Positions 1 to 64,000 of a stretch of 64,000 bases of DNA are shown here, one piece after another (position 1 is the first letter of the stretch; each line of letters starts with the position of its first letter). Source of the DNA: Pseudofulvimonas gallinarii (GTDB taxonomy: Bacteria; Pseudomonadota; Gammaproteobacteria; Xanthomonadales; UBA2363). The stretch covers positions 127,501 through 191,500 of the forward strand of contig NZ_SMAF01000006.1 in the NCBI RefSeq assembly GCF_004343305.1, read 5' to 3'. Made by a program: the position numbers and the translations under genes. The notes below the pieces were generated by a model that was not told the DNA's origin, searched no databases, and saw only the letters and a program-made list of their open reading frames with translations.

Positions 1-1445
1 AGTGGCCGCCCGAGTCGATCAGCGGACTGTCGGGGCGCGGCAGCATCACCGGCACGGGCCCACCGTAATAGCCCAGCGGCAGCAGGCGCGGATCCTCGAT
101 GCCGGTGTCCAAGGAATGGCGTTCACAACTCTGGTCGCTGGATGGGAAGAGGTTCAGCCCGTTGGAACGGATGTAGCCAATGCTGTTGTGCTCACATAGC
201 GGGCCAGAGGCGTAACTGAAAAGCAGGGATGCCTGCATCGAAATGCGACCGTAGGCTTCGGTTCTGATCAGTCCGGCTATGCGGGGCGCAACGACGATGT
301 CGAAGACGGTCGAAGCGAGCAGGTACAACTCGCTTTCGCCACGGACCCGCAGGGAATTGTCGGCGGTGTAGAACGTGCTGTTGACCACTATCGCCTGGGC
401 CTTGCTCACCAGTTCGATGTCGGTCCCCAGTAGCTCGCCATCCGCGTAACTCCTGTTCAGGACGAAGGTGCTGTTGCGTACGCTCAATGCGGCCCGGGTC
501 GTTCCTGAATAGGGCCCTTCGACGGAGATCGCACCGCCGCCATTATGGCTGCGGGTGCGCGCAGAGTTTTGTTCGAACAACGAATCGGAGATGTCGATCG
601 AATTGGCGCGCTGGACACGGATGGCTCCGCCGGGTCCGTATGCGAAGGGAAGGTCGTCCACATTGCCGTTCTTCCGGAACGTACTGCGAAGGACCGTCAC
701 ATTGTCCACGCGGTCCAGCGCTATCGCACCGCCGCCATGACCGCTTCCGGTGTAGCCGGTACCGGTCGTGGCGCGGTTCCGCTCGAACAGGCAATCCACG
801 ACGCGTACCGAGTTGACCTGTTTTCCTGGGAACGCACCGCCGAAATGGGCGAGTGCGGATTGCGCGTTGTTGCGGAACGTCACGTTCGAGAATGTCACCT
901 GGTCGGCCTGGCGCAATTGAACGGCGCTTCCGGCGTTGTCCCTGTTCCAGCCATCGTAGTTGTTGCCATCGACCAGCGCGATATTCGAGAGCCCGAAATC
1001 GTGTCCCGGATTGGCCATGTCCACCACGATCATGTGGCTGGCCCCTTTCGGGGCGCGGCGCAGGGTCACCAGGTCCCCGCCGTAGATCTGCACGGCCTGG
1101 GTGATGACCAGGTTCTGGCTCATCGGGATCTCACCCGGTCCCGGCAGCGCGAAGAGGATGACATCCCAACCGCTGGAGTCGCCGGCGGTGCAGGCATCGT
1201 ACCCGAGGTTGTAGTTGGCCGACGCAACCGCTTCGCGCAGGGAGCAGTCGCCATCGTTGTTCATTTCGTCATCGAGCGTGTTGACGATGATGGCGGCCGC
1301 CTGGGCCATCGGCGAGAGCGCGGCCAGCAGCAGCGTCATCACGACACGACGGAGCATGCTGGCCTGTCCCGACGCCGGGGGAGGGGACGCGGACCGCGTG
1401 GTGCCGTGGGCCTTGCGGGCATGCGTGCGCAGTTCGTTCGTCATG
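1..1445 (-). CDS. CSLREA-type parallel beta-helix repeat secreted protein, paralog A (N-terminal about 481 codons; C-terminus lies beyond window start)
   Basis: Minus-strand reading from ATG at 1443-1445 gives MTNELRTHARK...signal-like AALSPMAQAAAIIVNTLDDEMNNDGDCSLREAV, then beta-helix repeats closely matching paralog D (4926-6404). Runs off the window, so it is absent from the ORF track. Confidence 0.6.
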
Positions 1446-1448
1446 GCT

Positions 1449-3194
1449 TCAGTCCTCGAAGTCGTCGGCGAAAATGAGGTCGGTGCCGGCCGCCGACAGC
1501 TCGAACGCGCCGATGTCGCAGTGCGCATCGCCGTCGCCGTCGCCATCCATCGGGCGCGGTTGGCCGAGCAGGTCGCTGCCCAAGGGTGAGCACGGCAGCG
1601 AGGGCCAGGCGTCGATGGCCGGGCTGCCCGGTTGCGGCAGCACCGCGAGCGGATGGATCGGATGGTCGCTGACGCTGACCGCCACCATCGGGTCGGCGAA
1701 AAGATCGTCCCCATCCAGCAGCCGACAGCTGTGCACCGGCGACAGGTTGTAGCCGCCGGTCGCCGAGACAGGGCCGAGGAACTGGCATTCCTGCCCGACC
1801 GGCGGCAGTCCGGCGGCCGGCTTGAACAGGTTGCCGACCAGGGACAGGGACAGGAATGAGGACACGTCGACATCGAGCCACATCGAGCGCCCGCCGCCTT
1901 CGGGCAGCGAGCCTGTCAGTGACTGTGCGTGAAAGGTGTTGCCGGCGACGGTGGCGGGAAGGGGCACGGCGCGGCTTAACCCAGGCGTTAGGTGGCTGTG
2001 GTGAAAGGTGTTGCCGGCGACGGTGGCGGGAAGGGGCTGGGCGTCTGGCGAAACGCTGTGGAACCAGCTGCCGCCACGGTGTTGCGCCAGGTTGGCCGAG
2101 AACAGGTTGTTTTCCATCGCCAGGAAGACTTGACCGGTCGCCACGCCTCCTCCATCGGTGGCCTGGTTGCCGAGAAAACTGTTGCGGCGCAGGATGGCCG
2201 AACTCAGGTTGTTGTTGGCGGCACCACGCATGCGGATCGCCCCGCCGACACCCGCCTCGTTGTTGCCCAGCCGGGAGTCGCTGACGTAGGCAACGAAGCG
2301 CTGGGCTTCGCCTGCAGTGCCGGCGTCGACGCTGATGGCGCCGCCATCCGTCGCGGCCTGGTTGTTCGTGAACACGCTGGAAGATATGTCCAGATACGGC
2401 ATCTCCGCTTCCGGCGGATGGTTCGCCGCTACCTGGAAGCCGATTGCACCGCCGCGGCCCACTATGGCCTGGTTGTCGTCGAAGTAGCCGTCGAGCACGG
2501 TCACCCCGTGCCCACCGACTTCGTCCAGGAAGATCGCGCCGCCACGCCCTGCACGGTTGCCGGAAAACTGCACCTTGTCCAGGCGCAGGAAGCCATTGCC
2601 GTTGGCCTGGTACAGCCCGCCTCCCGCTCCCATCGGGGACGTGGCATTGCCGATGAACTGTACCTCGGTGAAGGTGGCGTCATCGCTGCTCAGATGGACG
2701 CCACCGCCGTGCCCCATCCGCCGTGTGCCGCCCTCGATACTGACCCCCTCCATTGAGAACGGGGAAGCCGTGGCGCGCACGCTCATGACGCGATGCTCCG
2801 TGGTAGCGGATGCCACCAGGCGGACCCGCCCCGGCAGCGTGCCCAAGACCGGGGGACGGATGCCAAGCGCATGCGGCTCGCCGGCGCCATATCCGGCGCT
2901 CAGCTCACCCGACAGCTGGATCGTCGCCACGTGCGGCGGGGACGTAAACAGGCTTTCGGCGAAGGTGATTTCATCATCGCCGGTGCCCGCCGGACAATCG
3001 GCGAAGGTGGCTGCGTCGTCGCTGGCGTTGGCCAGTGCTTCGCGCAGCGAGCACAGTCCGTCGGTGTCCGGCGGGATGGCATCGTCCACGGTGTTCACGG
3101 TGATCGTGGCGGCATAGGTATTCGCAGACGCCAGCGCACCGATCGCGGTGAGCAGCACGCCCGGCAACCGGCGCAGAGGATGGATAAGGTTCAT
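1449..3194 (-). CDS. CSLREA-type parallel beta-helix repeat secreted protein, paralog B (581 aa)
   Basis: Track ORF 1449..3668(-). Internal start MNLIHPLRRLPGVLLTAIGALASA, a signal peptide, preceded by GGAGAGA RBS. Motifs TVNTVDDAIPPDTDGLCSLREALANA, repeated GG(A/G)(I/L) beta-helix turns, C-terminal DGDGDGDAHCDIGAFELSAAGTDLIFADDFED. Confidence 0.75.
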   Translation of the reverse strand: MNLIHPLRRLPGVLLTAIGALASANTYAATITVNTVDDAIPPDTDGLCSLREALANASDDAATFADCPAGTGDDEITFAESLFTSPPHVATIQLSGELSAGYGAGEPHALGIRPPVLGTLPGRVRLVASATTEHRVMSVRATASPFSMEGVSIEGGTRRMGHGGGVHLSSDDATFTEVQFIGNATSPMGAGGGLYQANGNGFLRLDKVQFSGNRAGRGGAIFLDEVGGHGVTVLDGYFDDNQAIVGRGGAIGFQVAANHPPEAEMPYLDISSSVFTNNQAATDGGAISVDAGTAGEAQRFVAYVSDSRLGNNEAGVGGAIRMRGAANNNLSSAILRRNSFLGNQATDGGGVATGQVFLAMENNLFSANLAQHRGGSWFHSVSPDAQPLPATVAGNTFHHSHLTPGLSRAVPLPATVAGNTFHAQSLTGSLPEGGGRSMWLDVDVSSFLSLSLVGNLFKPAAGLPPVGQECQFLGPVSATGGYNLSPVHSCRLLDGDDLFADPMVAVSVSDHPIHPLAVLPQPGSPAIDAWPSLPCSPLGSDLLGQPRPMDGDGDGDAHCDIGAFELSAAGTDLIFADDFED

Positions 3195-3222
3195 GGCGGG
3201 TCTCTCCTCGATGGGTGAATGG

Positions 3223-4896
3223 TCATTCGAAGCCGTCGGCGAAAATGAGGTCGGTGCCGGCCGCCGACAGCTCGAAGGCGCCGATGTCGCAGTGGGCCTC
3301 GCCGTCGCCGTCGCCATCCAACGGGCGTGGATTGCCAAGCAGGTCCATGTGGGAAGTACATGCGCCGGTGGGCCAGCCGTCGATGGCCGGGCTGCCGGAT
3401 TGCGGCAGTACCTGCAACGGATGCAGTGCGTGTCCGCTGGCGCTGGTAGCCACCATCGGATCGGCCAGGATGTCGTTGCCGGGGTTGTGCCACAGGCAAG
3501 CGGCATCCGGCGAGAGGTTGTCCCAGCTAGTGGGCACCAAAGTGCTCCCGGCGCGCACACACTCCTCCAGGTCCGGCGGCAGATCGATCGCCGGCGCGAA
3601 CAGGTTGCCAAGCATGACCCACCTGGGGGACTGGGTCGAATCGATCTGCAACCAGAGGGTGCGGCCATTGCGGAGCGGATCCGAACCGGTCAGGTGCTGC
3701 TGGTGGAACGTATTGCCTCGCATCTCGCCGTCGATCTGGTGGGTCTCGGACGAGAGGAGGTGGTACAAGGCACCGCCACGCACCTCGGCGGCGTTGCCGG
3801 AGAACAGATTGTCGGCCAGCGTCAGGCGCAGATCGGCGGTGCGGAGAGCGCCGCCGTTTCCGGCCTCGTTCGCGATGAAACTGTTGCGATTCAGGATCAA
3901 TGTACTCAGCGTATTGTGCGGTGTGCCACGAACGGACAACGCGCCGCCATTGTTTGCGTCGTTGGCGCTGAACCGGTTGTTGTTGATGTTGGCGATGAAC
4001 GCTTGATTGGCGCCGTCCTCTCCCGAGGTGATGTAGATCGCGCCGCCTTCGATCGAAGCGTGGTTGTCGTCAAAAATGCTTCCGCTAATGTTCAGCTTCG
4101 GAGGCTGGGCCTCGGGCGAGAGGCCGGGCTGCACCCGGAAAGCGATGGCGCCGCCGCGGCCGGCCCAGGCGTTGTTGTCGACGAACTGGCTGCCCTGGAT
4201 GGTTACGAAGTGTGCACGCACGTTGTTCAGGGAAATGGCGCCGCCCGTCAAGGCGGTGTTCCCCTCGAAGCGCACCCCGTAAATCTGCAGCACCCCCTCG
4301 CCATCGGCCTGGTACAGGCCGCCACCGACACCGGTGGCGGTCTGGTTTCCGATGAAGCTCACGTCCCGGAAGATCGCATCGTTGCAGGCCAGCAGAATGC
4401 CGGCGCCATTGCCCGAGGTCTGGCCGCCGCCTTCGATGCTGATCCGCTCGAGTTCGAATGTGGCAACCGCTGCGCGAACGTGCATCACGCGATGCGGCGA
4501 AGTGGTGGAGGCCACCAGCCGGACACGCCGCGCAACGCCCGTGGAGCTGGGCGGCCGGATCTGAAGCGCGTGCTTCGTGCCGGTGTCCTTGCCAGCTTCC
4601 AGCATGCCGGACAAGTGGATGGTCGCCGTGTACTGGCTGATCGGCCGGAACAGCGCGCTGACGAAGGTGATCTTGTCATTGCCGGTGCCTGCCGCGCAGT
4701 CGGGATACGTGGCCGCGTCGTCGCTGGCATTGGCGAGTGCTTCGCGCAGCGAGCACTCGCCGTCGGTGGCCGGCGGGATGGCATCGTCCACGGTGGTGAC
4801 GGTGATGGTGGCGGCCTGGGCTGCTGGAATCGCCAGCATGGCGGCCAAGGCGAGCGCGGCCGCACGCTTGCGGCTCGAGGAAGCATTCGTGGTCAT
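3223..4896 (-). CDS. CSLREA-type parallel beta-helix repeat secreted protein, paralog C
   Basis: Track ORF 3223..4929(-). Signal peptide MTTNASSSRKRAAALALAAMLAIPAAQA, then TVTTVDDAIPPATDGECSLREALANASDD; C-terminus DGDGDGEAHCDIGAFELSAAGTDLIFADGFE. Alternative GTG start at 4929 would overlap the stop of paralog D. Confidence 0.72.
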   Translation of the reverse strand: MTTNASSSRKRAAALALAAMLAIPAAQAATITVTTVDDAIPPATDGECSLREALANASDDAATYPDCAAGTGNDKITFVSALFRPISQYTATIHLSGMLEAGKDTGTKHALQIRPPSSTGVARRVRLVASTTSPHRVMHVRAAVATFELERISIEGGGQTSGNGAGILLACNDAIFRDVSFIGNQTATGVGGGLYQADGEGVLQIYGVRFEGNTALTGGAISLNNVRAHFVTIQGSQFVDNNAWAGRGGAIAFRVQPGLSPEAQPPKLNISGSIFDDNHASIEGGAIYITSGEDGANQAFIANINNNRFSANDANNGGALSVRGTPHNTLSTLILNRNSFIANEAGNGGALRTADLRLTLADNLFSGNAAEVRGGALYHLLSSETHQIDGEMRGNTFHQQHLTGSDPLRNGRTLWLQIDSTQSPRWVMLGNLFAPAIDLPPDLEECVRAGSTLVPTSWDNLSPDAACLWHNPGNDILADPMVATSASGHALHPLQVLPQSGSPAIDGWPTGACTSHMDLLGNPRPLDGDGDGEAHCDIGAFELSAAGTDLIFADGFE

Positions 4897-4925
4897 GGCA
4901 AGGATTTCCAGTGCGGAACGAGGAT

Positions 4926-6404
4926 TCACTCAAAGCCGTCGGCGAAGATGTCGTCGACGAGAATCAGGTCGTGGTCCGGGTTGAACTCCACCGCGCCGAC
5001 ATCGCACAGCGGTGTTCCGCTGCCGGTGCCCGATACCGGGCGCGGCAGGCCGCGTGCGTCGATGGCGACATCCGTGCCGCATGTCGCGCCTGCCGCGTCG
5101 ATGAGCGGGCTGTCGATGCGTGGCAGCATCACCGGCACCGGGCCGCCGTAGTCGCCCAGCGGCATCAGGCGCGGGTCGTCGATGCCCTGGTCCGATGGCG
5201 CCAGGTTGCAGCTGGTATCGCCTTGCTGAAAGCGGTTGTTTCCACCGGAAAAGACCGTGCCCTCTTCCGATGCGGTGCACAGTGGATGGGCCGGGCTGCC
5301 GAACAGGACGCTGCGATCCAAGTAAACCACGCCCTGGGGGGAGCCGTTCAGGAAACCCAGATGACTGTCGTTGCCGATGAAGGTCGAGGTGTTGATGATG
5401 GCCTCGCCGTAGTTCAAGGCCTGGACGGCGCCTTTCGTGTCATGGAAGGTGCTGTTGACGATGTGCGCGCGTACCGGAAAGTCGACGACGATGTCACCCC
5501 CGGAAGAGCCGCCACGGTTGCCGGAGAATGTGGTCCGGTGTACCGACAGCGCGCCCACGGATTCGATCGTGCCCCTGACGTGGAGGGCGCCTCCTCCCTG
5601 GAGGAGGGCGGTGTTGTTCACAAACACCGAGTCGGAAATGCGGGCCTGGTCGAAGTCCTCCAGCCGCAGCGCGGCGCCGAATCCGTACTGGCGGTGGTGG
5701 TTGTTCCGGAACGTCGTGTACCGGATCGTGACTTCGGGCACGCCCCGCAGCCACATCGCCGCGCCACCCCACCCCTCGTAGCCGGGCCTGGAGGCGGCCT
5801 GGGTTTCGTTGTCCTCGAAGCGGCTGTTCTCCACCGTTACCGACGCCACCGAGCCGAATCCGAGTGCGCCGCCCAGGTGCGCGACGGCCGATTGCGAGTT
5901 GTTGCGGAACGTGACGTTCCAGAACTTCACCGGGCCGGCGCGCTTGAGCTGTACCGCCGTACCGGCGACCTGCAGTTCGGACAACTGGGTCCAGCCGCCG
6001 CTCAGCGTCAGGTTCTGCAGCTCGAACTTGTGCGCCGGATTGGTCATGTTGACCTCGAATATCCGGTAGGCCGTGGTCAGCCGGAGGTGCTGGTTGGTGC
6101 CGATGATGGCCAGTGCCTGGGTCACCACCATGATCTGGCTCACCGGGATCTCGCCGCCCTGGAGGTTCGCGGCGAAGAGAATGACGTCGAGGCCGCCGCC
6201 GGTGTTGTGGCCGGCGGTGCAGGCATCGACCGCCACATTGGTGTTGGCCGCTTGCACGGCCTCACGCAGCGAACAGTCGCCATCGTTGTTGAGTTCGTCA
6301 TCCAGCGTGTTGACGATGATGAACGCCGCATGCGCCGCCGGGGCCATCAGCGCGATCAGCAGCACGCAGGCTGCGTGGCGAAGGAACCTGTTGAACCAAT
6401 GCAT
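4926..6404 (-). CDS. CSLREA-type parallel beta-helix repeat secreted protein, paralog D
   Basis: Track ORF 4926..6848(-). Chosen start MHWFNRFLRHAACVLLIALMAPAAHA is a signal peptide. Then IIVNTLDDELNNDGDCSLREAVQAAN; C-terminus GSGTPLCDVGAVEFNPDHDLILVDDIFADGFE. Confidence 0.68.
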   Translation of the reverse strand: MHWFNRFLRHAACVLLIALMAPAAHAAFIIVNTLDDELNNDGDCSLREAVQAANTNVAVDACTAGHNTGGGLDVILFAANLQGGEIPVSQIMVVTQALAIIGTNQHLRLTTAYRIFEVNMTNPAHKFELQNLTLSGGWTQLSELQVAGTAVQLKRAGPVKFWNVTFRNNSQSAVAHLGGALGFGSVASVTVENSRFEDNETQAASRPGYEGWGGAAMWLRGVPEVTIRYTTFRNNHHRQYGFGAALRLEDFDQARISDSVFVNNTALLQGGGALHVRGTIESVGALSVHRTTFSGNRGGSSGGDIVVDFPVRAHIVNSTFHDTKGAVQALNYGEAIINTSTFIGNDSHLGFLNGSPQGVVYLDRSVLFGSPAHPLCTASEEGTVFSGGNNRFQQGDTSCNLAPSDQGIDDPRLMPLGDYGGPVPVMLPRIDSPLIDAAGATCGTDVAIDARGLPRPVSGTGSGTPLCDVGAVEFNPDHDLILVDDIFADGFE

Positions 6405-6934
6405 TGCACAGTCCTTGACAACGGAACAGGTGACTGGATGGCCGGGCGGGGCAGCCGCCGGGGCGGAAGCTGGAACTGGCTGGATGCACTGCATGGTGGT
6501 TTCTCCCGATTCCATTCCGGTTTTCCTGGCGTCGTGCCGGCTTGACAGCGAAGCGGAGTGATCCTTCCGGAACGGTGCGGAGCGGAACCACCTGACGGTC
6601 GCGCTCGCGTATTCCGGTCCGTGCCGACATGGATGGAGAGCACATTGCAGGACGCGTGCCAGTCCTTCTGTGCTGAAGAAACAGAGACTTGCGGCCGTCA
6701 ACGTGCATTGACGTCGCACTTCCGCGACGATCTGCCTCATTGCCGAGACGGTTGCACCCGGCCCGGACGGAAGGCGCCTGGATGTGCCGGATGCGTGCGC
6801 GATGTATCGTCGCGGCGCAAGGCGACCGCGTGCGGGCGCCGGGGCCATGGAAAAGGGCAGGCGCCAGCCGCCCCGGGAAATCTCGCAGCGACGTCAGCGG
6901 GCGCCGGGACGCATCGCCCGGGCCGGGCACACCT

Positions 6935-7315
6935 TCAGGGCGTTGGGTCGGGCCGGACCGACACGGTCATGGTGAACGGCCGTGGCTCACCCGAACGCCA
7001 GTCGAGATTCTCGATGCAGAAGTACAGTTTGCCCTCAAGCACGGTGGTGCGTGCCGTCGTGCGGTGGCTGTGGTCGATCTCGCTTCTGCAGAAAATGATC
7101 TGGCCTCCCTCGGCATGCAGGGTCGCCTCGGCCTCGCGTCCCGCCTCCACGCCGGTGATGACATACGTGGGAGAGCGGTCGGAAAGCTGCCCGCTGATGG
7201 TGAGGGGGGAGCCGTCCTCGGGGAACGGCACCTCGATTTCCTGCGTGAAGCCGGCTCCGGCGTGAAGCAGGGTGGCCGCGTTCATCGCAATCAGGCAGAA
7301 CCGGTTTTTCGCCAT
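6935..7315 (-). CDS. small secreted hypothetical protein (about 127 aa)
   Basis: Track ORF 6935..7342(-). GGAGGA sits 6 nt before the third ATG, giving MAKNRFCLIAMNAATLLHAGAG, a signal peptide. No recognisable domain. Confidence 0.45.
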   Translation of the reverse strand: MAKNRFCLIAMNAATLLHAGAGFTQEIEVPFPEDGSPLTISGQLSDRSPTYVITGVEAGREAEATLHAEGGQIIFCRSEIDHSHRTTARTTVLEGKLYFCIENLDWRSGEPRPFTMTVSVRPDPTP

Positions 7316-7375
7316 CGCCATTCCTCCATACAGGTCTGTCAACCAGCCGATGCATCCGTTGACACAGGGGTGGAA

Positions 7376-7870
7376 CTAGTCGCATCCGGTCCAGGGATTT
7401 CCGCACGCACTTCCGGGCGGCATCCAGCCACGCAACACCGGGTTGTCGATCTCCGTGCCAGTGACGGGCAGCTCGACTTCCACCCAGTCCTCACGGCAGC
7501 CCGCCAGGGGAAGGTCGATGGCGAACAGTGAAATGTCGATCGTTTCCGACGTCCGACCGGCGCGCTGGTGCACCTTGTACTTCCGTGGCGGCCGCACCGC
7601 CAGTTTCACGGCGGGGACCCAGCCGCTGCCGGTGAAGGCTTCGCTGCCACGCGAGTCCACGGCGTGCACGACCCGCGTCCACTCGCCGCTGTGTTCGACC
7701 ACCGCGAAAACCGTCCGTCCGGGGTCTGCCGGCACGGTCGCGATGGAGGCGAAATCGTTGCCGGGGCCACTACGGACCTCGATGGCCGTTTCCGGGTCCA
7801 GGGAGAAGGCGTGGATGTCGCACGAGGTGGCGGCATGCGTGGGCGGACACAGGCACGCCAGCACGATCAC
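7376..7870 (-). CDS. secreted SH3b-like hypothetical protein, paralog 1 (start uncertain)
   Basis: Track ORF 7376..8065(-). Mature-like region ATSCDIHAF...GWVPAVKLAVRPP...GWMPPGSACGNPWTGCD is paralogous to 8014..8550. Only a GTG start is plausible in front of the hydrophobic segment IVLACLCPPTHA; the long ATG-initiated N-terminus is not signal-like. Confidence 0.4.
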   Translation of the reverse strand: MIVLACLCPPTHAATSCDIHAFSLDPETAIEVRSGPGNDFASIATVPADPGRTVFAVVEHSGEWTRVVHAVDSRGSEAFTGSGWVPAVKLAVRPPRKYKVHQRAGRTSETIDISLFAIDLPLAGCREDWVEVELPVTGTEIDNPVLRGWMPPGSACGNPWTGCD

Positions 7871-8013
7871 GACACGGGCGCCGGCGCGGGCGGCCGCGAT
7901 GCCCGGCGACCATGCAGCATGTCGGCAGGACGGGGAGGGCCCGTTCCGCGTATCCGCTGGCCATCGGCCCGGGAGAAACCGCCTTGGCTGGAAGGCCGTA
8001 CCGGGTACGCCGT

Positions 8014-8550
8014 TCACATGCAGTCCTCCCAGGGGCTGCCGCACCAGCTGCCGCGGGGAAGCCATCCTTCCAGATCTTCGCCGCCGCGCACGGGGACGAC
8101 GATCTTCATCCAGTCATCCGAACAGGCGAGCAGGTTCACGTCGAGCTCCGCCCTGAGGCTGCCGAGTACCTCGCTCTTCCGGTCGGGAGAGGCGTGAAAC
8201 GGAACCAGGTCATCGTGCGGATCGATGGTGCGCACGGCGAGCTGCGGTGCATGTATCCAGCCGGCGCCATCGAACACGCGCGTCCTGGTTGCATCGACAG
8301 CCGACGCCACGTTGATCCAGTCCTTCCTCGCGCCCTTCAGCAAGACCAGTGTTCCTCCAGGACTCGGTGGCAGCTTGCCCACGATGGGCGACGAGACATC
8401 GGCGTCGGCATGGATCTCGACCGTTCCGTAGGGATTGGCGACGAAAGCGGCAACGTCGCATTCCGTTGCCGACTGCGCCAGCCCGGGAACCGCGAAGGCC
8501 GCCAGCAGCAGCGGACGCGGGGAGCGCTTACGGGTGTGTTCGTTCATGGA
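8014..8550 (-). CDS. secreted SH3b-like hypothetical protein, paralog 2 (178 aa)
   Basis: Internal start MNEHTRKRSPRPLLLAAFAVPGLAQS (signal peptide) with CAGGAGA RBS. Carries ATECDVAAF...GWIHAPQLAVRT...GWLPRGSWCGSPWEDCM. Its ATG overlaps the stop of the upstream lipoprotein gene (ATGA). Confidence 0.55.
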   Translation of the reverse strand, partial: SMNEHTRKRSPRPLLLAAFAVPGLAQSATECDVAAFVANPYGTVEIHADADVSSPIVGKLPPSPGGTLVLLKGARKDWINVASAVDATRTRVFDGAGWIHAPQLAVRTIDPHDDLVPFHASPDRKSEVLGSLRAELDVNLLACSDDWMKIVVPVRGGEDLEGWLPRGSWCGSPWEDCM

Positions 8551-9155
8551 GTCTCCTGGAGGCGATGTGCCGTGAAAGTACCGCGGACGCTTCCATCGGC
8601 ATCGGCAATGTCGATTTCCGCAGAGACTTCCATCGCGGCTGCCGGCAGGATCCGCACCAGGCCACTGGCCTCGCGGCCTCCCAGTAACGTGACCGAATCC
8701 CGACCGTTCCTGTAACGGGCGATGAGCACCGTGCCGACCCTGTTGAAAGGCGTCGACGCCGGCCTGTACTCGCCGGGCCGGATCGGGGCATCGGCAGGCG
8801 TGTCCATTCCGGCCTCGATCTGTATGTCCACGCGGAACTGCCCGGGCGAGTGGATCCTTCGGAAGTCCTCCAGCCCCGCCCTGGCCGCCTGCAGGTCGTA
8901 GTTGGCCAGAAGGATGCGGTGGACGGTGGCGGGTACGCGCTCCTGCGGGTTCGCGATGGCCGCGTCCGTCAGGACCAGGTTCTTCCGGTAGGTCGAGAAC
9001 GTCGCGTAGGTCGGTTCGAACGGGACGGCTTCGCCATCGAAATTCAACGTGATCGCCGGCGGCCCGTCTTGGCCGGACTGGCCGGGACGGGGGCTGTCGG
9101 CACATCCGGCAAGCAGCGCCGACAGCATCATCGCCTTGACGGTTGACCGTTTCAT
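8544..9155 (-). CDS. lipoprotein, hypothetical (203 aa)
   Basis: Track ORF 8544..9230(-). Internal start MKRSTVKAMMLSALLAGCADSP carries a lipobox LAGC. No recognised domain. Confidence 0.5.
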   Translation of the reverse strand: MKRSTVKAMMLSALLAGCADSPRPGQSGQDGPPAITLNFDGEAVPFEPTYATFSTYRKNLVLTDAAIANPQERVPATVHRILLANYDLQAARAGLEDFRRIHSPGQFRVDIQIEAGMDTPADAPIRPGEYRPASTPFNRVGTVLIARYRNGRDSVTLLGGREASGLVRILPAAAMEVSAEIDIADADGSVRGTFTAHRLQETP

Positions 9156-9165
9156 CCGGCGCCGG

Positions 9166-10023
9166 TCACACGTCGCTGGCAACGATTTCGGCGTCGACGA
9201 GCCTGACCTGCTGGCCCAACGCGCCGTCAACCCGCCCCCGCACCAGATGAACGCGATCCGGCACCGCCAGGTCCTCGCCCGGCGCCGCCCGCAGCTGGAC
9301 GAAAACGCCCTTGCGGTGGGTGGCCGTATCCTGCAGTTCGATGTGATGGATCGTGCCGCTGTCGACCTGCGACGTGGTCCAGCCGTTGAAGTAACCGCGG
9401 ACCGTGACTTCCTGTCCGATCAATCCCCGCATCGCCGCTTGCAGGTCGTCCACCCGCACGGGAGTGGTGGCCGGGAGGCTGTCCGCCTGCAGCGGTTGTG
9501 GCGCCGGTGGCGGAAGACCATCGGCGTCACCGATGCGCTGGCAGTCTTCCATTTCGACATGGTCGGCAACGGTTCCGGTGATCCGGCCGCGAACAAGGAT
9601 GACGCGGTTGCGAGACAGCGGCTCTGCATCCGGCGCCGCCATGTTGCCCTGGAGCAGCCCCGGCTGGGTATCGGACTTCCCCGGCTCGATGTGCAGCCTC
9701 ACGGTCCGCTCCAGCGGGTCGTTGTCGAAGAACAGCATCGGGTAGCCCGCCACCACAACCTCCTTGCCGGTCCAGCCGAACAGATGGTCGTGCAGTTCCT
9801 GCACCTCCCAGGGCCGGGGCTGCGATGGCTGTGACATGTCTGACTCCTGGCTGGTCTGGGCGCCGGTGACCCGGGAAGTGATGGCAAGGCTGGCGGTCAA
9901 ACCCGGCGCATGGGCCAGGGTTGACGGATCGCGCGCGGGCGCGGACGTCGCCGTCGCGAGCAGGAGGGCTGGCGCCAGCAATGCGGGTGAAGCCAGGCGG
10001 AGGCGGGAACAGGAAGTGGGCAT
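9166..10023 (-). CDS. secreted hypothetical protein with two internal repeats of about 90 aa
   Basis: Track ORF 9166..10521(-). Internal start MPTSCSRLRLASPALLAPALLLATATSAPA (signal), GGAGA upstream. Two homologous modules: VQELHDHLFGWTGKEVVVAGY...RVILVRGRITG and VDDLQAAMRGLIGQEVTVRGY...RVHLVRGRVDG. Confidence 0.5.
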   Translation of the reverse strand: MPTSCSRLRLASPALLAPALLLATATSAPARDPSTLAHAPGLTASLAITSRVTGAQTSQESDMSQPSQPRPWEVQELHDHLFGWTGKEVVVAGYPMLFFDNDPLERTVRLHIEPGKSDTQPGLLQGNMAAPDAEPLSRNRVILVRGRITGTVADHVEMEDCQRIGDADGLPPPAPQPLQADSLPATTPVRVDDLQAAMRGLIGQEVTVRGYFNGWTTSQVDSGTIHHIELQDTATHRKGVFVQLRAAPGEDLAVPDRVHLVRGRVDGALGQQVRLVDAEIVASDV

Positions 10024-11056
10024 TGGACAGGATCTCCGTTCGAGGGTCGTGTCCTGCGGCGTTCGCAGGTGCACCGTCCGGAATCGCGGTAGCGGCGAGG
10101 GGACAGGCGGCGTCAAGGTAGGCCGGGGAGGGACACCCGGGTCATGACCGGGACGTGACCGGATCCTGACCGCTCGTGATCCGGCGCCGATTGCCAGGGC
10201 GACTGCCTGGCTGATTGCCCGTGAGCCGTCATGGCAGGCGCAGCCGGGGCGGCTGCAGGTGCCGGCGGAGACCGAGGCTCCGGCTGGTGGCGATTCTGTC
10301 GCAGCCCGGCCGTTGTGCCCGGCGTTTGCTGCAGTGATGGCGGTGGCAAGTCGTATGGGTGTGTCGCCTCGACCTACGCGGGATGGGCCCTGTCGACGGT
10401 GGGCATGTTGGGGCTGGCGCCAACCGCGCTTGGATGGGCCCGCGGACCCGAGTGGATTGACACGGTGGACTGCGTCGAGCACGACAGCCGCCCGGCCGGG
10501 GGACGCCCATGGACCATTCAACCAGGAACGACAAGGATCCCGCGCCGTCGCCTGGGCCCCTGCGCCAGGGCACTTCCGGCATTGCTCAACGTGGGCGCGG
10601 CCATGGCGAATACGAAGCCGGTCGGCGCGCCGACGCTGGTGATGCCGCCGGAGCAGGCCGACACGATCCCCGAGCCACCGCCGCGACCTGGGTCATGGAG
10701 ACGCCAGGCCGCTACAGCGTCGGCAATGTGACGATGCTGCCCCGTCCCAAGGGCGGCGCCCGGCTGGATGGGGACCCCCTGCCGCTGTACCTCCCGGATT
10801 CCTCCAACGAGTGCAAGGTGCAGAAATTCTTCCGCCGAACGCACCCTGGATTGGAAACGGCGCAAGGCGAGTGTGTGCCTGACCGTTCCGGACCCGAATC
10901 GAGCAGATAGCCTCATGAAGCAGGTATGTCCTCGTGGTGCGGGTGCGCCGTCCGCCGAAGCGCAGCTGCAGCGCGAGGCGTCTGCTGCAAATCACTACGT
11001 GGCCTACAATCGGGCTCCACCGGCGCTTTGAGGACGCTGATGCGAGCGAGGTCACG

Positions 11057-11323
11057 ATGACGAATTCGGCGCAGTCATTGAACGCGCCCGAGCCGGCACC
11101 CGCCTGGAAGCCGGAAGACGCGGCGCTGCCGGAAGAAGCATTCGAGGCGCTCAGGCGTTCCCTGCCGGAACCAGAGCGACGGGCGTTGACGCGCGCACGT
11201 TTGGAATTGGTCGCGCAACGCTTGAAAGAGCGGTTGTCACACAAGCCCTGGTATCGGGAGAGGGCGGAATCCGATCCGGGGTTCTGGAACACCTTGGCCG
11301 CCAGCCGTTTCAACGACGTCTGA
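11057..11323 (+). CDS. small hypothetical protein (88 aa)
   Basis: ATG preceded by GAGGT. Sequence MTNSAQSLNAPEPAPAWKPEDAALPEEAFEALRRSLPEPERRAL... Basis is codon usage and RBS only. Confidence 0.3.
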   Translation: MTNSAQSLNAPEPAPAWKPEDAALPEEAFEALRRSLPEPERRALTRARLELVAQRLKERLSHKPWYRERAESDPGFWNTLAASRFNDV

Positions 11324-11504
11324 AGCCAGCCATTGGAGACGCGGCTGCGCCGGACCCTTGCCGCAGCCCTTGCGCCTGACAGCTGCGCACGCTGGCCTCA
11401 GGGCCACCCGTTCCTTCGATGCCGCGAACGGCAAACATCCGGCCAGAAGCCGGAAACGAAAAAGCCCGGCGCGGGGCCGGGCTTTCTCGAAGTACCTGAA
11501 AACA

Positions 11505-11580
11505 TGGTGGCCAGGGACGGAATCGAACCGCCGACACGGGGATTTTCAATCCCCTGCTCTACCAACTGAGCTACCTGGCC
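11505..11580 (-). tRNA. tRNA-Phe (anticodon GAA)
   Basis: Reverse complement reads GGCCAGGTAGCTCAGTTGGTAGAGCAGGGGATTGAAAATCCCCGTGTCGGCGGTTCGATTCCGTCCCTGGCCACCA: 7-bp acceptor stem, D-loop AGTTGGTAGAGC, anticodon loop TTGAAAA (anticodon GAA), T-loop GGTTCGATTCC, encoded CCA. Confidence 0.9.
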
Positions 11581-11784
11581 GGAAACTCCACGCGTCCACC
11601 CGGATGCGGATGGTGCGTGCGGGCCGCGTATTAGACCGTCACCGGGCGGTGACGTCAAGCTTGCCCCGAGGTGAATATGGACCGCCGTTGCGCGACGATC
11701 CGGTCTCCGCGATCGCCCTGGGCGGTAGGATCGTTGCATTGCCTGCCCGACGCCTGCGCTCGGGCCCCTGATCGGAGTGCCGCC

Positions 11785-12198
11785 ATGAATGTCGTCCGGA
11801 TCACCTGCCTCGCCACGGTTCTTGCTCTTGCCGCTTGCGCCAGCACCGCCGAGCGCCGTCAGTTCGAACAGGAACAGCTGGCCATCTACAGCAAGCATGC
11901 CGGTGAGCCGGTGGACCGGATACGCAGTTTCCGTCTGATCAGCTGGCAGCCGGCCGGTGACCTCAACCTCCTGCTCGAAGCGCGATTGAACGAGTGGTAC
12001 TGGCTGGAAGTGGACGGCCCGTGCATGGAACTGCCATACGCGCAGGCCATCGGGGTCAAGACTTCGATGAACACGCTGCAGGCGCGGTTCGACAGCATTC
12101 TCGTTGAAGGCCAGCCCTGCCGGATCCGGACGATCCGCCCGATCGACTACAAGGCGGCGCGAGCGGAACTGCGCGAACTTCGGGAAAGTCGGCAATGA
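11785..12198 (+). CDS. lipoprotein, hypothetical
   Basis: Track ORF 11671..12198(+). Internal ATG gives MNVVRITCLATVLALAACAST (lipobox LAAC). Confidence 0.5.
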   Translation: MNVVRITCLATVLALAACASTAERRQFEQEQLAIYSKHAGEPVDRIRSFRLISWQPAGDLNLLLEARLNEWYWLEVDGPCMELPYAQAIGVKTSMNTLQARFDSILVEGQPCRIRTIRPIDYKAARAELRELRESRQ

Positions 12199-12421
12199 GA
12201 AGCCAGCCACCCCCTGGTCAGGACGGGCGGAAATCGCACCCAGGCCGGTGGCGAACGGCAAGGCCAGGGCGGTGCCAGTCACTGGATGGCGCGCCGGTTG
12301 CGGCAAGGGCAGTCGCTCCGGTTACCCCCGTAGATATGGGTTCACCGTAGCCGTGGGCGGATCGTGAAAGCCTGCAGTGCCGGTCGCCGCGATCCGGCGG
12401 CGCACCGGGCGCATCGGCCCC

Positions 12422-12691
12422 CTACGCCCCCGGCTCGACATAGCCTGGCGGCTTGTCGGCGCCGGGTCCGAACAGGAACTTTTCCATCTCTGTGGAAAGA
12501 AACCTCCGCGTCTGCGGATCCAGCGGCGAAAGCCGGTTCTCGTTGATCAGCATGGTCTGGTGCGCCAGCCACTGGCCCCAGGCTTCCTTCGAGATGTGCC
12601 GGTAGATGCGCTGGCCCAGTTCCCCGGGCCAGGGCGCGAAATCCAGGCCTTCGCCTTCGCGCTGGAGTTTCTGGCAGAAAATCGTTCGCAT
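12422..12691 (-). CDS. yggX: Fe(2+)-trafficking / oxidative-damage protection protein YggX (89 aa)
   Basis: [59 protein letters not shown]... matches the YggX family pattern (MSRTIFCTFL...GELGKRIY...TMLINEK). GAGAGG RBS. Lies directly downstream of mutY, the conserved arrangement. Confidence 0.85.
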
Positions 12692-12696
12692 GATGG

Positions 12697-13818
12697 TCAA
12701 TCCTCTCGCAGTCGCAGTCCGGTGAGCAGGCGGCGCACCGGCTGCGGAATCCCGATGCTGGCAAGTTCGTCGAGCGGATGCCAGCGGCATCCATCCTGCT
12801 CGGCCACGCCCGGGCCGGGCGCGAAGACGTGGACCTGGTCCTCGCCGATGTCCAGCCGGAACGGCTGCGCCGTCAGCGCGTAGTGGGTGAAAACATGACG
12901 CACGGCAGGCATCGGCACCAGCGCAGGCGGAGGGAAGGTCGTTCCGAGCGCGCGGTCGCCGCGCAGCGATGATTCGTCGGGAAATTCGGGCAGGCTCCAG
13001 AGGCCGCCCCAGATGCCCGGTGACGGCCTGCGGTGGAGCAGTACCCGGCGCGAGTCGTGCACCGCCACCAGCCACGCTGCGCTCCGTTGCGGCAGTGTGC
13101 GGCGCGGTCTCGGTGTCGGCAGTTCGGCGACGCGTCCGGTCGCCAGGGCGACGCAATCGTCCCGGAGCGGGCAGTTTCCGCACTCCGGCCGCGCGCGCGT
13201 GCATACCGTCGCTCCCAGGTCCATGATCGCCTGGGTGTAGTCGGCAAGCTGCGAAGGCGGCAGCAGCGCGTCGGCCAACCACCAGAGGTGAAGTTCGATC
13301 GCGCGCTGGCCGGGAAAGCCGTCGATGCCGTGGCTCCTGCACAGCACGCGCTTGACGTTGCCATCGAGGATCGGCGCACGCAGTCCGAATGCCTGCGACA
13401 GGATCGCGCCCGCCGTCGAGCGGCCGATGCCCGGCAGCGCCATCAATGCATCGAGGTCGGCCGGCAGTTCGCCACCATGGTGTTCGACGCAGAGCCGCGC
13501 CGCGCGCTGCAGGTTGCGGGCCCGGCTGTAGTAGCCCAGTCCCGACCACAGCGCCATCACCTGGTCGGCCGGGGCACGCGCCAGCGCGGGCAGCGTCGGC
13601 AGTGCGTCGACGAAGCGCAGGAAGTAGCCGGTGACGGTAGCGACCTGCGTCTGTTGCAGCATGATTTCGCTGAGCCAGACCCGATAGGGATCACGCGGCT
13701 GCTGCCAGGGCAGGTCGTGGCGACCATGCTTCGCATGCCATGCCAGCAGTCGCGATGCGAATGCCGGCAGCGGCTCACTCGCCGGACTGTGCGCCGTCGC
13801 TGCCCGGGCCATCGTCAT
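12697..13818 (-). CDS. mutY: A/G-specific adenine DNA glycosylase MutY
   Basis: Track ORF 12697..13923(-). HhH-GPD motifs [18 protein letters not shown], 4Fe-4S cluster loop [17 protein letters not shown], and a C-terminal NUDIX-like domain. Confidence 0.9.
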
Positions 13819-14881
13819 CCTGTGCTGCCGGCGGCAGCGTGCGCACGTCCAATTCGATGCCCTCGATGCGGGCGCCGCCGACTTCCAGCGCTTCCAGGCG
13901 CCACTCGCCACGGATGGCGGCAATCGCGGCGATGGGGTTGGCCAGCTGCGCCAGCGCCATGTTGGCCTCGTCGGCGGCCAGTTCGGCCCGGAAGTGCTGG
14001 CTGCCCTGCGTCAGCTCGAAGCGCAGCGCGTTCTCGCCTTCGTCCAGCCGGAATGCGATCGCGACCGGTTGCGTGGCGTCCAGGCCCAGCGGATCGGGCA
14101 GCCAGTCCGGCCAGGCCGGCAGCGTGCCGGCCAGGTCGACATGGTTGAGGCCGATGGCGTCCAGGTGCAGGCGGCCGCCCAGTTCCATGCCGAGTCCTTC
14201 CGACAGCGGCTGGCCGTCCGGGCTCACCACCCAGCGCAAGTGCGTGTCTTCCAGCGCGATGCCGGTGGCATCGTTGCGCGGTCGCGTGCGCAGCGTGAGC
14301 GAAAGGGCGCGACTCTGCCGCCCACGCAGGCGCGCGCCGGCGTCGAGGTGGAATTCTTCGCCGTCCAGCATCGGCGTGGTGATCAGCGAGAACTGGTCAA
14401 GGCGCCAGTCGTCTTCGCCATCGCCCGACAGCAGGGTGCCATCCTCGACGCGCAGGCCGACCTCGATGCGCGGCAGGCGTGGCGCGCGCGCCGGACCATC
14501 GTCGTCGGACAGGTTGGCAAGCAGCGCCATCAGTTCCGGCCAGGCGATCACCGGGCGGCGCAGCTGCAGGCTCTCGACGCGCGTCTGTCCGGTCCACAGG
14601 ACCGACCAGGGCAACGCCAGGTTCAGTTCCCCGGCGCTGGCGGCGAGGGCGCCGTCGCGCTCGACCCGCGCGCCGGACAGTTGCACCTGCAGGCGCGGCA
14701 GCAGCCGCACGCCGGGCGATTCCGGCAGCGTCAGCGTCGCGCCCAGCTCGCGTTCGGTCCAGTTGCCGATCATCCGCGCGACGTTGTCCGGGCGCAGCAC
14801 CCAGCGCACGGCGATGACCGTGCCGGCGGCGAGAACGGCGAGGAGGCCGATGACCAGCAGCGTGCGGCGGCCTCGCAGCAT
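13775..14881 (-). CDS. AsmA-family protein (small, N-terminal TM anchor)
   Basis: MLRGRRTLLVIGLLAVLAAGTVIAVRW, then an AsmA-like region. Tail overlaps the mutY start by about 44 nt. Confidence 0.55.
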   Translation of the reverse strand: MLRGRRTLLVIGLLAVLAAGTVIAVRWVLRPDNVARMIGNWTERELGATLTLPESPGVRLLPRLQVQLSGARVERDGALAASAGELNLALPWSVLWTGQTRVESLQLRRPVIAWPELMALLANLSDDDGPARAPRLPRIEVGLRVEDGTLLSGDGEDDWRLDQFSLITTPMLDGEEFHLDAGARLRGRQSRALSLTLRTRPRNDATGIALEDTHLRWVVSPDGQPLSEGLGMELGGRLHLDAIGLNHVDLAGTLPAWPDWLPDPLGLDATQPVAIAFRLDEGENALRFELTQGSQHFRAELAADEANMALAQLANPIAAIAAIRGEWRLEALEVGGARIEGIELDVRTLPPAAQDDDGPGSDGAQSGE

Positions 14882-14884
14882 CGA

Positions 14885-16036
14885 TCAGCGGCCCAGCGAA
14901 TCCGGCAGAAGTCCGTCGATGAAGGCGTCGGGATCGAAGACCTGCAGGTCCTCGACGCCTTCGCCGAGGCCGACGAAGCGGATCGGCAGGCCGAATTCGC
15001 GGGCGAGTGCGAACACGACGCCACCCTTGGCGCTGCCGTCGAGCTTGGTGACCACCAGTCCGGTCACGCCGGCGGCCTGATGGAACTGGCGCACCTGGTT
15101 GACCGCGTTCTGGCCGGTGGTGCCATCGATCACCTGCAACACTTCATGCGGCGCGTTGCCGTCCAGTTTGGCCATGACGCGGCGGATCTTCGCCAGCTCG
15201 TCCATCAGGCCCGACTGCGTGTGCAGGCGGCCCGCGGTGTCGGCAATCAGCAGCTGCGCGCCGCGCGAGCGCGACGATTGCAGGGCATCGAAGATCACCG
15301 AGGCGGAGTCCGCGCCCTGGCCCTGTGCATAGACCGCGATGCCGGTGCGCTCACCCCAGGTCTGCAACTGCGCGACGGCGGCGGCGCGGAAGGTGTCGCC
15401 GGCCGCCAGTGTCACGGCCAGGCCCTGTTCGTGGTAGCGGCGGGCCAGCTTGCCGATGGTGGTGGTCTTGCCGACGCCGTTGACGCCGACGACGAGGATG
15501 ACGAAGGGCTGCACCGACGGATCGATGGCCAGCGGTCGCGCCACCGGATCGATCAGCGCGCGCAGGCGAGTGCGCAGGTCCGCCAGCAGCGCGTTGGAGT
15601 CGGCATAGCTGCGCGCCTTGATGCCGCGGCGCAGGGCGTCGACCAGTTCGTTCGTCGCCGCGACCCCGACGTCGGCGGTCAGAAGTACCGTTTCCAGCTC
15701 CTCGAGCAGGTCCTCGTCCAGCGGCTTGTTGCCGGAGAAAAGCGCGCGGATGCCGAGGCCCAGCGAACTGTTGGACAGGCGCTCGCGCCAGCTCGGCTTC
15801 GCCCTTGCGACGGGGGCCGCGGGTGCGGGCGGCGGAGCAGCTGCGGCCACCGCGGGTGCAGCCGCGACCGGCGCAGGCGCGGCAGGCAGGTTCGCTGCGT
15901 CCATGGCGGCGGGGGCATTTTCCGCTGCCACGTCGACCTGCGGCGGCGTTTCGATGGTGGTATCGACGGAGGGGCTGTCACCGGCGGCCGGTGCGGCCGG
16001 TTCGACAGTCTTCTTCTTGCGGAAAAACCCGAGCAT
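14885..16036 (-). CDS. ftsY: signal recognition particle receptor FtsY
   Basis: Start MLGFFRKKK. Acidic/Ala-rich N-domain, then SRP GTPase: [37 protein letters not shown]. Confidence 0.9.
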
Positions 16037-16154
16037 GGCGTGGCGGTCTGGAAGGCGGCGTGGCGGATCGCGAGGAATGGCGAGGGCGCCGGCGCGGCCG
16101 GATGACAGGCGCTGCACGGACGTCCCGGGGCGGCCCGGTATGCTATCACCGCCA

Positions 16155-16763
16155 ATGAAAACCAAGCGTTCAACAACTTCCGCAGCCACGCCCGGTTCAG
16201 TCCGGATCATCGCCGGCGAGTGGCGGGGACGGAAGCTGGCTGTTCCCGACCTGCCCGGCCTGCGGCCGACGCCGGATCGCGTCCGCGAGACGCTGTTCAA
16301 CTGGCTGATGCCGGTCAGCGAGGGTGCGCGCTGCCTCGACCTGTTCGCCGGCACCGGCGCGCTTGGGCTGGAGGCGGCGTCGCGAGGTGCGGCCGAAGTG
16401 GTCCTGGTCGAACGCGACCGCGGCGCCGCGGCGGCGCTGCGCGGGCATGTCACGCGCCTCGGCGCCGGCCAGGTCCGGGTCGAATGTGCCGACGCACTGC
16501 AGTGGCTGGACCAGCCGGCGACATCCCGTTTCGATGTCGTCTTCCTCGACCCGCCGTACGGCGCCGACCTGCTCGCGCCGGCCTGGAGGCGTCTTCGCGA
16601 CGGCGGCTGGCTGGCACCGCAGGCGTATGTCTACGCCGAATGGCCGGCAGGACAGCCGTCGCCGATCGACCTTCCTCCCTGGCGCAGCGGCCGGGCCGGT
16701 CAAGTCGCGCACGCGCTCTACCGCTGCCTGCCCGCGACAGTGCCGACCGGTGCCGGCGCCTGA
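16155..16763 (+). CDS. rsmD: 16S rRNA (guanine966-N2)-methyltransferase RsmD
   Basis: Track ORF 15618..16763(+). Start [28 protein letters not shown]; motifs [19 protein letters not shown] and VFLDPPY. Divergent from ftsY as in E. coli. Confidence 0.85.
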
Positions 16764-16810
16764 TACGCTCGCGCCTCCGCCACGCCAAGGCAGGCCCTGG
16801 AGACACCCTG

Positions 16811-17302
16811 ATGAAAGCCGGCAATCCCCGCATCGCGGTCTATCCGGGCACGTTCGATCCGCTCACGAACGGGCACATCGACCTGGTGCAGCGCGCCGTG
16901 CCGCTGTTCGACAAGGTCGTGGTGTCGATCGCCGAGAATCCGGTGAAAGGCCCAAGCTTCAGCCTGGAGGAACGCATCGAGCTGGCGAAGCAGGCGCTGG
17001 AGGGAATCGACAAGGTCGAAGTGCAGGGTTACCGGGTGCTGCTTGCGGATTTCGTCCGCGAGGTCGGCGCCGGCGTGATCCTGCGCGGCCTGCGCGCGGT
17101 GTCCGACTTCGAATACGAATTCCAGCTCGCCAGCATGAACCGCCATCTGGTTCCGGAAGCTGAAACGCTGTTCCTCACGCCGGCCGAGCAGTGGGCGTTC
17201 ATTTCCTCGTCCCTGGTCCGGGAAGTTTCGCGCTTCGGGGGTGATGTCTCGGAGTTCGTGCATCCGGTCGTGAACGCCGCGCTCAAGCAGCGATTCCGCT
17301 GA
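16811..17302 (+). CDS. coaD: phosphopantetheine adenylyltransferase CoaD
   Basis: [37 protein letters not shown] (T/HxGH motif), 163 aa. Confidence 0.9.
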
Positions 17303-17363
17303 AGCCTGCGGCTATACTCTGCCCATTCAGCCGGCCACCAATGGCCGCCCCGCGTCAACAGGA

Positions 17364-17894
17364 GTGCGCACAGCCATGTCCAGTCGTCTTCGTATCGCCC
17401 TGCTCGCCCTGGTGGCGGGGCTCTTCACCCTCGCCGGCTGCCAGAAGGAAGCCAGTGAAGGCAGGCCGTCGTCGGCCGGCGGCCAGGCCGCGCCCGCGGC
17501 CGAACAGCGCGCGCCGCTGATGCTGCCGGCGTCGCAGAGCGACGACGACTGGAAGCGCTACATCGGCCAGCAGGTGTCGCGCAATGTCCGCGTCAAGCGT
17601 GGCATCCCGCCGTTCGCCGTGTACGTGAGCCCGGACGAGGATCCGTTCCCGGTCATCGACAATGCACGCCAGACCCTGCAGCGCGGCGTGGTCAAGGACA
17701 CCATCATCGCCTTCGGCTCGCGCGACTCGCAGCTGATGGCGACGCAGATGGTCGAGCTGTTCAAGGACATCCCGGCCGATCGCCTGAAGGGCGCGCGCGT
17801 GGTGTTCGTGGGTGATGCCGCCCATCGCGGCGTCGCCGAGAGCGCGGTCGCTCCTTCCGGCGCCGAGTTCATCTTCCTCGAGTTCGGCAAGTAA
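17364..17894 (+). CDS. lipoprotein, hypothetical
   Basis: MRTAMSSRLRIALLALVAGLFTLAGCQKE with lipobox LAGC. Confidence 0.5.
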   Translation: MRTAMSSRLRIALLALVAGLFTLAGCQKEASEGRPSSAGGQAAPAAEQRAPLMLPASQSDDDWKRYIGQQVSRNVRVKRGIPPFAVYVSPDEDPFPVIDNARQTLQRGVVKDTIIAFGSRDSQLMATQMVELFKDIPADRLKGARVVFVGDAAHRGVAESAVAPSGAEFIFLEFGK

Positions 17895-17973
17895 GCCGGA
17901 TCCGCCCGCGCCGGCGCGCAATGCGCCGGCGCCGTTCAAGTCCCCGGCAGGGCCCGGCGGCTATACTTCCGCA

Positions 17974-18231
17974 ATGGCCCTGTACATCACCGACGCCTGC
18001 ATCAACTGCGATGTCTGCGAGCCGGCCTGCCCGAACCAGGCCATCCACATGGGTGAACTGATCTACGAGATCGACCCGGCCCGCTGCACCGAATGCGTCG
18101 GCCACTTCGACGAGCCGCAATGCCAGGCCGTGTGCCCCGTGGAATGCTGCCTGCCCGATCCGGCGCGACCGGAGAGCGAGGCCGAACTGCTGGCCAAGCT
18201 CGAACGCCTGAAACTGGAACCCGTGCAATGA
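17974..18231 (+). CDS. yfhL: YfhL-type 4Fe-4S ferredoxin (85 aa)
   Basis: MALYITDACINCDVCEPACPNQAI...CTECVGHFDEPQCQAVCPV: two Cys clusters. Confidence 0.8.
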   Translation: MALYITDACINCDVCEPACPNQAIHMGELIYEIDPARCTECVGHFDEPQCQAVCPVECCLPDPARPESEAELLAKLERLKLEPVQ

Positions 18232-19949
18232 ACCTCTTCCGTCCGCTCCGGCACTTCGCCCTGCTGGCAGTCCTCTGTGCCGGTGCCGTCCATGCCGCGG
18301 GCGATGGCGCGCCGCAGGGATCACAGGCGACCGCCACGGCGGCCGTGCCCGGCAGGACGGCGATCGCCAGCGCGCACTTCCTGGCGACCGAGGCCGGCCA
18401 CGAGATCATCGCCGCCGGCGGCAACGCCTTCGACGCGGCGGTGGCGGTCGCCATGGCCCTGGCCGTGGTCGAACCGTCCAGCTCCGGTATCGGCGGCGGC
18501 GCGTTTTTCCTCCTGCATCGCGCCAGCGATGGCAAGGACGTGTTCGTCGACGCGCGCGAGGTCGCGCCGGCGGCGGTCAGCCGCGACTGGTATCTCGACG
18601 ACGCCGGCAATCCGGATCGTGACCGCAGCGTCAACGGTCCGCTCGCTGCCGGCATTCCCGGGCAGCCGGCCGGCCTGGTATGGCTGGCCGAACACTATGG
18701 CCGCCTGCCCTTGGCGAAGTCGTTGGCCCCGGCGATCAGGCTGGCGTCGGAAGGCTTCCCGGTCGATGAAAAATACCGCCAGCTGATCGGCATGCGCGTC
18801 GAGGCGCTGCGTCGCCATCCCGATGCCGCACGCCAGTTCCTTGTCGCCGGCGAGATGCCCGAGCTGGGCCACGTCATCGTCCAACCCGATCTGGCCAGGA
18901 CCATCGAGCGCCTCGCCGAGCGCGGTTTCGACGGTTTCTACAAGGGCACCACCGCGCGTCGCCTCGTGACCGGCGTCAACGAGGCCGGCGGCAGCTGGAC
19001 GCTCGACGACCTGTCGAACTACCGCGTCAAGGAGCGCGAGCCGATCCGCCTGCGCTACCGCGACCACGAGATCGTCACCTCGCCGCCGTCCTCGTCGGGC
19101 GGCGTCGTCATCGCCCAGATCCTCAACATCCTCTCGGTGTGGGACCTGAAGAAGATGACGGCGGTGCAGCGCGTGCACCTGGTCGTCGAGGCCATGCGTC
19201 GCGGCTACCGGGATCGCGGCATCTACCTGGGCGACCCGGATTTTGTCGAGATGCCGCTGGCGATGCTGCTCAGCCCCGACTACGCCGCCGGCCTGCGCGC
19301 CTCGATCCGCCTCGACCAGGCGACGCCGAGCTCCATGCTGCCCGGCAGCGACAACGCGCCGCGTGGCACCGACACCACGCATTTCTCCATCATCGACGCC
19401 GACGGCAACATGGTGTCGGCGACGTTGAGCGTTAACCTGCCATATGGTTCCGCTTTCGTGCCACCGGGTACCGGCGTGCTGCTCAACAACGAGATGGACG
19501 ATTTCGCGCTGGTCGCCGATGCGCCGAACGCCTATGGCCTGATCGGTCGCGAGGCCAACGCCCCGGCCGCCGGCAAGCGCATGCTGTCGTCGATGACGCC
19601 GACCTTCGTGCGTGGCCCGGACCGCACGCTGGTGATCGGCACGCCCGGCGGCAGCCGCATCATCACCATGGTTCTGCTGGGTGTCCTGGAATTCATCGAC
19701 GGCGCCGATGCCAAGGGCATCGTCGGCACGCGCCGCATCCACCACCAGTACCTGCCCGACGTGATCTCGGCCGAACCGGATGCGCTGGCCACGGAAACCG
19801 TGCACGCGCTGGAGGCGATGGGCCACACCGTCGATGCCGGTCGGCGCGAGTGGGGCAACATGCACGTGGCGATCTGGAACCGCGCCAGTGGCGAGCTCGA
19901 GGCGGCCTCGGACCCGCGCAGCGAATCCGGTCGCGCCATCGTCCGCTGA
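18228..19949 (+). CDS. ggt: gamma-glutamyltranspeptidase
   Basis: Start MNLFRPLRHFALLAVLCAGAVHA (signal) overlaps the yfhL stop (ATGA). Catalytic Thr region TTHFSIIDADGNMVS and GGSRIIT. Confidence 0.9.
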   Translation: MNLFRPLRHFALLAVLCAGAVHAAGDGAPQGSQATATAAVPGRTAIASAHFLATEAGHEIIAAGGNAFDAAVAVAMALAVVEPSSSGIGGGAFFLLHRASDGKDVFVDAREVAPAAVSRDWYLDDAGNPDRDRSVNGPLAAGIPGQPAGLVWLAEHYGRLPLAKSLAPAIRLASEGFPVDEKYRQLIGMRVEALRRHPDAARQFLVAGEMPELGHVIVQPDLARTIERLAERGFDGFYKGTTARRLVTGVNEAGGSWTLDDLSNYRVKEREPIRLRYRDHEIVTSPPSSSGGVVIAQILNILSVWDLKKMTAVQRVHLVVEAMRRGYRDRGIYLGDPDFVEMPLAMLLSPDYAAGLRASIRLDQATPSSMLPGSDNAPRGTDTTHFSIIDADGNMVSATLSVNLPYGSAFVPPGTGVLLNNEMDDFALVADAPNAYGLIGREANAPAAGKRMLSSMTPTFVRGPDRTLVIGTPGGSRIITMVLLGVLEFIDGADAKGIVGTRRIHHQYLPDVISAEPDALATETVHALEAMGHTVDAGRREWGNMHVAIWNRASGELEAASDPRSESGRAIVR

Positions 19950-20042
19950 CGAGGCGCCGGCCGCGTCCGCGCAAGGCGGCCGCGGCCGGCGACGACAACC
20001 GCGGCTGCCAGCGGCTAGCATAGGCGGCATCCACCATCAGGG

Positions 20043-21275
20043 ATGCCGCACATGAAGGACCAAGGCGAATGGCTGAAGCAGCTCGGCGAGCTGCAGCAGC
20101 AGTACTGGAACGGCTGGCGTGAAATGAGCAGTCAGGCCATGGGTGCCGCACCGGCGCCCGCGACGCCGTGGCAGGACGGCATGGAGGGCTGGGCACGCGC
20201 CATGGGCCTGCGCCCGCAGATGCCGGCCAACCCGTTCTTCCCGTTTGCCGCCAATGCCTTCGCACCGGCGGATCCGCTTGAGCGCATGCTCGAGCAGGGC
20301 AAGCGCTATCTCGGCGTCCTGCAGGGCATGATGACCGGCGACGCCTTCGGCTCGATGCAGGGCGACTTCGATCCCCGCGCCTGGCTGGAACAGATGCGCG
20401 ACACGCACGAGCGCATCGGGCAAGACCTGCTCGGCAAGATGGAGCCGATGCCGTGGTTCACCGGCCTGCAGGCGGCGCAGGTCGAGCAGCTGGTGAAGAC
20501 ATTCACTGGCATGCCGGCACGGGGCATGAAGGAAGAGCTGCAGTCCTGGCTTGCGACGCCGGCCTTCGGCCTGAACCGCGAACACCAGGAGCGGGTGCAG
20601 GCGCTGGCCAGCGCGTGGCTCGACTACCTTGAAGCGCAGAAGCGTTACGACGCCCTGATGATGGAGTCGGCACGGCGCACCTTCGACATCCTCGAAGGCA
20701 GGTTCGCCGGCGGCGAAGAGCCTGGCCGCCAGATCGAAACCGCGCGCGCGCTGTACGACCTGTGGATCGACGCCGCCGAGGAAGCCTTCGGAGAGGTGGC
20801 GATGAGCGCCGAGTACCGCGACGTCTACGGCGAGCTGGTGAACACGCAGATGCGCGTGCGCGCCGGCATCAACCGCGAGATCGAGCGCATCGGCGAGATG
20901 TTCGGCCTGCCGACGCGGACAGAAGTCGATTCGCTGGCACGCCAGCTGCATGAACTGCGTCGCGAACTGCGTCGTAGTGGCCGAACGGCCGGCGCTGCCG
21001 GCGAGAATCCGGCGAAGGCAGCCCCGGCGTCCGGCAAGCCGGCGGCGCGTCAGCCACGCAAGGCGAAGCCGCGCGCCGCAGCCGGCAAGTCGGCACAGCT
21101 GGTTGCCGCTCCGCCGACCCCGGTCGCGACGCGGGCCGCCAATGCCGCGCGCCGTCCGGCAGCCCGGAAGCAGGCAGGGACGGCCAAGGGCACGGCCAAA
21201 TCGCCGGCCGCATCGACCGCCGGCGTGACGCCGGTCATCCAGAACACCGCCGCGCGCACGCGCAAGCGAGGCTGA
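20043..21275 (+). CDS. phaE: class III PHA synthase subunit PhaE
   Basis: Characteristic PhaE N-terminus: EWLKQLGELQQQYWNGWREM...WQDGMEGWARAMG, plus a coiled-coil and a basic Ala-rich tail. Immediately upstream of phaC. Confidence 0.65.
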   Translation: MPHMKDQGEWLKQLGELQQQYWNGWREMSSQAMGAAPAPATPWQDGMEGWARAMGLRPQMPANPFFPFAANAFAPADPLERMLEQGKRYLGVLQGMMTGDAFGSMQGDFDPRAWLEQMRDTHERIGQDLLGKMEPMPWFTGLQAAQVEQLVKTFTGMPARGMKEELQSWLATPAFGLNREHQERVQALASAWLDYLEAQKRYDALMMESARRTFDILEGRFAGGEEPGRQIETARALYDLWIDAAEEAFGEVAMSAEYRDVYGELVNTQMRVRAGINREIERIGEMFGLPTRTEVDSLARQLHELRRELRRSGRTAGAAGENPAKAAPASGKPAARQPRKAKPRAAAGKSAQLVAAPPTPVATRAANAARRPAARKQAGTAKGTAKSPAASTAGVTPVIQNTAARTRKRG

Positions 21276-21279
21276 CACC

Positions 21280-22350
21280 ATGACGACAGCCATCAAGTTC
21301 GATCCCAAGGCCGTGGTCGAGGAAGCGCTGCGCTTCAACCAGAAGATCGCCGCCGGCCTGAAGACGCTGCGTTCCGTACCCGACGTCGACTTCGGCTGCA
21401 CCGATAAGGAAGAGATCTACCGCGAAGGGAAGACCGTCCTGTACCGCTTCAAGGGCGAGGGCAAGCCGACGGCGCGGGTGCCGATCCTCATCGTCTACGC
21501 ATTGGTCAACCGCCCCTACATGGTCGACCTGCAGGAAGACCGCTCCCTGGTTCGCAACCTCCTGGCGCGCGGCGAGGACGTCTACCTGATCGACTGGGGC
21601 TATCCGGACCGTTCCGACCGCTGGCTGACCCTGGACGACTACATCAACGGCTACATCCACAACTGCGTCGGGGCGATCTGCGAGCGCCATGGCCTGCCGG
21701 CCATCAACGTGCTGGGCATCTGCCAGGGCGGCGCCTTTTCGATCTGCTACAGCGCGCTGCATCCGGAGCGCGTGCGGAACCTCATCACCATGGTGACGCC
21801 GGTGGATTTCCACACCGACGACAACATGCTGTCGCACTGGACGCGGTCGATGGACGTCGACCTGTTCGTCGACACGCTGGGCAACGTCCCGGCCGACCTG
21901 ATGAACTACTGCTACCTGATGCTCAAGCCCTACCGGCTGAACTTCCAGAAGTACGTCGGTCTGGCCGACATCCTCGACGACGAGCACGAGCTTGAGAACT
22001 TCCTGCGCATGGAGAAGTGGATCTTCGATTCGCCCGACCTTGCCGGCGAGACCTTCCGCCAGTTCATCAAGGATTTCTACCACGGCAACAAGCTGGTGCA
22101 GGGCGGCCTGCAGATCGGCGGCGAGGACGTCGATCCGCTGCGCATCACCATGCCGGTGCTGAACATCTTCGCCGAGCAGGACCACCTGGTGCCGCCGAGC
22201 GCCTCGCGCCCGCTGGGCGGGATCATCGGCACCGACGACTACACCGAGCTGGCCTTCCGTGGCGGCCACATCGGCATCTACGTGTCCTCGCGTGCGCAGC
22301 GCGAAGTGCCTTCCGCCATCCACGACTGGCTGGCCAGGCGCAACCGCTGA
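21280..22350 (+). CDS. phaC: class III poly(R)-hydroxyalkanoate synthase subunit PhaC
   Basis: 356 aa, the short class III size. Lipase box GICQGGAF, the class III variant G-x-C-x-G-G. Confidence 0.85.
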   Translation: MTTAIKFDPKAVVEEALRFNQKIAAGLKTLRSVPDVDFGCTDKEEIYREGKTVLYRFKGEGKPTARVPILIVYALVNRPYMVDLQEDRSLVRNLLARGEDVYLIDWGYPDRSDRWLTLDDYINGYIHNCVGAICERHGLPAINVLGICQGGAFSICYSALHPERVRNLITMVTPVDFHTDDNMLSHWTRSMDVDLFVDTLGNVPADLMNYCYLMLKPYRLNFQKYVGLADILDDEHELENFLRMEKWIFDSPDLAGETFRQFIKDFYHGNKLVQGGLQIGGEDVDPLRITMPVLNIFAEQDHLVPPSASRPLGGIIGTDDYTELAFRGGHIGIYVSSRAQREVPSAIHDWLARRNR

Positions 22351-22384
22351 CGCGGATGGCGCAAGGCGTTTCGCCGCAATGAAT

Positions 22385-22425
22385 AAAGGCCGGTTTCCCG
22401 CGACGGATACCGGCCTTTCTTTTTC
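22385..22425 (+). terminator. rho-independent terminator after phaC
   Basis: AAAGGCCGG - 17-nt loop - CCGGCCTTT, followed by CTTTTTCC. Confidence 0.5.
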
Positions 22426-22507
22426 CAGCGGACGGCGCCTCGACCGCGACGCCGTACCGGTTGGCGCGGCGGGCCGCCGTCACTGGCGCGCCCCGCGTCG
22501 CGTGGCC

Positions 22508-23125
22508 TCAGGCCAGCCCTTCGGCGGCCAGCGCCTTGCGCACCGCTTCGTCGGATTCCATGCGCGCGCTGAAGCCGGCGAGGTTGTCCAGGCCCGACAG
22601 GTCCACGCCGACGCCCTTGGCCCAGCGCAGCATGACGTAGAGATACGGATCGACATAGCTGCGCTGGTCGTTCGCCAGCCACCGGTGGTCGGCCAGGTGC
22701 GCATCGATGCCCTTGAGCAGCGCGCGGACGTTCGTGCGTGCGGCATCCTTGACCGCATCGTGCTGGCTTTCGTCGGCAATGTACTTGGCGGGCGCGAAGA
22801 TCGGCACGAAGGCCTTGTGCAGGTCGGCATTGAGCAGGCCCATCCAGCGGTTCACTTCGGCGCGGCTGCGCGCCGTGCCGTCACCGGCCAGCCCCGCCTG
22901 CGGGTACGTGTCGGCCAGGTAGGCCATGATGGCGGCGTTCTGCGTCAGCACCCAGCCGTCTCCGTCGGCAAACGCGGGCACGGCACCGGCCGGGTTGATG
23001 GCCAGGAATTCCGGCGACTTCAGCTGGTCGCGCGGCACCTTGACGGCTTCATAGGGCTGGCCGATCCACTCGAGCACGATATGCGTCGCGAGTGAACACG
23101 CACCGGGCATGTAGTACAGCTTCAT
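22508..23125 (-). CDS. glutathione S-transferase (beta/GstA-like)
   Basis: MKLYYMPGACSLATHIVLEW...INPAGAVP is a GST N-terminal thioredoxin fold; all-helical C-domain. Confidence 0.8.
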   Translation of the reverse strand: MKLYYMPGACSLATHIVLEWIGQPYEAVKVPRDQLKSPEFLAINPAGAVPAFADGDGWVLTQNAAIMAYLADTYPQAGLAGDGTARSRAEVNRWMGLLNADLHKAFVPIFAPAKYIADESQHDAVKDAARTNVRALLKGIDAHLADHRWLANDQRSYVDPYLYVMLRWAKGVGVDLSGLDNLAGFSARMESDEAVRKALAAEGLA

Positions 23126-23174
23126 GGGAGGTCCTCGGATTGCGGGTGGAAAACCAGGGCCGGGCGACGACGCC

Positions 23175-24368
23175 TCAGGCGACGGCGCAGACCAGACCCT
23201 TTAGATAGGCGGTTTCGACGATGGCCGGGTGCAGCGGATGGTCCGGACCCTGCTGCAGCCGCGCGAGCACCGAGGCATTGCGTCCGGCGCGCGAGGTCGC
23301 CTCGTGGACGACATGCATCAGCTCCGGCTCGGGCAGGTGGTGCGAACACGAGCAGGTGACCAGCAGGCCGCCGGGCGCGAGCATGCGCAGGGCCTGCTGG
23401 TTGAGCCGCTTGTAGGCGACCAGGCCAGCGGCGTGGTCCTTGCGCCGCTTGATGAAGGCCGGCGGGTCCAGGACGATGACATCGAACTGCTCGCCGTCCT
23501 CGCGCAGCGCCTTCAGCGCGTCGAAGGCATCGGCATGCAGGGTGTCGACCTTGCCGGACAGGTCGTTGAGCGCGGCATTCGCCTCGATACCCTCGCAGGC
23601 CGGCAGCGAGGAATCAACGCAGACCACGCGTTCGGCGAAGGTGGCGGCGGCACGCAGGCCCCAGCCACCGAGATAGGAGAACACGTCGAGCACGCGGGCA
23701 CCGCTGCCGTAGCGCGCGAACAGGTCGCGGTTGCCGCGCTGGTCGTAGAACCAGCCGGTTTTCTGGGCATGCGCGAAATCGATGCGGAAGCGCAGGTCTC
23801 CTTCGCGTGCCTCGATGGTTCCAGGTACCTCGCCGATGCCGGCCTCGACGTACTCGGGCAGCTTCTCCATCGCACGCGAACCGCCAGTGTTGCGCCAGAC
23901 CAGGTTTTCCGGCGCCAGCACCTCCGCGACAGCCTGTTCGACCAGCGGCCGCAGCGCTTCCATGCCCGCGGTGGCGATCTGTCCGACCAGCGTCGAGCCA
24001 TAGCGGTCGATCACCAGGCCCGGCAGCCCATCGCTTTCGCCGAACACCAGCCGGTAGTAGGGCTGGTCGTACATCCGTTCGCGCAGCGCCAGCGCCGCGC
24101 GCAGGCGCTTGGCGACCAGGTAGGCATCGACGGTCGTGCCGGTATCGCGGGTGAGCAGGCGCACGGTGATGAGGCTGTGCGGATTGATGTAGCCGATGCC
24201 GATCAGCATGTCGCGGGCATCATGCACGCGCACGAGCTGCCCGGGTTCGAAGCCGGCGAGTGGCGTTGCGGCGGTATCGATCTGGTTGCTGTAGATCCAC
24301 GGATGACCGTGGCGCAGGCGCCGGTCCTCGCCTTTTTTCAGGCGCAGCGGGGGCAGGGTGGCGGTCAT
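23175..24368 (-). CDS. rlmI: 23S rRNA (cytosine1962-C5)-methyltransferase RlmI-like SAM-dependent methyltransferase
   Basis: Track ORF 23175..24680(-). Start MTATLPPLRLKKGEDRRLRHGHPWIYSNQI (PUA/EVE-like N-terminus); SAM motif VLDVFSYLGGWG; DPPAF. Confidence 0.75.
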   Translation of the reverse strand: MTATLPPLRLKKGEDRRLRHGHPWIYSNQIDTAATPLAGFEPGQLVRVHDARDMLIGIGYINPHSLITVRLLTRDTGTTVDAYLVAKRLRAALALRERMYDQPYYRLVFGESDGLPGLVIDRYGSTLVGQIATAGMEALRPLVEQAVAEVLAPENLVWRNTGGSRAMEKLPEYVEAGIGEVPGTIEAREGDLRFRIDFAHAQKTGWFYDQRGNRDLFARYGSGARVLDVFSYLGGWGLRAAATFAERVVCVDSSLPACEGIEANAALNDLSGKVDTLHADAFDALKALREDGEQFDVIVLDPPAFIKRRKDHAAGLVAYKRLNQQALRMLAPGGLLVTCSCSHHLPEPELMHVVHEATSRAGRNASVLARLQQGPDHPLHPAIVETAYLKGLVCAVA

Positions 24369-24513
24369 GGCGGATTCCTTTGGCAACGGAATAGCGTAGC
24401 CGATCGCTGTCGCCGCCGATGAATGCCGGCCATCGCCGGCCGTGGATTTCCGTGATCGACCATGGAATCCCGCGATGGAACTGGACGCTGCCGGCCATTC
24501 CGCCTGCCGGGGG

Positions 24514-26655
24514 TCAGAACCAGGCCCGAATTCCGGCGGCGAGGCTGCGACCGGGGCGCGGCGCGACATCCTTGAGGAAGGACGTATGCACGCGGATGTC
24601 CTCGTCCAGCAGGTTGCGTCCCTGCAGGAACAGCTCCACCTCGCGCGCCTGCCACTCGAACGACCAGCTGGCATCGGCATCGAGCTGCGTGTATCCCGGC
24701 GTCGGCGTTTCGTGCTCGGCGACGCGATCCTGCCTGCGGTAGCGCAGGGCGGTAACGCCGGCGCGCCAGCCGCCGTGTGACCAGTCCAGGCCGGTACCGA
24801 CGCGCGCCGGCGCGATGCGCGGCAGGTTGCCGCCGGCGTCGAGTTCCGCGCGCACGGTATCCGCCATCACGCGCAGGGTGTAGCGGCCGCTGCCGTGCTC
24901 GGCCAGCTTCAGTCGCGCCTCGATCTCGCCGCCGCGGAAGGTCGCGTCATGCTGGCGCCAGAACAGCACGGGAAAGTCATCTTCATGGCCGCCGTGCGCG
25001 TGCGCGGCCTCGTCGTCGTGGCGCAGGTAGGTGAAGCGGTCGAAGCGGTTGCGCCACGCAGCGATACGCATGTCCCACCGGTCGCCGTGGTAGTGCAGGC
25101 CCAGTTCAACCTGCCTGGATGTCTCCACGCCCAGCGAGGCATCGCCCACCTCATGCGATGCGGTCGCCACGTGCACGCCGTCGGAATACAGCTCTTCCGC
25201 CGTCGGCGCGCGCTGGGCGCGATCCATGCCCAGGCGCATGTGCCAGTGGTCGCTGATCCGCCATTCCGTCGCCAGCGACGCGCTCAGGGCATGGAACCGT
25301 CGTGCCGGCATTCCGGCCTGCGGCTCGACATGGACGCGGTCATGGCGTGCACCGATTTCCAGCTTCAGGCGCTCCCAGTGCCGGCGCTCCAGCAGGAACA
25401 GTCCGAGGTCACGGGTGACGCTCGGTGGAACGAAGGCCTCTTCGCCTTCAGCGGTGAAATCGCGACGGCTGGCCTGCAGGCCCCAGGCGCCATGCCAGTC
25501 CGCCAGCGGCGCATGCACCAGTTCGATCCGGCCCTCGTGGCCCTCGTTGTGGAAGTGCGTGCCGGCGATGCCGTCCTCGAACTCGGTATGGGCGTAGCGG
25601 GCGTGTCCCAGGCGCAGTCTCAGTGTTTCGTGCCCTGGCAGCGGATCGTCGAGTCCGGCCTTGGCATCGATACGGGTCTGGCGCAGGTCGATGGCGACGC
25701 CTTGGTCGTGTCCGTTGTCGTGGGCGGCGGAAAGGTTCATCGGGGACAGCGCCCGGTGATCGTGGTGGTCGTCGCCGTGGTCGTGCGAATGACCGGGCAC
25801 GCCGTAGCGGCTTTCATGGCGGCTGACGGCGATGCCGGCAAACCCGCGCGCCGTGGCATGGCTGGCGCCGATGGCGCCACCGCGCGTGCGCGTCGCGCTG
25901 TGCGGAAGGACGCCCTCGTCATGATCGTGGCCGCCGGCGTGGTCACCGGCGTGTCCGTGGTCGTGCCTGTCCGCGGAGCGTCCCGCAGGTCCCGGGATCG
26001 CGTAGTCCCCGGTTTCGCGATGATAGGCATCGGCGTGCAGGACCAGGTGGCCGTGGCCGGCATCGATCCGCACTGCGCCGGCGCGCTCGTCCGCGACGTC
26101 ATTGCCGCGCAGTTCGACACGGCCGCGCGTGCCCTCGAACGCGTGTTCGTGGATCCGGCCGTCAACGACGTTGACCGCGCCACCGACGGCCCCGGAACCG
26201 AACAGCAACGTCGCCGGCCCCTTGAGCACCTCGATCTGGTCGGCGAGGAAGGGCTCGATGGTGACCGCGTGGTCGACGCTGACCGTCGAGGCATCCATGG
26301 CAGCCAGCCCTTCGCCCAGCACCTGCACGCGGGCGCCATCCAGCCCGCGTATCACCGGGCGGCCGACGCCGGCGCCGAAGAAACTCGACTGCACGCCGGG
26401 AAGCTGCCCGACCGATTCGCCCAGCGTCGCCGCGCGGCTGTCGTCCAGGCCGGTGCCCGACAACACTTCCGTCGGCCGGGTGATGTCGTCCGGAGCCTGC
26501 CGGATCGGCGTTGCGGTCACCACCACTTCGTCCAGTTCGCGGGCGTGGTCATGCGCGTGGCCGTGGGCGTGGCCCTGTTCGCCGGCCCTTGCCGGGGTCG
26601 CGGCCAGCCAAGGCAGGACGCTGCAGAGGAGAAGGCAGGGTCTGGCGATACGCAT
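24514..26655 (-). CDS. TonB-dependent outer-membrane receptor with His-rich segments (ZnuD-like, putative zinc/metal-regulated)
   Basis: Signal MRIARPCLLLCSVLPWLAATPARA, then GEQGHAHGHAHDHA, then TonB box DEVVVTATP. His-rich loops HDHGHAGDHAGGHDHDEG and HSHDHGDDHHDHR. C-terminal F (AGIRAWF). Confidence 0.85.
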   Translation of the reverse strand: MRIARPCLLLCSVLPWLAATPARAGEQGHAHGHAHDHARELDEVVVTATPIRQAPDDITRPTEVLSGTGLDDSRAATLGESVGQLPGVQSSFFGAGVGRPVIRGLDGARVQVLGEGLAAMDASTVSVDHAVTIEPFLADQIEVLKGPATLLFGSGAVGGAVNVVDGRIHEHAFEGTRGRVELRGNDVADERAGAVRIDAGHGHLVLHADAYHRETGDYAIPGPAGRSADRHDHGHAGDHAGGHDHDEGVLPHSATRTRGGAIGASHATARGFAGIAVSRHESRYGVPGHSHDHGDDHHDHRALSPMNLSAAHDNGHDQGVAIDLRQTRIDAKAGLDDPLPGHETLRLRLGHARYAHTEFEDGIAGTHFHNEGHEGRIELVHAPLADWHGAWGLQASRRDFTAEGEEAFVPPSVTRDLGLFLLERRHWERLKLEIGARHDRVHVEPQAGMPARRFHALSASLATEWRISDHWHMRLGMDRAQRAPTAEELYSDGVHVATASHEVGDASLGVETSRQVELGLHYHGDRWDMRIAAWRNRFDRFTYLRHDDEAAHAHGGHEDDFPVLFWRQHDATFRGGEIEARLKLAEHGSGRYTLRVMADTVRAELDAGGNLPRIAPARVGTGLDWSHGGWRAGVTALRYRRQDRVAEHETPTPGYTQLDADASWSFEWQAREVELFLQGRNLLDEDIRVHTSFLKDVAPRPGRSLAAGIRAWF

Positions 26656-26681
26656 GCGGTCGGCTCTCGTCGAATATAGAC

Positions 26682-26694
26682 GTTATATCATAAC
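26682..26694. promoter_or_regulatory. Zur-box-like inverted repeat, 27 bp upstream of the TBDR start
   Basis: GTTATATCATAAC, 5-3-5 inverted repeat GTTAT/ATAAC. One mismatch to the gammaproteobacterial Zur core GTTATAwTATAAC. Confidence 0.35.
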
Positions 26695-26855
26695 CAAATC
26701 GACGGCCCGGAATGCACTCCCTTGGGCCTCGTGCGGCACATCGGCACCCGGCTGCACGGAGATGTTCCCGGAGGCAAAAAAAGCGGGCGCTGGGCGCCCG
26801 CAATGAGGGTGGACTGGCCGGGGGAGGACGGCCGTCCGGGGACGAACGACGGGGA

Positions 26856-27104
26856 TTACTCCTCGTCGCGCTGCTTGGAGCTGGTATAGACATCGAATTC
26901 GGACTGGCTCAGGCGGCCGTCGGCATCGGTGTCGTAGGTGGAGAAGTTCGCCGCCAGGGCGTGGTCGGCCGGAATCTCGTCGCGGGAAACGTAACCATCG
27001 TTGTTCGCGTCCAGCGACTGGAAGCTGCGGCCGTCGTCGGCCAGCGCAAACGTCGAGAAGCCGAAGGCAACGGCGGCGACTGCGATCAGGGGGGTCTTGG
27101 TCAT
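26856..27104 (-). CDS. small secreted EF-hand calcium-binding protein (82 aa)
   Basis: Signal MTKTPLIAVAAVAFGFSTFALA. Two canonical 12-residue EF loops: DANNDGYVSRDE and DTDADGRLSQSE. Confidence 0.6.
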   Translation of the reverse strand: MTKTPLIAVAAVAFGFSTFALADDGRSFQSLDANNDGYVSRDEIPADHALAANFSTYDTDADGRLSQSEFDVYTSSKQRDEE

Positions 27105-27268
27105 GGTCGTGCTCCTTGACTAAGTGGGACGCGGGAAGTGAAGCGCGAGTGCCATTACGCACGAGGCGTGCCAATCGAAGAATCAATGATTTGGGCCGCG
27201 CGGGCGCCGGGATGCCCAAGCACGCTGCACGAACCGTGCAAGGTCTCCGTGCAAAAGGAGCGACCCAG

Positions 27269-28045
27269 CTAGGTCGATGGGGGCCTCGCCGCCCACACGG
27301 GGCCAATGACCGCTTCGGGTACGCCATACAGCGCCGCCAGGTTGGCCACCGTCAGCGTCGGCTCCGGCGGCCCTTCGGCAAGGACGCGACCCTGGGCGAG
27401 CAACAGCACGCGATCGGCGACGCGCAACGCGTGTTCGGGCTGGTGCGTGGACATCAGCACCGCCAGGCCGAGGCCGCGCAGGCGGTCGACGTGTTCGAGC
27501 ACGCGCAGCTGGTTGCCGAAATCCAGGCTCGCAGTCGGCTCGTCCATGACCAGGATCGACGGCTCCTGCGCCAGCGCGCGCGCGATCAGCACCAGCTGGC
27601 GTTCGCCACCACTGAGCGTGGTGTAGACGCGCGACGCGAGATGGGCGACGCCCAGGGTGGCCAGGCACTGCATCGCCATGTCCCGGTCATGCCGTGACGG
27701 GGTCGAGAACAGGCCGACACGCGACGCACGCCCCATCAGCACGATGTCTTCGGCACTGAAGGCGAACTGCACCTCGTGGGCCTGCGGAACGTGGCCGACA
27801 TGGCGGGCGAACGCCGCGCGCGACCAGCGCGCCGGTGCCACGCCGAGCAGCTCGACGCGGCCTGCCCGTGGCGGCAGCAGGCCGAGCAGCGTCCGCAACA
27901 GCGTGGTCTTGCCGCTGCCATTGGGTCCAAGGAGGCACACCACCTCGCCGCGTGACAGCGCCAGGTCGATGCCATGGAGCACGGTGTGCCCGGCGTAGCC
28001 CGCCTCCAGTTCCAGCAACCTGAGCAGGGGTTCTCCAGACATCAA
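27269..28045 (-). CDS. ABC transporter ATP-binding protein (FecE/BtuD/HmuV type)
   Basis: Walker A GPNGSGKTT, signature LSGGERQ, Walker B LVMDEPT. Confidence 0.85.
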   Translation of the reverse strand: MMSGEPLLRLLELEAGYAGHTVLHGIDLALSRGEVVCLLGPNGSGKTTLLRTLLGLLPPRAGRVELLGVAPARWSRAAFARHVGHVPQAHEVQFAFSAEDIVLMGRASRVGLFSTPSRHDRDMAMQCLATLGVAHLASRVYTTLSGGERQLVLIARALAQEPSILVMDEPTASLDFGNQLRVLEHVDRLRGLGLAVLMSTHQPEHALRVADRVLLLAQGRVLAEGPPEPTLTVANLAALYGVPEAVIGPVWAARPPST

Positions 28046-29055
28046 CGGTGGCCTCGCCCGCGCGCCAGCAATACGAGGAAAAACGGGGCGCCGACGATGG
28101 CGGTCAGGATGCCCAGCGGCAGTTCCATGGGCGCCACCGTCCGTGCCAGCGTGTCGGTGGCGACGAGGAAGCCGGCGCCTGTCAGCAGCGAAGCCGGCAG
28201 CAGGCGCGAGAACTCCGGGCCGACCACCAGGCGGGCGACATGCGGCACCACCAGCCCGACCCAGCCAATGATGCCGGCCAGCGAAACGGCGGCGGCGGTG
28301 CCGAGCGTCGCCGCCGCGATCAGCAGCGCACGCAGTCGTCGCACCTCGACGCCGAGTGCCGCCGCCTCCTCGTCGCCAAGGCTCAGCAGGTTGATGCGCC
28401 AGCGCAGCAGTGCCAGTGGCAGCAGGCCCAGGAGCATCGCCGGTAAAGCGGCGAGCAGGTCGCCGCCGGTCACCGCGTTCAAGCCGCCCAGCAGCCAGAA
28501 CGTGATGCTGGGCAACTGCGTGTAGGGATCGGCAAGGATCTTCAGCAGCGAGATGCCAGCGCCAAGCAGCGTGCCGACGGCAACGCCGGCGAGCACGAGT
28601 ACCAGCACGGGATCATGGCGTCGCACGGAGCGGGCGACGAGGTACACCGCTACGACCGCGAGCAGGCCGCCGGCAAAGGCCATGGCCTGCACCGCGACCA
28701 GCGGCAGTGCGAGGAAGATCGCCGCCGCCGCGCCCAGCCCGGCGCCAGCGGAGACGCCAAGGATGTCCGGCGATACCAGTGGATTGCGGAACATGTTCTG
28801 GTAGGCCGCGCCGGCCGCCCCGAGCACGGCGCCGATGGCAAGGCCGGCGGCGATGCGCGGCAGCCGGATGTTCCAGACGACGGTATCGACCGTCGCATCG
28901 ACCGGGTCGGCCCATCCCAGGCGTGCCAGCAGCGCGCGCAGCAGCTGCTCCGGCGGAAGCGGAAACTTGCCGGCGCAGCAGGCGATCACCAGCACCGTGA
29001 GCAGGCCCGCGAGCGCAGCCAGCCATGGCAGCGACCTGCGCGGACCCGGTCTCAT
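28042..29055 (-). CDS. FecCD-family ABC permease
   Basis: Start MRPGPRRSLPWLAALAGLL. Typical FecCD TM helices and RIAAGLAIGAVLGAAGA. Stop overlaps the ATPase start. Confidence 0.85.
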   Translation of the reverse strand: MRPGPRRSLPWLAALAGLLTVLVIACCAGKFPLPPEQLLRALLARLGWADPVDATVDTVVWNIRLPRIAAGLAIGAVLGAAGAAYQNMFRNPLVSPDILGVSAGAGLGAAAAIFLALPLVAVQAMAFAGGLLAVVAVYLVARSVRRHDPVLVLVLAGVAVGTLLGAGISLLKILADPYTQLPSITFWLLGGLNAVTGGDLLAALPAMLLGLLPLALLRWRINLLSLGDEEAAALGVEVRRLRALLIAAATLGTAAAVSLAGIIGWVGLVVPHVARLVVGPEFSRLLPASLLTGAGFLVATDTLARTVAPMELPLGILTAIVGAPFFLVLLARGRGHR

Positions 29056-30101
29056 CCGGCCTCGCCATCCGCCGCGGCCGCGACCAGCGCCGCGGGCAGC
29101 GCCTTGCCATAGAAGCGCTCGAAGGTTTCCGCGGTGAAGCGGTCGAGGCGCCCGCGATCCGACCCGGGATAACGGTGCGGATACAGCCGTGGCAACAGCC
29201 ACGGCAGCCCGACCAGGCGATTGACGCCGGGCGGACCGTCGAGCCAGCCGAAGGGCAGGATGGGGGCGACATGGATACGTCCATTGCGCACCGCCCGCAC
29301 GGACCGCCACAGCCGGTCCCCACGGACGCGGCGCGCGAAGCCGGCATCCTGCGTCAGCAGCACGTCCGGGTTCCAGGCGAGGATCTGTTCCATCGACACC
29401 TGGGTCAGGCCGCCGCTGCCGGCTTCAGCGGCGACGTTGCTCGCGCCCGCGAATTCGATCGCCTCCATGTTGATGGAGCCGGCCAGGCCGGTCTCCAGGC
29501 CGTCCCTGCCGCGGGCGTAATAGACGCGCGGCGGCGCTTCGTCACGGTTCGCCGATGCCTCGGCCCGCACCCGGTCGAGGATGTGCGCGGCCAGGCCCGC
29601 CAGCTCCCGGCCGCGCCCTGCCGCTCCGATCAGCCTGCCGACCTCGCGCAACTGCGCCGGATGGTCTTCGAGCCGGCCATCGACAAGCACGTACGGCAGG
29701 CCCGTCTGCTGCCACACGCGCTCGGCGCCGGACAGATGCAGCGGATTGACGCTGCCGGCATCAAGGACCAGGTCGGGCCTGAGCGACAGCAGCGTTTCGG
29801 TGCCGACCGTACTGCCGCGTCCGGACAGGCGGCCGAGGAAAGGAAGGTCGGCCGCGGGTGCCGGCAACAGCGCCCGCGCGGCCGCGTCCATCCGCATCGG
29901 CCAGCCCAGCAGTTTTCCCGGCGCCAGCACGCAGGCCAGCACCGCCGCCGGCGAGCCCGCCGCGAACACCCGGGAAACGCGACCTGCTGGTGGCAGCTCG
30001 CCGAAACGGGCGGCAACACCGCCCTCGCGCGCCAACGATCGCGATGAACGGGAGCACAGCGTCGCCAGGGCGAGCAGGGACAGGAACGAGCGCCGGTTCA
30101 T
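29052..30101 (-). CDS. periplasmic substrate-binding protein (siderophore/heme/B12 cluster A-2), Tat/Sec signal
   Basis: MNRRSFLSLLALATLCS. BtuF/FecB-like fold features. Overlaps the permease start. Confidence 0.75.
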   Translation of the reverse strand: MNRRSFLSLLALATLCSRSSRSLAREGGVAARFGELPPAGRVSRVFAAGSPAAVLACVLAPGKLLGWPMRMDAAARALLPAPAADLPFLGRLSGRGSTVGTETLLSLRPDLVLDAGSVNPLHLSGAERVWQQTGLPYVLVDGRLEDHPAQLREVGRLIGAAGRGRELAGLAAHILDRVRAEASANRDEAPPRVYYARGRDGLETGLAGSINMEAIEFAGASNVAAEAGSGGLTQVSMEQILAWNPDVLLTQDAGFARRVRGDRLWRSVRAVRNGRIHVAPILPFGWLDGPPGVNRLVGLPWLLPRLYPHRYPGSDRGRLDRFTAETFERFYGKALPAALVAAAADGEAG

Positions 30102-30379
30102 GCGATGCCGACCTTTGCACGGGACGTGCGCGCATCACATCGGAACTCTGGTCGCGCAGCCATCGGATTGGTTACTCCGGTCGGGAATCGAATGCGGCGG
30201 GAAGCCCGGAATCCGCCGTGGAATGCGCCATCTTACCGAACGGCGAAACCGTTCCTTAACGCGCTGATCGACATGGCCGCCATGCCATAGCATCATGCGG
30301 GCCACCCGTTGATACAGGTCAATGACCCACTGGATCGGTTCCGCCAGCATGGCCTGTCTTCGCTACAAGATGAAAAATC

Positions 30380-30892
30380 ATGTCCGCTGCATCCTTTGAC
30401 CGCGAGCAGCTGCTGGCCTGTGCGCGCGGCGAAATGTTCGGTCCCGGCAACGCCCGGCTGCCGGCGCCGCCCATGCTCATGTTCGACCGCATCACGCATA
30501 TCGCCAGCGACGGCGGTGCGTATGGCAAGGGCGTGATACGCGCCGAGCTCGATATCCGCGCCGACCTGTGGTTCTTCGACTGCCATTTCATCGGCGATCC
30601 GGTCATGCCCGGCTGCCTCGGACTGGATGCGATGTGGCAGCTCGCCGGTTTCTACCTGCCCTGGCTGGGTGAAAGCGGCCGTGGTCGCGCCCTCGGCGTC
30701 GGCGAGGTGAAGTTCACCGGCCAGATCCTGCCGGGCGCATCGCGGGTGACGTACGAGATCGATATCCGGCGCGTGATCCGCGGCAAGCTCAACCTGGTGA
30801 TCGCCGACGGCCGCACCAGCGTGGATGGCCGGGAAATCTATACCGCCAAGGATCTGCGCGTCGGTCTGTTCGCTTCGACCGAGGGCTTCTGA
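30380..30892 (+). CDS. fabA: 3-hydroxydecanoyl-ACP dehydratase/isomerase FabA
   Basis: 170 aa. [24 protein letters not shown] is the FabA active-site region. Confidence 0.9.
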
Positions 30893-30893
30893 G

Positions 30894-32102
30894 ATGCGTC
30901 GTGTTGTGGTGACCGGCATCGGCATCGTCTCCTGCCTGGGCAACGACGCCGATACCGTTTCGGCGGCGCTGCGCGAAGGCCGTTCCGGCATCCGCCACCA
31001 GCGTGACCAGATGGAAATGGGGCTGCGCAGCCATGTCGCCGGTGTTCCCGACATCGACCTGGACGCCGTGATCGACCGCAAGCTGCGCCGCTTCATGGGC
31101 GACGCGGCCGGTTACGCCCATGTCGCAACGGCACAGGCCATCGCCGACGCCGGACTCCGCCAGGACCAGGTCGCCAACGACCGCACCGGCGTCATCGCCG
31201 GTTCCGGGGGTGGCTCCGCACAGTGGCAGATCGCCGCCGCCGACCTGCTGCGCGAGCGTGGCGTGCGCCGCATCGGTCCATACATGGTTCCACGTACGAT
31301 GTGTTCGACGGTGTCGGCGGCGCTGGCGACGGCCTTTGGCATCCGTGGCGTCGGCATCTCGCCATCCGCCGCCTGCGCCACCTCGGCGCACTGCATCGGC
31401 ATGGGCGCCGACCTCATCCGTGCCGGCCGCCAGGACATCGTGCTGGCAGGTGGCGGCGAGGAAGTGCACTGGGGCATGACCTGCCTGTTCGACGCCATGG
31501 GCGCGCTGTCCACGGCCCGCAACGATGCGCCGGAGACGGCATCGCGTCCCTACGACGCCGACCGCGACGGCTTCGTGATCGCCGGCGGTGGCGGCATGCT
31601 GGTGCTCGAGGATTACGATCACGCCCGTGCGCGCGGCGCGCACATCCATGCCGAACTGGTCGGCTATGGCGCGACGTCCGATGGCGCCGACATGGTGGCA
31701 CCGTCAGGCGAGGGCGCGGTCCGCTGCATGCGGCAGGCGATGGAAGGGCTGGATCGGCCCATCGATTACCTCAATGCCCACGCGACGGCGACGCCGGTCG
31801 GTGACGTCGTCGAGCTCGACGCGGTCCGCACCGTGTTCGGCGATGCGATGCCGCCGATCTCGTCCACCAAGTCGCTGTCCGGGCATTCCCTGGGCGCGGC
31901 CAGCGTGCACGAGGCGATCTACAGCCTTCTGATGATGCGCGACGGTTTCATCGCCGGCTCGGCGAACGTGGACCGCCTGGATCCGTGTGCCGAAGGTTGC
32001 CCGATCGTGCTGGCCAGCCGCGAGGCGCGACTGGAGACGGTGATGTCGAACAGCTTCGGGTTCGGCGGCAACAACGCCTCGCTGGTCTTCGCGCGCGTCT
32101 GA
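30894..32102 (+). CDS. fabB: 3-oxoacyl-ACP synthase I FabB
   Basis: Start [17 protein letters not shown], 2 nt after the fabA stop. Active-site Cys region [15 protein letters not shown]; HxxxH ... [14 protein letters not shown]. Confidence 0.9.
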
Positions 32103-32282
32103 GCGCATTGCGGGACCGGGGCCGTGTCGCCGTGCGCGATGCGGCCGCTCCCCGGATTGCATGGGCCGGGCCAGTGGGCGATCGCCGCTGCCGACGTCCA
32201 CGTAAGCGTCGCGCACGTCGGCCTGTCCGGTTCCAGGCAGGTCCTGCGTAAGGAGGGGACTGCCTGTTCTCCGGAGAAACCC

Positions 32283-33716
32283 ATGACGCGCCTCATATCC
32301 GCCCTGGCCCTTCTGCTGGCCTGTCCGCTGTCCGCCAGTGCGGCCGTGTTCTTCGTCACCAACACCCACGACAGCGGCCTGGGTTCGTTGCGCTCGGCCA
32401 TCGACGAGGCCAATGCCGCGGGTCCTGGCGCGCATCAGGTCCGCTTCGACGGCCCCTTTCCCCAAGATGGCCTGGTGCAGCTCGGCAGCACCCTGCCGAC
32501 GCTCACGGCGGCCCAGCTGACCATCCACGGCAATGGATACAATCCACGCATTGCCGGCAACGATACGTTCCCCCTGCTCGTTGCCGCATCGACGCTGAGC
32601 CGCCTGGAATTGAATGGCCTCACCCTCTCCTCCGGTCGCGCCACGGATGAAGGGGGCGGCTGCCTGGCCGCGCACGCGGCGGGTCCGTCTTCCACGCTGG
32701 TCATCCAGAACAGCCGGTTCGACAACTGCGCCGTCGTGCAGACCTCGGGCTGGGCACGGGGCGGCGCGATCTTCTGGAACTTCGGTTTCGTCACCATACG
32801 TGACAGCGAAATCAGTCACAGCTTTGCCAGTACGCAGGGCGGCACGCAGTCCGACGTCGCCTCCGGCGGCGCCATCACTACGCATGGGGAACTGCTGGTC
32901 GAGCGCAGCCGTTTCATCACGAACACCGCCATCGGCCATGTTTCAAGGGGCGGTGCGGTGACGACCACGGACAGCGCCGTCATCCGCGATTCCTTCTTCC
33001 ACGATAATTTCGCCTTCAGCACCGCCACGCCGGGGCGTGGCCAGGCTGGCGCGGTGTTGATCGACTGCGTTGCCTGCGATGCGGTCCTGGAACGCAATAC
33101 CTTTACCGCGAACTTCTCGGACTGGGCGGGTGCGGTCTTCGTCCGCGGCAACCAGGACATCAACCGGGCCAGTCTGGTGGCGCACAACAACACCTTCCAC
33201 GGCAACGAAGGAGCGTTGTCGGCCGGAGCCCTGTACGCGCTGTTCGTTTCCGCATCCCTGGTCCACAACACCTTCCACCACAACCTCGCGCCGGCGGATG
33301 CCGCCGGTCACGTGTATTTCGAGAGCGCCATTGTCGAGAACGTGGCCAACAACGTGTTCGCACCGACTGCCGGCGGCAAGGCCTGCATGGGTTGGACGAT
33401 CGAGATGCCGGGGCTGGACGCCGGCAATCTTGCCGCCGACGGAACCTGCGGGCTGCTGGTGCCCGGCATTGCCGCCAACGCCGTGCTGGGTCCCGTCGAA
33501 GTGGACTACAGCCCGGCTGTGCCGGTTGTCCGGTTCGCCGCCGGCAGCCCGGTGATCGATGGCGGCGATGACAAGGGTTGCCTGGCCCAGGATGTACTGG
33601 GCAATGCCAGGCCGATCGATGGCAATGGCGATGGCCACGCCCGCTGCGACGTCGGCGCCTACGAACACCCGCTGGACGACACGCTGTTCGCCGACGGCTT
33701 CGAAGCGCTGCCTTGA
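32283..33716 (+). CDS. parallel beta-helix repeat secreted protein, divergent family member E (477 aa)
   Basis: Start MTRLISALALLLACPLSASA with GGAGAAA RBS. N-terminus VFFVTNTHDSGLGSLRSAIDEANA resembles CSLREA. C-terminus GNARPIDGNGDGHARCDVGAYEHPLDDTLFADGFEALP matches the C-terminal module of paralogs A-D. Confidence 0.7.
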   Translation: MTRLISALALLLACPLSASAAVFFVTNTHDSGLGSLRSAIDEANAAGPGAHQVRFDGPFPQDGLVQLGSTLPTLTAAQLTIHGNGYNPRIAGNDTFPLLVAASTLSRLELNGLTLSSGRATDEGGGCLAAHAAGPSSTLVIQNSRFDNCAVVQTSGWARGGAIFWNFGFVTIRDSEISHSFASTQGGTQSDVASGGAITTHGELLVERSRFITNTAIGHVSRGGAVTTTDSAVIRDSFFHDNFAFSTATPGRGQAGAVLIDCVACDAVLERNTFTANFSDWAGAVFVRGNQDINRASLVAHNNTFHGNEGALSAGALYALFVSASLVHNTFHHNLAPADAAGHVYFESAIVENVANNVFAPTAGGKACMGWTIEMPGLDAGNLAADGTCGLLVPGIAANAVLGPVEVDYSPAVPVVRFAAGSPVIDGGDDKGCLAQDVLGNARPIDGNGDGHARCDVGAYEHPLDDTLFADGFEALP

Positions 33717-33901
33717 GTTGGCGGTGGTTCCGGGGGCGTCGGCATTCCGGCGCCTGCCGGTCCGGGCCGGGCCGCCTGTCCGGCGGCCACCAGACCGGCC
33801 TGAAGCTGAACGGGCGGGGCCGGACTGGCGACTTTCTCCGGCCTTTTGCGTTTGAGGAGTAGCATGGATTGTCCGTGCGGTAGCCCCATCTGGAGTTTGT
33901 C

Positions 33902-35899
33902 ATGAAAGGTCGTCTGGGACATTACGAGATCGTCGCCGAGCTGGGACGGGGTGGCATGGGCGTTGTGCACAAGGCGCTGGATCCGGCCCTGGGCCGTGTG
34001 GTCGCCATCAAGGAACTGGCGCCTGCGCTGGCTGACGACCCCGCCCTGGTCGAGCGCTTCCTGCGCGAGGCGCGTTCGATGGCCGCCCTCTCGGATCCGC
34101 ACATCGTCGGCATCCACTTCATCGGCCAGGAGAACGGCCGCCCGTTCTTCGTCATGGAATTCGTCGAAGGCGAAGCGCTGGGCAACATGCTCCGCCGCCT
34201 CGGCAAGCTGCCGGTCGCCGACACGCTGAAGATCCTGCACCAGACGGCGCAGGGCCTGGCGACCGCGCATGACCGCGGCGTCATCCATCGCGACATCAAG
34301 CCGGGCAACATCCTGGTGGACACCAGGGGCCGCGTGCGCCTGGCCGACTTCGGCATCGCACTGGCCGCCAACGATCCCGGCCAGAAGCTGACCAGCACCG
34401 GTGAGTTCATCGGCACCCCGGGTTACGTCTCGCCGGAAATCTGCAAGGGCCTGCCGATCGACCCGCGCTCGGACATCTTCTCGCTGGGCGTGGTGATGTT
34501 CGAAATGCTCAGTGGCCGCATGCCGTTCACCGACAACAGCCCGCTGGGCCTGATGCTGGAAGTGGTGAATGCGCAGATTCCCGACATCCACACACTGAAC
34601 GACCAGGTCGACGCGGAGACGGCGGCGATCCTGGCGAAGATGGTCGCAAAGAACGCCGACGACCGTTACCAGAGCGCGCGTGAACTGGCCGCCGACCTGG
34701 CGCGGCATCCGCTGGTCGCCGACGGCAAGCCGCTGTCGGTCCCCGTCGTGCCGCCCAGCGACAGCCAGACCGTGATCGCCGCGCTGTCGCAGCCGCGCGT
34801 GCCGACGCCGCCGCCGGTGGTATCGCGCGCCGATGCCGACGCCGCCGACACGCGCCCGCGCGGTCCCCGCCCGGCAGCCGCCGCCGCGCAGGATCCGGAA
34901 GCGACGCTGGTGCGCGCGCCGGCTGCCGCCAACGATCCAACCGGTCGCCAGCGCCTGGTCGCCGGCCTCGCGCTCGCCGCGCTGGTCCTGGCCGGCACCG
35001 GCTACGCCTTCCGCGACTACTTCACCGGGTTTGCCAACGGTTTCCGCGACGGCTTCGTCGCCGGAAAGGTCAGCAATCCGGTTCCGCCGAGCCATGCCAA
35101 CGACCTGCCGGTCGCGGCGCTGACGTCGGCTTCCCCTGCAACCGGCGCGATGGATGCGGCCCCGCCGCAGGTGGAGAACGCTTCGGCGTCGCCGTCGCAG
35201 GCGCCGACAGCTGTCGCCATGGGGGATGCCCCGGCGATGGTGCAGGCCGGCGGGGAGACGCAGGCGTCACAGTCGGTGGCCGGCCAGTCCGCCAGCACGG
35301 CTACCGTTGCCGGCAGCGATCCGCAGGCGCTGGCCGCCAGCGTCGACAGCCAGCCGCCGGCGACGGCACCGGCTTCGAGCGAAGGGCTCCGCGCGGGCGC
35401 GCAGAGCACGCCGCAGCCGAGTCGTCCGGCACAGGCGCGTGCCGCCGCCGAGCCGCCTCCGCCGCCGCGCTTCGTCGTCATCGCGCAGGGCGACAGCGCC
35501 CTGAGCCTGCCGGCGCAGCAGCGCATCGAGGACTACCTTTCCGGCGCCGGTCATCGCCTGGTGGATGCGGAAACCGTGCCCGGCCTGTCCGCTGCTGACA
35601 CCGCGTCGCTGATCCGCGCCGCCCGCCGTCACGCCCGCGTGGTGGTGATCGTGCGCACCGAGCCCATCGGCAGCCGCGACCTGCATTTCTACGGTCGCCA
35701 TGACGTCGCCTACACGGCCTACCTGAGCGTGCGTGCCTATGACACCCAGACCGGCCAGCCGCTGTCGTCGGGCTTCCGCCAGAAGGTCGAGTTCGCCGCG
35801 CTGAATGCCGAGCAGCGTGCCAACGAAGCACTCGATCCGGAGCTCTCGTCACTGGCCCGCGTCGTCGCGCCGGTGCTGCGCCAGACCTCGCGCGGCTAA
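33902..35899 (+). CDS. eukaryotic-type Ser/Thr protein kinase with TM segment and C-terminal extracytoplasmic domain
   Basis: Hanks motifs: GRGGMGVVHKA, VAIKEL, HRDIKPGNILV, DFGIA, GTPGYVSPE. Pro/Ala linker, TM LVAGLALAALVLAGTGYAF, 300-aa C-domain. Confidence 0.85.
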   Translation: MKGRLGHYEIVAELGRGGMGVVHKALDPALGRVVAIKELAPALADDPALVERFLREARSMAALSDPHIVGIHFIGQENGRPFFVMEFVEGEALGNMLRRLGKLPVADTLKILHQTAQGLATAHDRGVIHRDIKPGNILVDTRGRVRLADFGIALAANDPGQKLTSTGEFIGTPGYVSPEICKGLPIDPRSDIFSLGVVMFEMLSGRMPFTDNSPLGLMLEVVNAQIPDIHTLNDQVDAETAAILAKMVAKNADDRYQSARELAADLARHPLVADGKPLSVPVVPPSDSQTVIAALSQPRVPTPPPVVSRADADAADTRPRGPRPAAAAAQDPEATLVRAPAAANDPTGRQRLVAGLALAALVLAGTGYAFRDYFTGFANGFRDGFVAGKVSNPVPPSHANDLPVAALTSASPATGAMDAAPPQVENASASPSQAPTAVAMGDAPAMVQAGGETQASQSVAGQSASTATVAGSDPQALAASVDSQPPATAPASSEGLRAGAQSTPQPSRPAQARAAAEPPPPPRFVVIAQGDSALSLPAQQRIEDYLSGAGHRLVDAETVPGLSAADTASLIRAARRHARVVVIVRTEPIGSRDLHFYGRHDVAYTAYLSVRAYDTQTGQPLSSGFRQKVEFAALNAEQRANEALDPELSSLARVVAPVLRQTSRG

Positions 35900-35926
35900 T
35901 TTTCCCCGCAAGCGTTCCTTACTGCC

Positions 35927-35958
35927 GCCCGCGACGTCGAGTCGCGGGCTTCTTTTTT
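35927..35958 (+). terminator. rho-independent terminator after the kinase gene
   Basis: GCCCGCGAC-GTCGA-GTCGCGGGC, followed by TTCTTTTTT. Confidence 0.55.
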
Positions 35959-36036
35959 GCCTGGCGATGAGGCCATCAGCCGGCGAGTTCGATGGCGCAG
36001 GGCGGCAGCGCAGGCCGCGGTGCCGGTGCGCCGGCG

Positions 36037-37005
36037 TTATTCCATACCAAGCCTGGAGCGCAGCCGTGCGCCAATGCGCGGCAGTTCGCGCAGCGGCGCC
36101 GGGCGATCCGCAGCCGTACCCGGCAGCGCATGATCAAGCAAGGACAGGTGTCCGGTGCCGAGAAGCCGGTCCAGCAGCCGCCGGCGCTTGCCTGGCAGGG
36201 CGATGCCCGCGGGCAGGTGGACCTGCACCGGCACACCGACGGCACAGGCTTCCGCGACAAGGTTGCTGGAGTCGGGCGTGACGACGATGCGGTCCGCCCA
36301 GCCCAGCAATCCCGCATAGGGATTGAGGCCGTCATGGCCACTGGCCCAGAACACGCCGGGCCAGGTGCCGAAGGCCTGGCGCAGGCGCTGCGCCAGCGCC
36401 GGCGGCGTCCGCCGCGAACAGGTGACGAGGAAACTGCCGCCGTCGCGGGAATGATCCCGTTCCAGTGCGTCGAGCAGGCCATCCACATAGCCGGCGTCGA
36501 AGGGCAGGCCGCGCACGGCCCCCCCGATGAGCACTGCGGTCCGCGGTGAGGGCAGGGCCGCGAACGCCGGAAAGCGTCTGCGGCCGTCATCAAGCCAGTC
36601 GTCGTCGATGCGATGCAGGCCGCCGGTGCTGACGATGACGTTGTCGCCGGTCACCTCGTCGTGTTCTGGCACGACCAGGGCGTCGAACGACGCGCGCCGC
36701 CAGCGCGGGTCGAGGATCTGCACGACGCGGGTGCGTCCGGCGGACAGGCGTCGCAGGCCGATCAGAACGCCGGCAGCGGCGCGGCCGCAGCCGATCGCCA
36801 GGTCGGGCCATGGCGGCGCGAGACCGTCCGGAACCGTCGCAAGCATGCGTCGCGGGTCACGCGCCGAGAAAGGTGACAGCCATGACCATGGCGCAGACAG
36901 CCGGATATCGAACACCTGCGGCGCCAACCCGAGACCATGGGCCAGGGCGAGCGCCTGGTTGCGATTGCCGGCGGCGCCGTCGGTGATGACCCAGCAGGTG
37001 GTCAT
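36037..37005 (-). CDS. ELM1/DUF1022-family protein (predicted nucleotide-sugar/glycosyltransferase-like fold)
   Basis: Start MTTCWVITDGAAGNRNQALALAHGLGL matches the N-terminus of the bacterial ELM1-like family as I recall it. Its start lies 6 nt from the antiporter stop. Confidence 0.55.
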   Translation of the reverse strand: MTTCWVITDGAAGNRNQALALAHGLGLAPQVFDIRLSAPWSWLSPFSARDPRRMLATVPDGLAPPWPDLAIGCGRAAAGVLIGLRRLSAGRTRVVQILDPRWRRASFDALVVPEHDEVTGDNVIVSTGGLHRIDDDWLDDGRRRFPAFAALPSPRTAVLIGGAVRGLPFDAGYVDGLLDALERDHSRDGGSFLVTCSRRTPPALAQRLRQAFGTWPGVFWASGHDGLNPYAGLLGWADRIVVTPDSSNLVAEACAVGVPVQVHLPAGIALPGKRRRLLDRLLGTGHLSLLDHALPGTAADRPAPLRELPRIGARLRSRLGME

Positions 37006-37010
37006 GCCGG

Positions 37011-38765
37011 TCAGTGATGGCCCGGTTCCGCCGGCCGTTCCGCCAGCGTCGCGGTAATGTCCAGCTGCGCGCGCGTGTACAGGCTGGCCAGTCGCTGCCA
37101 CAGCACGCCGGCGACGGCGAGCAGGACCAGCAGCAGGACCAGGCCCGGCCAGGAACCGACCATGGCCATCGTGAAGCCGAGCACGATCGCCACCGTTGGC
37201 AGCAGCATCAGCGCGAACAGCAGGTGGCGCATCAGGGCGCGGCCGAAGGGCCGGTTGGGCCCGACGCCGACGTCCGCGAGCGCCATGGCCAGCGCGCGCT
37301 GCTTGCCGATGGCATGAATGATGATCGGCAGGCACAGCACCAGCGCCGCGATCGGCAGCGCCCACGACAGGTGCGGCAGCAGTGCCTCCAGCTCGGCGTC
37401 GAAGCGTCGCGCCGCCAGGCCGGAGAAGGCCAGGATCGCGATGATCAGCACCAGGTCGAGCAGGATGTACAGGGTCATCCGGCGCAGGATGCGGCGGATC
37501 ATGGCGCGCTCGTCGTCGGCGACGTCACCGAAGGATTCGAGCCAGCGCTGGTAGTAGCGCAGCGGCAGCTTCAGTCGCGTCGGCAGGAAACGCGACAGCA
37601 GCTTGCTGAAGGCGTCCGACGACTTGATCAGGTAGGGCGTCAGGAACGTGGTCACGGCGGACACCGCCACCGTTACCGGATACAGGAAGCCGCTCGCCAC
37701 GCCGGCGGCCGTGCCGTGCTGGGCGATGATGAAGCTGAATTCGCCGATCTGCGCCATGCCCATGCCGGAGCGCAAGGCGCGCACCGCTGGTGCCCCGCCA
37801 ATGAACGCGCCGAGCGCGCAGGTGCCGACCTTGCCGACCACGACCAGCAAAGTGATCAGGGTGACCGGCATCCAGTACTCCACCAGCGTGGCTGGTTCGA
37901 TCATCATGCCGATGGCGACGAAGAACACCGCGCTGAACATGTCACGCACCGGTTCGACCACGGCTTCGACCTTGGGCCCGGCCGGGCTTTCCGCGACCAG
38001 CACGCCGGCGAGGAAGGCGCCCAGCGCGATGCTGTATTCAAGCTGGTAGGCCAGCAGCGAGATCGCGAAGCAGACGCCCAGCGCGGTGATCAGCAGCATC
38101 TCGTTGCTGCCGAAGCGGGACACGAAGGCGAACAGCCTCGGCATCAGCAGCAGGCCGGCGACGGTGGTCAGCACCATGAACAGGGCCAACTCGCCGAGCT
38201 TGAGCATCACCGCGCCGACATCGACCGCTTCGCTGCCGCCGGCGGCGCTGGCGGTCGAGATCAGCGCCAGCATGGCGATGGCGATGATGTCCTCGACGAT
38301 CAGCGTGCCGAAGATGATCTGCGCGAACGGCCTGTGCGTCATCTTCAGGTCCTGCAGGGCCTTGATGATGATGGTCGTCGACGACATCGACAGGATGGCG
38401 CCCAGGAACACCGCGTCCATCACCGACCAGCCGAAGGCGCGACCGAGCAGGTAGCCCAGCATCACCATCACCACCACCTCGATCAGTGCCACGACGACCG
38501 CGATCCGGCCGACCTTGAGCAGCTTGCCGATCGAGAAGTGCAGGCCGAGGCCGAACATCAGCATCACCAGGCCGATCTCGGCGAACGATTCGATGGTGTG
38601 TTCGTCGGCGATCAGCGGCCAGGGCGGCGTATGGGGACCGATCAGCAGGCCGGCGAGCAGGTATCCGAGCACGACCGGCTGCTTGAGGGCATGGCAGAGC
38701 AGGGTGGCCGCGGCGGCGAAGACCAGAATGGTCGCCAGGTCCTGGAGCAGGGTGATGGGATGCAT
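37011..38765 (-). CDS. cation:proton antiporter (CPA2-like) with C-terminal extension
   Basis: 12-13 TM helices; LGYLLAGLLIGP, VMLMFGLGL, Na/H exchanger core; extra C-terminal TM region. Confidence 0.8.
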   Translation of the reverse strand: MHPITLLQDLATILVFAAAATLLCHALKQPVVLGYLLAGLLIGPHTPPWPLIADEHTIESFAEIGLVMLMFGLGLHFSIGKLLKVGRIAVVVALIEVVVMVMLGYLLGRAFGWSVMDAVFLGAILSMSSTTIIIKALQDLKMTHRPFAQIIFGTLIVEDIIAIAMLALISTASAAGGSEAVDVGAVMLKLGELALFMVLTTVAGLLLMPRLFAFVSRFGSNEMLLITALGVCFAISLLAYQLEYSIALGAFLAGVLVAESPAGPKVEAVVEPVRDMFSAVFFVAIGMMIEPATLVEYWMPVTLITLLVVVGKVGTCALGAFIGGAPAVRALRSGMGMAQIGEFSFIIAQHGTAAGVASGFLYPVTVAVSAVTTFLTPYLIKSSDAFSKLLSRFLPTRLKLPLRYYQRWLESFGDVADDERAMIRRILRRMTLYILLDLVLIIAILAFSGLAARRFDAELEALLPHLSWALPIAALVLCLPIIIHAIGKQRALAMALADVGVGPNRPFGRALMRHLLFALMLLPTVAIVLGFTMAMVGSWPGLVLLLVLLAVAGVLWQRLASLYTRAQLDITATLAERPAEPGHH

Positions 38766-39316
38766 CCGCAGATGCTAACCGCTGGCCCGCGGCGCCAGCG
38801 AGTGCCGGGCCATCGACGGCGCCCCCGCCGCGCCGGAGCGAGGGTCAAGGCCCGGGGATCCGCTGCGGCCGACTGCCCGTGCGCGGCCGTGGTCGGGCAG
38901 CGCCCACCGCGGCGGCGGGCGTCGGACACGTCGCCCGCATTTTTCCGCGATGGCCGGAAAAACGTCGTAATTGCGTAACAGTACAGGAGCGCCGGAAACG
39001 GCAACGGGGACAGGTGTTCTCCACCTCAGGCAAAGAGCAAGCCATCGATTGATCCTGCACCCGCAGGTTGCGACAATTGCGGGAACGCAGGGACAACCGG
39101 ATCAAGCATCACGTCGCGCTCCGGGCACACCGGCCCTCCTCTCCGGCGGGTCGCGGCCACTGCCGGTGCGCGCTCGCGATGACGGCCGGACAAGAGATGC
39201 GCCGGCGTGTCGGGCTTTTTCCGGATATCGCGTCTACATGGGGGCGGGTCCGCGGGTCGCTTCGGGTCCAGGCGGACGTCCTCGGTCGGATGGGGCAATC
39301 AAAGGAGGGAAGTCTC

Positions 39317-39958
39317 ATGAACAGCTGGCGAAAGGTCCAAACAGGCCTGGTGTCGGTGGCACTGTCCAGTGCTGTGGGAGTGGTCGCGGCGCAGGCAGCG
39401 CCAGACAGCTGGCATGGTGGTGGCGATGACGTGATCGTTCTGGAGTCGGTGGGCGGTGATCCGGACTTCATCGGGAGCGATGCGCCCGGTGAGCGCGGAA
39501 CACTGCCGACCGGGGTGGGCTGGGCCCATGTATTCGGTTACGAACTGCGGGGAAGGACGGCGCCATACGAGTACGCGGCGATCACGGATTCCGGGGCGCA
39601 CTGGTGTACCGGCAGTGAGCGATTCGCCGATGCGCGGGTGGATGTGCCTCACAACGTCTACATCACCCATCTGCGCCTGTGGGCTTACGATAATGCGGCC
39701 GGCCACGATGTCGCCGCGATCCTGTTTCGCAGCTGTCTCCCCACCGTGGATCCGGGTGACCCGCAGAACACCATCCTGGGCATGGTGAGCTCGAGCGGGT
39801 CGCCGGGCGACTTCACGAACTACGTGAACATCTCCGCAGAGCCGACGAACACGAACCTCTGCTCGTATTTCATCCGGGCCCGTTTCGGGACGGGCTGCGG
39901 CGGGGGCGGGGAGACGACGTTCCGCCGGGCGCGCATCCAGTATTCGACCAGTCCGTGA
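39317..39958 (+). CDS. secreted hypothetical protein, tandem paralog 1 (213 aa)
   Basis: AAAGGAGGGA RBS 6 nt upstream. Signal MNSWRKVQTGLVSVALSSAVGVVAAQA. Cys-containing mature part, ...LCSYFIRARFG...RIQYS. Confidence 0.5.
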   Translation: MNSWRKVQTGLVSVALSSAVGVVAAQAAPDSWHGGGDDVIVLESVGGDPDFIGSDAPGERGTLPTGVGWAHVFGYELRGRTAPYEYAAITDSGAHWCTGSERFADARVDVPHNVYITHLRLWAYDNAAGHDVAAILFRSCLPTVDPGDPQNTILGMVSSSGSPGDFTNYVNISAEPTNTNLCSYFIRARFGTGCGGGGETTFRRARIQYSTSP

Positions 39959-39977
39959 ATTGTCGGGAGAAGACGAA

Positions 39978-40598
39978 ATGACACTCGCGAAACCCCTGAT
40001 GGCCACGGTCGCCCTCGCGCTCGCCGCCTTCACCGGTACCGGGTTGCGTGCCGATGATATCGAGCTGCGCGGAACGCCGGCCTACAACAACATGGACTAC
40101 GTCGGCTGGGTGGGCACCGCCGCCGATCCGTCGGCCCATACCGCTGCCTATATCAGCAACTTCGACAACTCGTCGTCGTACGACTGCGCCAACGGCGGCC
40201 CGGGTGGCAGCCGTCTGATCCGCTATCCATTCATGCTGCCCGATCTGCGCCAGATCCATTTTGTACGTATATGGGGCCAGAAGGCGGACCTCACCGCGGA
40301 CCTGGACATCCGTCTGCGGCGCTCGTGCACGAATTTCCTCCACCCTGTTCCCCCGGTCATGACCACGATCGGCACCACTTCGGTCGCCGAGGCGCCCGGC
40401 TATTTTTCGGCGCTGATCGGGGTCGATTCGACCGAGATGCCCGACAACGCACTGTGCCGCTACGTGGTGGAGGTGGAAATGGGGTCTGCGGCGTCGGCGT
40501 GCGCCGCGTATCCAGGAGCGCTGCGCATCATGAAGATCCGGGTCCAGAGCTCCCTGACCGACCGGATTTTCCGCAGCGCATTCCGCGAAGCATTCTGA
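39978..40598 (+). CDS. secreted hypothetical protein, tandem paralog 2
   Basis: GGGAGAAG RBS. Signal MTLAKPLMATVALALAAFTGTGLRA. ...LCRYVVEVEMG...RIMKIRVQSS parallels paralog 1. Confidence 0.45.
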   Translation: MTLAKPLMATVALALAAFTGTGLRADDIELRGTPAYNNMDYVGWVGTAADPSAHTAAYISNFDNSSSYDCANGGPGGSRLIRYPFMLPDLRQIHFVRIWGQKADLTADLDIRLRRSCTNFLHPVPPVMTTIGTTSVAEAPGYFSALIGVDSTEMPDNALCRYVVEVEMGSAASACAAYPGALRIMKIRVQSSLTDRIFRSAFREAF

Positions 40599-40611
40599 GG
40601 AGCACCCGACC

Positions 40612-41319
40612 ATGTGCAATCAACGCATCAGCACCCCTATCGCCGGAGCGATCGTTCTGGCGGCGCTGTCGGCGTCCGGGACAACGCTTGCAGGCGAACG
40701 CGAATACGAGTGGATCACCGATCCCGTGCAGCTGGAAGCCAGGGGCTTCAACCCGGATGGCCCGCCGTTGCGGCGGCTGGTTCCCGCAAGTGACACGCGG
40801 TCAAAGGAGGAACGGCTGGCGGAGCGTCGGGCGCGCGAACAACGTGCCGGAAGCGCCGAGGTCGGTGGCCCGGGCGTGAACTGGGCCACGGTGCAGGCTT
40901 CGGACTTCAGGTTTCTCAGTGAGTCCGCGCTCTACAACACCGGCGGCAATTACTACCTGTCCATCGAGCCGGGCACGCCGAACCGTTTCGCCGATGCCCC
41001 GATTCTCCTCAAGGATGATCGCAGGCTGATGTACCTCGATGTCTGGACGCACGACACCAACCCGGCCAGGGGCGTCGATGTCGCTCTCTACGAGGTATGC
41101 CAGCCTCCTTTCACCGGCGCCGCGGCCGAGGTGACCGAGCTGGCGATGGTGGAAGGCGGCAGCGAGAGCGGCGGAAATGCCTTCAACTGGGCGACCATCC
41201 CCGTGACGTACGTCGACAATCGCGTCTGCGTCTATTACGTGCGCGCCATGTTTTCGATCCCGGTCGACTACGGAGACGATGTCAGGCTCCAGAAAGTCCG
41301 CGTTTACTGGAACGGCTGA
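40612..41319 (+). CDS. secreted hypothetical protein, tandem paralog 3 (235 aa)
   Basis: GAGGAG RBS. Signal MCNQRISTPIAGAIVLAALSASGTTLAG. ...VCVYYVRAMFS...LQKVRVYWNG parallels paralogs 1-2. Confidence 0.5.
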   Translation: MCNQRISTPIAGAIVLAALSASGTTLAGEREYEWITDPVQLEARGFNPDGPPLRRLVPASDTRSKEERLAERRAREQRAGSAEVGGPGVNWATVQASDFRFLSESALYNTGGNYYLSIEPGTPNRFADAPILLKDDRRLMYLDVWTHDTNPARGVDVALYEVCQPPFTGAAAEVTELAMVEGGSESGGNAFNWATIPVTYVDNRVCVYYVRAMFSIPVDYGDDVRLQKVRVYWNG

Positions 41320-41478
41320 TCAAGGCGCCGCGCGGATGGCTCTGCCGTCCGCGCGGTCGCCGCGGTGGTCGCGGTCGCGGCCAGCCGTACCGGGGGCGAG
41401 CCGGTATCATGCCGCCATGAGTCACTCCGATTACAGGACCGGGCCGTTGCGGCCGGTCGCCAGGCGGTCCTGCCGCTG

Positions 41479-42108
41479 ATGGGCCGCTCGAAAAGTTCCC
41501 ACCGCTGGCTGCGCGAGCACTTCAGCGATCCCTACGTGAAAAAGGCGCAGGCCGAGGGGCTGCGTTCGCGCGCCGCGTACAAGCTCGAGGAGCTGCTGGA
41601 CAAGAACCGGCTGATCCGTCCGGGCATGGTCATCGTCGATCTCGGCGCCGCGCCCGGCGGCTGGTCGCAGCTGGCGGCCCGGACGCTGGGCGGCCAGGGT
41701 CGCGTGATCGCCCTGGACATCCTCGACATGCCGTCGCTGCCTGGCGTGGATTTCATCCAGGCCGATTTCCGCGAGGACAGCGCCGTGGCGGCGCTGGAAG
41801 GCCTGCTCGCCGGCCAGCAGGTCGACCTTGTGCTGTCCGATATGGCCCCCAATATGAGTGGTGTCGAATCGGTCGACCAGGCCCGGGCGATGCATCTGGC
41901 TGAACTGGCAAGGGATTTCGCCTTGCAGTGGTTGAAGCCCGGTGGTGACTTCCTGGTCAAGCTGTTCCATGGCGTGGGTTTCGACGACTACGTCCGCGAC
42001 CTGCGCCGCGCCTTCACCAGGGTCGTGGTACGCAAGCCCAAGGCGTCGCGGGCGCGCAGTCCCGAGGTCTATGCCCTGGCCACCGGCCGCAAGCCGGAAC
42101 AGGCCTGA
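41479..42108 (+). CDS. rlmE: 23S rRNA (uridine2552-2'-O)-methyltransferase RlmE (FtsJ)
   Basis: MGRSKSSHRWLREHFSDPYVKKAQAEGLRSRAAYKLEEL...DLGAAPGGWSQ...VLSDMAPN. Confidence 0.9.
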   Translation: MGRSKSSHRWLREHFSDPYVKKAQAEGLRSRAAYKLEELLDKNRLIRPGMVIVDLGAAPGGWSQLAARTLGGQGRVIALDILDMPSLPGVDFIQADFREDSAVAALEGLLAGQQVDLVLSDMAPNMSGVESVDQARAMHLAELARDFALQWLKPGGDFLVKLFHGVGFDDYVRDLRRAFTRVVVRKPKASRARSPEVYALATGRKPEQA

Positions 42109-42162
42109 GCCTGTTTACCCTCCCATCAGCCCTCCCGGCGCCAAGCTGGTACTGTTGCCACC

Positions 42163-44085
<1,923 letters not shown>

Positions 44086-44318
44086 AGTGCGGCGTCCAGA
44101 GCCGTCCGGGCCCGGACTCCGGCGCGTCCTGGCGCTGGTCCTGAGCCGTGCGGCCGCCGGACTCGGCGGCGCACTGGCCGGCATGGGCCTGGTCCACCTG
44201 GTCCTTGCCGGCAATCCATGGGGCCTGGCACTGATGGTGCCGGGCCTCTTGCTTTTCCTCGTCGGCATCCGGCAGGCGGCGCGCCTTTCCGGGCCGCGCT
44301 GAAGCAGGGAGCGCAAGC

Positions 44319-45236
44319 ATGTTCGAAATCGACCCGTCCGCCGTCGTGATCGATTGCGCCGGCCGCACACTGGCGCTCGACCGGCCGCGCATCATGGGCA
44401 TCGTCAATGTCACCCCGGATTCGTTCTCGGATGGCGGCCGGCACGCCAGCACCGAGGCGGCCGTCGCGCATGCACTGCGGCTAGCGGAGGAAGGTGCAGA
44501 CATCCTCGACATCGGTGGCGAATCGACGCGCCCTGGCGCCGATCCGGTTCCGCTGGACGAGGAGCTGCGCCGGGTCATTCCGGTCATCGAGGCGCTGGTG
44601 CGCGACAGCGACCGCATCGTCTCCGTGGATACCCGACATGCCGAGGTCATGCGCGCGGCCATCGCCGCCGGCGCCGGTATGGTCAACGATGTCGCCGCGC
44701 TGCGCGGCGAAGGCGCCTTGTCGGCGGTCGCCGACAGCGCCGCCGCCGTCTGCCTGATGCACATGCAGGGCGAGCCTGGCAGCATGCAGGACGCGCCGCA
44801 CTACGACGACGTCATCGGCGAGGTCAGGCGCTTCCTTGCCGACCGCATCCTCGCCTGCGAACTGGCCGGCATCCTGCGCCGGCGCATCGTCATCGACCCC
44901 GGATTCGGCTTCGGCAAGACCAGCGAACACAACCTCGCGCTGCTGGCCGGACTGGACCGCTTCGCCGACCTGGGCGTTCCGCTGCTGGCCGGACTGTCGC
45001 GCAAGCGCACCATCGGCGAGCTGACCGGCCGCGACGAACCGGCGCAGCGCCTGCATGGCTCGGTGGCCGCGGCCGTGCTGGCCGCCGAGCGCGGCGCGCG
45101 CATCCTACGGGTCCACGACGTCGCCGCGACCCGTGACGCGCTGCGCGTGCAGGCGGCGGTCGCCGCCGCGGCCGGGCGGTTGCCTTCCGCGCGGGCGGGC
45201 GCAGCGCCGGCCATCCGATGGCCCGACGACGAATAG
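44319..45236 (+). CDS. folP: dihydropteroate synthase FolP
   Basis: IMGIVNVTPDSFSDGG, DIGGESTRPGA, DPGFGFGK, RVHDV are conserved DHPS motifs. Confidence 0.9.
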   Translation: MFEIDPSAVVIDCAGRTLALDRPRIMGIVNVTPDSFSDGGRHASTEAAVAHALRLAEEGADILDIGGESTRPGADPVPLDEELRRVIPVIEALVRDSDRIVSVDTRHAEVMRAAIAAGAGMVNDVAALRGEGALSAVADSAAAVCLMHMQGEPGSMQDAPHYDDVIGEVRRFLADRILACELAGILRRRIVIDPGFGFGKTSEHNLALLAGLDRFADLGVPLLAGLSRKRTIGELTGRDEPAQRLHGSVAAAVLAAERGARILRVHDVAATRDALRVQAAVAAAAGRLPSARAGAAPAIRWPDDE

Positions 45237-45499
45237 CGTCAGGGCCCGCGGAGAAAGCCGGCAAGCCGACCGGCCTGATGGCTGGCCCCATGAAGGGCCG
45301 GCGACGATGCGCCAGGGCACTCCCGCCGGGCCGTGCAACGGCTCCGCCGCCGGGCCGGCGCGCCGGATGATGCCGGTGAGGCCAGGGATCGAGTCTTTCC
45401 AGCTGCCACTTGAGCCTCTCGATCACGGGCAGCATGCCTTGGTGTTGTTGAAGCACAGGTCGAACGATCGCAAGCCGGTTCCGGCGGCGCCCATCTGTA

Positions 45500-45523
45500 A
45501 ACAATTGTTGCAGGTACTTGCAG
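45500..45523. promoter_or_regulatory. perfect 10-bp palindrome AACAATTGTT overlapping direct repeat TTGCAG-N4-TTGCAG (candidate operator/promoter)
   Basis: Local AT-richer patch in an otherwise GC-rich intergenic region, about 100 bp upstream of a small ORF that has a strong RBS. Confidence 0.25.
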
Positions 45524-45624
45524 TCCCTCCCGGGATTGCTAGTCTGGCTTCAAATCGCGACACCGGTCACAGCAGATGTGGCGCGAAGTCACGATCAGGG
45601 ACGGGGCGGTAGGGAGGACACGGG

Positions 45625-45816
45625 ATGCCGATGCGGATCCAGCGGATGTTCGATTGCCAGAGTCGTCTGGGCGTCCTCGAGGCGTTCCTGACCGAGATCG
45701 GCCAGCGACTGGCCTCGCAGCCCTCCGATGAAACCCTGCGCCAGACCTATTGTCGCGCCCAGCGCGAAGCGCTCGACCTGAGCTGCCGCCTGGCCCGGAT
45801 GGCCGCCGAGGCCTGA
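45625..45816 (+). CDS. small hypothetical protein (63 aa)
   Basis: GGGAGG 7 nt upstream of ATG. Sequence MPMRIQRMFDCQSRLGVLEAFLTEIGQRLASQ... Confidence 0.3.
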   Translation: MPMRIQRMFDCQSRLGVLEAFLTEIGQRLASQPSDETLRQTYCRAQREALDLSCRLARMAAEA

Positions 45817-46224
45817 GGGCAAGGCGTCGGCGACGCCGATCCTGCGCGGCGCCAGTTACCACCCCATCCCTGTGCATCGCGGCCGTGCGCCGGCCATGTC
45901 CTGACCGCCTGCGACGCCTGCGGCGCCCTCCGGTGCGAGCCGCGAAGGCAGCCAGCCTGCGTGCCGGCGTCCGCGGACCAGCGGCTCGGAATGAGCGGAT
46001 GGCGCCGGGTCGCGTTCATCGCTGTACAGGTCGCCGCCCGGGCTGGACCGGCTCGAAAGCGGCGCCCCGTCCGGCCTGCTATCGCCGTCGCCCCTGCGCA
46101 ATCCCTGCCGCCGCCGCCGAAGCATCCGCAGGCGGCCGCATCGGTCCTGCCAAGCGCGTGTCGAACGGTTACGCTTTGCGTCTTCCATCCCGCCGCGGGA
46201 TGCCGGATCACAGCAGGACGCACC

Positions 46225-47421
46225 ATGAGCCATTCACCGCAGTTGCGCATCGCCGCCACCTACATGCGCGGCGGCACGTCGAAGGGCGTGTTCTTCCGCC
46301 TCGAGGACCTGCCGGAGGCGGCGCGCGTGCCCGGCCGCGCGCGCGACGTGCTGTTCCAGCGCGTGATCGGCTCGCCCGATCCCTACGGCAAGCAGACCGA
46401 TGGCATGGGCGGCGCCACCTCCAGCACCAGCAAGTGCGTGATCGTCTCGCCGTCGACCCGGACCGGCCATGACGTCGATTACCTGTACGGGCAGGTCTCG
46501 ATCGACAGCGATTTCGTCGACTGGTCTGGCAACTGCGGCAACCTGTCGACGGCCGCCGGCGCCTTCGCCATCCACGCCGGTTATGTCGATCCCGCGCGCA
46601 TCCCCGGCAACGGCGTCTGCACCGTGCGCATCTGGCAGGCGAACATCGGCAAGACCATCCTCGCGCACGTGCCGGTCAGCAACGGCCAGGTGCAGGAAAC
46701 CGGCGATTTCGAACTGGACGGCGTGACCTTCCCGGCCGCCGAGATCGTCCTGGAATTCATCGATCCGGCCGATGAAGGCGAGAGCGAAGGTGGCGGCGCG
46801 ATGTTCCCCACCGGCCAGCTGGTCGATTCGCTGGAAGTGCCAGGCGTCGGCACGCTGCCGGCGACGATGATCACGGCGGGCATTCCCACGGTGTTCGTCA
46901 ACGCCGCCGACCTCGGCTATGACGGCACCGAACTGCAGCCGGCGATCAATGGCGATGCCGCCGCGCTGGCGCGCCTGGAAGCCGTGCGCGTCGCCGGGGC
47001 GCTGCGCATGGGCCTGATCCGTTCCGCGGACGAAGCGGCCACGCGCCAGCACACGCCGAAGGTCGCGCTGGTCGCGCCGCCGCGCGACTACGTGTCCAGC
47101 AGCGGCAAGGCCATCGCCGCCGGCGACATCGACCTCAACGTCCGCGCGCTGTCGATGGGCAAGCTGCACCACGCGATGATGGGCACCGCGTCGGTGGCGA
47201 TCGCCACCGCCGCCGCCGTGCCCGGCACGCTGGTGAATCTCGCCGCCGGCGGTGGCGCGCGCGAAAGCGTGCGCTTCGGCCATCCTTCCGGCACCTTGCG
47301 TGTCGGCGCCGCGGTCGCGCAGGTCCAAGGCCAGTGGCAGGTCACGCGGGCGGTGATGAGCCGCAGCGCACGCATCCTGATGGAAGGATTCGTCCGCGTG
47401 CCGGCGGACGTGCCGGGCTGA
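46225..47421 (+). CDS. PrpF-family protein (2-methylaconitate isomerase-like; AcnD-accessory family)
   Basis: MSHSPQLRIAATYMRGGTSKGVFF...GSPDPYG.Q.DGMGG...SK and C-terminal SMGKLHHA are typical of PrpF/DUF453. Confidence 0.8.
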   Translation: MSHSPQLRIAATYMRGGTSKGVFFRLEDLPEAARVPGRARDVLFQRVIGSPDPYGKQTDGMGGATSSTSKCVIVSPSTRTGHDVDYLYGQVSIDSDFVDWSGNCGNLSTAAGAFAIHAGYVDPARIPGNGVCTVRIWQANIGKTILAHVPVSNGQVQETGDFELDGVTFPAAEIVLEFIDPADEGESEGGGAMFPTGQLVDSLEVPGVGTLPATMITAGIPTVFVNAADLGYDGTELQPAINGDAAALARLEAVRVAGALRMGLIRSADEAATRQHTPKVALVAPPRDYVSSSGKAIAAGDIDLNVRALSMGKLHHAMMGTASVAIATAAAVPGTLVNLAAGGGARESVRFGHPSGTLRVGAAVAQVQGQWQVTRAVMSRSARILMEGFVRVPADVPG

Positions 47422-47464
47422 TCGGCGACGCGCCAGCCGGCGCACGCCGCACGGTCGTGCCGCT

Positions 47465-48478
47465 TCAGGCGAGCAGGCGCACCAGCACGTAGCCGCCCAC
47501 GGTCAGCCATGCGAACAGCAGCAGTGCCAGCCACAGCGGGCGGCTGCCGACGGCCCGCAGCGCGGCGAAGCGCGTGTTCATTCCCAGCGCGGCCATCGCG
47601 GTCGCGAGCAGCAGCGTGCACAGCAGCTGCATGGCCTCGCGGAAGGCGACGGACAGCGGCAGCAGTGAATTGATCGCGACCACCGCCGCGAAGGCGACGA
47701 CGAACCACGGGAACGCCGCAGCGCGAGCCTTGCCGGGGTCATCGCGGATGCCCAGCCGGCCGATGACGACCAGCACCGGCACCAGCATGAGCACGCGCAC
47801 CAGTTTCACCACCACGGCGCTGTCGGCGACCTCCGGTCCCAGCGCCTGGCCGATGGCGACGACCTGCGCCACTTCGTGCACGGTGGCGCCGGTGTAGATC
47901 CCGAACTGCCGCGGCGTCAGGTCGAGCAGTGCCGGCAGCAGCGGATACAGCAACAGGCTGGTGGTGCCGAACAGCACCACCGTGCCGACCGCCATCGCCA
48001 CCTTGGCGCTGTCGGCACGCAGGCAGCGCTCGACAGCCAGCACGGCGGCCGCGCCGCAGATGGCGCTGCCCGCCGCGGTCAGCAGCGCGCTGTCGCGATC
48101 CAGTCCCAGCCAGCGCCGACCGAACCACGTGCCCAGGGCCAGGGTGCTGGCCACGATCAGCATCGCGACCAGCAAGGCGCCGCTGCCGATGCCATCGATG
48201 TCGTGCGCATCGAGGCGGAAACCGTAGGCGACGACGCCGGCGCGCAGCAGGTGGCGCTGCGCTGCCGCCAGGCCGGGCGCGGCGGCGGGCAGGCGCGGAC
48301 CGGCGACATTGCCGATCGCCATGCCGATCAGGATGGCCAGCGTCAGCGGAGCCAGATGCAGCGCGGCAAGGGATGGCAGGCCGGCGATCCCCAGCGCGAG
48401 CATCGCCACCGCGGCAGCCAGTGCGAGGCCGGGCAGCAACGCAGGCAGGCGAAACCAGGGCAGGGTGATGGTGGACAT
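47465..48478 (-). CDS. yeiH: YeiH-family putative sulfate exporter / UPF0324 membrane protein
   Basis: Track ORF 47465..49501(-). Start MSTITLPWFRLPALLPGLALAAAV; 337 aa, polytopic. Confidence 0.8.
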   Translation of the reverse strand: MSTITLPWFRLPALLPGLALAAAVAMLALGIAGLPSLAALHLAPLTLAILIGMAIGNVAGPRLPAAAPGLAAAQRHLLRAGVVAYGFRLDAHDIDGIGSGALLVAMLIVASTLALGTWFGRRWLGLDRDSALLTAAGSAICGAAAVLAVERCLRADSAKVAMAVGTVVLFGTTSLLLYPLLPALLDLTPRQFGIYTGATVHEVAQVVAIGQALGPEVADSAVVVKLVRVLMLVPVLVVIGRLGIRDDPGKARAAAFPWFVVAFAAVVAINSLLPLSVAFREAMQLLCTLLLATAMAALGMNTRFAALRAVGSRPLWLALLLFAWLTVGGYVLVRLLA

Positions 48479-48550
48479 GGCCGGGCAGCATGCGCCCGGC
48501 TCGACGATCAGTCCATTTAGAATGTCTTCCCGGTTCGATAAGGATTCCTG

Positions 48551-49480
48551 ATGATCACCGTCAGTCCGCGCCAGCTCCAGGTCTTCGCCGCCACGGCGGC
48601 CACCGGCAGCGTGCGCATCGCCGCGGAGCGCCTGCACCTGACGCAACCGGCGGTCAGCATGGCGCTGGCCGACATGGAGTGCATTCTCGGCCGGCCGGTA
48701 TTCGATCGCGCCTCGCGTCGGCTGGTGTTGAACGAGCACGGTCGTCGCCTGCTGCCGCGGGCGCAGGAGCTGCTTCTGCGGCTGGAGGAGTTCGCGCAGG
48801 GCGCGGACAGCGACGGCGAGCTGGTCGGCGAGCTGCGCATCGGTACCAGCAATACGGTCGGCAATTACCTGGTCGGCGACCTGCTGGGCGGATTCATCGC
48901 CGCGCATCCGAAGGTCAACGTTCGCCTGCAGGTCGAGAACACGTCGACCGTCATCACGCGGCTGCTCGCCTTCGATGTCGATATCGCCTGTGTCGAGGGC
49001 GATGTCGCCCATCCCGATCTGGACCAGCAGTTCTGGCGTGATGACCGCCTGTGCATCTGCGCCGCGCCCACGCATGCGCTGGCACGCCGCAGGCGACTGC
49101 GGCCCGAACACTTCGAAGGCGCACGCTGGGTGTTGCGCGAAAGTGGTTCCGCGACGCGCGTGCAGACCGAGCGCGTGCTGGCGGCGTTGCCGGCCGGCCA
49201 TGTCGTGATGGAGCTGGACCAGGCCGAAGCGATCAAGCAGGCCGTGATCGCCGGGCTCGGGCTGGCACTGCTGCCGCAGGTCGCGGTCGCGCTCGACCAT
49301 GCGGCCGGCCGGCTCCAGGTGCTGCCGACGCCATTCCTGCCATTGAAGCGTGGACTGCGACTGGTCACGCACCGGCGACGCTGGCGAGGCCCGCTGCTCG
49401 ACGCGTTCCTGGCAAACGCTACCGCCGACCGGCGTGCCGCACCTACACTGGCCGCTGGTTCTCCACGAGCGCGCCCATGA
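48551..49480 (+). CDS. yeiE: LysR-family transcriptional regulator (YeiE-like), divergent from yeiH
   Basis: HTH LRIAAERLHLTQPAVSMALADME; LysR substrate-binding domain. Confidence 0.8.
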   Translation: MITVSPRQLQVFAATAATGSVRIAAERLHLTQPAVSMALADMECILGRPVFDRASRRLVLNEHGRRLLPRAQELLLRLEEFAQGADSDGELVGELRIGTSNTVGNYLVGDLLGGFIAAHPKVNVRLQVENTSTVITRLLAFDVDIACVEGDVAHPDLDQQFWRDDRLCICAAPTHALARRRRLRPEHFEGARWVLRESGSATRVQTERVLAALPAGHVVMELDQAEAIKQAVIAGLGLALLPQVAVALDHAAGRLQVLPTPFLPLKRGLRLVTHRRRWRGPLLDAFLANATADRRAAPTLAAGSPRARP

Positions 49481-50832
49481 TGACGGATCCGATCGAGACA
49501 CCGGCGGCCGAGCCCGCAGCGGAAACGAAGCATCGTCGCATTGCCTTCGAGCGCCTGCGCGAGCGCACCGACGAACTGGAGCTGCTGGTCTCCGGCCTTA
49601 CCGTGTTCGCGCTGCTGTCGGCGCCCAGCTATCTGCTCGCGTTGTGGATGCGCAGCCACGTTCATCTCGAAGGTGCACTGCACACCACGCTGGGCTTGGC
49701 CGCGCAGATGGGCATCGGCCTGTGTTACGCGCTGGCCGGCCTGTTCCTGTTGCACATCGTCGTGCGCTCCTACTGGATCGGCCTGGTCGGCCTGAAATCA
49801 GCCTTCCCGACGGGCATCCGTTGGGACAAGGCGAAGAACGTCGGACCCTTCACTCGCGACTTTTACCAGCGACGCCTGCCGGACATGGACAGCGTCATCG
49901 ACCAGGCCGACCGGACAGCGTCGATCGTCTTCGCGACGGCCAATGTGGTCGCCATCGCTGTGGTCTGGATGTCGATACTTATCAGCGCCGTCATCGCGCT
50001 TGCCAGCCTGGCGGTGTCCTATCTCGGCCTCTCCGAGCGCGTCCTCGCCTGGATCGTTATCGCCATACTGATGCCGCCGGTTGTCGCCGCGCTGATCGCC
50101 TGGACCATCGACAACTGGGTAATCCCTCTTCGTCCGGCGCTCGCCAGGCGAGTAGGACTGCGCCGCTGCATGGAACTTCTGCTGCGGGTGAACAACATTC
50201 TGCCCATGCGCCTGATCCTGCCGTTGCAGCTGACAACGCATGGCAGTTCACACACGACGCGCTTTTCGGTGCTGCTCGGCCTGCTGATCTTCCTGGTGCC
50301 ACTGGCAGGCTCGCTGACGGTGGCGGCCGAGGGCCGCTTCTCGCTGCTCGGCAACTACAGCTGGTTCGATGACGACAGCCTCAACGAAGGACTGCGCAGC
50401 GTGCACTACGAGGACATGCGCACGTCGGCCGAGGCCGGCCAGCCGGTGCCCACCATTCCGTCCGACCGCATCGCCGAAGCCTGGTTGCGCCTGTTCCTGC
50501 CGCACATGCCGGCGCGCGACAACGCGCTGCTGGCAAAAACCTGTGCCAGCTCGGGCCAGGGGCAGGCGCCGCGACACGACTGCACCGCGCGCCTCTGGCA
50601 GGTGCGCCTGGGCGACACGCTGGTGGATCCGTCCACGTTCGTCGCCACCGAGCGTCGCGACCTGGGCTGGCGCGGCTTCCAGGCCTACCTGCCGATGCAG
50701 GGCCTGGCGCCCGGTCGCTATGACCTGCACGTGGTCTGGAATCCGGAAGGCGACGACAGCGGCCTGCACCGCCGCCGCGAATACCGCATTCCGTTCTGGC
50801 TTTCGCCGGGCTTCGAACTGTCGGTGCCCTGA
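49477..50832 (+). CDS. membrane protein, hypothetical (451 aa), translationally coupled to the LysR gene
   Basis: Track ORF 49051..50832(+). Start ATGATG overlaps the yeiE stop (ATGA). About 6 TM helices, then a C-terminal soluble domain. Confidence 0.55.
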   Translation: MMTDPIETPAAEPAAETKHRRIAFERLRERTDELELLVSGLTVFALLSAPSYLLALWMRSHVHLEGALHTTLGLAAQMGIGLCYALAGLFLLHIVVRSYWIGLVGLKSAFPTGIRWDKAKNVGPFTRDFYQRRLPDMDSVIDQADRTASIVFATANVVAIAVVWMSILISAVIALASLAVSYLGLSERVLAWIVIAILMPPVVAALIAWTIDNWVIPLRPALARRVGLRRCMELLLRVNNILPMRLILPLQLTTHGSSHTTRFSVLLGLLIFLVPLAGSLTVAAEGRFSLLGNYSWFDDDSLNEGLRSVHYEDMRTSAEAGQPVPTIPSDRIAEAWLRLFLPHMPARDNALLAKTCASSGQGQAPRHDCTARLWQVRLGDTLVDPSTFVATERRDLGWRGFQAYLPMQGLAPGRYDLHVVWNPEGDDSGLHRRREYRIPFWLSPGFELSVP

Positions 50833-50896
50833 GGCGAGGTCCAGGCGCCAGCGGCCTATGCGACTGCGTGCATGCGTGGCGGGCGGCGGTGCCTGG

Positions 50897-52873
50897 CTAG
50901 CCGTCCAGCAACGCCGCCATCCGCGCCAGGTGAGCCGCCGCGAGGTCGCGGGCATGCTCGGCATCCCGTTCCGGCTCGCGGCCTTCCCAGTGCAGTTCCT
51001 TCGCCGGCAGTTCGTCCAGGAAGCGGCTGGGCGTGCAGGCTTCCACCGACCCGAAGCGGCGTCGCTTCTCGCTGTAGCTCAGCAGCAGCGTCTGCCTGGC
51101 GCGCGTCAGGCCGACATAGAACAGGCGGCGTTCCTCTTCGACGCGGCCTTCATCGACTGCCGAGGCATGCGGGAACGTGCCGTCTTCCAGGCCGACCAGC
51201 GCGACATGGCGGAATTCCAGGCCCTTCGCCGCGTGCAGGGTCATCAGGCGCACGCCGTCGCGATCGTCGTCGTCGGCATCGCTGAGCAGGCTCACCACCT
51301 GCGTCAGCTCGGCCAGGCCGCTGCGCCGCTGCCGCGCGAAGCCGGCGAGGATGTTCTTCAGCGCGTCGATGTTGCGCTGGCGGCGCTGCCGCTGCTCCGG
51401 CGTCTTGTCGAGCGTGTCCAGGTATTCGCTGTAACCGATGCGGTCGAGCACTTCGGCCAGCAGCTCGTCGGGCGCGGTGCGATTGGCCTGCCGGCGCCAT
51501 TCCGACAGCAGGTGTTCGAACTGCGCCAACGCCGCCGACGGGCGCGCCGGCAGCTGGGCCAGCACGCTGTCCTGGCCTGCGGCCTGCGACAGCGAGAGAT
51601 TGAGTCGCGCCGCCTGTTCGCCCAGGCGTTCCAGCGTGGTCGCACCGATCTCCCGGCGCGGCGTGTTGATGACGCGCAGGAAAGCGCCGTCGTCACTGGG
51701 ATTGGCGATCAGGCGCAGGTAGGCCAGCGCATCCTTGACCTCGGCACAGTCGAACAGCGAATCGCCGCCGGCGATCACATAGGGCGTGCTGGTCAGGCGC
51801 AGCGCCTGTTCCAGCGCGCGTGCCTGGTGGTTGCCGCGGTAGAGCACGGCGCAGTCCGACCAGCGGCACTTGCCGTTCTCCTTGCGCGCGATCAGCTCGC
51901 CGACGACGCGCTCGGCCTCGTGGTCGTTGTCGCGGCAGACCAGCACGCGGATCGGCGGACCTTCCGGCAGGTCGCTCCACAGCGTCTTCGGATGCACGCG
52001 CGGGTTGTGGCCGATCACCGCGTTGGCCGCACGCAGGATGCGCGCGGCGCAGCGGTAGTTCTGTTCGAGCTTGACGATGCGCAGGGCAGGATAGTCCTCG
52101 CCCAGGCGGTTGAGGTTTTCCGGATCGGCGCCGCGCCAGGCATAGATCGACTGGTCGTCGTCGCCGACGGCGGTGAAGGCGCCCCGCTCGCCGGCCAGCG
52201 CCTTGAGCAGGCGGTACTGCGCGCTGTTGGTGTCCTGGTACTCGTCCACCATCAGGTAGCGGTAGCGCGCCTGCCAGCGCGAGCGCAGGCTTTCGTGCTC
52301 TTCCAGCATCGCCACCGGCAGCCGGATCAGGTCGTCGAAGTCCACCGCGTTGAAGGCGGCGAGACGCTTCTGGTAGCTGGCGTACAGTTCCGCCGCCTGG
52401 CGTTCGCGAGCGCCGCCGGCCAGCGCCATCGCCTGTCCGGGGTCGTGGCCCTGGTTCTTCAACTGGCTGATCGTGTTCTTCAGCCAGAACAGGTTGTCCT
52501 TGCTGATCCCGGACGGCGCCAGCTCCTTCAGCAGCTTGAAGCTCTCGTCGGCGTCCAGCACGGAGAAGCCCGGACGCAGGCCGGCGAAGCGTGCCTCGGC
52601 CTGCATCATGCGCAGGCCCAGCGCATGGAAGGTGCAGATCGTCAGCCCTTCGGCCTGGGCGCGCAGGCGCGCGGCCGCGCGCTCGCGCATCTCGCGCGCC
52701 GCCTTGTTGGTGAACGTGATCGCCAGCAGCTGCTCCGGCGCGAATCCGCGCTCGACCAGATAGGCCAGTTTCTCGGTGACCACGCGCGTCTTGCCTGAAC
52801 CGGCGCCGGCCAGGACCAGCAGCGGGCCATCGATGTGCCGCACGGCGGCGTTCTGGGCGGGATTGAGTTGCAC
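50897..52873 (-). CDS. rep: ATP-dependent DNA helicase Rep (UvrD/Rep superfamily 1)
   Basis: LNPAQNAAV...LLVLAGAGSGKTRVVT is SF1 motif I; DEYQDTN; 658 aa is the Rep-like size. Confidence 0.8.
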   Translation of the reverse strand: MQLNPAQNAAVRHIDGPLLVLAGAGSGKTRVVTEKLAYLVERGFAPEQLLAITFTNKAAREMRERAAARLRAQAEGLTICTFHALGLRMMQAEARFAGLRPGFSVLDADESFKLLKELAPSGISKDNLFWLKNTISQLKNQGHDPGQAMALAGGARERQAAELYASYQKRLAAFNAVDFDDLIRLPVAMLEEHESLRSRWQARYRYLMVDEYQDTNSAQYRLLKALAGERGAFTAVGDDDQSIYAWRGADPENLNRLGEDYPALRIVKLEQNYRCAARILRAANAVIGHNPRVHPKTLWSDLPEGPPIRVLVCRDNDHEAERVVGELIARKENGKCRWSDCAVLYRGNHQARALEQALRLTSTPYVIAGGDSLFDCAEVKDALAYLRLIANPSDDGAFLRVINTPRREIGATTLERLGEQAARLNLSLSQAAGQDSVLAQLPARPSAALAQFEHLLSEWRRQANRTAPDELLAEVLDRIGYSEYLDTLDKTPEQRQRRQRNIDALKNILAGFARQRRSGLAELTQVVSLLSDADDDDRDGVRLMTLHAAKGLEFRHVALVGLEDGTFPHASAVDEGRVEEERRLFYVGLTRARQTLLLSYSEKRRRFGSVEACTPSRFLDELPAKELHWEGREPERDAEHARDLAAAHLARMAALLDG

Positions 52874-53014
52874 GGCTCAGGCGTCAGGATCAGTGCCGAT
52901 GATCGCATGCCCGCTGCGACCGCCACAGACTTGACTGGATCGCCTGACATCGTGGAGGCGGCGTGATTCCCCGGGCGAGTCCTGCCAGGCGAAGCCTGGG
53001 CCGCCGCCGCGCGG

Positions 53015-56000
53015 TCACTCCTTCGTGCGCTGGCGGCGGCGGGCGACGCGCTCGGCGATGTCGGCGAGGGCGCGGCGTTCGGCGGACAGGGGTTCATCGC
53101 GGCCGCGTGGCGTGGAACGGGCGGGTGCTTTGCCCTCGCGAGCGGAAGCGCCGGCAGCCGGCCTGGCCGTGTCAGGTTGTCCGGAACCGCTGCGGGTGCC
53201 TGGCGCGCCTCCCGCCTGCGTGGTGCGGGCAGGCGGGGCGACGGCAGGGGCTGCAAGGAGCGATCGCGCTTCAAGGCGCTCGAACAGGCGTTCGGTCATT
53301 TTCGCGGTGATCAGTTGCAGTTCCAGCTGGTCGTCGTCGTTGTCGCGCAACGCTTCGGTGAGCGGCGCCAGCGCCTTCTCCAGCGCCAGCCGCAGGCCGG
53401 CCAGCATGCGCGTGTCGGGACGGGCCGATGGGGACGGCGCCTGCGCCTGCAAGGGCACCGTGCCGCGTTCGCCGAGCAGCCGTTCCAGCTTCGCGAGGAT
53501 GTCCTGCCACGGTACGTCGCGGGTGGCGGCATCCCGGACGCCGCTGTCGAGCCCGCGCACGCCTTCGACGAGGTCGACCAGCTGCGCGACGACGCGGTCG
53601 CCGACTTCGGCATCGTCGCCGCCCATCGCCTTGTTGCGCAGGAAATCGCGCTTGATCTGCGCCCAGCGTGCGGTCTGCTCCGCGTCCAGCGTGCCGCGCA
53701 GTTCGGCGAGCTTGAGCAGGTTTTCCTCGGCGCCGGTGGTCAGCAGCTGTGCTTCGCCGCGATAGTGGTCGGCGATCAGCTGGTCCAGCTCGGCGGCATT
53801 CATCACCGGCGCGATCTTCTCGGCTAGCTTGTTCATGTTGCGGTAGCTGCCCTGCAGCTTGAACGGCGGCTCGGTGCGGTAGCGGTCCGCCTGCGCTGCG
53901 CTGGCGATGTACTGCTGGTTGACGCGATAGACGATCTCGCGCACGGCGAGCATGCGTTCCAGCACGGCGGAAATCTCGTTGATCTCGGCGCCGCTGTAGG
54001 CATGCGACAGGCTGTTGGCCGAGAAGGCGCGGCCTTCGACCTTGTCGACAAAGCGGTAGACGTCGTCCATCGGCCGCGTCGCCAGCGGCGCCAGCACGGC
54101 GTTGGAGGTCAGGCTGTTCTCGATGTAGCTGAGCTTGAACGCGTCTTCCATGCCGCCGAGCACGTCGCCCAGGTTGTAGATGTCGGCGCGGTTGGCGAGC
54201 ATGTCGGGAATCCTGAAGACTTCGCCGGATTCGGTGTACGGGTTGCCGGCCATGACGACGCAGAACTTGCGTCCGCGCAGGTCATAGGTCTTGCTCCGGC
54301 CCTTCCAGACGCCTTCGATGCGGCGGGTACCGTCGCAGAGCGAGATGAACTTCTGCAGGAACTCCGGGTGCGTGTGCTGGATGTCGTCGACATACAGCAT
54401 CACGTTGCTGCCCATCTCCAGCGCCAGGTTGAGTTTCTCCAGCTCCTGCGCCGAGGTGGCGTCCGGTGCCTGCGCCGGGTCCAGCGAGTGCACCTCGTGG
54501 CCCAGTGCCGGGCCGTTGATCTTCATGAACACCAGGCCGAGGCGATGGGCGACGTACTCCATCAGCGTCGTCTTGCCGTAGCCGGGCGGCGAGATCAGCA
54601 TCAGCAGGCCCATCAGGTCGCTGCGCTTGTTCTCGCCGACCGTGCCCATCTGCTTGGCCAGGTTGTCGCCGATGATGCCGAGATAGACGTCGTTGATCAG
54701 CCTGTTGCGCACGAACGAGCTGAGCGGTCGCGGCTTGAACTCGTCCAGGCGCAGGCGCTCGCGTTCGCGCGCGACGATGTCGTGGCGCAGCTGCTGGAAG
54801 CGCTCCCAGCCGGGCAGGAAGCGCGTGCGGTGCGCGTGCAGGCGGGCATCGAAGTCGTCCACGGCCAGCGCCATCGCGCCGTCGTGGATGCGGGCATGGT
54901 CGCCGAGCAGGCCGGTGACATCGACGCGCAGGTCCACCTGGCTGATGCGATGCGCCAGCGACGCGGGCCACAGCTGCAGGGCGACGGCTTCGTCGATGTT
55001 CGGCGCCAGGACGGCATGCGTCGCATCGGCACACAGCGCCAGAAGCCAATGGCGCACCAGCGCGACGGCTTCGCCCGGGCGCTGGCCGGCGTCCTTCAAG
55101 GCCTGTTCGTAGTCGTCGCGGACGTGCGCCTGGTCCAGCCGCGCGTGCAGCGCGTCCAGCAGCTGTCTTGCCGCGGCGGTGAACTGGAATTCCGGATGGT
55201 CGGCGGAGAGCTCGGCGACCAGGTAGGACGCCGCGCGCCCCGGGTCGGCGGCACCCAGCGGCAGCGCATGCGTATCGGAGAACCGCTGCAGTCCGGTGGC
55301 GATCTCGGCCTGCAGTTCTTCCAGCGCCTGCCGCTGTCCGAGCAGGCGCGCGATGTGCCGTGCATTGCGGGCGCGGCGCGGCCACTGCGCAGCGTTGTCG
55401 TCGGCCTGCAGAAGCGGCCAGGCCATGCACGCCAGCGCCCGTGCCGCCGGCTCGTGCACCAGCACGCCGGCCTGGTCGTAGAGCGGCAGCACCGCCTTCA
55501 GGATCAGCGACGCGTCGTGGTCGTGGATACCCTTCTCGTAGCCGTCGCGGTACCGCGCGGCGGCGAAGTCGCGCACCAGCCGCAGCAGCTCCTCCGGCTG
55601 GCTCAGGTTCCGTCTCAGGCCGTCGAGCGACAGGCCTTCGCGTTCGGCGCGTGCGGCGGCGAGCACTTCGCCGGCCAGGTATTCGCCGCGATACAGCGTC
55701 GGCGATTCCGACGCCAGGCCAACCGACCAGTAGTCGCGCAACGCATCCAGCGCCGCATCCTCGATCGGCTCGAAGTAGTCGGTGCCGGTCAGGTGCAGCG
55801 CGAGGTGGTCGCCACGCGGCAGCAGGGTGAGATCCAGCTCCTGCGTGTTGACGCTGAAACGGTGGCGGGGTCCGAGGCGGATGACGTCGCCGCCGCCCTC
55901 GAACAGCTCGCTGCGGTCGCGCAGGGCACGAACGGCCTGGTCGCGCGCGCCCTTGAGGCGTGCCTCGACATCGTCGGCGCGGACGTTGTCCTTGAGCTCG

Positions 56001-58480
56001 CGCAGGCGCACCGCCAGTTCGCGCAGCTTGAGGATCAATGCGTCGCCGGCGAAGAAGGCGTTGAGTTCGTCGCCGTCCTTCAGGCGCGCGGTACGCCGCG
56101 GCAGGCCGTCGATGATGCGCCGGGCGGCATCGAACACCGCGACCGCCTTGCGCTGGCGGTCGTCAAGCAGGGCCTGCTTGTGGGCGTCGAAGGTGTCGAG
56201 CAGTTCTTCGCGCTTGGCGAGGATGTCGGCCAGGAACTGGTCGTGCTCGCCGAACTGGCTTTCCAGCTCTTCCAGCTGCACCAGCAGCCGTGACAGCTGT
56301 TCGTCGCAGCGCTCCGGATCGGTGGCGCTGGCCAGTGCGCCGGCAACGCTCTGCCCGAACAGGGTGAACTGGGCGCCGAACTGCGCGACCGCCTCGCTCG
56401 AACCCATGCTGCGGCGGCGCTGTTCGGCGCGCGCCTTGGTCTGGTTGAGGCGGGCATACAGCGCTGACAGCGCGTCGACCACGCGCGTGCGCTCGGTGGC
56501 GTCCTCGACGCGCAGGCTGGCCATCAACTCGGACAGCATGTCCAGGTCGCCGGCCATGGCGGCCATGGCCTGCAGCGGCGCCGCCAGCTGTGATGTCGTC
56601 GCCGCCGCCTGTGCTTCCCGGTCGAGCGTTTCCAGTCGCGCGTGGAACGGCTGCAATGCGGTGTCGCTGGCCAGGAAAGTGCTGGTCGCGGCGCCGACGC
56701 GTTCGTGCCCGGCGATGATGTCCGCTTCCATAGCGTCGATGGCCGCGGTGTCGATGTAGCGCAGCTCGCGGATGCTGAGCAGGTGGCCGCGCTGGCGGTT
56801 CAGCGCCGACAGCGCATCGACGAATTCCTGCGCTTCGCGCCAGTCCTCGGGCCGCAGGCTGGCCAGCAGTTCCTGCTGGCGCGTCTGCGCCTGCGCCATC
56901 GCACGAGACGACTGCCGACGGATGTCCTCGACCTTTTCGTATTCGTCGAGCACCGCCTCGCTGGTGGCGGCGATGTCGCGGACGACGGCGCCGGTGTCGC
57001 CGCACTCGCGGTCCGCCAGCCAGTGGTGCAGGTCGAACAGCCGCTTGCTGGCCTGCGCCAGTACTTCGTAACGCTGCAGCGAGACGTCGGTGGCCTCGAT
57101 CCCGCGTGCCAGGCTGTACAGGTCGGAGATGCCGCGCACCAGTTCGGCGTTGCCGATGCGCGCCATGAACCCGGTGCCGGCCGGTTGCGCGGCGGCGTAT
57201 TCGTCGCTGTGGAAAGGCGTGCGCCACACCTGCATCGGATGCACGCGTGTCGGCTCGTCGCTCTCGGCGCTGAAGACGACCATGCGGCCGTCGTCCAGGC
57301 GCGCGTAGCCGTGGCCGAAGATCGGTGTCTGCAGCGCGCGCTCGATCAGGTTGTAGGTGAACAGCGCGGTGCGGCCGGACTGCGGCTCGAAGAAGATGTA
57401 CAGCACGTCCTCGCCGTTCGGCGAGCGGATGGCGCGCTTGAAGCGCATGCCGTCCATCGACTGCTCGAAGCGCTTGCTCTCGCCGTTCTGCAGGTAGTAG
57501 CCGCCGGGGAAAACGATGCCGTGGTCTTCCGGCAGCTGGATGCAGGACTGGCCGATGGCGTCGATGCGCTCGACCTTGCGCGTCAGCGTGTTGAAGACCA
57601 GGTGGCGCCACTGCGTCTCGCGGTAGGGCAGTACGCGCAGCAGGATCAGGCTGCCGACGCGGGCGAACTCGATTTCGGCGTCGTCCAGCGACTGCGTCTT
57701 GTCCTCGACCGGTTCGCGATAGACGCCAAGGCCATCCTCGGTGTTGTCCTCCACCTTGATGGTCAGGTCGCCGCCGATGGTCTCGACGAATACGCTGTCG
57801 AGGATGTTGATGTGTGGATGGCGGCCGTTGACGGCCATCTCGCGCGTCGTCGGCGTCCACTCGAAATCGAACGGCGCCGGCAGCGCGATGTCGCGCTCGC
57901 CGCGGTTGTCGATGTAGCGGACTTCGCGGCCATCGACAGAGACCGACCAGCGGAACACGCGCAGGTCGGTGATGCGCTCGCCGATCTGGAACGCCGCCAG
58001 CAGCTTGCCGTCGCGCACCGCCAGCCGCTGCAGGCGCGTGTCCTTGTAGTAGGCGTACAGCTCGCGGAAATCGTTGACGAAGCCGGGCGCGTCGAGGAAA
58101 GTGCCGGCCAGCTCGACCGCCGCCACCTCGTAGCCGTCGTCGTCGCCCGGTACCAGCCGGTACAGCGAGAAAACGTCGCCGACCTGGGTTTCCTTCTTCA
58201 GGCCCAGGAAGACGTTGTAGCCGAACACCATCAGCTCGCCGACCTGGACGATGTCGCGGGCGACGCAGTTGTGTTCGGTACGCACGCGCACGCGCGCCAC
58301 CACCTCCATCGCGCTGCTGCCGAATTCGGCAAGGCGACGGCTGTTCAGTCCATCGGCCAGCGCACGCAGCCGCTGGCCCTGTTCGGCCAGGCGGCGCGCC
58401 AGCACTTCGTAGGCGCCGCCTTCGGCGACGGCGCGGTCAACGGCCGAGGTGTCGGTGCCGGTTTCGGTGGTGTCGGTCAT
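53015..58480 (-). CDS. giant (1821 aa) protein with a single MoxR/dynein-type AAA+ ATPase module, in operon with flotillin and an NfeD-like gene
   Basis: Walker A LISPPGYGKTTL (encoded about 54566-54590), Walker B VMLYVDDIQH (about 54373-54396), sensor-1 CVVMAGNPY, Arg region RIPDMLANRADIY. About 1250 aa N-terminal with no motif I recognise; Ala/Pro/Arg-rich C-terminal tail. Lies 35 bp downstream of the flotillin gene on the same strand. Confidence 0.8.
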   Translation of the reverse strand: MTDTTETGTDTSAVDRAVAEGGAYEVLARRLAEQGQRLRALADGLNSRRLAEFGSSAMEVVARVRVRTEHNCVARDIVQVGELMVFGYNVFLGLKKETQVGDVFSLYRLVPGDDDGYEVAAVELAGTFLDAPGFVNDFRELYAYYKDTRLQRLAVRDGKLLAAFQIGERITDLRVFRWSVSVDGREVRYIDNRGERDIALPAPFDFEWTPTTREMAVNGRHPHINILDSVFVETIGGDLTIKVEDNTEDGLGVYREPVEDKTQSLDDAEIEFARVGSLILLRVLPYRETQWRHLVFNTLTRKVERIDAIGQSCIQLPEDHGIVFPGGYYLQNGESKRFEQSMDGMRFKRAIRSPNGEDVLYIFFEPQSGRTALFTYNLIERALQTPIFGHGYARLDDGRMVVFSAESDEPTRVHPMQVWRTPFHSDEYAAAQPAGTGFMARIGNAELVRGISDLYSLARGIEATDVSLQRYEVLAQASKRLFDLHHWLADRECGDTGAVVRDIAATSEAVLDEYEKVEDIRRQSSRAMAQAQTRQQELLASLRPEDWREAQEFVDALSALNRQRGHLLSIRELRYIDTAAIDAMEADIIAGHERVGAATSTFLASDTALQPFHARLETLDREAQAAATTSQLAAPLQAMAAMAGDLDMLSELMASLRVEDATERTRVVDALSALYARLNQTKARAEQRRRSMGSSEAVAQFGAQFTLFGQSVAGALASATDPERCDEQLSRLLVQLEELESQFGEHDQFLADILAKREELLDTFDAHKQALLDDRQRKAVAVFDAARRIIDGLPRRTARLKDGDELNAFFAGDALILKLRELAVRLRELKDNVRADDVEARLKGARDQAVRALRDRSELFEGGGDVIRLGPRHRFSVNTQELDLTLLPRGDHLALHLTGTDYFEPIEDAALDALRDYWSVGLASESPTLYRGEYLAGEVLAAARAEREGLSLDGLRRNLSQPEELLRLVRDFAAARYRDGYEKGIHDHDASLILKAVLPLYDQAGVLVHEPAARALACMAWPLLQADDNAAQWPRRARNARHIARLLGQRQALEELQAEIATGLQRFSDTHALPLGAADPGRAASYLVAELSADHPEFQFTAAARQLLDALHARLDQAHVRDDYEQALKDAGQRPGEAVALVRHWLLALCADATHAVLAPNIDEAVALQLWPASLAHRISQVDLRVDVTGLLGDHARIHDGAMALAVDDFDARLHAHRTRFLPGWERFQQLRHDIVARERERLRLDEFKPRPLSSFVRNRLINDVYLGIIGDNLAKQMGTVGENKRSDLMGLLMLISPPGYGKTTLMEYVAHRLGLVFMKINGPALGHEVHSLDPAQAPDATSAQELEKLNLALEMGSNVMLYVDDIQHTHPEFLQKFISLCDGTRRIEGVWKGRSKTYDLRGRKFCVVMAGNPYTESGEVFRIPDMLANRADIYNLGDVLGGMEDAFKLSYIENSLTSNAVLAPLATRPMDDVYRFVDKVEGRAFSANSLSHAYSGAEINEISAVLERMLAVREIVYRVNQQYIASAAQADRYRTEPPFKLQGSYRNMNKLAEKIAPVMNAAELDQLIADHYRGEAQLLTTGAEENLLKLAELRGTLDAEQTARWAQIKRDFLRNKAMGGDDAEVGDRVVAQLVDLVEGVRGLDSGVRDAATRDVPWQDILAKLERLLGERGTVPLQAQAPSPSARPDTRMLAGLRLALEKALAPLTEALRDNDDDQLELQLITAKMTERLFERLEARSLLAAPAVAPPARTTQAGGAPGTRSGSGQPDTARPAAGASAREGKAPARSTPRGRDEPLSAERRALADIAERVARRRQRTKE

Positions 58481-58515
58481 GCGCTGCGATGGTCAGGCCA
58501 CAGTCGGGAATCGGC

Positions 58516-60423
58516 TCAGCCAGCCGAGGCCTGGTCGCCGCCGCCCTTCAGCGACAGCAGCTTGGCGAGCAGGTCCTGCACCAGCGGGCTCTTCCCTGCG
58601 ACGCCTTCGATGGCCTTGCCGACCGACAGCGACTTCGCGAACGAATTGAAGAACTCGCCCTCGCCGCCGACGATGTCGATCTTCGCCTTGCTGAGCGCCG
58701 CGGCCAGCACTTCGGCCTGCTCGCGCGCGACTTCCTTGTTCGCGGAGATCGCCGCCATCGCCTGCTCGAAGGACTTCTCCAGCTGCATGCGGAACTCTTC
58801 GTGGCCGCGCGCCTGCTCGCTCATCGCGTCCATGGCGCCGAACTTGTCGGTCAGGCCCTGCGCCTCGGCGCGGAACTTCTCCAGCAGCACCTCGGCCTCG
58901 GACAAGCCGATCTCGCGGCCGGCCTTCGCCTGGGCCGAGCCCAGCTGTTCCTCGCCGCGCGCCTGTGCGACCAGCTTTTCCTCCATGACGCGGGCTTCGG
59001 CCAGGCCTTCCTTCTCCAGCGCCTGGGCGCTGACCTCGCGCACGCGCGCGTCGGCCAGGCCCGGCGCGGCGCGCTCGGCCTCGATGCCTTCGGCCAGCTT
59101 CTTCTTCGCCTCCGCCTGCTTGGCGGCCGCTTCCAGTTCGGCCTGGGCGATGACCGTGATTTCCACCGCCTTGTGCTTGGAGCGGGTCTCGTCGGCTTCG
59201 GCCTGCTTGACCTGCTTGACCAGTTCCTCCTCGGCCGCGGCCTGCGCCTCCAGGATGCGCACTTGCTTCTGGCGGTCGGCCTCGGAAACTTCGCGCACTT
59301 CCTTGATGCGTTCCTCTTCCTGGGCGACGGTCTTCTCGACCGCGACACGCTCGCGCACGACGTTGGCGATCAGCTTGCGCTGCTCTTCCAGCGCCTTCTC
59401 CTTCTCGATCCGCTGCAGTTCGACCTCGCGCTCACGGGCGACCACTTCCAGCTCGCGGGCGCGGGATACCTTCTCCATTTCGATGACGACGGCACGCTGG
59501 CGGTTCTGTTCGGCGACCTCGACTTCGCGCTTGCGGTTTTCCTCGCGGATGTCCAGCTGCTCCTGCGTGGCGATGCGCGCCTGCTCGGCCTTGAGGCGTT
59601 CCTCTTCCTTGACGCGCAGGGTTTCCGCTTCCTCGCGCGCGCGGATGGTGTCGATCTCGCGCTTCTGGCGCGCCTCGGCATCCGCCTGCTGGCGCTCCAG
59701 GGCCAGCATCGCTTCGCGCGTCTCGACGTTCTTCTTCTTGATCGCCAGCTCCTCGTTGCGCTCCAGCTCGTTGGTGATGACGTTCTGGGCCGCGGTCAGC
59801 TCGGTGATCTTGCGGATGCCTTCGGCATCGAGGATGTTGCTCGGATCCAGCGACGATTTCGGCGTCTGCTCGAGGTAGTCGATGGCGACGTCTTCCAGCA
59901 CGTAGCCGTTGAGGTCGTTGCCGATGACCTGGACGATGCGGTCGCGGAATTCCTGGCGGTTCTCGAACAGCTTCACGAAGTCGATCTGCTTGCCGACCGT
60001 CTTCAGCGCCTCGGAGAACTTGGCGTTGAACAGCTCGTTCACCGCCCCCTTGTCGGAGGCGCGATCGACGCCGATCGACTTGGCGACCTTGAGCACGTCC
60101 TCGGCGGTCTCGTTCACGCGCAGGTAGAAGGCGACCGTGATGTCGGCGCGCATGTTGTCGCGGCAGATCAGCCCGTCCTTGCCACGCCGGTCCACCTCCA
60201 GCGTGATCAGGGAGATCTTCATGAACTCCTTCTTGTAGATCACCGGATAGACCAGCGCGCCCGTGAAATGCACCTTGGGCGTGGAGGACATGTCGTTGAC
60301 GATCAGCGCCGTGCCCTGCGGGACCTTGATGTAGAAGGCCTTGAAGAGGGCGAAGAAGCCGATCAGGACCAGCAGCAGGATGCCGATACCGATCAGGAAC
60401 GGCATGAGGGTGGCAAGGCTCAT
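58516..60423 (-). CDS. flotillin-family SPFH/Band-7 protein (YqiK-like), 635 aa
   Basis: N-terminal TM LIGIGILLLVLIGFFALF; SPFH domain; long E/A/R/K-rich coiled-coil (the flotillin EA repeat region). Confidence 0.85.
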   Translation of the reverse strand: MSLATLMPFLIGIGILLLVLIGFFALFKAFYIKVPQGTALIVNDMSSTPKVHFTGALVYPVIYKKEFMKISLITLEVDRRGKDGLICRDNMRADITVAFYLRVNETAEDVLKVAKSIGVDRASDKGAVNELFNAKFSEALKTVGKQIDFVKLFENRQEFRDRIVQVIGNDLNGYVLEDVAIDYLEQTPKSSLDPSNILDAEGIRKITELTAAQNVITNELERNEELAIKKKNVETREAMLALERQQADAEARQKREIDTIRAREEAETLRVKEEERLKAEQARIATQEQLDIREENRKREVEVAEQNRQRAVVIEMEKVSRARELEVVAREREVELQRIEKEKALEEQRKLIANVVRERVAVEKTVAQEEERIKEVREVSEADRQKQVRILEAQAAAEEELVKQVKQAEADETRSKHKAVEITVIAQAELEAAAKQAEAKKKLAEGIEAERAAPGLADARVREVSAQALEKEGLAEARVMEEKLVAQARGEEQLGSAQAKAGREIGLSEAEVLLEKFRAEAQGLTDKFGAMDAMSEQARGHEEFRMQLEKSFEQAMAAISANKEVAREQAEVLAAALSKAKIDIVGGEGEFFNSFAKSLSVGKAIEGVAGKSPLVQDLLAKLLSLKGGGDQASAG

Positions 60424-60450
60424 CGAAGGTTCTCCCAGCAGTTTTTGGGG

Positions 60451-61083
60451 CTATTCGCCCTGGAAATCGGTGTCGAGGGCAACGCGCCATGCATTGTCCG
60501 GCGTGAGGTGTTCGAGCAGCACCACGCGGTCGCCGCGGCGGGGTGTCTCGCCCTCGCAGCGCACCTGTACGATCAGGCTGGCGCCGTTGTCCTCCAGTTC
60601 CGCCTGCCCGTGCGAGGCGGTGACTTCACCGGTGCGCACGATGGCGACGCGACCAAGCAGGCTGCGGTTCGGCGGCGGCGCCAGGCGGCGCTTCAGGCGC
60701 GTCAGTGGCCGCACCACGGCCGCCGTCATCGGCAGCGACAGGAACAGCGCCACCGGCAGCACGATCGCGCCCAGCGTGATGCGCAGCCAGTCCGGCAGGT
60801 GGTTGAGCAGCAGCAGGCCGGTGAAATAGCTCAGCACCCATGCAATGAAGATCAGGATGGTGAAGACCAGCGTGGTCGGAATGCCGCCCAGGCCGAACTT
60901 GACCAGGAAGCCGGCCAGGCCTTCCATGGCGCCGACGTCGCCGTCGATGACGCCGGCCAGCTCCAGCGGGTCGTCGCCGACCAGGCCCAGCGCCGCCAGC
61001 ATCCAGTAGGCGACGGCCACGGCCAGCAGCACGCTGAGGATCGCGGTGGGGAAACTCAGGGCGGTAAGGAGGAATTCCTGCAT
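60451..61083 (-). CDS. YqiJ/NfeD-like membrane protein with C-terminal OB-fold
   Basis: About 4 TM helices, then RVAIVRTGEVTASHGQAELEDNGASLIVQVRCEGE...GDRVVLLE (NfeD-type OB beta-barrel). Lies 27 bp upstream of the flotillin gene. Confidence 0.7.
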   Translation of the reverse strand: MQEFLLTALSFPTAILSVLLAVAVAYWMLAALGLVGDDPLELAGVIDGDVGAMEGLAGFLVKFGLGGIPTTLVFTILIFIAWVLSYFTGLLLLNHLPDWLRITLGAIVLPVALFLSLPMTAAVVRPLTRLKRRLAPPPNRSLLGRVAIVRTGEVTASHGQAELEDNGASLIVQVRCEGETPRRGDRVVLLEHLTPDNAWRVALDTDFQGE

Positions 61084-61477
61084 GGACAGCCTTCTTGTCG
61101 GGTCAGGGGTCCGGCGCGTCCGCGTCCGTCGGCGCAGCGTGCGTCGGCAGGGCGGATCACAGGGATTCCCAGCTTAGCGCAAGCCCGTGCGCCGTTTCCG
61201 GCGGTATCGTGCCAGCTTGGCACCTCTCAAGCGGAAAAAACGCGGCCACCGTGCCACGCCGGATCACGGGCGGATTCACACGCCGCTGCAGATGCCTCGC
61301 AGGCCCGCAAATGAACATATGCCGCCGGGTCCCGCCTGCCGCGTGATGCCCACTTTGCCCCATCCGCCTGCCACGACGCCTGGCACCCGGTCCAGCCAGG
61401 CCTGCCAGCCGCCCGTGCTTCCACAACGACGCGGCATCGTATGATCGTGCCGATGTGGGCGCGGATCAATAACGGCA

Positions 61478-62050
61478 ATGCGAAGCCAGCGGTCGCCATC
61501 GCGGTGGGTGGCGGTACTGCTGCTCGCCGCGCTGGCGAAAGGCGCCGGATGCCGCGCACGCACGGACGCGATGCTGCGTGGCGAACCCGGACTGATCCTG
61601 GCGGACTTTGCCGAAAGCTACGAGCTGCGGGCCGACGAGGGCTTCCGCATGCCCGAACTGATCGAGCCGGCCTCGATGCCGACGCTGGCACTGCCGTCGG
61701 CGCAGCAATCCATGAACGCCGACAATGCCCCGCAGACCTTCGTGTGTGTGGAGCTGGCGATTTCCGAAAACGGCGAAGTCATCGGGCAGGAGTTCTTCGA
61801 CGATGCCCGATACTGTCCCGCTGATCCTTCCGGATTGACCGACGCGCTCCAGCGCGCGGTGCTCGATGCGACCGCCGCGTGGCGCTTCCGCCCCGCTGCC
61901 TTCTGCACCGCCGATGCCATGGACCCGGACATCGATCCCTGCGGCGAGCCCGGCGCGGTCATCGAACCGGTCGGCGTGAAGCTCGCCTTCGTCTTCGCGT
62001 TCGAGGCCGAAGACGGGAATCTCGCCTCGACGGTGGTGCCTCTGGATTGA
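61478..62050 (+). CDS. secreted hypothetical protein (190 aa)
   Basis: First in-frame ATG after a stop. MRSQRSPSRWVAVLLLAALAKGAGC is a signal-like N-terminus. No strong RBS. Confidence 0.4.
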   Translation: MRSQRSPSRWVAVLLLAALAKGAGCRARTDAMLRGEPGLILADFAESYELRADEGFRMPELIEPASMPTLALPSAQQSMNADNAPQTFVCVELAISENGEVIGQEFFDDARYCPADPSGLTDALQRAVLDATAAWRFRPAAFCTADAMDPDIDPCGEPGAVIEPVGVKLAFVFAFEAEDGNLASTVVPLD

Positions 62051-62855
62051 CGCCGCGGCGGTTGGGACTCTGCCACGCATCGCTGTTTTTCCTTGCAGCC
62101 ATCGCGTCCGGCGCAACGAAGGGGCGCGGGCGTGCTTTTCCTTGAAGAGCCGTCGTTGTCTTGCGAGAAAAGCAGGAACGACGGGTTTCAATCGGTCGGT
62201 CGGGCGCGGCAGTGGCCTCTCGGTCGTTGCAGTTATTCTTGCCGCCCCCGGTCTTCCGGAGCGGTGTGTCCAGACGGGCAGCGATCAGCTCAGGTGCCCA
62301 TCACGCCGCGGCAGCACTGCGCCGCTTGATGGGCCACACGCTTCATGGCCACGACGGTTCCGACGGGAAGTTGAGCAAACCAGGCGGCAAAGCCCGCCCA
62401 CCTGACCGAGGGCGGCGCGTTGGGCCGCGAGGCGGCGCTGAACGGTCGTGACCATGTGGGTGGCGCCGGCAGGCAGCGCGGCAACGTCAGTACGGATCTT
62501 GCCTCAGTTTCGCGGGCGCGCCGTAACCGCCGATATCTCCGCGCCGAAGGCAAACCGGATGGGCCGCACACAGTGCATCCCGTCATGTTTCCAGCGCAAC
62601 CTCGGCGAACCTCGTCCAAAAGCCTGGGCTGCGCCTGCGCAGTGAACGACCCTGTTATGGCCGTGTCGTCGCGGTGATAATGCATAACACTGCACCCATG
62701 CCGGATAACACCAGCAACTCGCGGTATGGCAAAGCCGTCCGCGTCGTCAAATGACATTGATTCCCTTGGTGATTTTCTGATTGACGTCACCTGTCGCGGT
62801 CAGCTACAACAGGCGCTACACCCCACTTCGGGGTCGAATAGTAGTTAGGCAGCAA

Positions 62856-63332
62856 ATGAAGATTGCCCCCGTCCTCACAGTCTTTCTCCTGTTCTGTGCG
62901 TCCCTCGGGGATGCGCATGGCCGCGAGGAACGGGACGACACGCTGTGCGCTGAAGTTAAAGCGTTCTTGGCGTCCGTAAAACCTGACGCGACGCGCTCGG
63001 TCACCTTTCGAACGTTCTGGGGCGCCAGGGAAGAAGGAGACAACATCATCCTTGGCTCAAAGACCTGCGAGCACCACGACTACGATCCCGGAGAAAAGCT
63101 GTGTGCCTACCTGATTCAGGATAGTTCCACAGAGTTCGCAGGTTACAACGCCAAGCGCATCCTCAACTGCCTCACGCCAAGGCAGGGGATTGCGGCAGCC
63201 CTGGACATTCATAGCGGATCGTTCTCAATCACCTTTGGCTCGCCCAGCCGAGGCGCGTTAGTAGACCTAGAGCTGGCGCCAGACGAAGGTCGTGAAGAAA
63301 TGAAGCTTATCCTTAAGGCAGATGGCTACTAG
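62856..63332 (+). CDS. small secreted hypothetical protein in a low-GC cassette-like context (158 aa)
   Basis: Signal MKIAPVLTVFLLFCASLGDAHG. Local GC about 50% against about 68% in the rest of the window. ATG lies 6 nt after GTTAGGC (GTTRRRY core-site-like). Confidence 0.5.
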   Translation: MKIAPVLTVFLLFCASLGDAHGREERDDTLCAEVKAFLASVKPDATRSVTFRTFWGAREEGDNIILGSKTCEHHDYDPGEKLCAYLIQDSSTEFAGYNAKRILNCLTPRQGIAAALDIHSGSFSITFGSPSRGALVDLELAPDEGREEMKLILKADGY

Positions 63333-63338
63333 GCTGCT

Positions 63339-63398
63339 GCCTAACCATTCATTCAAGCCGACGTAGCTTCGCTACGCGGCTTAATTCAAGCGTTAGAC
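63339..63398 (+). repeat. attC-like (integron recombination site-like) 60-bp imperfect palindrome
   Basis: GCCTAAC (RYYYAAC) ... AAGCCG-a-CGTAGC-ttc-GCTACG-CGGCTT ... GTTAGAC (GTTRRRY). Outer 7-mers are near reverse complements. One unpaired base in the left arm (an extrahelical-base-like feature). Starts 7 nt after the stop of the preceding ORF. Confidence 0.45.
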
Positions 63399-63426
63399 CT
63401 CACTACAGACAACAGGAGAGTTCGAT

Positions 63427-63891
63427 ATGCGTAACATCCTCTTCGCACTTGTAGTTGTAGCTACTTCCGCAATGCCGAACACGTCTCAAGCATGTGACTG
63501 GACTACTGGTGCTCGCGAGCAGCACGTCTTTCTGTCCTGGGACGGTAAAGCGGTTACGGACTGGGTCGTTGCTTCTGACTCCATTAAAGCCGTCACTTTG
63601 CCCAACGGATTTGCTCTTGGCGTCAAGATCGAAGAGCCTGAACCGGAGAAGTACGTTGAGCTCTCAAACAAACTGCAGCATGTGCCGGAGACGGTAAAGA
63701 TCAGCTTGTTTGACCTAAGCAATGGCAAGCCCCGACCGTTGACACACACGTATGGTGGCACCAACTCTCTACAAGGCTACGGTGCGCAGGGCGGCGCAGA
63801 CCGGGTTGATGAGTTGGGCACCCCGGGAGTCTTACTCACCTTGCTCAAGCCAGTGTGCTCACAGCAGGGTGCTGTCGCTTCCGCGCGGTGA
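63427..63891 (+). CDS. small secreted hypothetical protein in a low-GC cassette-like context (154 aa)
   Basis: AGGAGAG RBS. Signal MRNILFALVVVATSAMPNTSQA. Low GC. Confidence 0.55.
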   Translation: MRNILFALVVVATSAMPNTSQACDWTTGAREQHVFLSWDGKAVTDWVVASDSIKAVTLPNGFALGVKIEEPEPEKYVELSNKLQHVPETVKISLFDLSNGKPRPLTHTYGGTNSLQGYGAQGGADRVDELGTPGVLLTLLKPVCSQQGAVASAR

Positions 63892-63892
63892 G

Positions 63893-64000
63893 GTCTAACA
63901 ATTCGTGTATGGACTCCCCCGTCAACCCCTGACGGCATCACGATGTGAAGCGCCAGCTTCACGGCTTTTGATTCTGCATTTTCCATCCTGCTGACGCTCT
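63893..64000 (+). repeat. second attC-like site (left end only; continues past window end)
   Basis: GTCTAAC (RYYYAAC) 2 nt after the ORF2 stop, followed by hairpins CCGTCA-acccc-TGACGG and GTGAAGC-gcca-GCTTCAC. No GTTRRRY end found before position 64000. Confidence 0.3.

Follow-up and report, generated by a model that had tools for sequence, protein, structure and literature searches.

The beta-helix proteins encoded by a tandem gene array of Pseudofulvimonas gallinarii (family Rhodanobacteraceae) end in an acidic, aromatic C-terminal motif of 9–10 residues, and this motif, which resembles a sorting signal in comparative genomics, is the main value of the present analysis. The tail is an autonomous, protein-level linear motif at the extreme C-terminus that is portable between unrelated exported proteins. 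The gene family itself is already catalogued; the tail is apparently undescribed and looks like a tag for sorting or retention that is new and not tripartite. As the best explanation, with a somewhat better than even chance of being right, we propose that the array encodes Sec-exported beta-helix proteins of the CSLREA/rhombotarget A class that carry a C-terminal tag read in trans.

Paralogous Genes in the Window

The window, that is, the whole stretch of 64,000 nucleotides analyzed here, contains paralogues A to E (Table 1). Open reading frames (ORFs) and their translations bore out the head-to-tail, minus-strand array of A to D that an earlier note on this DNA had described, with intergenic gaps of 4, 28, and 29 nt. 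The true start of A is likely the signal-peptide Met at 1357 rather than the annotated ATG. All five proteins possess the basic N-region and hydrophobic core of signal peptides, and none has a transmembrane (TM)-like segment later in the protein (after residue 40). A sixth paralogue of 466 aa, with CSLIEA and the C-terminus VIFAHGFD, is located ~8 kb outside the window start. The gene encoding E is found at an equivalent syntenic position in GCA_003732435.1.

Table 1. Positions of the paralogues, their C-terminal tails, and the adjoining kinase gene in the window.
Feature	Coordinates	Strand	Length	Details
Paralogue A, partial	1..1444	-		Annotated ATG 1444; CSLREA ~1214-1291; C-terminus past window edge
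Paralogue B	1449..3194	-	581 aa	Signal peptide; CSLREA ~3030-3104; PMP-type beta-helix repeats; Q domain 1497-1637
Tail of B	1452..1481	-		D-L-I-F-A-D-D-F-E-D
Paralogue C	3223..4896	-	557 aa	Signal peptide; CSLREA ~4732-4806; beta-helix; Q domain 3268-3405
Tail of C	3226..3252	-		D-L-I-F-A-D-G-F-E, then stop
Paralogue D	4926..6404	-	492 aa	Signal peptide; CSLREA 6243-6320; beta-helix; Q domain 4980-5177
Tail of D	4929..4955	-		D-D-I-F-A-D-G-F-E, then stop
Paralogue E	32283..33716	+	477 aa	Signal peptide; GSLRSA replaces CSLREA; beta-helix; Q domain 33504-33665
Tail of E	33678..33713	+		D-T-L-F-A-D-G-F-E-A-L-P
Membrane Ser/Thr protein kinase	33902..35899	+		Directly downstream of E; Pkinase 3e-50

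Domain Composition and Predicted Structures

Model matches were judged against cut-offs of 25 bits for TIGR04214 (CSLREA_Nterm), 25 bits for NF041518 (choice-of-anchor Q), and 295 bits for TIGR04212. The reported CSLREA string is literally present in A to D, and the TIGR04214 cut-off is exceeded by A (35.1 bits) and D (41.3 bits); B (23.4 bits) and C (21.7 bits) remain slightly under it despite the literal string. Paralogue E had been described as lacking a proper CSLREA, and it indeed has GSLRSA there and no TIGR04214 match. Beta_helix or Chlam_PMP repeats occur in all five proteins (PF13229 in A, D, and E; PF02415 in A, B, and C), in agreement with the proposed beta-helix fold, and DSSP assigns a regular strand ladder to the models of C and D. 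The suspected choice-of-anchor Q region was likewise recovered, with NF041518 above its cut-off in B (31.5 bits), C (31.7 bits), D (47.9 bits; a full-length match, model positions 1-58), and E (40.2 bits), and at 21.0 bits in A, which the window edge truncates and whose full form has CDLGAVEW. This Q domain is small, contains Cys, and follows the pattern R-P-x(5-9)-C-D-[ILV]-G-A-[FVY]-E. The earlier note had allowed that the proteins might match no CSLREA or beta-helix model, or that their C-terminal module might be conserved in this genome only; the NCBIfam and Pfam matches and conservation well beyond this genome speak against both.

In the predicted layout, the signal peptide is followed by a CSLREA cap, in which a Cys pair is conserved, and then by a PMP-like beta-helix body of about 350-450 residues, the Q domain, and a flexible acidic tail. 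The body may serve as an adhesin or glycan binder, judging from its fold alone. In the AlphaFold model of C, which was built from a 13-sequence alignment and has a low-confidence Q domain, the beta-helix is confident over residues 28-470, and pLDDT is <50 at 537-548 and 553-557. The model of D, based on a 55-sequence alignment, has a mean pLDDT of 89.9 and a resolved Q domain at 85-96, with residues 483-492 below 50. The tail may therefore be flexible and unpacked, or the low pLDDT could instead be model uncertainty.

The closest PDB fold to the D model is RbtA (9CDV; Foldseek E = 5e-10, TM 0.52-0.57), which is also the top Foldseek match of the C model; a PDB sequence search with D gave no match, and RbtA was reached only by fold comparison. 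RbtA (rhombotarget A) of Acinetobacter baumannii, the closest relative that has been characterized, is found on the cell surface and is a substrate of type II secretion. It shares the signal peptide, the CSLREA N-terminal cap, and the right-handed beta-helix body with the window proteins (TIGR04212; PDB 9CDV/9CDU). However, the latter score only 24-38 bits with TIGR04212 (D best, 37.7) at ~15% identity, and RbtA ends in a GlyGly-CTERM processed by rhombosortase, whereas the window proteins end in the Q domain and acidic tail. The GGAI-type beta-helix repeats of A, B, and C are also reminiscent of chlamydial Pmp proteins (PF02415), but Pmps have the C-terminal beta-barrel of autotransporters, whereas the window proteins stop 14-17 residues past the Q domain, and Pfam and NCBIfam scans detected no autotransporter (type V) beta-barrel domain in A to E.

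Two Separate C-Terminal Elements

The "35-aa module" of the earlier note dissolves into two elements, the known Q domain and a separate acidic tail behind it. The NF041518 match stops at ...GAFE-L, and B, C, and D continue in the form ...CD[IV]GA[FV]E-(linker)-[IL]FAD[GD]FE(D). The tail itself reads D-x-[ILV]-F-A-D-G-F-E, with zero to four residues then remaining to the C-terminus. Paralogue E ends in ...CDVGAYEHPLDDTLFADGFEALP, and the C-terminus of A, taken from the same genome (L137), is ...CDLGAVEWNPDHDPIWIDRLFADGFEG; the full protein ends in DRLFADGFEG. The last 12 residues of A to E are strongly acidic, with a net charge of -3 to -5. Full-length scans found no Pfam model over the tail region, and no NCBIfam model matched the tail, including in scans of tail peptides at E-values up to 10; literature searches for the motif and for Xanthomonadales sorting signals returned nothing on this tail.

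The original proposal took these endings as a single Ca-binding or anchoring module of ~35 aa belonging to choice-of-anchor Q, on locally amplified adhesins under diversifying selection, and we now give it only a slight chance. It accounts for the NF041518 matches and the tandem genes, and the DGDGDG stretch on which it drew is present in B and C and occurs as DGNGDG in E. A and D instead have SGTGSG/ASGVGP, and shared Ca binding through DGDGDG was dropped because these two proteins lack it. A single module is also at odds with a Q model that stops before the tail and with the occurrence of the tail without a Q domain on many families.

The evolutionary part of the proposal fared no better, since the copies are ancient, gene order is conserved, and dN/dS against orthologues is 0.36-0.37. 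The copies form two old pairs, A/D with 44% identity and B/C with 50%, and every other pairing has 24-31%; judging from this range of 24-50%, the duplication of A to D is old. Tandem Repeats Finder detected no DNA tandem repeats in 1-7000. Related metagenome contigs keep the A-D gene order with variable slot content (97% identity for D and 95.5% for C; 44% in the B slot and 37% in the A slot), B has a 24-aa insertion at ~1965-2036 relative to its orthologue P0004, and one homologue is a B/C mosaic. The different alleles in the B and A slots of close relatives and the mosaic could be taken as signs of diversification; they speak for recombination and the replacement of alleles, and do not demonstrate positive selection.

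Distribution of the Tail Across Proteins and Taxa

A genome scan for F-A-D-G-F-E-stop, in which one genome per species and one codon pattern were used and taxonomic limits were only sampled, returned at least 119 matches, mostly from Lysobacterales. Genuine-looking long ORFs number at least 78 in records labeled Lysobacterales and at least 15 in unclassified gammaproteobacterial or proteobacterial MAGs; among the matches listed, 17 of 21 from other phyla are short chance ORFs. Carriers belong to Rhodanobacteraceae, Ahniellaceae, and other Lysobacterales, and include the cultured P. gallinarii, Dokdonella fugitiva, Chiayiivirga flava DSM 24163, Aquimonas voraii DSM 16957, and Tahibacter sp. UC22_41. 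Copies are multiple, with six tails in about 75 kb of P. gallinarii, at least six strict-pattern matches in one Ahniellaceae MAG, and four in one 8-kb Chiayiivirga locus.

The carriers have little in common besides the tail. Pfam searches with the matches listed assign 75 tail proteins to 76 families, among them propellers, S8, M12, and M14 peptidases, di-haem peroxidases, RCC1, and Big_13, and an unrelated secreted protein of 108-110 aa adjoining the array in related contigs has the C-terminus CIFADGFE. Mean column identity among the carriers listed is 7% apart from the invariant FADGFE. Conservation nevertheless extends outside the search pattern: I, L, or V precedes the F in 83 of 85 non-redundant long ORFs among the matches listed, and D occupies the position two residues further upstream in 56% of them. 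The wider consensus is D-x-[ILV]-F-[AS]-[DN]-G-F-E, and 25 of 30 independent motif instances are located 0-5 residues from the stop. A crude heuristic, whose background rate is 35%, assigned signal-peptide-like N-termini to 41 of 49 tail ORFs and to 91 of 262 other ORFs, and some tail proteins have Tat-type signals.

One 21-nt string recurs at many gene ends, which might suggest that the repeated ending is a feature of the DNA (a repeat, a terminator, or a recombination site over the stop codon) or an annotation artefact. Nucleotide conservation refutes a DNA element: information content is zero past the stop, and upstream of it conservation tracks codon positions 1-2 with free wobble. The synonymous or conservative variants TTTTCCGATGGATTCGAG, FANGFE, FSDGFE, and FADRFE also argue against this reading, which in either form is hardly credible.

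Comparison With Known Sorting Signals

The name "choice of anchor" fits these proteins, because homologues of D carry different C-terminal anchors behind the Q domain: they end in IPTL-CTERM (PF18203), LPXTG-like, MYXO-CTERM-like, short Chloroflexi-type YLPLVxR, or DGFE-type tails. NF041518 proteins with IPTL-CTERM, LPXTG, or MYXO-CTERM share the CSLREA/beta-helix body and the Q domain near the C-terminus, and the tail of the window proteins occupies the exact slot of their sorting signal. The signals of these homologues are tripartite (motif, TM helix, and Arg cluster), whereas the window tail is acidic, 9-10 residues long, and devoid of a TM helix.

When the eight criteria of Haft for prokaryotic C-terminal protein-sorting signals (bioRxiv 10.1101/2023.06.07.544157) are applied, the tail conforms to six (1, 2, 3, 6, 7, and 8): it stands next to the stop (1), is present in multiple copies per genome (2), and keeps a conserved consensus (3), most carriers have an N-terminal signal peptide (6), carriers are alike only in the signal (7), and homologues elsewhere lack the signal or have another (8). 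It departs from criterion 4, as no hydrophobic TM segment follows the motif and the protein ends 0-4 residues on, and from criterion 5, the C-termini being acidic rather than ending in a basic cluster.

The tail thus parallels the LPXTG/sortase, PEP-CTERM/exosortase, GlyGly-CTERM/rhombosortase, and MYXO-CTERM/myxosortase systems: it stands at the very C-terminus, recurs many times per genome, keeps invariant signature residues, and is found on otherwise unrelated proteins that have N-terminal signal peptides and whose homologues bear other signals. It differs from them in lacking a hydrophobic helix and a basic cluster, which leaves no room for a mechanism based on an intramembrane endopeptidase or transpeptidase. 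With no membrane-spanning helix and no Arg cluster, cleavage and re-anchoring in the membrane of the sortase, exosortase, rhombosortase, or myxosortase type cannot be the way in which the tail works. We know of no described small sorting domain that does without a membrane helix and an Arg cluster.

A structural role in cis would require no sorting at all. The tail could be a cap, spread by domain shuffling, in which a small F-A-D-G-F beta-hairpin or an acidic end either stabilizes the last domain or shields the C-terminus from periplasmic tail-specific proteases. From the sequence, a two-stranded hairpin around the D-G turn could form, the C-termini are acidic as noted above, and no partner machinery was found beside tail genes. 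We nevertheless consider a cap unlikely: a tail found behind at least 76 unrelated Pfam folds and on a 110-aa protein cannot fit one domain surface, AlphaFold leaves that of D unpacked beside a well-modeled Q domain, seven to nine conserved positions exceed the needs of charge protection, and genuine sorting signals occupy this slot in homologues.

Neighboring Genes

A cognate sorting enzyme was not found beside tail genes; the recurring neighbors are regulators. Genes encoding kinase-TM-TPR proteins occur in 13 of 119 tail loci among the matches listed and are frequently accompanied by an ECF-type sigma factor; genes for such sigma factors occur in eight. A divergent ToxR-like Trans_reg_C-TM-TPR regulator follows the array in three divergent versions of the locus, and a membrane Ser/Thr kinase follows E in the window. 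This kinase belongs to the genomic context of E and is possibly a local regulator.

Short acidic C-terminal peptides are common ligands of TPR domains, as known in eukaryotes for Hop/Hsp90 EEVD and PEX5 PTS1. The tail might likewise be a ligand of the putative periplasmic TPR sensor domains of adjoining TM regulators, reporting secretion load or surface-protein status. The neighborhoods just described would fit such a role. Most tail genes lack a neighbor of this kind, however, the kinase beside E has no TPR match, and the adjacency may merely mirror local transcriptional control of secreted-protein genes, which makes a sensor ligand improbable.

Other candidates near the array were rejected. 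A 193-aa gene product downstream of the array is an orphan (six clusters in 5.8 billion proteins) and was discarded as a general tail-handling factor. A tblastn search of the window with the regulator and the small proteins downstream in the related contigs gave no match, which also ruled out the window lipoprotein at 8544-9230 as a relative of the 178-aa L001 lipoprotein.

Proposed Route and Implications

Under the preferred explanation of a tag read in trans, A to E and the sixth copy would be exported by Sec to the periplasm with the tail exposed. The exposed tail may then be recognized by lineage-specific machinery, which would decide a post-periplasmic step: the protein would either cross the outer membrane or be retained on the surface of the cell or in vesicles. 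Some carriers belong to usually periplasmic families such as di-haem peroxidases, and outer-membrane secretion is therefore not implied for all of them.

A more specific version, to which we attach a modest chance, holds that type II secretion, or an unknown pathway of outer-membrane translocation or surface attachment, reads D-x-[ILV]-F-A-D-G-F-E-COOH as a linear targeting signal on folded periplasmic proteins in a Lysobacterales clade. To our knowledge, type II secretion signals have stayed elusive. If this version is true, the tail would be the first of its kind in Proteobacteria: a short C-terminal tag for secretion or retention that can be transplanted between proteins.

As a targeting or retention tag, the motif could be a rare linear signal for post-periplasmic sorting and would help in the search for new envelope machinery. 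It would also delimit a set of surface or secreted proteins, the size of a regulon, in Rhodanobacteraceae and Ahniellaceae, which are environmentally common in wastewater, soil, and groundwater.

Organization of the Array and Its Surroundings

Pseudofulvimonas gallinarii belongs to the family Rhodanobacteraceae within the order Lysobacterales. The FabA protein encoded in the window also occurs in NCBI assembly GCA_003732435.1, on a contig that matches the window at 99.99% identity over 14.5 kb, and three assemblies encode a protein identical to B. ORF listing and translation confirmed the four same-strand paralogues (A, B, C, and D) on the minus strand, which are separated by intergenic gaps of 4, 28, and 29 nt, and located a fifth paralogue, E, on the plus strand. 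The N-termini of all five proteins comprise a basic N-region and a hydrophobic core, no TM-like segment follows the N-terminus in any of the five, and the C-termini are uniformly acidic. The literal CSLREA string is present in A, B, C, and D, and GSLRSA occupies that place in E. Pairwise identity is 44% for A/D, 50% for B/C, and 24-31% for the remaining pairs; judged from these values, the array copies form two old pairs and did not arise by a recent amplification.

Coordinates of the paralogues and of neighboring genes (L137, the same locus reaching past the window start)
Feature	Position	Strand	Location or basis
Paralogue A	1444 down to window edge	minus	ORF listing and translation
Paralogue B	1449-3194	minus	ORF listing and translation
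Paralogue C	3223-4896	minus	ORF listing and translation
Paralogue D	4926-6404	minus	ORF listing and translation
Paralogue E	32283-33716	plus	ORF listing and translation
Membrane Ser/Thr kinase	33902-35899	plus	directly after E
ToxR-like one-component regulator (Trans_reg_C winged helix, a single TM segment, and a large TPR domain)	L137 14527-16821	minus	~3 kb beyond window position 1
Sixth paralogue (466 aa, CSLIEA for CSLREA)	L137 19947-21347	minus	~8 kb beyond window position 1

In L137, the complete protein A has the C-terminus DRLFADGFEG. Beyond the window start, this locus also encodes a 193-aa secreted orphan protein and the sixth paralogue, which contains the Q-type motif CDVGAVEY and the tail variant VIFAHGFD. 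The ToxR-like TM-TPR regulator lies downstream of the array in divergent orientation and is conserved across three diverged forms of this locus (L137; L001 7728-10154; L003 10327-12639). Gene C is intact in the window; in one of three P. gallinarii assemblies (GCA_003732435.1, L139 8264-9972), it is called in two pieces of 341 and 225 aa, the cause being a frameshift or faulty assembly.

Upstream of the array, two paralogous secreted proteins of ~165-177 aa are encoded at 7376-8065 and ~8014-8547, both on the minus strand. An N-terminal Cys and a CGxPWxxC end are common to both, and their Pfam matches to SH3_3 (bacterial SH3) are sub-threshold in one and faint in the other. The 203-aa lipoprotein that follows (8544-9155) has no family match. 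A single tRNA gene (11508-11580, minus strand) is the sole Rfam match within the window.

Family Assignment and Fold

The assignment to the CSLREA/beta-helix/choice-of-anchor Q family made earlier is correct according to NCBIfam, Pfam, AlphaFold, and PDB fold matches. B, C, D, and E score above the NCBIfam cut-off for the choice-of-anchor Q domain (Q domain; NF041518), A and D score above that for CSLREA_Nterm (TIGR04214), with B and C slightly under it, and Beta_helix and/or Chlam_PMP repeats (Pfam) are found in all five. The rhombotarget A equivalog gives weak partial matches, with scores no higher than 38 bits (cut-off 295). The AlphaFold model of D, based on 55 homologues (mean pLDDT 89.9), shows a regular beta-helix and a Q domain modelled with confidence, and the PDB entry that it matches best is that of the rhombotarget A (RbtA) beta-helix domain from Acinetobacter baumannii (9CDV, E=5e-10, TM 0.52-0.57), far above polysaccharide lyases, epimerases, and tailspikes; RbtA is likewise the top match of the C model. 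RbtA has been described as a cell-surface protein whose structure is the first of its class (PMC12643943), and RbtA and CSLREA proteins have been reported as type II secretion substrates in Acinetobacter (PMC9245377; PMC5861075). The five paralogues are exported RbtA-class beta-helix proteins. This assignment is ordinary, and the interesting result is the C-terminal tail.

Selection and Array Dynamics

Paralogues D and C share 97% and 95.5% identity with their orthologues in the related metagenome contig L001, and the corresponding dN/dS ratios (0.37 for D and 0.36 for C) indicate relaxed purifying selection on these two genes rather than the diversifying selection that had been proposed. In L001 (3289-6510, versus window 1-3194), the genes occupying slots B and A encode proteins of only 44% and 37% identity, and P0002, a mosaic homologue, combines B-like ends with a C-like middle; together with the high identity of D and C, these sequence patterns indicate that diversity arises within a conserved array through recombination and the replacement of alleles. 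Compared with its orthologue P0004, B is longer by a 24-residue insertion at ~1965-2036 (minus strand), an internal duplication of the segment PLPATVAGNTFH..., which adds one beta-helix rung.

The Q Domain and the Tail Are Separate Units

The C-terminal module of ~35 aa in the earlier note, for which Ca binding was one suggested function, proved to be the known Q domain plus a separate tail. The Q-domain match stops 14-17 residues short of the C-terminus, at ...GA[FVY]E(L), and is followed by a short linker and then by [ILV]-F-A-D-G-F-E. In the AlphaFold model of D, the last 10 residues are unpacked (pLDDT <50) behind the well-defined Q domain. Homologues retain the tail even with another preceding domain, e.g., PF18998, and other homologues have in its place IPTL-CTERM (PF18203), LPXTG-like signals, MYXO-CTERM-like motif-TM-Arg signals, or short Chloroflexi-type YLPLVxR ends.

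A secreted Gly/Ser-rich protein of 108-110 aa, unrelated to the array, adjoins it in related metagenome contigs (L002 749-1081; L003 5380-5706) and ends in CIFADGFE. It follows a 562-aa protein with GADGLP...LKVAHCGNAAC repeats (cut by the contig end in L002), and L022 contains a 113-aa protein ending in SIFADGFE and a homologue of the repeat protein within one 8-kb stretch, so the two may form a conserved gene pair. In L028 (234-aa ORF) and L078, an IPTL/PEP-like hydrophobic segment and RLR occur ~45 residues before the FADGFE end of one ORF, in which two kinds of C-terminal signal may have been joined by fusion or by a frameshift.

Census of the Tail

DNA encoding F-A-D-G-F-E-stop was searched for in one genome per species across 185,579 species, which yielded at least 119 stretches. 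Among the matches listed, the in-frame ORFs are mostly 200-1600 aa long; genuine-looking tail ORFs number 78 in Lysobacterales-labelled records (Dokdonella, Aquimonas, Chiayiivirga, Tahibacter, Rudaea, Ahniellaceae, Rhodanobacteraceae, and Wenzhouxiangellaceae) and 15 in unclassified Gamma-/Proteobacteria MAGs, and 17 of the 21 hits in other phyla are short ORFs as chance would give. Outside the search pattern, 83 of the 85 non-redundant long ORFs among these matches have I, L, or V immediately before F, and 56% have Asp two positions further upstream. The carriers are diverse: 75 among the matches listed match 76 different Pfam families, including DUF5122 and other propellers, beta-helices, FG-GAP, RCC1, Big_13, S8, M12, and M14 peptidases, and di-haem peroxidases.

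The position of a relaxed motif provided a test independent of the search pattern, in which 25 of 30 further instances in 917 kb sit 0-5 residues from a stop, three at 6-20 residues, and two further away. The repeated ending could also be read as a DNA element, which is ruled out because conservation ends directly after the stop codon and wobble positions are free; the signal is at the protein level. By a crude heuristic, signal-peptide-like N-termini are present in 41 of 49 carriers versus 91 of 262 other ORFs, and Tat-type signals are found in a few carriers. Many exported proteins of one bacterial order share this conserved linear motif, which is terminal and autonomous, and we place high confidence in the tag being both real and autonomous.

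Tail-bearing beta-helix genes also stand in tandem in other genera; Chiayiivirga flava, for example, has four such genes within one 8-kb locus. Among the D homologues P0061-P0065 and P0067-P0084, tail variants ([ILV]F[AS]DRFE-x-x-P, [ILV]F[KR][NH]GF[ND]Y, and F-x-D-S-F-E) define subgroups, so the tag seems to have evolved in a lineage-specific way, perhaps in step with a receptor. Many CSLREA homologues (among them P0027, P0032, P0099, P0119, P0120, P0143, P0145, P0167, P0168, and P0173) have a short hydrophobic end, e.g., (V/I)YLPL(V/L)x(R/K), located directly behind the Q domain in most of these ten and behind other domains in P0099 and P0145. Its named carriers are Chloroflexi-type MAGs (e.g., Anaerolineae, Caldilineae, and Dehalococcoidia), and it may be another short C-terminal tag of non-tripartite design.

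Comparison With Known Sorting Signals and Possible Role

Membrane Ser/Thr kinase genes adjoin tail-bearing genes in 13 of 119 loci among the matches listed (L007, L009, L014, L039, L042, L056, L059, L082, L084, L085, L087, L111, and L113), and an ECF-type sigma factor gene is also found in eight loci among them. The kinases outside the window have a C-terminal TPR region. Such neighbors may regulate the tail-bearing secreted proteins locally, as a module that recurs between loci.

Of the eight attributes that Haft listed for small prokaryotic C-terminal sorting domains (bioRxiv 10.1101/2023.06.07.544157), the tail shares six: C-terminal position, multiple copies per genome, invariant signature residues, and carriers that have signal peptides, are otherwise unrelated, and have homologues with other signals. 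It lacks the TM helix and the basic cluster, the two attributes that define the tripartite design, which rules out an intramembrane sortase-like enzyme as the mechanism. No model of NCBIfam release 20.0 matches the tail, and full-length Pfam scans placed none over the tail region. Among the papers searched, none contains the motif; absence from these collections of models and papers does not prove that it has gone unnoticed. D-x-[ILV]-F-A-D-G-F-E is apparently an undescribed, non-tripartite C-terminal tag of exported Lysobacterales proteins.

Whether the tail acts in sorting we regard as evenly balanced. After export, the exposed tail would be bound in trans, and this binding would direct a post-periplasmic step, namely outer-membrane secretion or retention, the latter on the surface or in vesicles. 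Type II secretion would be the obvious candidate route by analogy, since it is used by RbtA, the closest characterised relative, and since Tat-type signals occur in some carriers. A single Ca-binding module is one rival reading; the tail might also act in cis as a cap or protease shield, or be a ligand of the putative periplasmic TPR sensors that recur beside tail genes.

Follow-up and report, generated by a model that had tools for sequence, protein, structure and literature searches.

The window, a 64,000-nucleotide stretch of the Pseudofulvimonas gallinarii genome, carries on its minus strand three co-directional genes whose products correspond to BacC, BacD, and BacE of Pseudomonas aeruginosa. 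The bacC-like gene (60,451–61,083; identified from its open reading frame and translation) encodes 210 residues, the bacD-like flotillin gene (58,516–60,423; open reading frame and homology) encodes 635 residues, and the bacE-like gene (53,015–58,480) encodes a giant AAA+ ATPase of 1821 residues that bears the NCBI name "DNA repair ATPase." The bacC/bacD gap is 27 bp (60,424–60,450, minus strand) and places a GGGAGA Shine–Dalgarno sequence 7 nt ahead of the ATG, and the bacD/bacE gap is 35 bp (58,481–58,515, minus strand), with no hairpin, T-run, or obvious Shine–Dalgarno sequence within it. The three reading frames, their shared strand, and both gap lengths are exactly as the initial annotation gave them. 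All three genes show a coding-type GC3 of 0.89 to 0.92, and the bacE start is supported by its M1, which never varies in alignments of the family.

The surroundings of the trio in the window are housekeeping in character (rlmE-ftsH-folP, PrpF, a LysR regulator, and a Rep/UvrD gene), and the open reading frames upstream of the bacC-like gene gave no Pfam match. The Rep/UvrD-type helicase gene lies 141 bp downstream of the bacE-like gene on the same strand; the idea that it forms a fourth gene of the operon was rejected, because 80 of 80 related genome loci lack it. Scanning 50.5 to 62.5 kb for sigma-70 promoters and intrinsic terminators returned no promoter-like sites and a chance-level number of terminator-like sites, none of them in either gap, a scan that is uninformative at 68% GC. 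A TGGCACG...GC-like site of the sigma-54 type occurs ~158 nt upstream of the bacC-like gene, but when the regions upstream of 77 operons were scanned with the consensus, the scores were distributed like those of random intragenic windows, and we make no promoter claim for it.

The first two genes had been read from the sequence as a YqiJ/NfeD–flotillin pair, and homology bears this out for the flotillin, while for its partner it points, by profile only, to a remote relationship. The BacD-like protein comprises an N-terminal membrane anchor (hydrophobic residues 7–29), an SPFH/Band_7 domain, a coiled coil rich in E, A, R, and K, and a C-terminal region. Band_7 matched residues 33 to 181 at E 7e-8, scoring 33.1 bits where 23.6 is the cutoff, when the N-terminal 200 residues were scanned alone, and the full-length Pfam scan gave no match. 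The protein is 77% identical to PA3729/BacD and homologous to Escherichia coli YqiK (28% identity, E 5e-38). The BacC-like protein, which is 51% identical to PA3730/BacC, contains three hydrophobic segments followed by a C-terminal soluble domain of the NfeD/YqiJ type. As a single sequence it matched nothing in Pfam or NCBIfam and gave no BLASTP match to E. coli YqiJ, whereas a profile of 77 orthologs reached YqiJ at 31.8 bits, with an hhalign probability of 93.9% over 139 columns. By these profile comparisons the protein is a remote relative of the YqiJ (DUF1449)/short-NfeD family, lying below the curated thresholds for membership.

The same pairing occurs in other bacteria. In E. coli yqiJK, the gene for an NfeD-type multipass protein stands directly upstream of a flotillin with a transmembrane segment, SPFH domain, and coiled coil, as it does in the window, and yuaF-floT of Bacillus subtilis is likewise an NfeD-like gene paired with a flotillin. 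Downstream of yqiJK, however, lie sibD/ibsD and no giant ATPase. BacD differs too in forming a far more tightly conserved subfamily, its SPFH part being 60 to 95% identical between related loci and across classes.

Aligned over 95% of its length, the BacE-like protein shares 67% identity with PA3728/BacE (PA14_16190) of P. aeruginosa, whose locus corresponds by gene content to PA3732–PA3724, and it falls in a protein cluster of 3222 member sequences; its residues 1 to 1579 are 100% identical to a P. gallinarii protein that is frameshifted beyond that point. Together with the identities of its two neighbors, this establishes the window trio as orthologs of bacC, bacD, and bacE within P. aeruginosa bacABCDEF (PA3732–PA3727), with order and orientation kept; order and strand also match those of the related locus L001. 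The P. aeruginosa operon additionally contains bacA (DUF2170/CesT-like), bacB (PspA), and bacF (PLD/HKD family), all three of which the window lacks: PspA_IM30, DUF2170, and PLD had no match anywhere in the 64 kb, including by tblastn for bacA and bacB. Downstream of bacE, the place held by bacF in P. aeruginosa is taken in the window by the Rep/UvrD gene, and the sigma-54 promoter proposed for bacA is not recognizable above background in the window.

In P. aeruginosa, co-transcription and co-regulation of these genes are established. RT-PCR products from strain PA14 span the bacD-bacE and bacE-bacF junctions, and the proteome of a bacA mutant shows BacB through BacF all raised 6- to 13.5-fold (PMC10948618). 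Infection with two virulent phages induces 17 genes, PA3728–PA3732 among them (PMC12041424), and the PA3728–PA3732 proteins rise together in another proteome (PMC13637947). The operon has been linked to virulence, to the formation of biofilms, and to the phage response; it is mutants of bacA and bacB, and not of bacE, that gave the biofilm, rhamnolipid, and virulence phenotypes.

The neighborhood itself has also been published. Ravi et al. (2024) described PspA, CesT/Tir, flotillin, and YqiJ/YuaF together with a "novel AAA+ ATPase with coiled-coil and beta-propeller," a description that agrees with our models, and an abbreviated operon of flotillin, YqiJ/YuaF, and the AAA+ protein without PspA, DUF2170, or PLD, which is the form seen in the window (PMC11237479). 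The trio is thus already known, from comparative genomics (PMC11237479) and from RT-PCR in P. aeruginosa (PMC10948618), and the view that the third gene is a noncanonical extension of unknown kind fails, its neighborhood being in print and the genes already named bacC, bacD, and bacE. The window contributes another member of this family, not a discovery. What we add are more solid counts of the linkage, the placement of the ATPase in a clade, and reasons for dropping the misleading name "DNA repair ATPase."

To the initial annotation, the AAA+ domain was the only recognizable element of the giant protein and its N terminus held no motif that it recognized. This proved wrong: the Pfam architecture is DUF3686, DUF7902, and AAA_5, and AF2 models predict a propeller followed by a helical region. 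DUF3686 (residues 38–486; 57,023–58,369, minus strand; Pfam E 1.8e-207) is modeled as an N-terminal helix and then a beta-rich, beta-propeller-like domain, with pLDDT mostly 85 to 93 and about 30 strands in residues 59 to 420. Foldseek searches with the N-terminal 1200 residues returned nothing more specific than generic beta-propellers (prolyl oligopeptidase, Ski8, Vps18, and the LRRK2 WD40 domain) at low TM-scores; matches to dynein, nucleoporin, and clathrin had very low TM-scores, and we did not count them as evidence of kinship with coat proteins. A long helical/coiled-coil region follows in the AF2 secondary structure (residues 496–860; 55,901–56,995, minus strand), which includes DUF7902 (residues 608–691; Pfam E 3.9e-25). 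Next, in the AF2 model, come a small beta domain (866–906) and a helical domain (930–1170; pLDDT about 85–95), together occupying residues 866–1170 (54,971–55,885, minus strand); Tyr981, Gly984, His986, Asp989, and Arg1014 are invariant in the alignments.

Beyond the AAA+ core, a conserved helical lid and post-AAA region (residues 1451–1620; 53,621–54,130, minus strand) carries an invariant EPPFKLQGSYRNM motif; columns 1521 to 1589 are invariant or near-invariant, and pLDDT exceeds 90 over most of the region. The remainder (residues 1621–1821; 53,018–53,620, minus strand) is by composition a poorly conserved tail rich in Ala, Arg, Leu, and Pro, which is predicted to be largely disordered with a terminal helix (pLDDT 34–60 over most of it) and which does not align across the family. 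No protease domain, MIT domain, or transmembrane segment was found in BacE.

The AAA+ alpha/beta core spans residues 1285 to 1450 (54,131–54,628, minus strand), with the Walker A GYGKT at 1300 to 1304, the Walker B DD at 1365 and 1366, the sensor-1 Asn1413, and a candidate arginine finger, Arg1431. The motifs stand where they had first been read (SPPGYGKTT, 1297–1305; LYVDDIQH, 1362–1369; MAGNPY, 1410–1415; RIPDMLANR, 1423–1431). In alignments of 22 and of 46 diverse homologs, almost every residue of these motifs is invariant, with Gly1300, Lys1303, Thr1304, Asp1365, Asp1366, Asn1413, and Arg1431 invariant in both alignments. The domain is nearest to the MoxR remodelers CbbQ and NorQ and to midasin and dynein, and matches to classical-clade AAA+ proteins score lower. 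The closest relatives by both sequence and structure thus belong to the MoxR/AAA_5 (midasin–dynein) clade, in agreement with the clade first proposed.

Searches of PADLOC, NCBIfam, and PDB sequences with all three proteins yielded matches at the P-loop level only. The AF2 model contains a beta-hairpin before sensor 1 (~1387–1400; model residues 237–250), and at the helix-2 position it has a conserved loop (model residues 177–190) in which a clear H2 insert is not evident. BacE departs from its relatives in several ways. Unlike CbbQ, NorQ, RavA, midasin, and dynein, it has its AAA+ domain embedded at ~1285 to 1450 of 1821 residues; unlike the MoxR family with its VWA partners (NorD, CbbO, and ViaA), it combines a Walker B DD with the lack of a VWA partner, none having appeared among the called neighbors in five annotated loci or the scanned window neighbors. 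Judged from its sequence, the DD in place of the usual DE may make hydrolysis slow or switch-like.

To place the trio in other genomes, 160 loci were sampled as the best matches to the window proteins, so that the linkage counts cover mostly Proteobacteria and Myxococcota. Of the related genome loci, 72 extend at least 3.3 kb upstream, and every one of these keeps the order NfeD/YqiJ-like gene, flotillin, giant gene, with median gaps among related loci of 36 bp (bacC/bacD) and about 104 bp (bacD/bacE). Working outward from the flotillin in metagenome loci, the giant gene is downstream in 68 of 69 and the NfeD-like gene upstream in 74 of 74. The same trio recurs in distant Flavobacterium (Bacteroidota), Natronoglycomyces (Actinomycetota), and a Lachnospiraceae metagenome-assembled genome, among four distant loci inspected, where the giant proteins share 23 to 35% identity over the N-terminal 1200 residues.

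These counts establish a strict linkage across phyla and strongly support the proposed operon, as well as the expectation that homologs of the giant protein would co-occur with SPFH and NfeD genes. They also refine the published neighborhood quantitatively without being of a new kind: the AAA+ gene was reported in abbreviated operons "in some cases" (PMC11237479), against 68 of 69 for the closest flotillin subfamily here. The accessory genes are looser associates, with PspA/DUF2170 upstream in 33 of 69 related loci and absent in 36, and a PLD-family gene in 17 of 73.

Taken at its database name, BacE would be a DNA-repair ATPase with no functional tie to the flotillin pair, and its partner would be the UvrD/Rep helicase whose gene follows its own after 141 bp on that strand. 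In favor of this, the Pfam text for DUF3686 does read "ATPase involved in DNA repair," there are weak matches to the RuvB P-loop, and in P. aeruginosa recJ is found a few genes further downstream. The helicase neighbor is, however, unique to the window, and the name has no experimental or domain basis; literature searches for "DUF3686," or for "flotillin" with "DNA repair ATPase," found nothing. An SMC/SbcC-type ATPase can be set aside as well, the protein having a single internal AAA+ domain, no ABC/SMC match, and only a weak match of residues 545 to 867 to the SMC-like LmuB in PADLOC (E 0.024). We infer that this coiled-coil match is the likely source of the label, and we give a repair role almost no credence. 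The earlier reservation that the protein might prove to be a described repair ATPase adjacent by chance applies to the database name alone.

A role in anti-phage defense, which had been raised as conceivable, would have the membrane scaffold and giant NTPase sense infection and trigger abortive infection. Defense systems often include giant NTPases that bear repeat domains, and a few loci have toxin–antitoxin-like or transposase genes inside the module. The induction of PA3728–PA3732 by two virulent phages fits such a role (PMC12041424), but is also expected of an envelope stress response of the phage-shock type. PADLOC gave no significant match (best E 0.0067, to IetA over 29 P-loop residues, then 0.024 and 0.062), homologs were found in none of 50,697 phage records and, among 72,556 plasmid records, in just 13, most of them megaplasmids or of chromosome size, and the core trio contains no effector domain. 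The genomic context in the window is housekeeping, and in P. aeruginosa the genes sit between thrC and recJ/lasB. The protein cluster has 3222 members, and the very high conservation, 67% identity between Pseudomonas and Lysobacterales over 1800 residues, is unlike that of fast-evolving defense genes. Defense thus found no support and appears very unlikely. The "Arc" antagonism-defense clusters reported in eLife were also considered as an identity for the locus and rejected; they are different loci, in which PA3729 is only a background protein.

The trio forms a tightly conserved membrane-stress module in which a flotillin scaffold is combined with a small membrane protein and a giant ATPase. 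The initial annotation's "uncharacterized membrane-associated machine" is supported in part, by the linkage and the ATPase clade, and falls as to novelty and the defense variant. The locus is bacC-bacD-bacE of P. gallinarii, the "abbreviated" PspA-associated flotillin operon, and we think it probable that BacE remodels the scaffold or its clients under envelope stress. BacD, a membrane-anchored SPFH flotillin, would oligomerize, as expected from other SPFH proteins, into a large scaffold lining the cytoplasmic side of the inner membrane, with BacC as its putative three-helix membrane partner of the YqiJ/NfeD type. BacE would be a giant soluble protein that joins a beta-propeller to a long helical arm and carries one AAA+ domain of the MoxR/midasin type; because it has only one such domain, it presumably acts as a multisubunit ring. 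Docked on the flotillin scaffold, it could use ATP to drive scaffold assembly, disassembly, or remodeling under envelope stress, or could act on client polymers such as PspA recruited there. Here we infer the BacE–BacD contact, the oligomerization, the ATPase activity, and the remodeled target. PspA is missing from the window and upstream in only 33 of 69 loci, and therefore cannot be an obligatory substrate.

The client might also be another membrane complex, with the flotillin platform recruiting BacE as a MoxR-type chaperone for its maturation, insertion, or extraction. CbbQ and NorQ, the closest solved relatives of BacE, remodel specific client enzymes (Rubisco and nitric oxide reductase), SPFH cages such as HflK/C with FtsH hold AAA+ machines that act on other membrane proteins, and the modeled beta-propeller could serve as a client-binding module. 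Chaperone-like assembly of membrane complexes is also what Ravi et al. proposed (PMC11237479). No conserved candidate client stands beside the trio, however, the recurrent neighbors being only PspA/DUF2170 and the PLD-family gene, and the VWA adaptor is absent from neighborhoods with domain calls; we regard this possibility as tentative. It differs from remodeling of the flotillin scaffold solely in the identity of the substrate.

PspA is an ESCRT-III relative, and Vps4 lacks a homolog in bacteria (PMC7619361). For assembling and taking apart bacterial flotillins and PspA-type polymers, a giant AAA+ ATPase that is the near-constant neighbor of one flotillin subfamily in several phyla is an obvious candidate. 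It is conceivable, if somewhat doubtful, that BacE is the missing ATP-driven remodeler of flotillin cages, with or without PspA/ESCRT-III-like polymers, a bacterial counterpart of Vps4 or FtsH/HflKC in which propeller and arm would form a coat-like adaptor to the membrane or the scaffold. The logic of a membrane scaffold or polymer paired with an AAA+ ATPase is analogous in HflK/C–FtsH and in ESCRT-III with Vps4, a comparison that is functional speculation; FtsH and Vps4 share no homology with BacE past the AAA+ fold. Were BacE such a remodeler, flotillins would gain a dedicated energy-consuming partner, of which none is known for SPFH proteins of that class.

In a few loci (L018, L038, and L146/L155) other genes separate the flotillin gene from the giant one. 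These inserts, which might have represented a hidden conserved fourth component, are mutually unrelated: a hydrolase, NYN, and NTase set; transposases; and a Zn-ribbon, PhyH, TauE, AIM24, and M48 set.

Three genes on the minus strand of the window encode an NfeD-like protein of 210 aa (60451-61083), a flotillin of 635 aa (58516-60423), and a giant AAA+ protein of 1821 aa (53015-58480). The initial annotation proposed these genes as a single operon separated by gaps of only 27 and 35 bp; its coordinates match our ORF list exactly, and the spacing is borne out by the sequence. Third-position GC is 0.89-0.92 in all three ORFs, typical of real genes in a sequence with an overall GC content of 68%. 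On the upstream side, ≈390 bp without a convincing gene (61084-61477) separate the NfeD-like gene from a divergent putative lipoprotein gene (61478-62050, plus strand). A sigma-54-like string (TGGCACG...GC) is found ≈158 nt 5′ of the NfeD-like ATG, but matches of this kind occur within genes at least as often as ahead of these operons.

To examine the linkage of the three genes from both sides, we sampled homologous loci with the giant protein and with the flotillin as queries. A search of representative sequences with residues 1-1200 of the giant protein identified relatives in 1391 clusters at 50% identity, the majority of them full-length (1600-1900 aa). Scanning a single genome per species gave at least 585 loci; we kept the best 80, which represent Gamma-, Beta-, and Zetaproteobacteria and Myxococcota as well as single MAGs labelled Clostridia and Thermoanaerobaculia. 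Among these 80, every locus with at least 3.3 kb of upstream sequence (72 of 72) carries the NfeD-like, flotillin, and giant genes in that order on one strand; the remaining eight are cut by contig ends and fall outside this count. With the flotillin as query, the giant gene lies downstream in 68 of the 69 metagenome loci with room for it and the NfeD-like gene lies upstream in all 74, although both samples consist of the best matches to the window's proteins, so that the genome and metagenome counts describe mainly Proteobacteria and Myxococcota. Orthologs of the giant protein do therefore co-occur with SPFH and NfeD genes, and the possibility, raised in the initial annotation, that its homologs are never adjacent to SPFH genes elsewhere is contradicted. 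The arrangement extends to four members of a distant branch, 23-35% identical over the first 1200 residues of the giant protein and including loci from Flavobacterium, the actinomycete Natronoglycomyces, and a Lachnospiraceae MAG: all four inspected loci encode a protein of ≈210 aa, an SPFH protein of ≈650 aa, and then the giant protein. Median gaps within the trio are 36 and ≈104 bp in related loci. Across phyla, the three genes are near-obligately linked, which lends strong support to the operon hypothesis.

Other neighbors are more variable. PspA is encoded upstream in 33 of 69 related loci, DUF2170 upstream in 32 of 69, and a PLD-family protein downstream in 17 of 73; none of the three occurs anywhere within the 64-kb window. 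The Rep/UvrD helicase gene next to the giant gene (50897-52873, minus strand) follows it in 0 of the best 80 genome loci, and we thus rejected it as part of the module.

The giant protein is 65-83% identical to full-length proteins of Lysobacter, Luteimonas, Stenotrophomonas, and Pseudomonas, with 67% identity to the ortholog in Pseudomonas aeruginosa. The locus of the latter, PA3732 to PA3724, encodes in order DUF2170, PspA, a 213-aa protein, a 688-aa protein, the giant protein, PLDc_2, YaeQ, RecJ, and an M4 peptidase. Since the window's 210-aa protein shares 51% identity with PA3730 (BacC) and its 635-aa protein 77% with PA3729 (BacD), we assign the trio with high confidence to the bacCDE module, in which the giant protein corresponds to BacE (PA3728). 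The components of this neighborhood have been described as CesT/Tir (YjfI/DUF2170), PspA, and a 3TM protein prototyped by YqiJ/YuaF, sometimes accompanied by a PLD hydrolase (Ravi et al. 2024, PMC11237479), and the abbreviated operon of the same study is the arrangement found in the window. In strain PA14, RT-PCR products were obtained over all junctions between bacA and PA14_16200, that of bacD with PA14_16190 (the giant gene) among them; the last two operon genes were renamed bacE and bacF, and a bacA mutant showed 6- to 13.5-fold increases in all five downstream proteins (PMC10948618). Publications of 2024 already cover the neighborhood, its abbreviated form, and the co-transcription of the orthologous genes; the finding in the window is thus not novel, and the extension of the flotillin pair can no longer be termed undescribed. 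Our analysis adds linkage counts in both directions, shows the trio in distant phyla, places the BacE ATPase in a clade by structure, and gives grounds to view its "DNA repair" annotation as unsupported. The BacE system is still a good experimental target; our literature search found no studies on BacE activity.

Further published data concern the P. aeruginosa genes. One proteome study recorded a joint increase of the PA3728-PA3732 proteins (PMC13637947). PA14_16190 ranks among the genes on which RsmA has the strongest effect (PMC8855297), and mutations in PA3728 recur in isolates from cystic fibrosis (PMC8190622). An earlier bac paper (PMC2587700) tied PA3731 to biofilm, swarming, rhamnolipids, and virulence. 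Phage infection induces PA3728-PA3732 jointly (PMC12041424), which is compatible with a defense system, as the initial annotation had entertained. A PADLOC search gave no significant match, however, the family is not found in phage records and is nearly absent from plasmids, the genomic context is one of housekeeping genes, and sequence conservation is high, making a defense function very unlikely.

The flotillin call of the initial annotation was correct. Residues 1-200 match Band_7 (E 7e-8), and the whole protein is 28% identical to Escherichia coli YqiK (E 5e-38). The full-length 635-aa sequence returned zero Pfam families; apparently, the E/A/R/K-rich coiled coil masks the Band_7 match, and automated annotation could therefore overlook this SPFH protein. 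The proposed pairing with an NfeD/YqiJ protein was harder to recover: the single 210-aa sequence matched nothing in Pfam or NCBIfam and did not match E. coli YqiJ by BLASTP, whereas a profile of 77 orthologs matched YqiJ with 31.8 bits and an hhalign probability of 93.9%. By profile comparison, then, the protein is a remote relative of the YqiJ/NfeD type.

The N-terminal ≈1250 residues of the giant protein, initially thought to lack any recognizable motif, contain Pfam domains DUF3686 (residues 38-486, E 1.8e-207) and DUF7902 (residues 608-691). In an AlphaFold2 model (mean pLDDT 81), residues 1-1200 form an N-terminal helix (22-53) and a beta-rich domain (59-420), then long helices over ≈430 residues (426-860), followed by a small beta domain (866-906) and a helical domain (930-1170). 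Foldseek matched the beta-rich part to assorted beta-propellers with low TM-scores, which agrees with the published domain description and adds nothing more specific. In a second model, of residues 1151-1821 (mean pLDDT 76.5), an AAA+ alpha/beta core with a beta-hairpin ahead of sensor 1 is followed by a well-conserved helical region to approximately residue 1620 and, judging also from composition, a disordered Ala/Arg-rich tail. The AAA+ motifs reported earlier are present (Walker A, 1297-1305; Walker B, 1362-1369; sensor 1, 1410-1415; and a further motif at 1423-1431) and almost wholly invariant across two alignments, of 22 and of 46 homologs, that reach down to ≈23-30% identity. The MoxR-type domain is conserved and apparently catalytic. 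Typical MoxR proteins have a Walker B DE and a VWA partner; here, the corresponding D1365-D1366 (window 54383-54388) is DD, invariant across the family, and no VWA gene lies near the giant gene in loci with domain calls. The DD pair may point to hydrolysis that is slow or regulated.

A deposited Pseudofulvimonas gallinarii protein of 1722 aa matches the giant protein with 100% identity over residues 1-1579 and runs out of frame beyond this point. Because the window's frame retains the family-conserved LTTGAEENLLKL within residues 1580-1821 (window 53015-53743), the deposited copy is probably frameshifted, through an assembly error or because the strains differ. Its database name, "DNA repair ATPase," is the sole support for a role in DNA repair, and probably derives from the long coiled coil resembling SMC/SbcC, an origin to which a weak LmuB match points. 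The giant protein has no DNA-related domain, the UvrD neighbor is unique to the window, and the structural relatives of its AAA+ domain are protein remodelers. A described DNA-repair ATPase adjacent by chance, considered in the initial annotation, is therefore extremely unlikely.

From established knowledge of SPFH proteins, BacD would assemble into a large oligomeric scaffold at the cytoplasmic face of the inner membrane, and BacC would be the NfeD-type partner of BacD. BacE, as expected of AAA+ proteins, would oligomerize via its single AAA+ domain, dock on the flotillin scaffold via the propeller or a helical arm, and spend ATP to assemble, disassemble, or reshape it. We give this remodeling mechanism roughly even odds. 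BacE might instead act on polymers recruited by the scaffold, such as PspA; as over half of the operons, that of the window among them, lack PspA, flotillin is more likely the primary partner. A serious alternative is that BacE is a MoxR-style chaperone for a third-party membrane complex, which differs from the remodeling explanation only in its substrate.

One distant family member (P0283, 1876 aa) has fused ankyrin repeats, and ankyrin-repeat genes lie upstream in the locus of another (L083, 1-3978); such repeats might serve as alternative partner-binding modules. In two metagenome loci, a gene block lies between the flotillin and the expected position of the giant gene (L146, 5758-10452; L155, 8888-11040). 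By Pfam, the L146 block encodes a Zn-ribbon protein, a PhyH dioxygenase, a TauE exporter, AIM24, and an M48 (HtpX-like) peptidase, the last a membrane protease that hints at a membrane-quality-control theme. The ORFs of the L155 block match those of L146 in size, and the contig stops before any giant gene. Further inserts encode an alpha/beta hydrolase, an NYN-domain protein, and a Pol-beta nucleotidyltransferase in Lampropedia (L018, 6515-9553) and two PDDEXK_2 transposase-like proteins in a zetaproteobacterial MAG (L038, 8036-9936). At the junction of the flotillin and giant genes, the module accommodates insertions.

Positions 41365-52873 of the window form a housekeeping neighborhood that includes rlmE/ftsJ (41365-42108), ftsH (42163-44085), folP (44319-45236), and PrpF (45961-47421). 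ORF 47465-49501 (minus strand) encodes a YeiH-like membrane protein in its C-terminal part and is over-extended, overlapping a LysR regulator gene (48551-49480) on the opposite strand. A Hanks-type Ser/Thr protein kinase of 665 aa (33902-35899, plus strand) bears no relation to the trio. ORFs 62781-63332 and 63427-63891 have no Pfam matches, and both products have signal-peptide-like N termini. The surrounding segment (62001-64000) has a GC content of 0.587 versus ≈0.68 elsewhere and may be horizontally acquired.

Follow-up and report, generated by a model that had tools for sequence, protein, structure and literature searches.

The terminal part of the analyzed DNA (64,000 nucleotides of a Pseudofulvimonas gallinarii contig, here called the window) differs in base composition from the rest and carries two small reading frames flanked by motifs of the integron core-site type. 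This raises the question of whether the segment is a cluster of attC sites lacking an integrase (CALIN), the far end of a large chromosomal integron, its start or something unrelated to integrons. The original prediction had offered the first two of these scenarios. All evidence presented here is comparative.

Composition and extent of the segment

The GC content was 68.0% over positions 1-62585 and 55.5% over positions 62790-64000, with local minima of about 51%. Thus, the predicted drop in GC content had the correct starting value, but its end value had been put too low (about 50%). The start of the segment had been placed at 62790, but we found that the change begins at about 62586, some 200 bp further upstream, where the compositional and the homology boundary are located. 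The other sequence features that had been described (both reading frames, the 7-mers, the 60-bp element and the ribosome binding site) were all found. The genes next to the array on its upstream side code for a lineage-specific protein of 190 aa, an NfeD-like protein and a flotillin-like protein. Six-frame Pfam searches of the region 62051-62586 gave no match, and the loci from a flotillin-neighbour synteny search contained no homolog of it.

Cassette 1 and its attC site

The first reading frame (ORF1, 62856-63332, plus strand) encodes 158 amino acids with a signal-peptide-like N-terminus. It is framed by the predicted core-site motifs, with GTTAGGC (62844-62850) located 5 nt upstream of the ATG and GCCTAAC (63339-63345) 6 nt past the stop codon. 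The latter motif opens the intact 60-bp element attC1 (63339-63398, plus strand), in which GCCTAAC serves as R'' and GTTAGAC (63392-63398) as R'; these two boxes are complementary at 6 of 7 positions. They enclose the palindrome AAGCCG-a-CGTAGC-ttc-GCTACG-CGGCTT, which has a terminal loop of 3 nt. ORF1 and attC1 constitute gene cassette 1 (62845-63392, plus strand, 548 bp), and an orthologous cassette is present in locus L096.

Folding of attC1 as single-stranded DNA gave free energies of -13.3 kcal/mol for the top strand and -14.1 kcal/mol for the bottom strand (z about -4), and none of 200 shuffled sequences was as stable. The extrahelical bases are C16 and A23 on the top strand, and G and T on the bottom strand. 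For covariance searches, we employed R1, a home-made model for which six other attC sites were used and attC1 was left out. On the plus strand, attC1 reached 74.7 bits with this model (E about 2e-22), compared with 20.8 bits on the minus strand. The second-best match in the 64-kb window reached 12.9 bits, and the element at 63339-63398 stands far above this noise. In the attC alignment, 96.7% of the cells are paired, the bulged columns are invariant and six compensatory pairs were counted, a number that 0 of 500 shuffles reached. The plus strand of the window contains only 17 RYYYAAC and 22 GTTRRRY motifs; R''/R' composites with a distance of 47-140 nt occur only twice in the window, and only that at 63339-63398 folds well. 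Moreover, attC1 shares 88% identity over 68 nt with the attC of aadA7, and matches were obtained in 4416 plasmids. On the basis of the covariance score, the fold and the identity to the aadA7 site, the 60-bp element is indeed an attC site, as had been predicted.

An attI site and the remnant of an integrase gene

Comparison of the region 62587-62850 with the attI/intI-5' regions of two intact Lysobacterales integrons indicated a nucleotide identity of 81% (L010) and 84% (L098). The part closer to cassette 1 (62686-62850, plus strand) was assigned as intI-attI intergenic region plus attI site by its similarity to the attI regions of these integrons. The other part (62587-62685, minus strand) corresponds to an intI stump (delta-intI) of about 33 codons, which starts from the ATG at 62685 (MHYHRDDTAITGSFTAQAQPRLLDEVRR...) and carries one frameshift. 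Its similarity to intact intI ends at about 62587, and L098 gives the same left breakpoint. Using the intact L010 IntI as tblastn query, we observed a match of residues 1-75 (counted in a long upstream reading frame that begins 47 codons ahead of the likely ATG) to 62826-62602 on the minus strand with 65% identity (E 7e-23). The intact IntI of L010 matches TIGR02249 with 464.7 bits. An IntI of 335 aa is the norm in Lysobacterales, and the integrases of the intact relatives are of this type. The stump was identified by its homology to these two metagenomic integrons; Pfam and NCBIfam profiles missed it in the three minus-strand frames of 62040-62852. Its best N-terminal match was 24/28, and among the best 120 IntI matches there was no protein with an identical N-terminus.

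No further IntI similarity was detected between window position 1 and position 20465 of L001 (62 kb upstream and 10 kb downstream of the array start), the source contig that contains the window end and the sequence downstream of it. The earlier statement that no intI is visible is correct for a functional gene, which is absent beside the array, but a remnant of about 33 frameshifted codons is present at 62587-62685 (minus strand). Tyrosine recombinases that matched with 31-35% identity, encoded in loci of Pseudomonas and relatives, were discarded as probably Xer-type. The far side of the intI deletion has no recognizable homology. Taken together, the comparisons indicate that the rest of intI has been deleted and that attI and about 33 codons were left at 62587-62850.

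Within GTTAGGC, the attI crossover separates G62844 from T62845, and the conserved core reads GGCGCTACACCCCACTTCGGGGTCGAATAGTA|GTT. Five loci are alike up to this GTT and then continue with differing cassettes. Here, we found that the array is headed by attI and that the first cassette joins it at the GTT also used in the two intact integrons; no match to the 21-mer attI core was obtained in the genome-contig collection searched. Between the stump and the crossover, we infer a candidate cassette promoter (Pc-like, 62781-62810, plus strand; TTGACG, 18 nt, TACAAC) that would read into the cassettes. Its hexamers are kept in L010 (TTGACG/TACAAA) and L098 (TTGACT/TACAAC), the spacers diverge, and the candidate fits poorly in L096. 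A strict sigma-70 consensus scan did not call it and found no promoter.

Since attI and the intI stump are located at 62587-62850, the segment should be the proximal start of a decayed integron and not its far end. We consider it highly probable (about 0.9) that Pseudofulvimonas gallinarii (Lysobacterales) carries here a sedentary chromosomal integron that has lost its integrase, and that the segment is the attI-proximal start of this integron.

The cassette array and its insertion sequences

The 5' part of gene cassette 2 (63393-63906, plus strand) comprises a ribosome binding site, ORF2 and the first 14 nt of attC2. ORF2 (63427-63891, plus strand) encodes 154 amino acids and is also signal-peptide-like. 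Its own ribosome binding site, as predicted, was found at 63414-63418 (AGGAG, 8 nt upstream of the ATG). The second RYYYAAC motif (GTCTAAC, 63893-63899, 1 nt past the ORF2 stop codon) had been noted as a 7-mer of the core-site type, and it is the genuine start of an attC, but this attC is split: its first 14 nt (GTCTAACAATTCGT, 63893-63906) are followed by an insertion sequence from 63907 onward. In L002-L005, cassette 2 is 99.7-100% identical and stands behind another upstream cassette, with the similarity restarting at GCGTTAGAC. L003 carries an uninterrupted attC2, GTCTAACAATTCGTTCAAGCCGAACCC, and the bottom strand of the reconstructed 112-nt attC2 folds at -31.5 kcal/mol (z -6.9).

The search for additional units downstream was productive. 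L001, with which the window tail agrees exactly, holds at least five co-oriented promoter-less cassettes in the order ORF1, ORF2, a 112-aa reading frame, a Phd/ParE toxin-antitoxin pair and a DUF6998 reading frame. Cassettes 1-4 are each delimited by an attC site of the Xanthomonadales/aadA7 type, and these four sites, three of them interrupted by insertion sequences, lie at 9913-18727 of L001. Cassette 5 (DUF6998) is cut at its stop codon by an IS256 fragment and has no visible attC; here the array ends after five cassettes and an ars cluster follows. Nested IS256 and IS630 elements are also present in the array region. A CALIN requires two or more attC sites with intI lacking over about 4 kb. 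The locus falls into this class, with four attC sites and no IntI up to position 20465 of L001, where 1.7 kb are readable past the last attC. The original CALIN reading agrees with these data inasmuch as cassettes bounded by attC sites lack a functional intI nearby and software would call a CALIN.

The last 94 nt of the window (63907-64000, minus strand) are not part of a cassette but constitute the non-coding end, downstream of tnp, of a 1553-bp insertion sequence that leaves the window. This element belongs to the IS1111-attC group, which was reportedly treated by Tetu & Holmes 2008 and Post & Hall 2009. A terminator-like hairpin was called at 63944-63963. L001 contains three copies of the element, which are 1-2 SNPs apart and occupy 3 of the 4 attC sites seen, at ...TTC(R)T^TCAAGCC.... 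The occupied attC2 of the window and the empty attC2 of L003 differ by exactly this element, without target duplication. Its transposase (minus strand) matches PF01548, PF02371 and NF033542 (IS110 family RNA-guided transposase, 313.6 bits), and shares 47% identity with ISKpn4 and ISPpu25 and 70% with the insertion sequence in the metagenome contig L010. The 12-bp subterminal inverted repeats (ATGGACTCCCCC) are set inward by 2 nt at one end and by 7 nt at the other. One insertion point, with tnp opposite to the cassette genes, is common to the three copies, to the relative in L010 and to ISKpn4 and ISPpu25, which reside in attC sites of class 1 integrons.

In the non-coding region downstream of tnp (L001 about 10604-10625, just outside the window), we found the motif GCATTCGTGTATTCGGCTT, which holds ATTCGT (left target flank), GTAT (end of the element) and TCGGCTT (complement of the right flank). 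A G/A at its IS-end position covaries with ISKpn4 and ISPpu25. The non-coding region measures 365 nt and contains the candidate seekRNA motif ATTCGTGTATTCGGCTT. Because a conserved non-coding motif mirrors the target and the junction, target choice of this element is presumably RNA-guided (seekRNA), a mode of attC targeting described for IS1111-attC elements (PMC11187229).

Cassette exchange at attI

Over 61883-62846 (964 bp), the sequences of L002 and L003 agree with the window at 100%, and the first cassette differs; the breaks coincide with GTT and with GCGTTAGAC. Thus, the ORF2 cassette is found behind two different cassettes, and the first cassette has been swapped at one attI. Cassette turnover at attI appears to have occurred, because the first cassette varies among strains that are identical in stump and attI. 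Alternatively, homologous recombination between strains could account for this difference, rather than IntI activity after the deletion. The combination of identical stump, attI and 964-bp flank with different first cassettes leaves room for a tentative and rather doubtful proposal, according to which the orphan attI would still be a live docking site and the exchange would have followed the deletion of the cis-intI, via IntI in trans. If so, IntI would come from elsewhere in the genome or from a transient mobile element, and a platform devoid of its integrase would keep evolving.

Alternative explanations

A CALIN could have been seeded de novo, with an integrase acting in trans having put cassettes into a chance GTT site (attG) of a locus that never was an integron. 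In Xanthomonas, CALINs often lie outside the canonical locus (PMC12444791), a functional intI is missing from the 62 kb upstream and the 10 kb downstream, and the syntenic position of related Lysobacterales is free of integrons; in the 80 loci of the flotillin-neighbour search, neither IntI nor the 190-aa gene was found nearby. However, identity to the attI/intI start of the two intact integrons amounts to 81-84% over the 264 bp that precede the crossover, and the sharp common breakpoint is not expected at a chance secondary site. This similarity appears to largely refute de novo seeding, which we regard as improbable. The original alternative, a large Xanthomonas-type integron that is linked to ilvD, has its intI outside the window and shows only its distal end here, fares worse. 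It would agree with attC sites of the Xanthomonadales type in a Lysobacterales host, but attI and the stump mark the proximal end and the cassettes read away from them, the array stops after five cassettes at the IS256 fragment and the ars cluster, 0 of the 10 long reading frames tested in the window is ILVD_EDD, and the intact relatives L010 and L098 adjoin ubiA. Accordingly, we rate this alternative as very improbable.

Least credible of all is the interpretation of the low-GC segment as phage or IS cargo and of the attC1 hairpin as terminator or REP-like repeat. Insertion sequences are abundant just downstream and the hairpin at 63944-63963 is terminator-like, but these elements were inserted into attC sites and do not carry them, as the empty site of L003 illustrates. 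Moreover, the attC1 hairpin matches attC(aadA7) and, in a strand-specific manner, the attC covariance model. These observations refute the interpretation, and phage genes are lacking as well. Rfam gave none or chance matches over 60000-64000 and L001 9000-20465, and neither the attC sites nor the candidate seekRNA region was assigned to a family.

For the decayed integron favoured here, the following mechanism can be proposed. The bottom strand of an attC would fold to a hairpin of R and L boxes with extrahelical G and T, the IntI tyrosine recombinase would cleave at the G|TT junction, and cassettes would leave as circles and re-enter at attI. Because there is no cis integrase, current movement would need IntI in trans. 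The insertion sequence entered attC2 at 63907 and parted R'' from the rest of the site. Since hairpins of sites split in this way should be unable to form, cassettes 2 to 4 are probably locked in place. Cassette 1 alone is predicted to be still excisable, because attC1 is the sole intact attC.

Comparison with known systems

The locus is an integron array of a known kind and a new instance in Pseudofulvimonas. It documents a decayed chromosomal integron in a little-studied Lysobacterales genus and leaves the current understanding unchanged. The metagenome contigs provide three before/after states (cassette swap at attI, empty versus IS-occupied attC and two types of insertion sequence in one attC), and the locus is handy for studying how IS1111-attC elements freeze arrays and how attI behaves without integrase.

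CALINs and decayed intI genes have been reported in Xanthomonas (PMC12444791). With such sedentary integrons of Xanthomonadales/Lysobacterales our locus shares the attC type, the loss of the integrase, insertion sequences in the array and promoter-less co-oriented cassettes, mostly without assigned function and including a toxin-antitoxin cassette. In contrast, it is not located beside ilvD, and its intI was cut to about 33 codons by deletion. The insertion sequence shares with the IS1111-attC group (ISPst6, ISKpn4, ISPpu25, ISPa25) the DEDD/IS110-family transposase, subterminal inverted repeats, lack of target duplication, the insertion point in attC, the orientation and the motif downstream of tnp. 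With a transposase identity of only 47% to ISKpn4 and ISPpu25, and of 70% to the element in L010, it would be a new insertion sequence by the usual ISfinder criterion.

The closest counterparts of attC1 are attC(aadA7) and the sites of aac(6')-IIa and related cassettes in class 1 integrons. Like attC1, attC(aadA7) measures 60 bp and shows the R''/L''/L'/R' layout, two bulged bases and a 3-nt loop; in the stem of attC1, two base pairs are altered in a compensatory way (CG to UA and CG to AU). For attC3 and attC4, the central 40 nt are identical to clinical sites. This near-identity to the attC sites of clinical aminoglycoside-resistance cassettes is consistent with an origin of such cassettes from a Xanthomonadales pool. 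The cargo here consists of secreted-looking proteins instead of resistance genes, and the array is chromosomal and not part of Tn402/Tn21-type elements.

Identity of the attC site

On reading positions 60500-64000, we found all the sequence features listed in the original prediction, and the anatomy of this region could be established directly. ORF1 (62856-63332, 158 aa) lies between a GTTAGGC motif (62844-62850, 5 nt upstream of its ATG) and GCCTAAC (63339-63345, 6 nt downstream of its stop). ORF2 (63427-63891, 154 aa) is preceded by the ribosome-binding site AGGAG (63414-63418, 8 nt upstream of its ATG) and followed by GTCTAAC (63893-63899, 1 nt downstream of its stop), and the palindrome of 63339-63398 is present between the two. 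RYYYAAC (n = 17) and GTTRRRY (n = 22) motifs, counted on the plus strand of the window, are rare in this GC-rich DNA. Composites of both motifs 47-140 nt apart occur twice in the window, and a good fold was obtained only for 63339-63398 (attC1), which as single-stranded DNA folds with -13.3 kcal/mol (top strand) and -14.1 kcal/mol (bottom strand; z about -4). The predicted drop in GC is real, but its size (to about 50%) and start (about 62.8 kb) were off: the GC content is 68.0% in 1-62585 and 55.5% in 62790-64000 (300-nt minima ~51%), and the onset lies near 62586.

Four independent lines of evidence agree that the 60-bp element 63339-63398 is an attC site, as had been proposed. Over 68 nt, it shares 88% identity with the aadA7 cassette attC of class 1 integrons, and it matches 4416 plasmid records, the hits lying immediately 3' of annotated cassette genes. 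When a hand-drawn R-box/L-box/stem structure was applied to seven aligned attC sites, 96.7% of the positions were paired and six pairs had changed on both sides, which was reached by 0/500 shuffles; the bulged columns C16 and A23 of the top strand (G and T of the bottom strand) were invariant. The covariance-model check suggested earlier was run with our own model in place of attc_4.cm. For attC1, this model, trained on six attC sites with attC1 left out, gave a plus-strand score of 74.7 bits (E about 2e-22) against 20.8 bits for the minus strand; the second-best match in the 64 kb reached 12.9 bits (E 0.64). Finally, the same two bulges are seen when the reconstructed bottom strands of attC2, attC3 and attC4, and that of a 90-bp attC of a metagenomic cassette, are folded (z -4.2 to -6.9).

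Retained attI and truncated intI

Searching metagenome contigs for the 23-mer immediately 5' of the crossover yielded L010, a contig with an intact integron. Its integrase matches TIGR02249 with 464.7 bits (cut-off 265), and the same junction is followed by a cassette and then by an attC invaded by a relative of the IS described below (74% identical). These homologies were established directly: 62587-62850 is 81% identical to the attI/intI-5' region of L010 (E 1e-65), and IntI residues 1-75 of the long L010 ORF align with 62826-62602 on the minus strand (65% identity, E 7e-23). In a second intact integron, L098, the alignment shows 84% identity with the same left breakpoint as for L010, and 24/28 positions of its IntI N-terminus match the stump. 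Judged from this homology, attI and about 33 intI codons (start ATG 62685, minus strand; one frameshift) are kept and the remainder past about 62587 is deleted. Profile scans for intI in the three minus-strand frames of 62040-62852 gave no match, and no further IntI similarity was found in the window or in L001. L001 is a stretch of the source contig (JBHMFH010000001.1 of GCA_042427495.1, 3.56 Mb; identified by an exact protein match and listed by NCBI under Pseudofulvimonas gallinarii, Lysobacterales); its positions 1-10574 are the same sequence as window 53427-64000, and it continues beyond the window. Thus, the original prediction was right that an intact intI is absent upstream, but it overlooked the ~33-codon stump at 62587-62685.

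Both intact relatives adjoin ubiA. Beyond the breakpoint, 62051-62586 has no recognizable homology; these 535 GC-rich bp between a 190-aa gene and the stump lack a convincing ORF, match nothing in Pfam in any of the six frames and have no counterpart in 80 related loci. Further upstream, a UvrD-type helicase is followed in 53015-61083 by genes for an 1821-aa DUF3686/DUF7902/AAA protein, a 635-aa flotillin-like protein and a 210-aa membrane protein, a trio conserved across Lysobacterales, Pseudomonas and Comamonadaceae. No integron was found at the syntenic place in related Lysobacterales, and none of 10 long window ORFs tested matched ILVD_EDD. TTGACG-18-TACAAC (62781-62810), the hexamers of which are conserved in three loci with diverged spacers, is treated only as a candidate cassette promoter because a strict consensus scan made no call there.

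Cassette exchange between strains

The population-level cassette swap is directly evident from two metagenome contigs of close relatives (L002, L003). Their identity to the window is 100% over 61883-62846, and the differences upstream are confined to 61290-61882. After the shared ...GGGGTCGAATAGTAGTT, their first cassette differs (64-aa and 102-aa ORFs, 90-bp attC) and the ORF2 cassette comes behind it; similarity to the window is lost at GTT and regained at GCGTTAGAC. The upstream differences all lie within or close to the 190-aa gene (61478-62050), which is lineage-specific, and the following 964 bp, including stump and attI, are identical; a recent sweep, or else recombination, of the integron head is a possible cause.

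In L096/L097, the first cassette after a homologous attI core likewise carries an ORF1 homolog (80% identical); this cassette is 81% identical over its whole length, and its attC, with a different stem, preserves the structure. In Stenotrophomonas, a decayed attC flanks a more distant homolog of ORF1, and no attC was found in the vicinity of an ORF2 homolog in Marinicella. L096 5622-6916 (Logan SRR31357812) is another integrase-less array, in which the homologous attI core, 380 bp past a phasin gene, precedes a cassette of the ORF1 type and one or more others. Retention of the attI core after loss of the integrase seems to be recurrent.

The array beyond the window and its insertion sequences

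In L001, the remainder of cassette 2 is followed by cassettes for a 112-aa ORF, a Phd/ParE toxin-antitoxin pair and DUF6998. The GTCTAAC behind ORF2 does open attC2, but only 14 nt (63893-63906) precede an insertion that splits the site. This IS polymorphism was observed directly: L003 carries the uninterrupted GTCTAACAATTCGTTCAAGCCGAACCC, and the window reads GTCTAACAATTCGT[GTATGGACTCC...], the rest of the site (TCAAGCCGAACCC...) picking up at L001 13363. In a second assembly (L007, 99.97% identical) the contig breaks within this IS. In L004 1083-1314 (JGI 3300051379), another element (CATAAGGAAACTCCTGTCAACTGCGG...) occupies the same attC2, 2 nt upstream of the position taken by the 1553-bp IS in the window, which points to two types of attC-targeting IS in this population.

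The IS is 1553 bp long, has 12-bp subterminal inverted repeats and lacks a target duplication. L001 contains three copies, each within an attC and 1-2 SNPs apart. The transposase is a match to NCBIfam NF033542 (IS110 family RNA-guided transposase) and shares 47% identity with the ISKpn4 and ISPpu25 enzymes; in clinical class 1 integrons, these two elements occupy the same attC position and are oriented the same way. The 1553-bp element itself is probably unnamed. For ISKpn4 and ISPst6, both attC-targeting IS1111-family elements, a seekRNA encoded downstream of tnp governs target choice (PMC11187229). The non-coding motif ATTCGTGTATTCGGCTT (L001 about 10606-10625, just past the window) combines the left target flank, the IS end and the complement of the right flank, and its base matching the IS end covaries with ISKpn4 and ISPpu25. 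These properties fit a putative seekRNA guide.

A 1318-bp IS256-family element (L001 12011-13328; direct repeat 8-11 bp, CGTGTGGCGA...) is nested in the first IS copy, and attC3 holds an IS630-family element at a duplicated TA. The central 40 nt (TTCAAGCCGACGCCGCTTCGCGGCGCGGCTTAA...) of attC3 (L001 15365-15396 and 16485-16499) and attC4 (18680-18726) are identical to those of the clinical class 1 aadA7 and aac(6')-IIa attCs. The array ends with an inverted 155-bp piece of the same IS256 element (L001 19183-19337), which lies directly against the stop codon of the ORF in the DUF6998 cassette. From this arrangement, a deletion or inversion mediated by IS256 may be suspected, one by which more cassettes were possibly lost. 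Behind the fragment, L001 19340-20465 holds a truncated arsH-like NADPH-dependent FMN reductase pseudogene (PF03358, 2e-32), which has an internal stop and is cut off by the IS256 fragment, and then divergent arsR (HTH_20) and arsC (LMWPc).

Cassette mobility and comparison with known systems

Following established integron biology, the attC bottom strand would fold and IntI would cut between G and TT, so that cassettes could leave as circles, re-enter at attI and be expressed from a promoter in the attI region. Since intI is lost, any cassette movement would require an integrase in trans. attC1 is intact. In attC2-attC4, R'' is parted from the rest of the site by 1.5-2.9 kb of IS, and for this reason folding of these sites is improbable and the cassettes that follow them are probably immobilized.

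Taken together, the locus belongs to the sedentary chromosomal integrons of the Lysobacterales/Xanthomonadales type and has decayed; integron-finding software would report it as a CALIN, a cassette array without a nearby integrase. Cassette arrays with decayed integrases (PMC12444791) and IS1111-attC insertions (PMC11187229) have been described before, and the locus thus represents a new instance of a known element, in a genus (Pseudofulvimonas) outside the coverage of both studies. Of some interest is a possible exchange of cassettes at the orphan attI after the integrase was lost.
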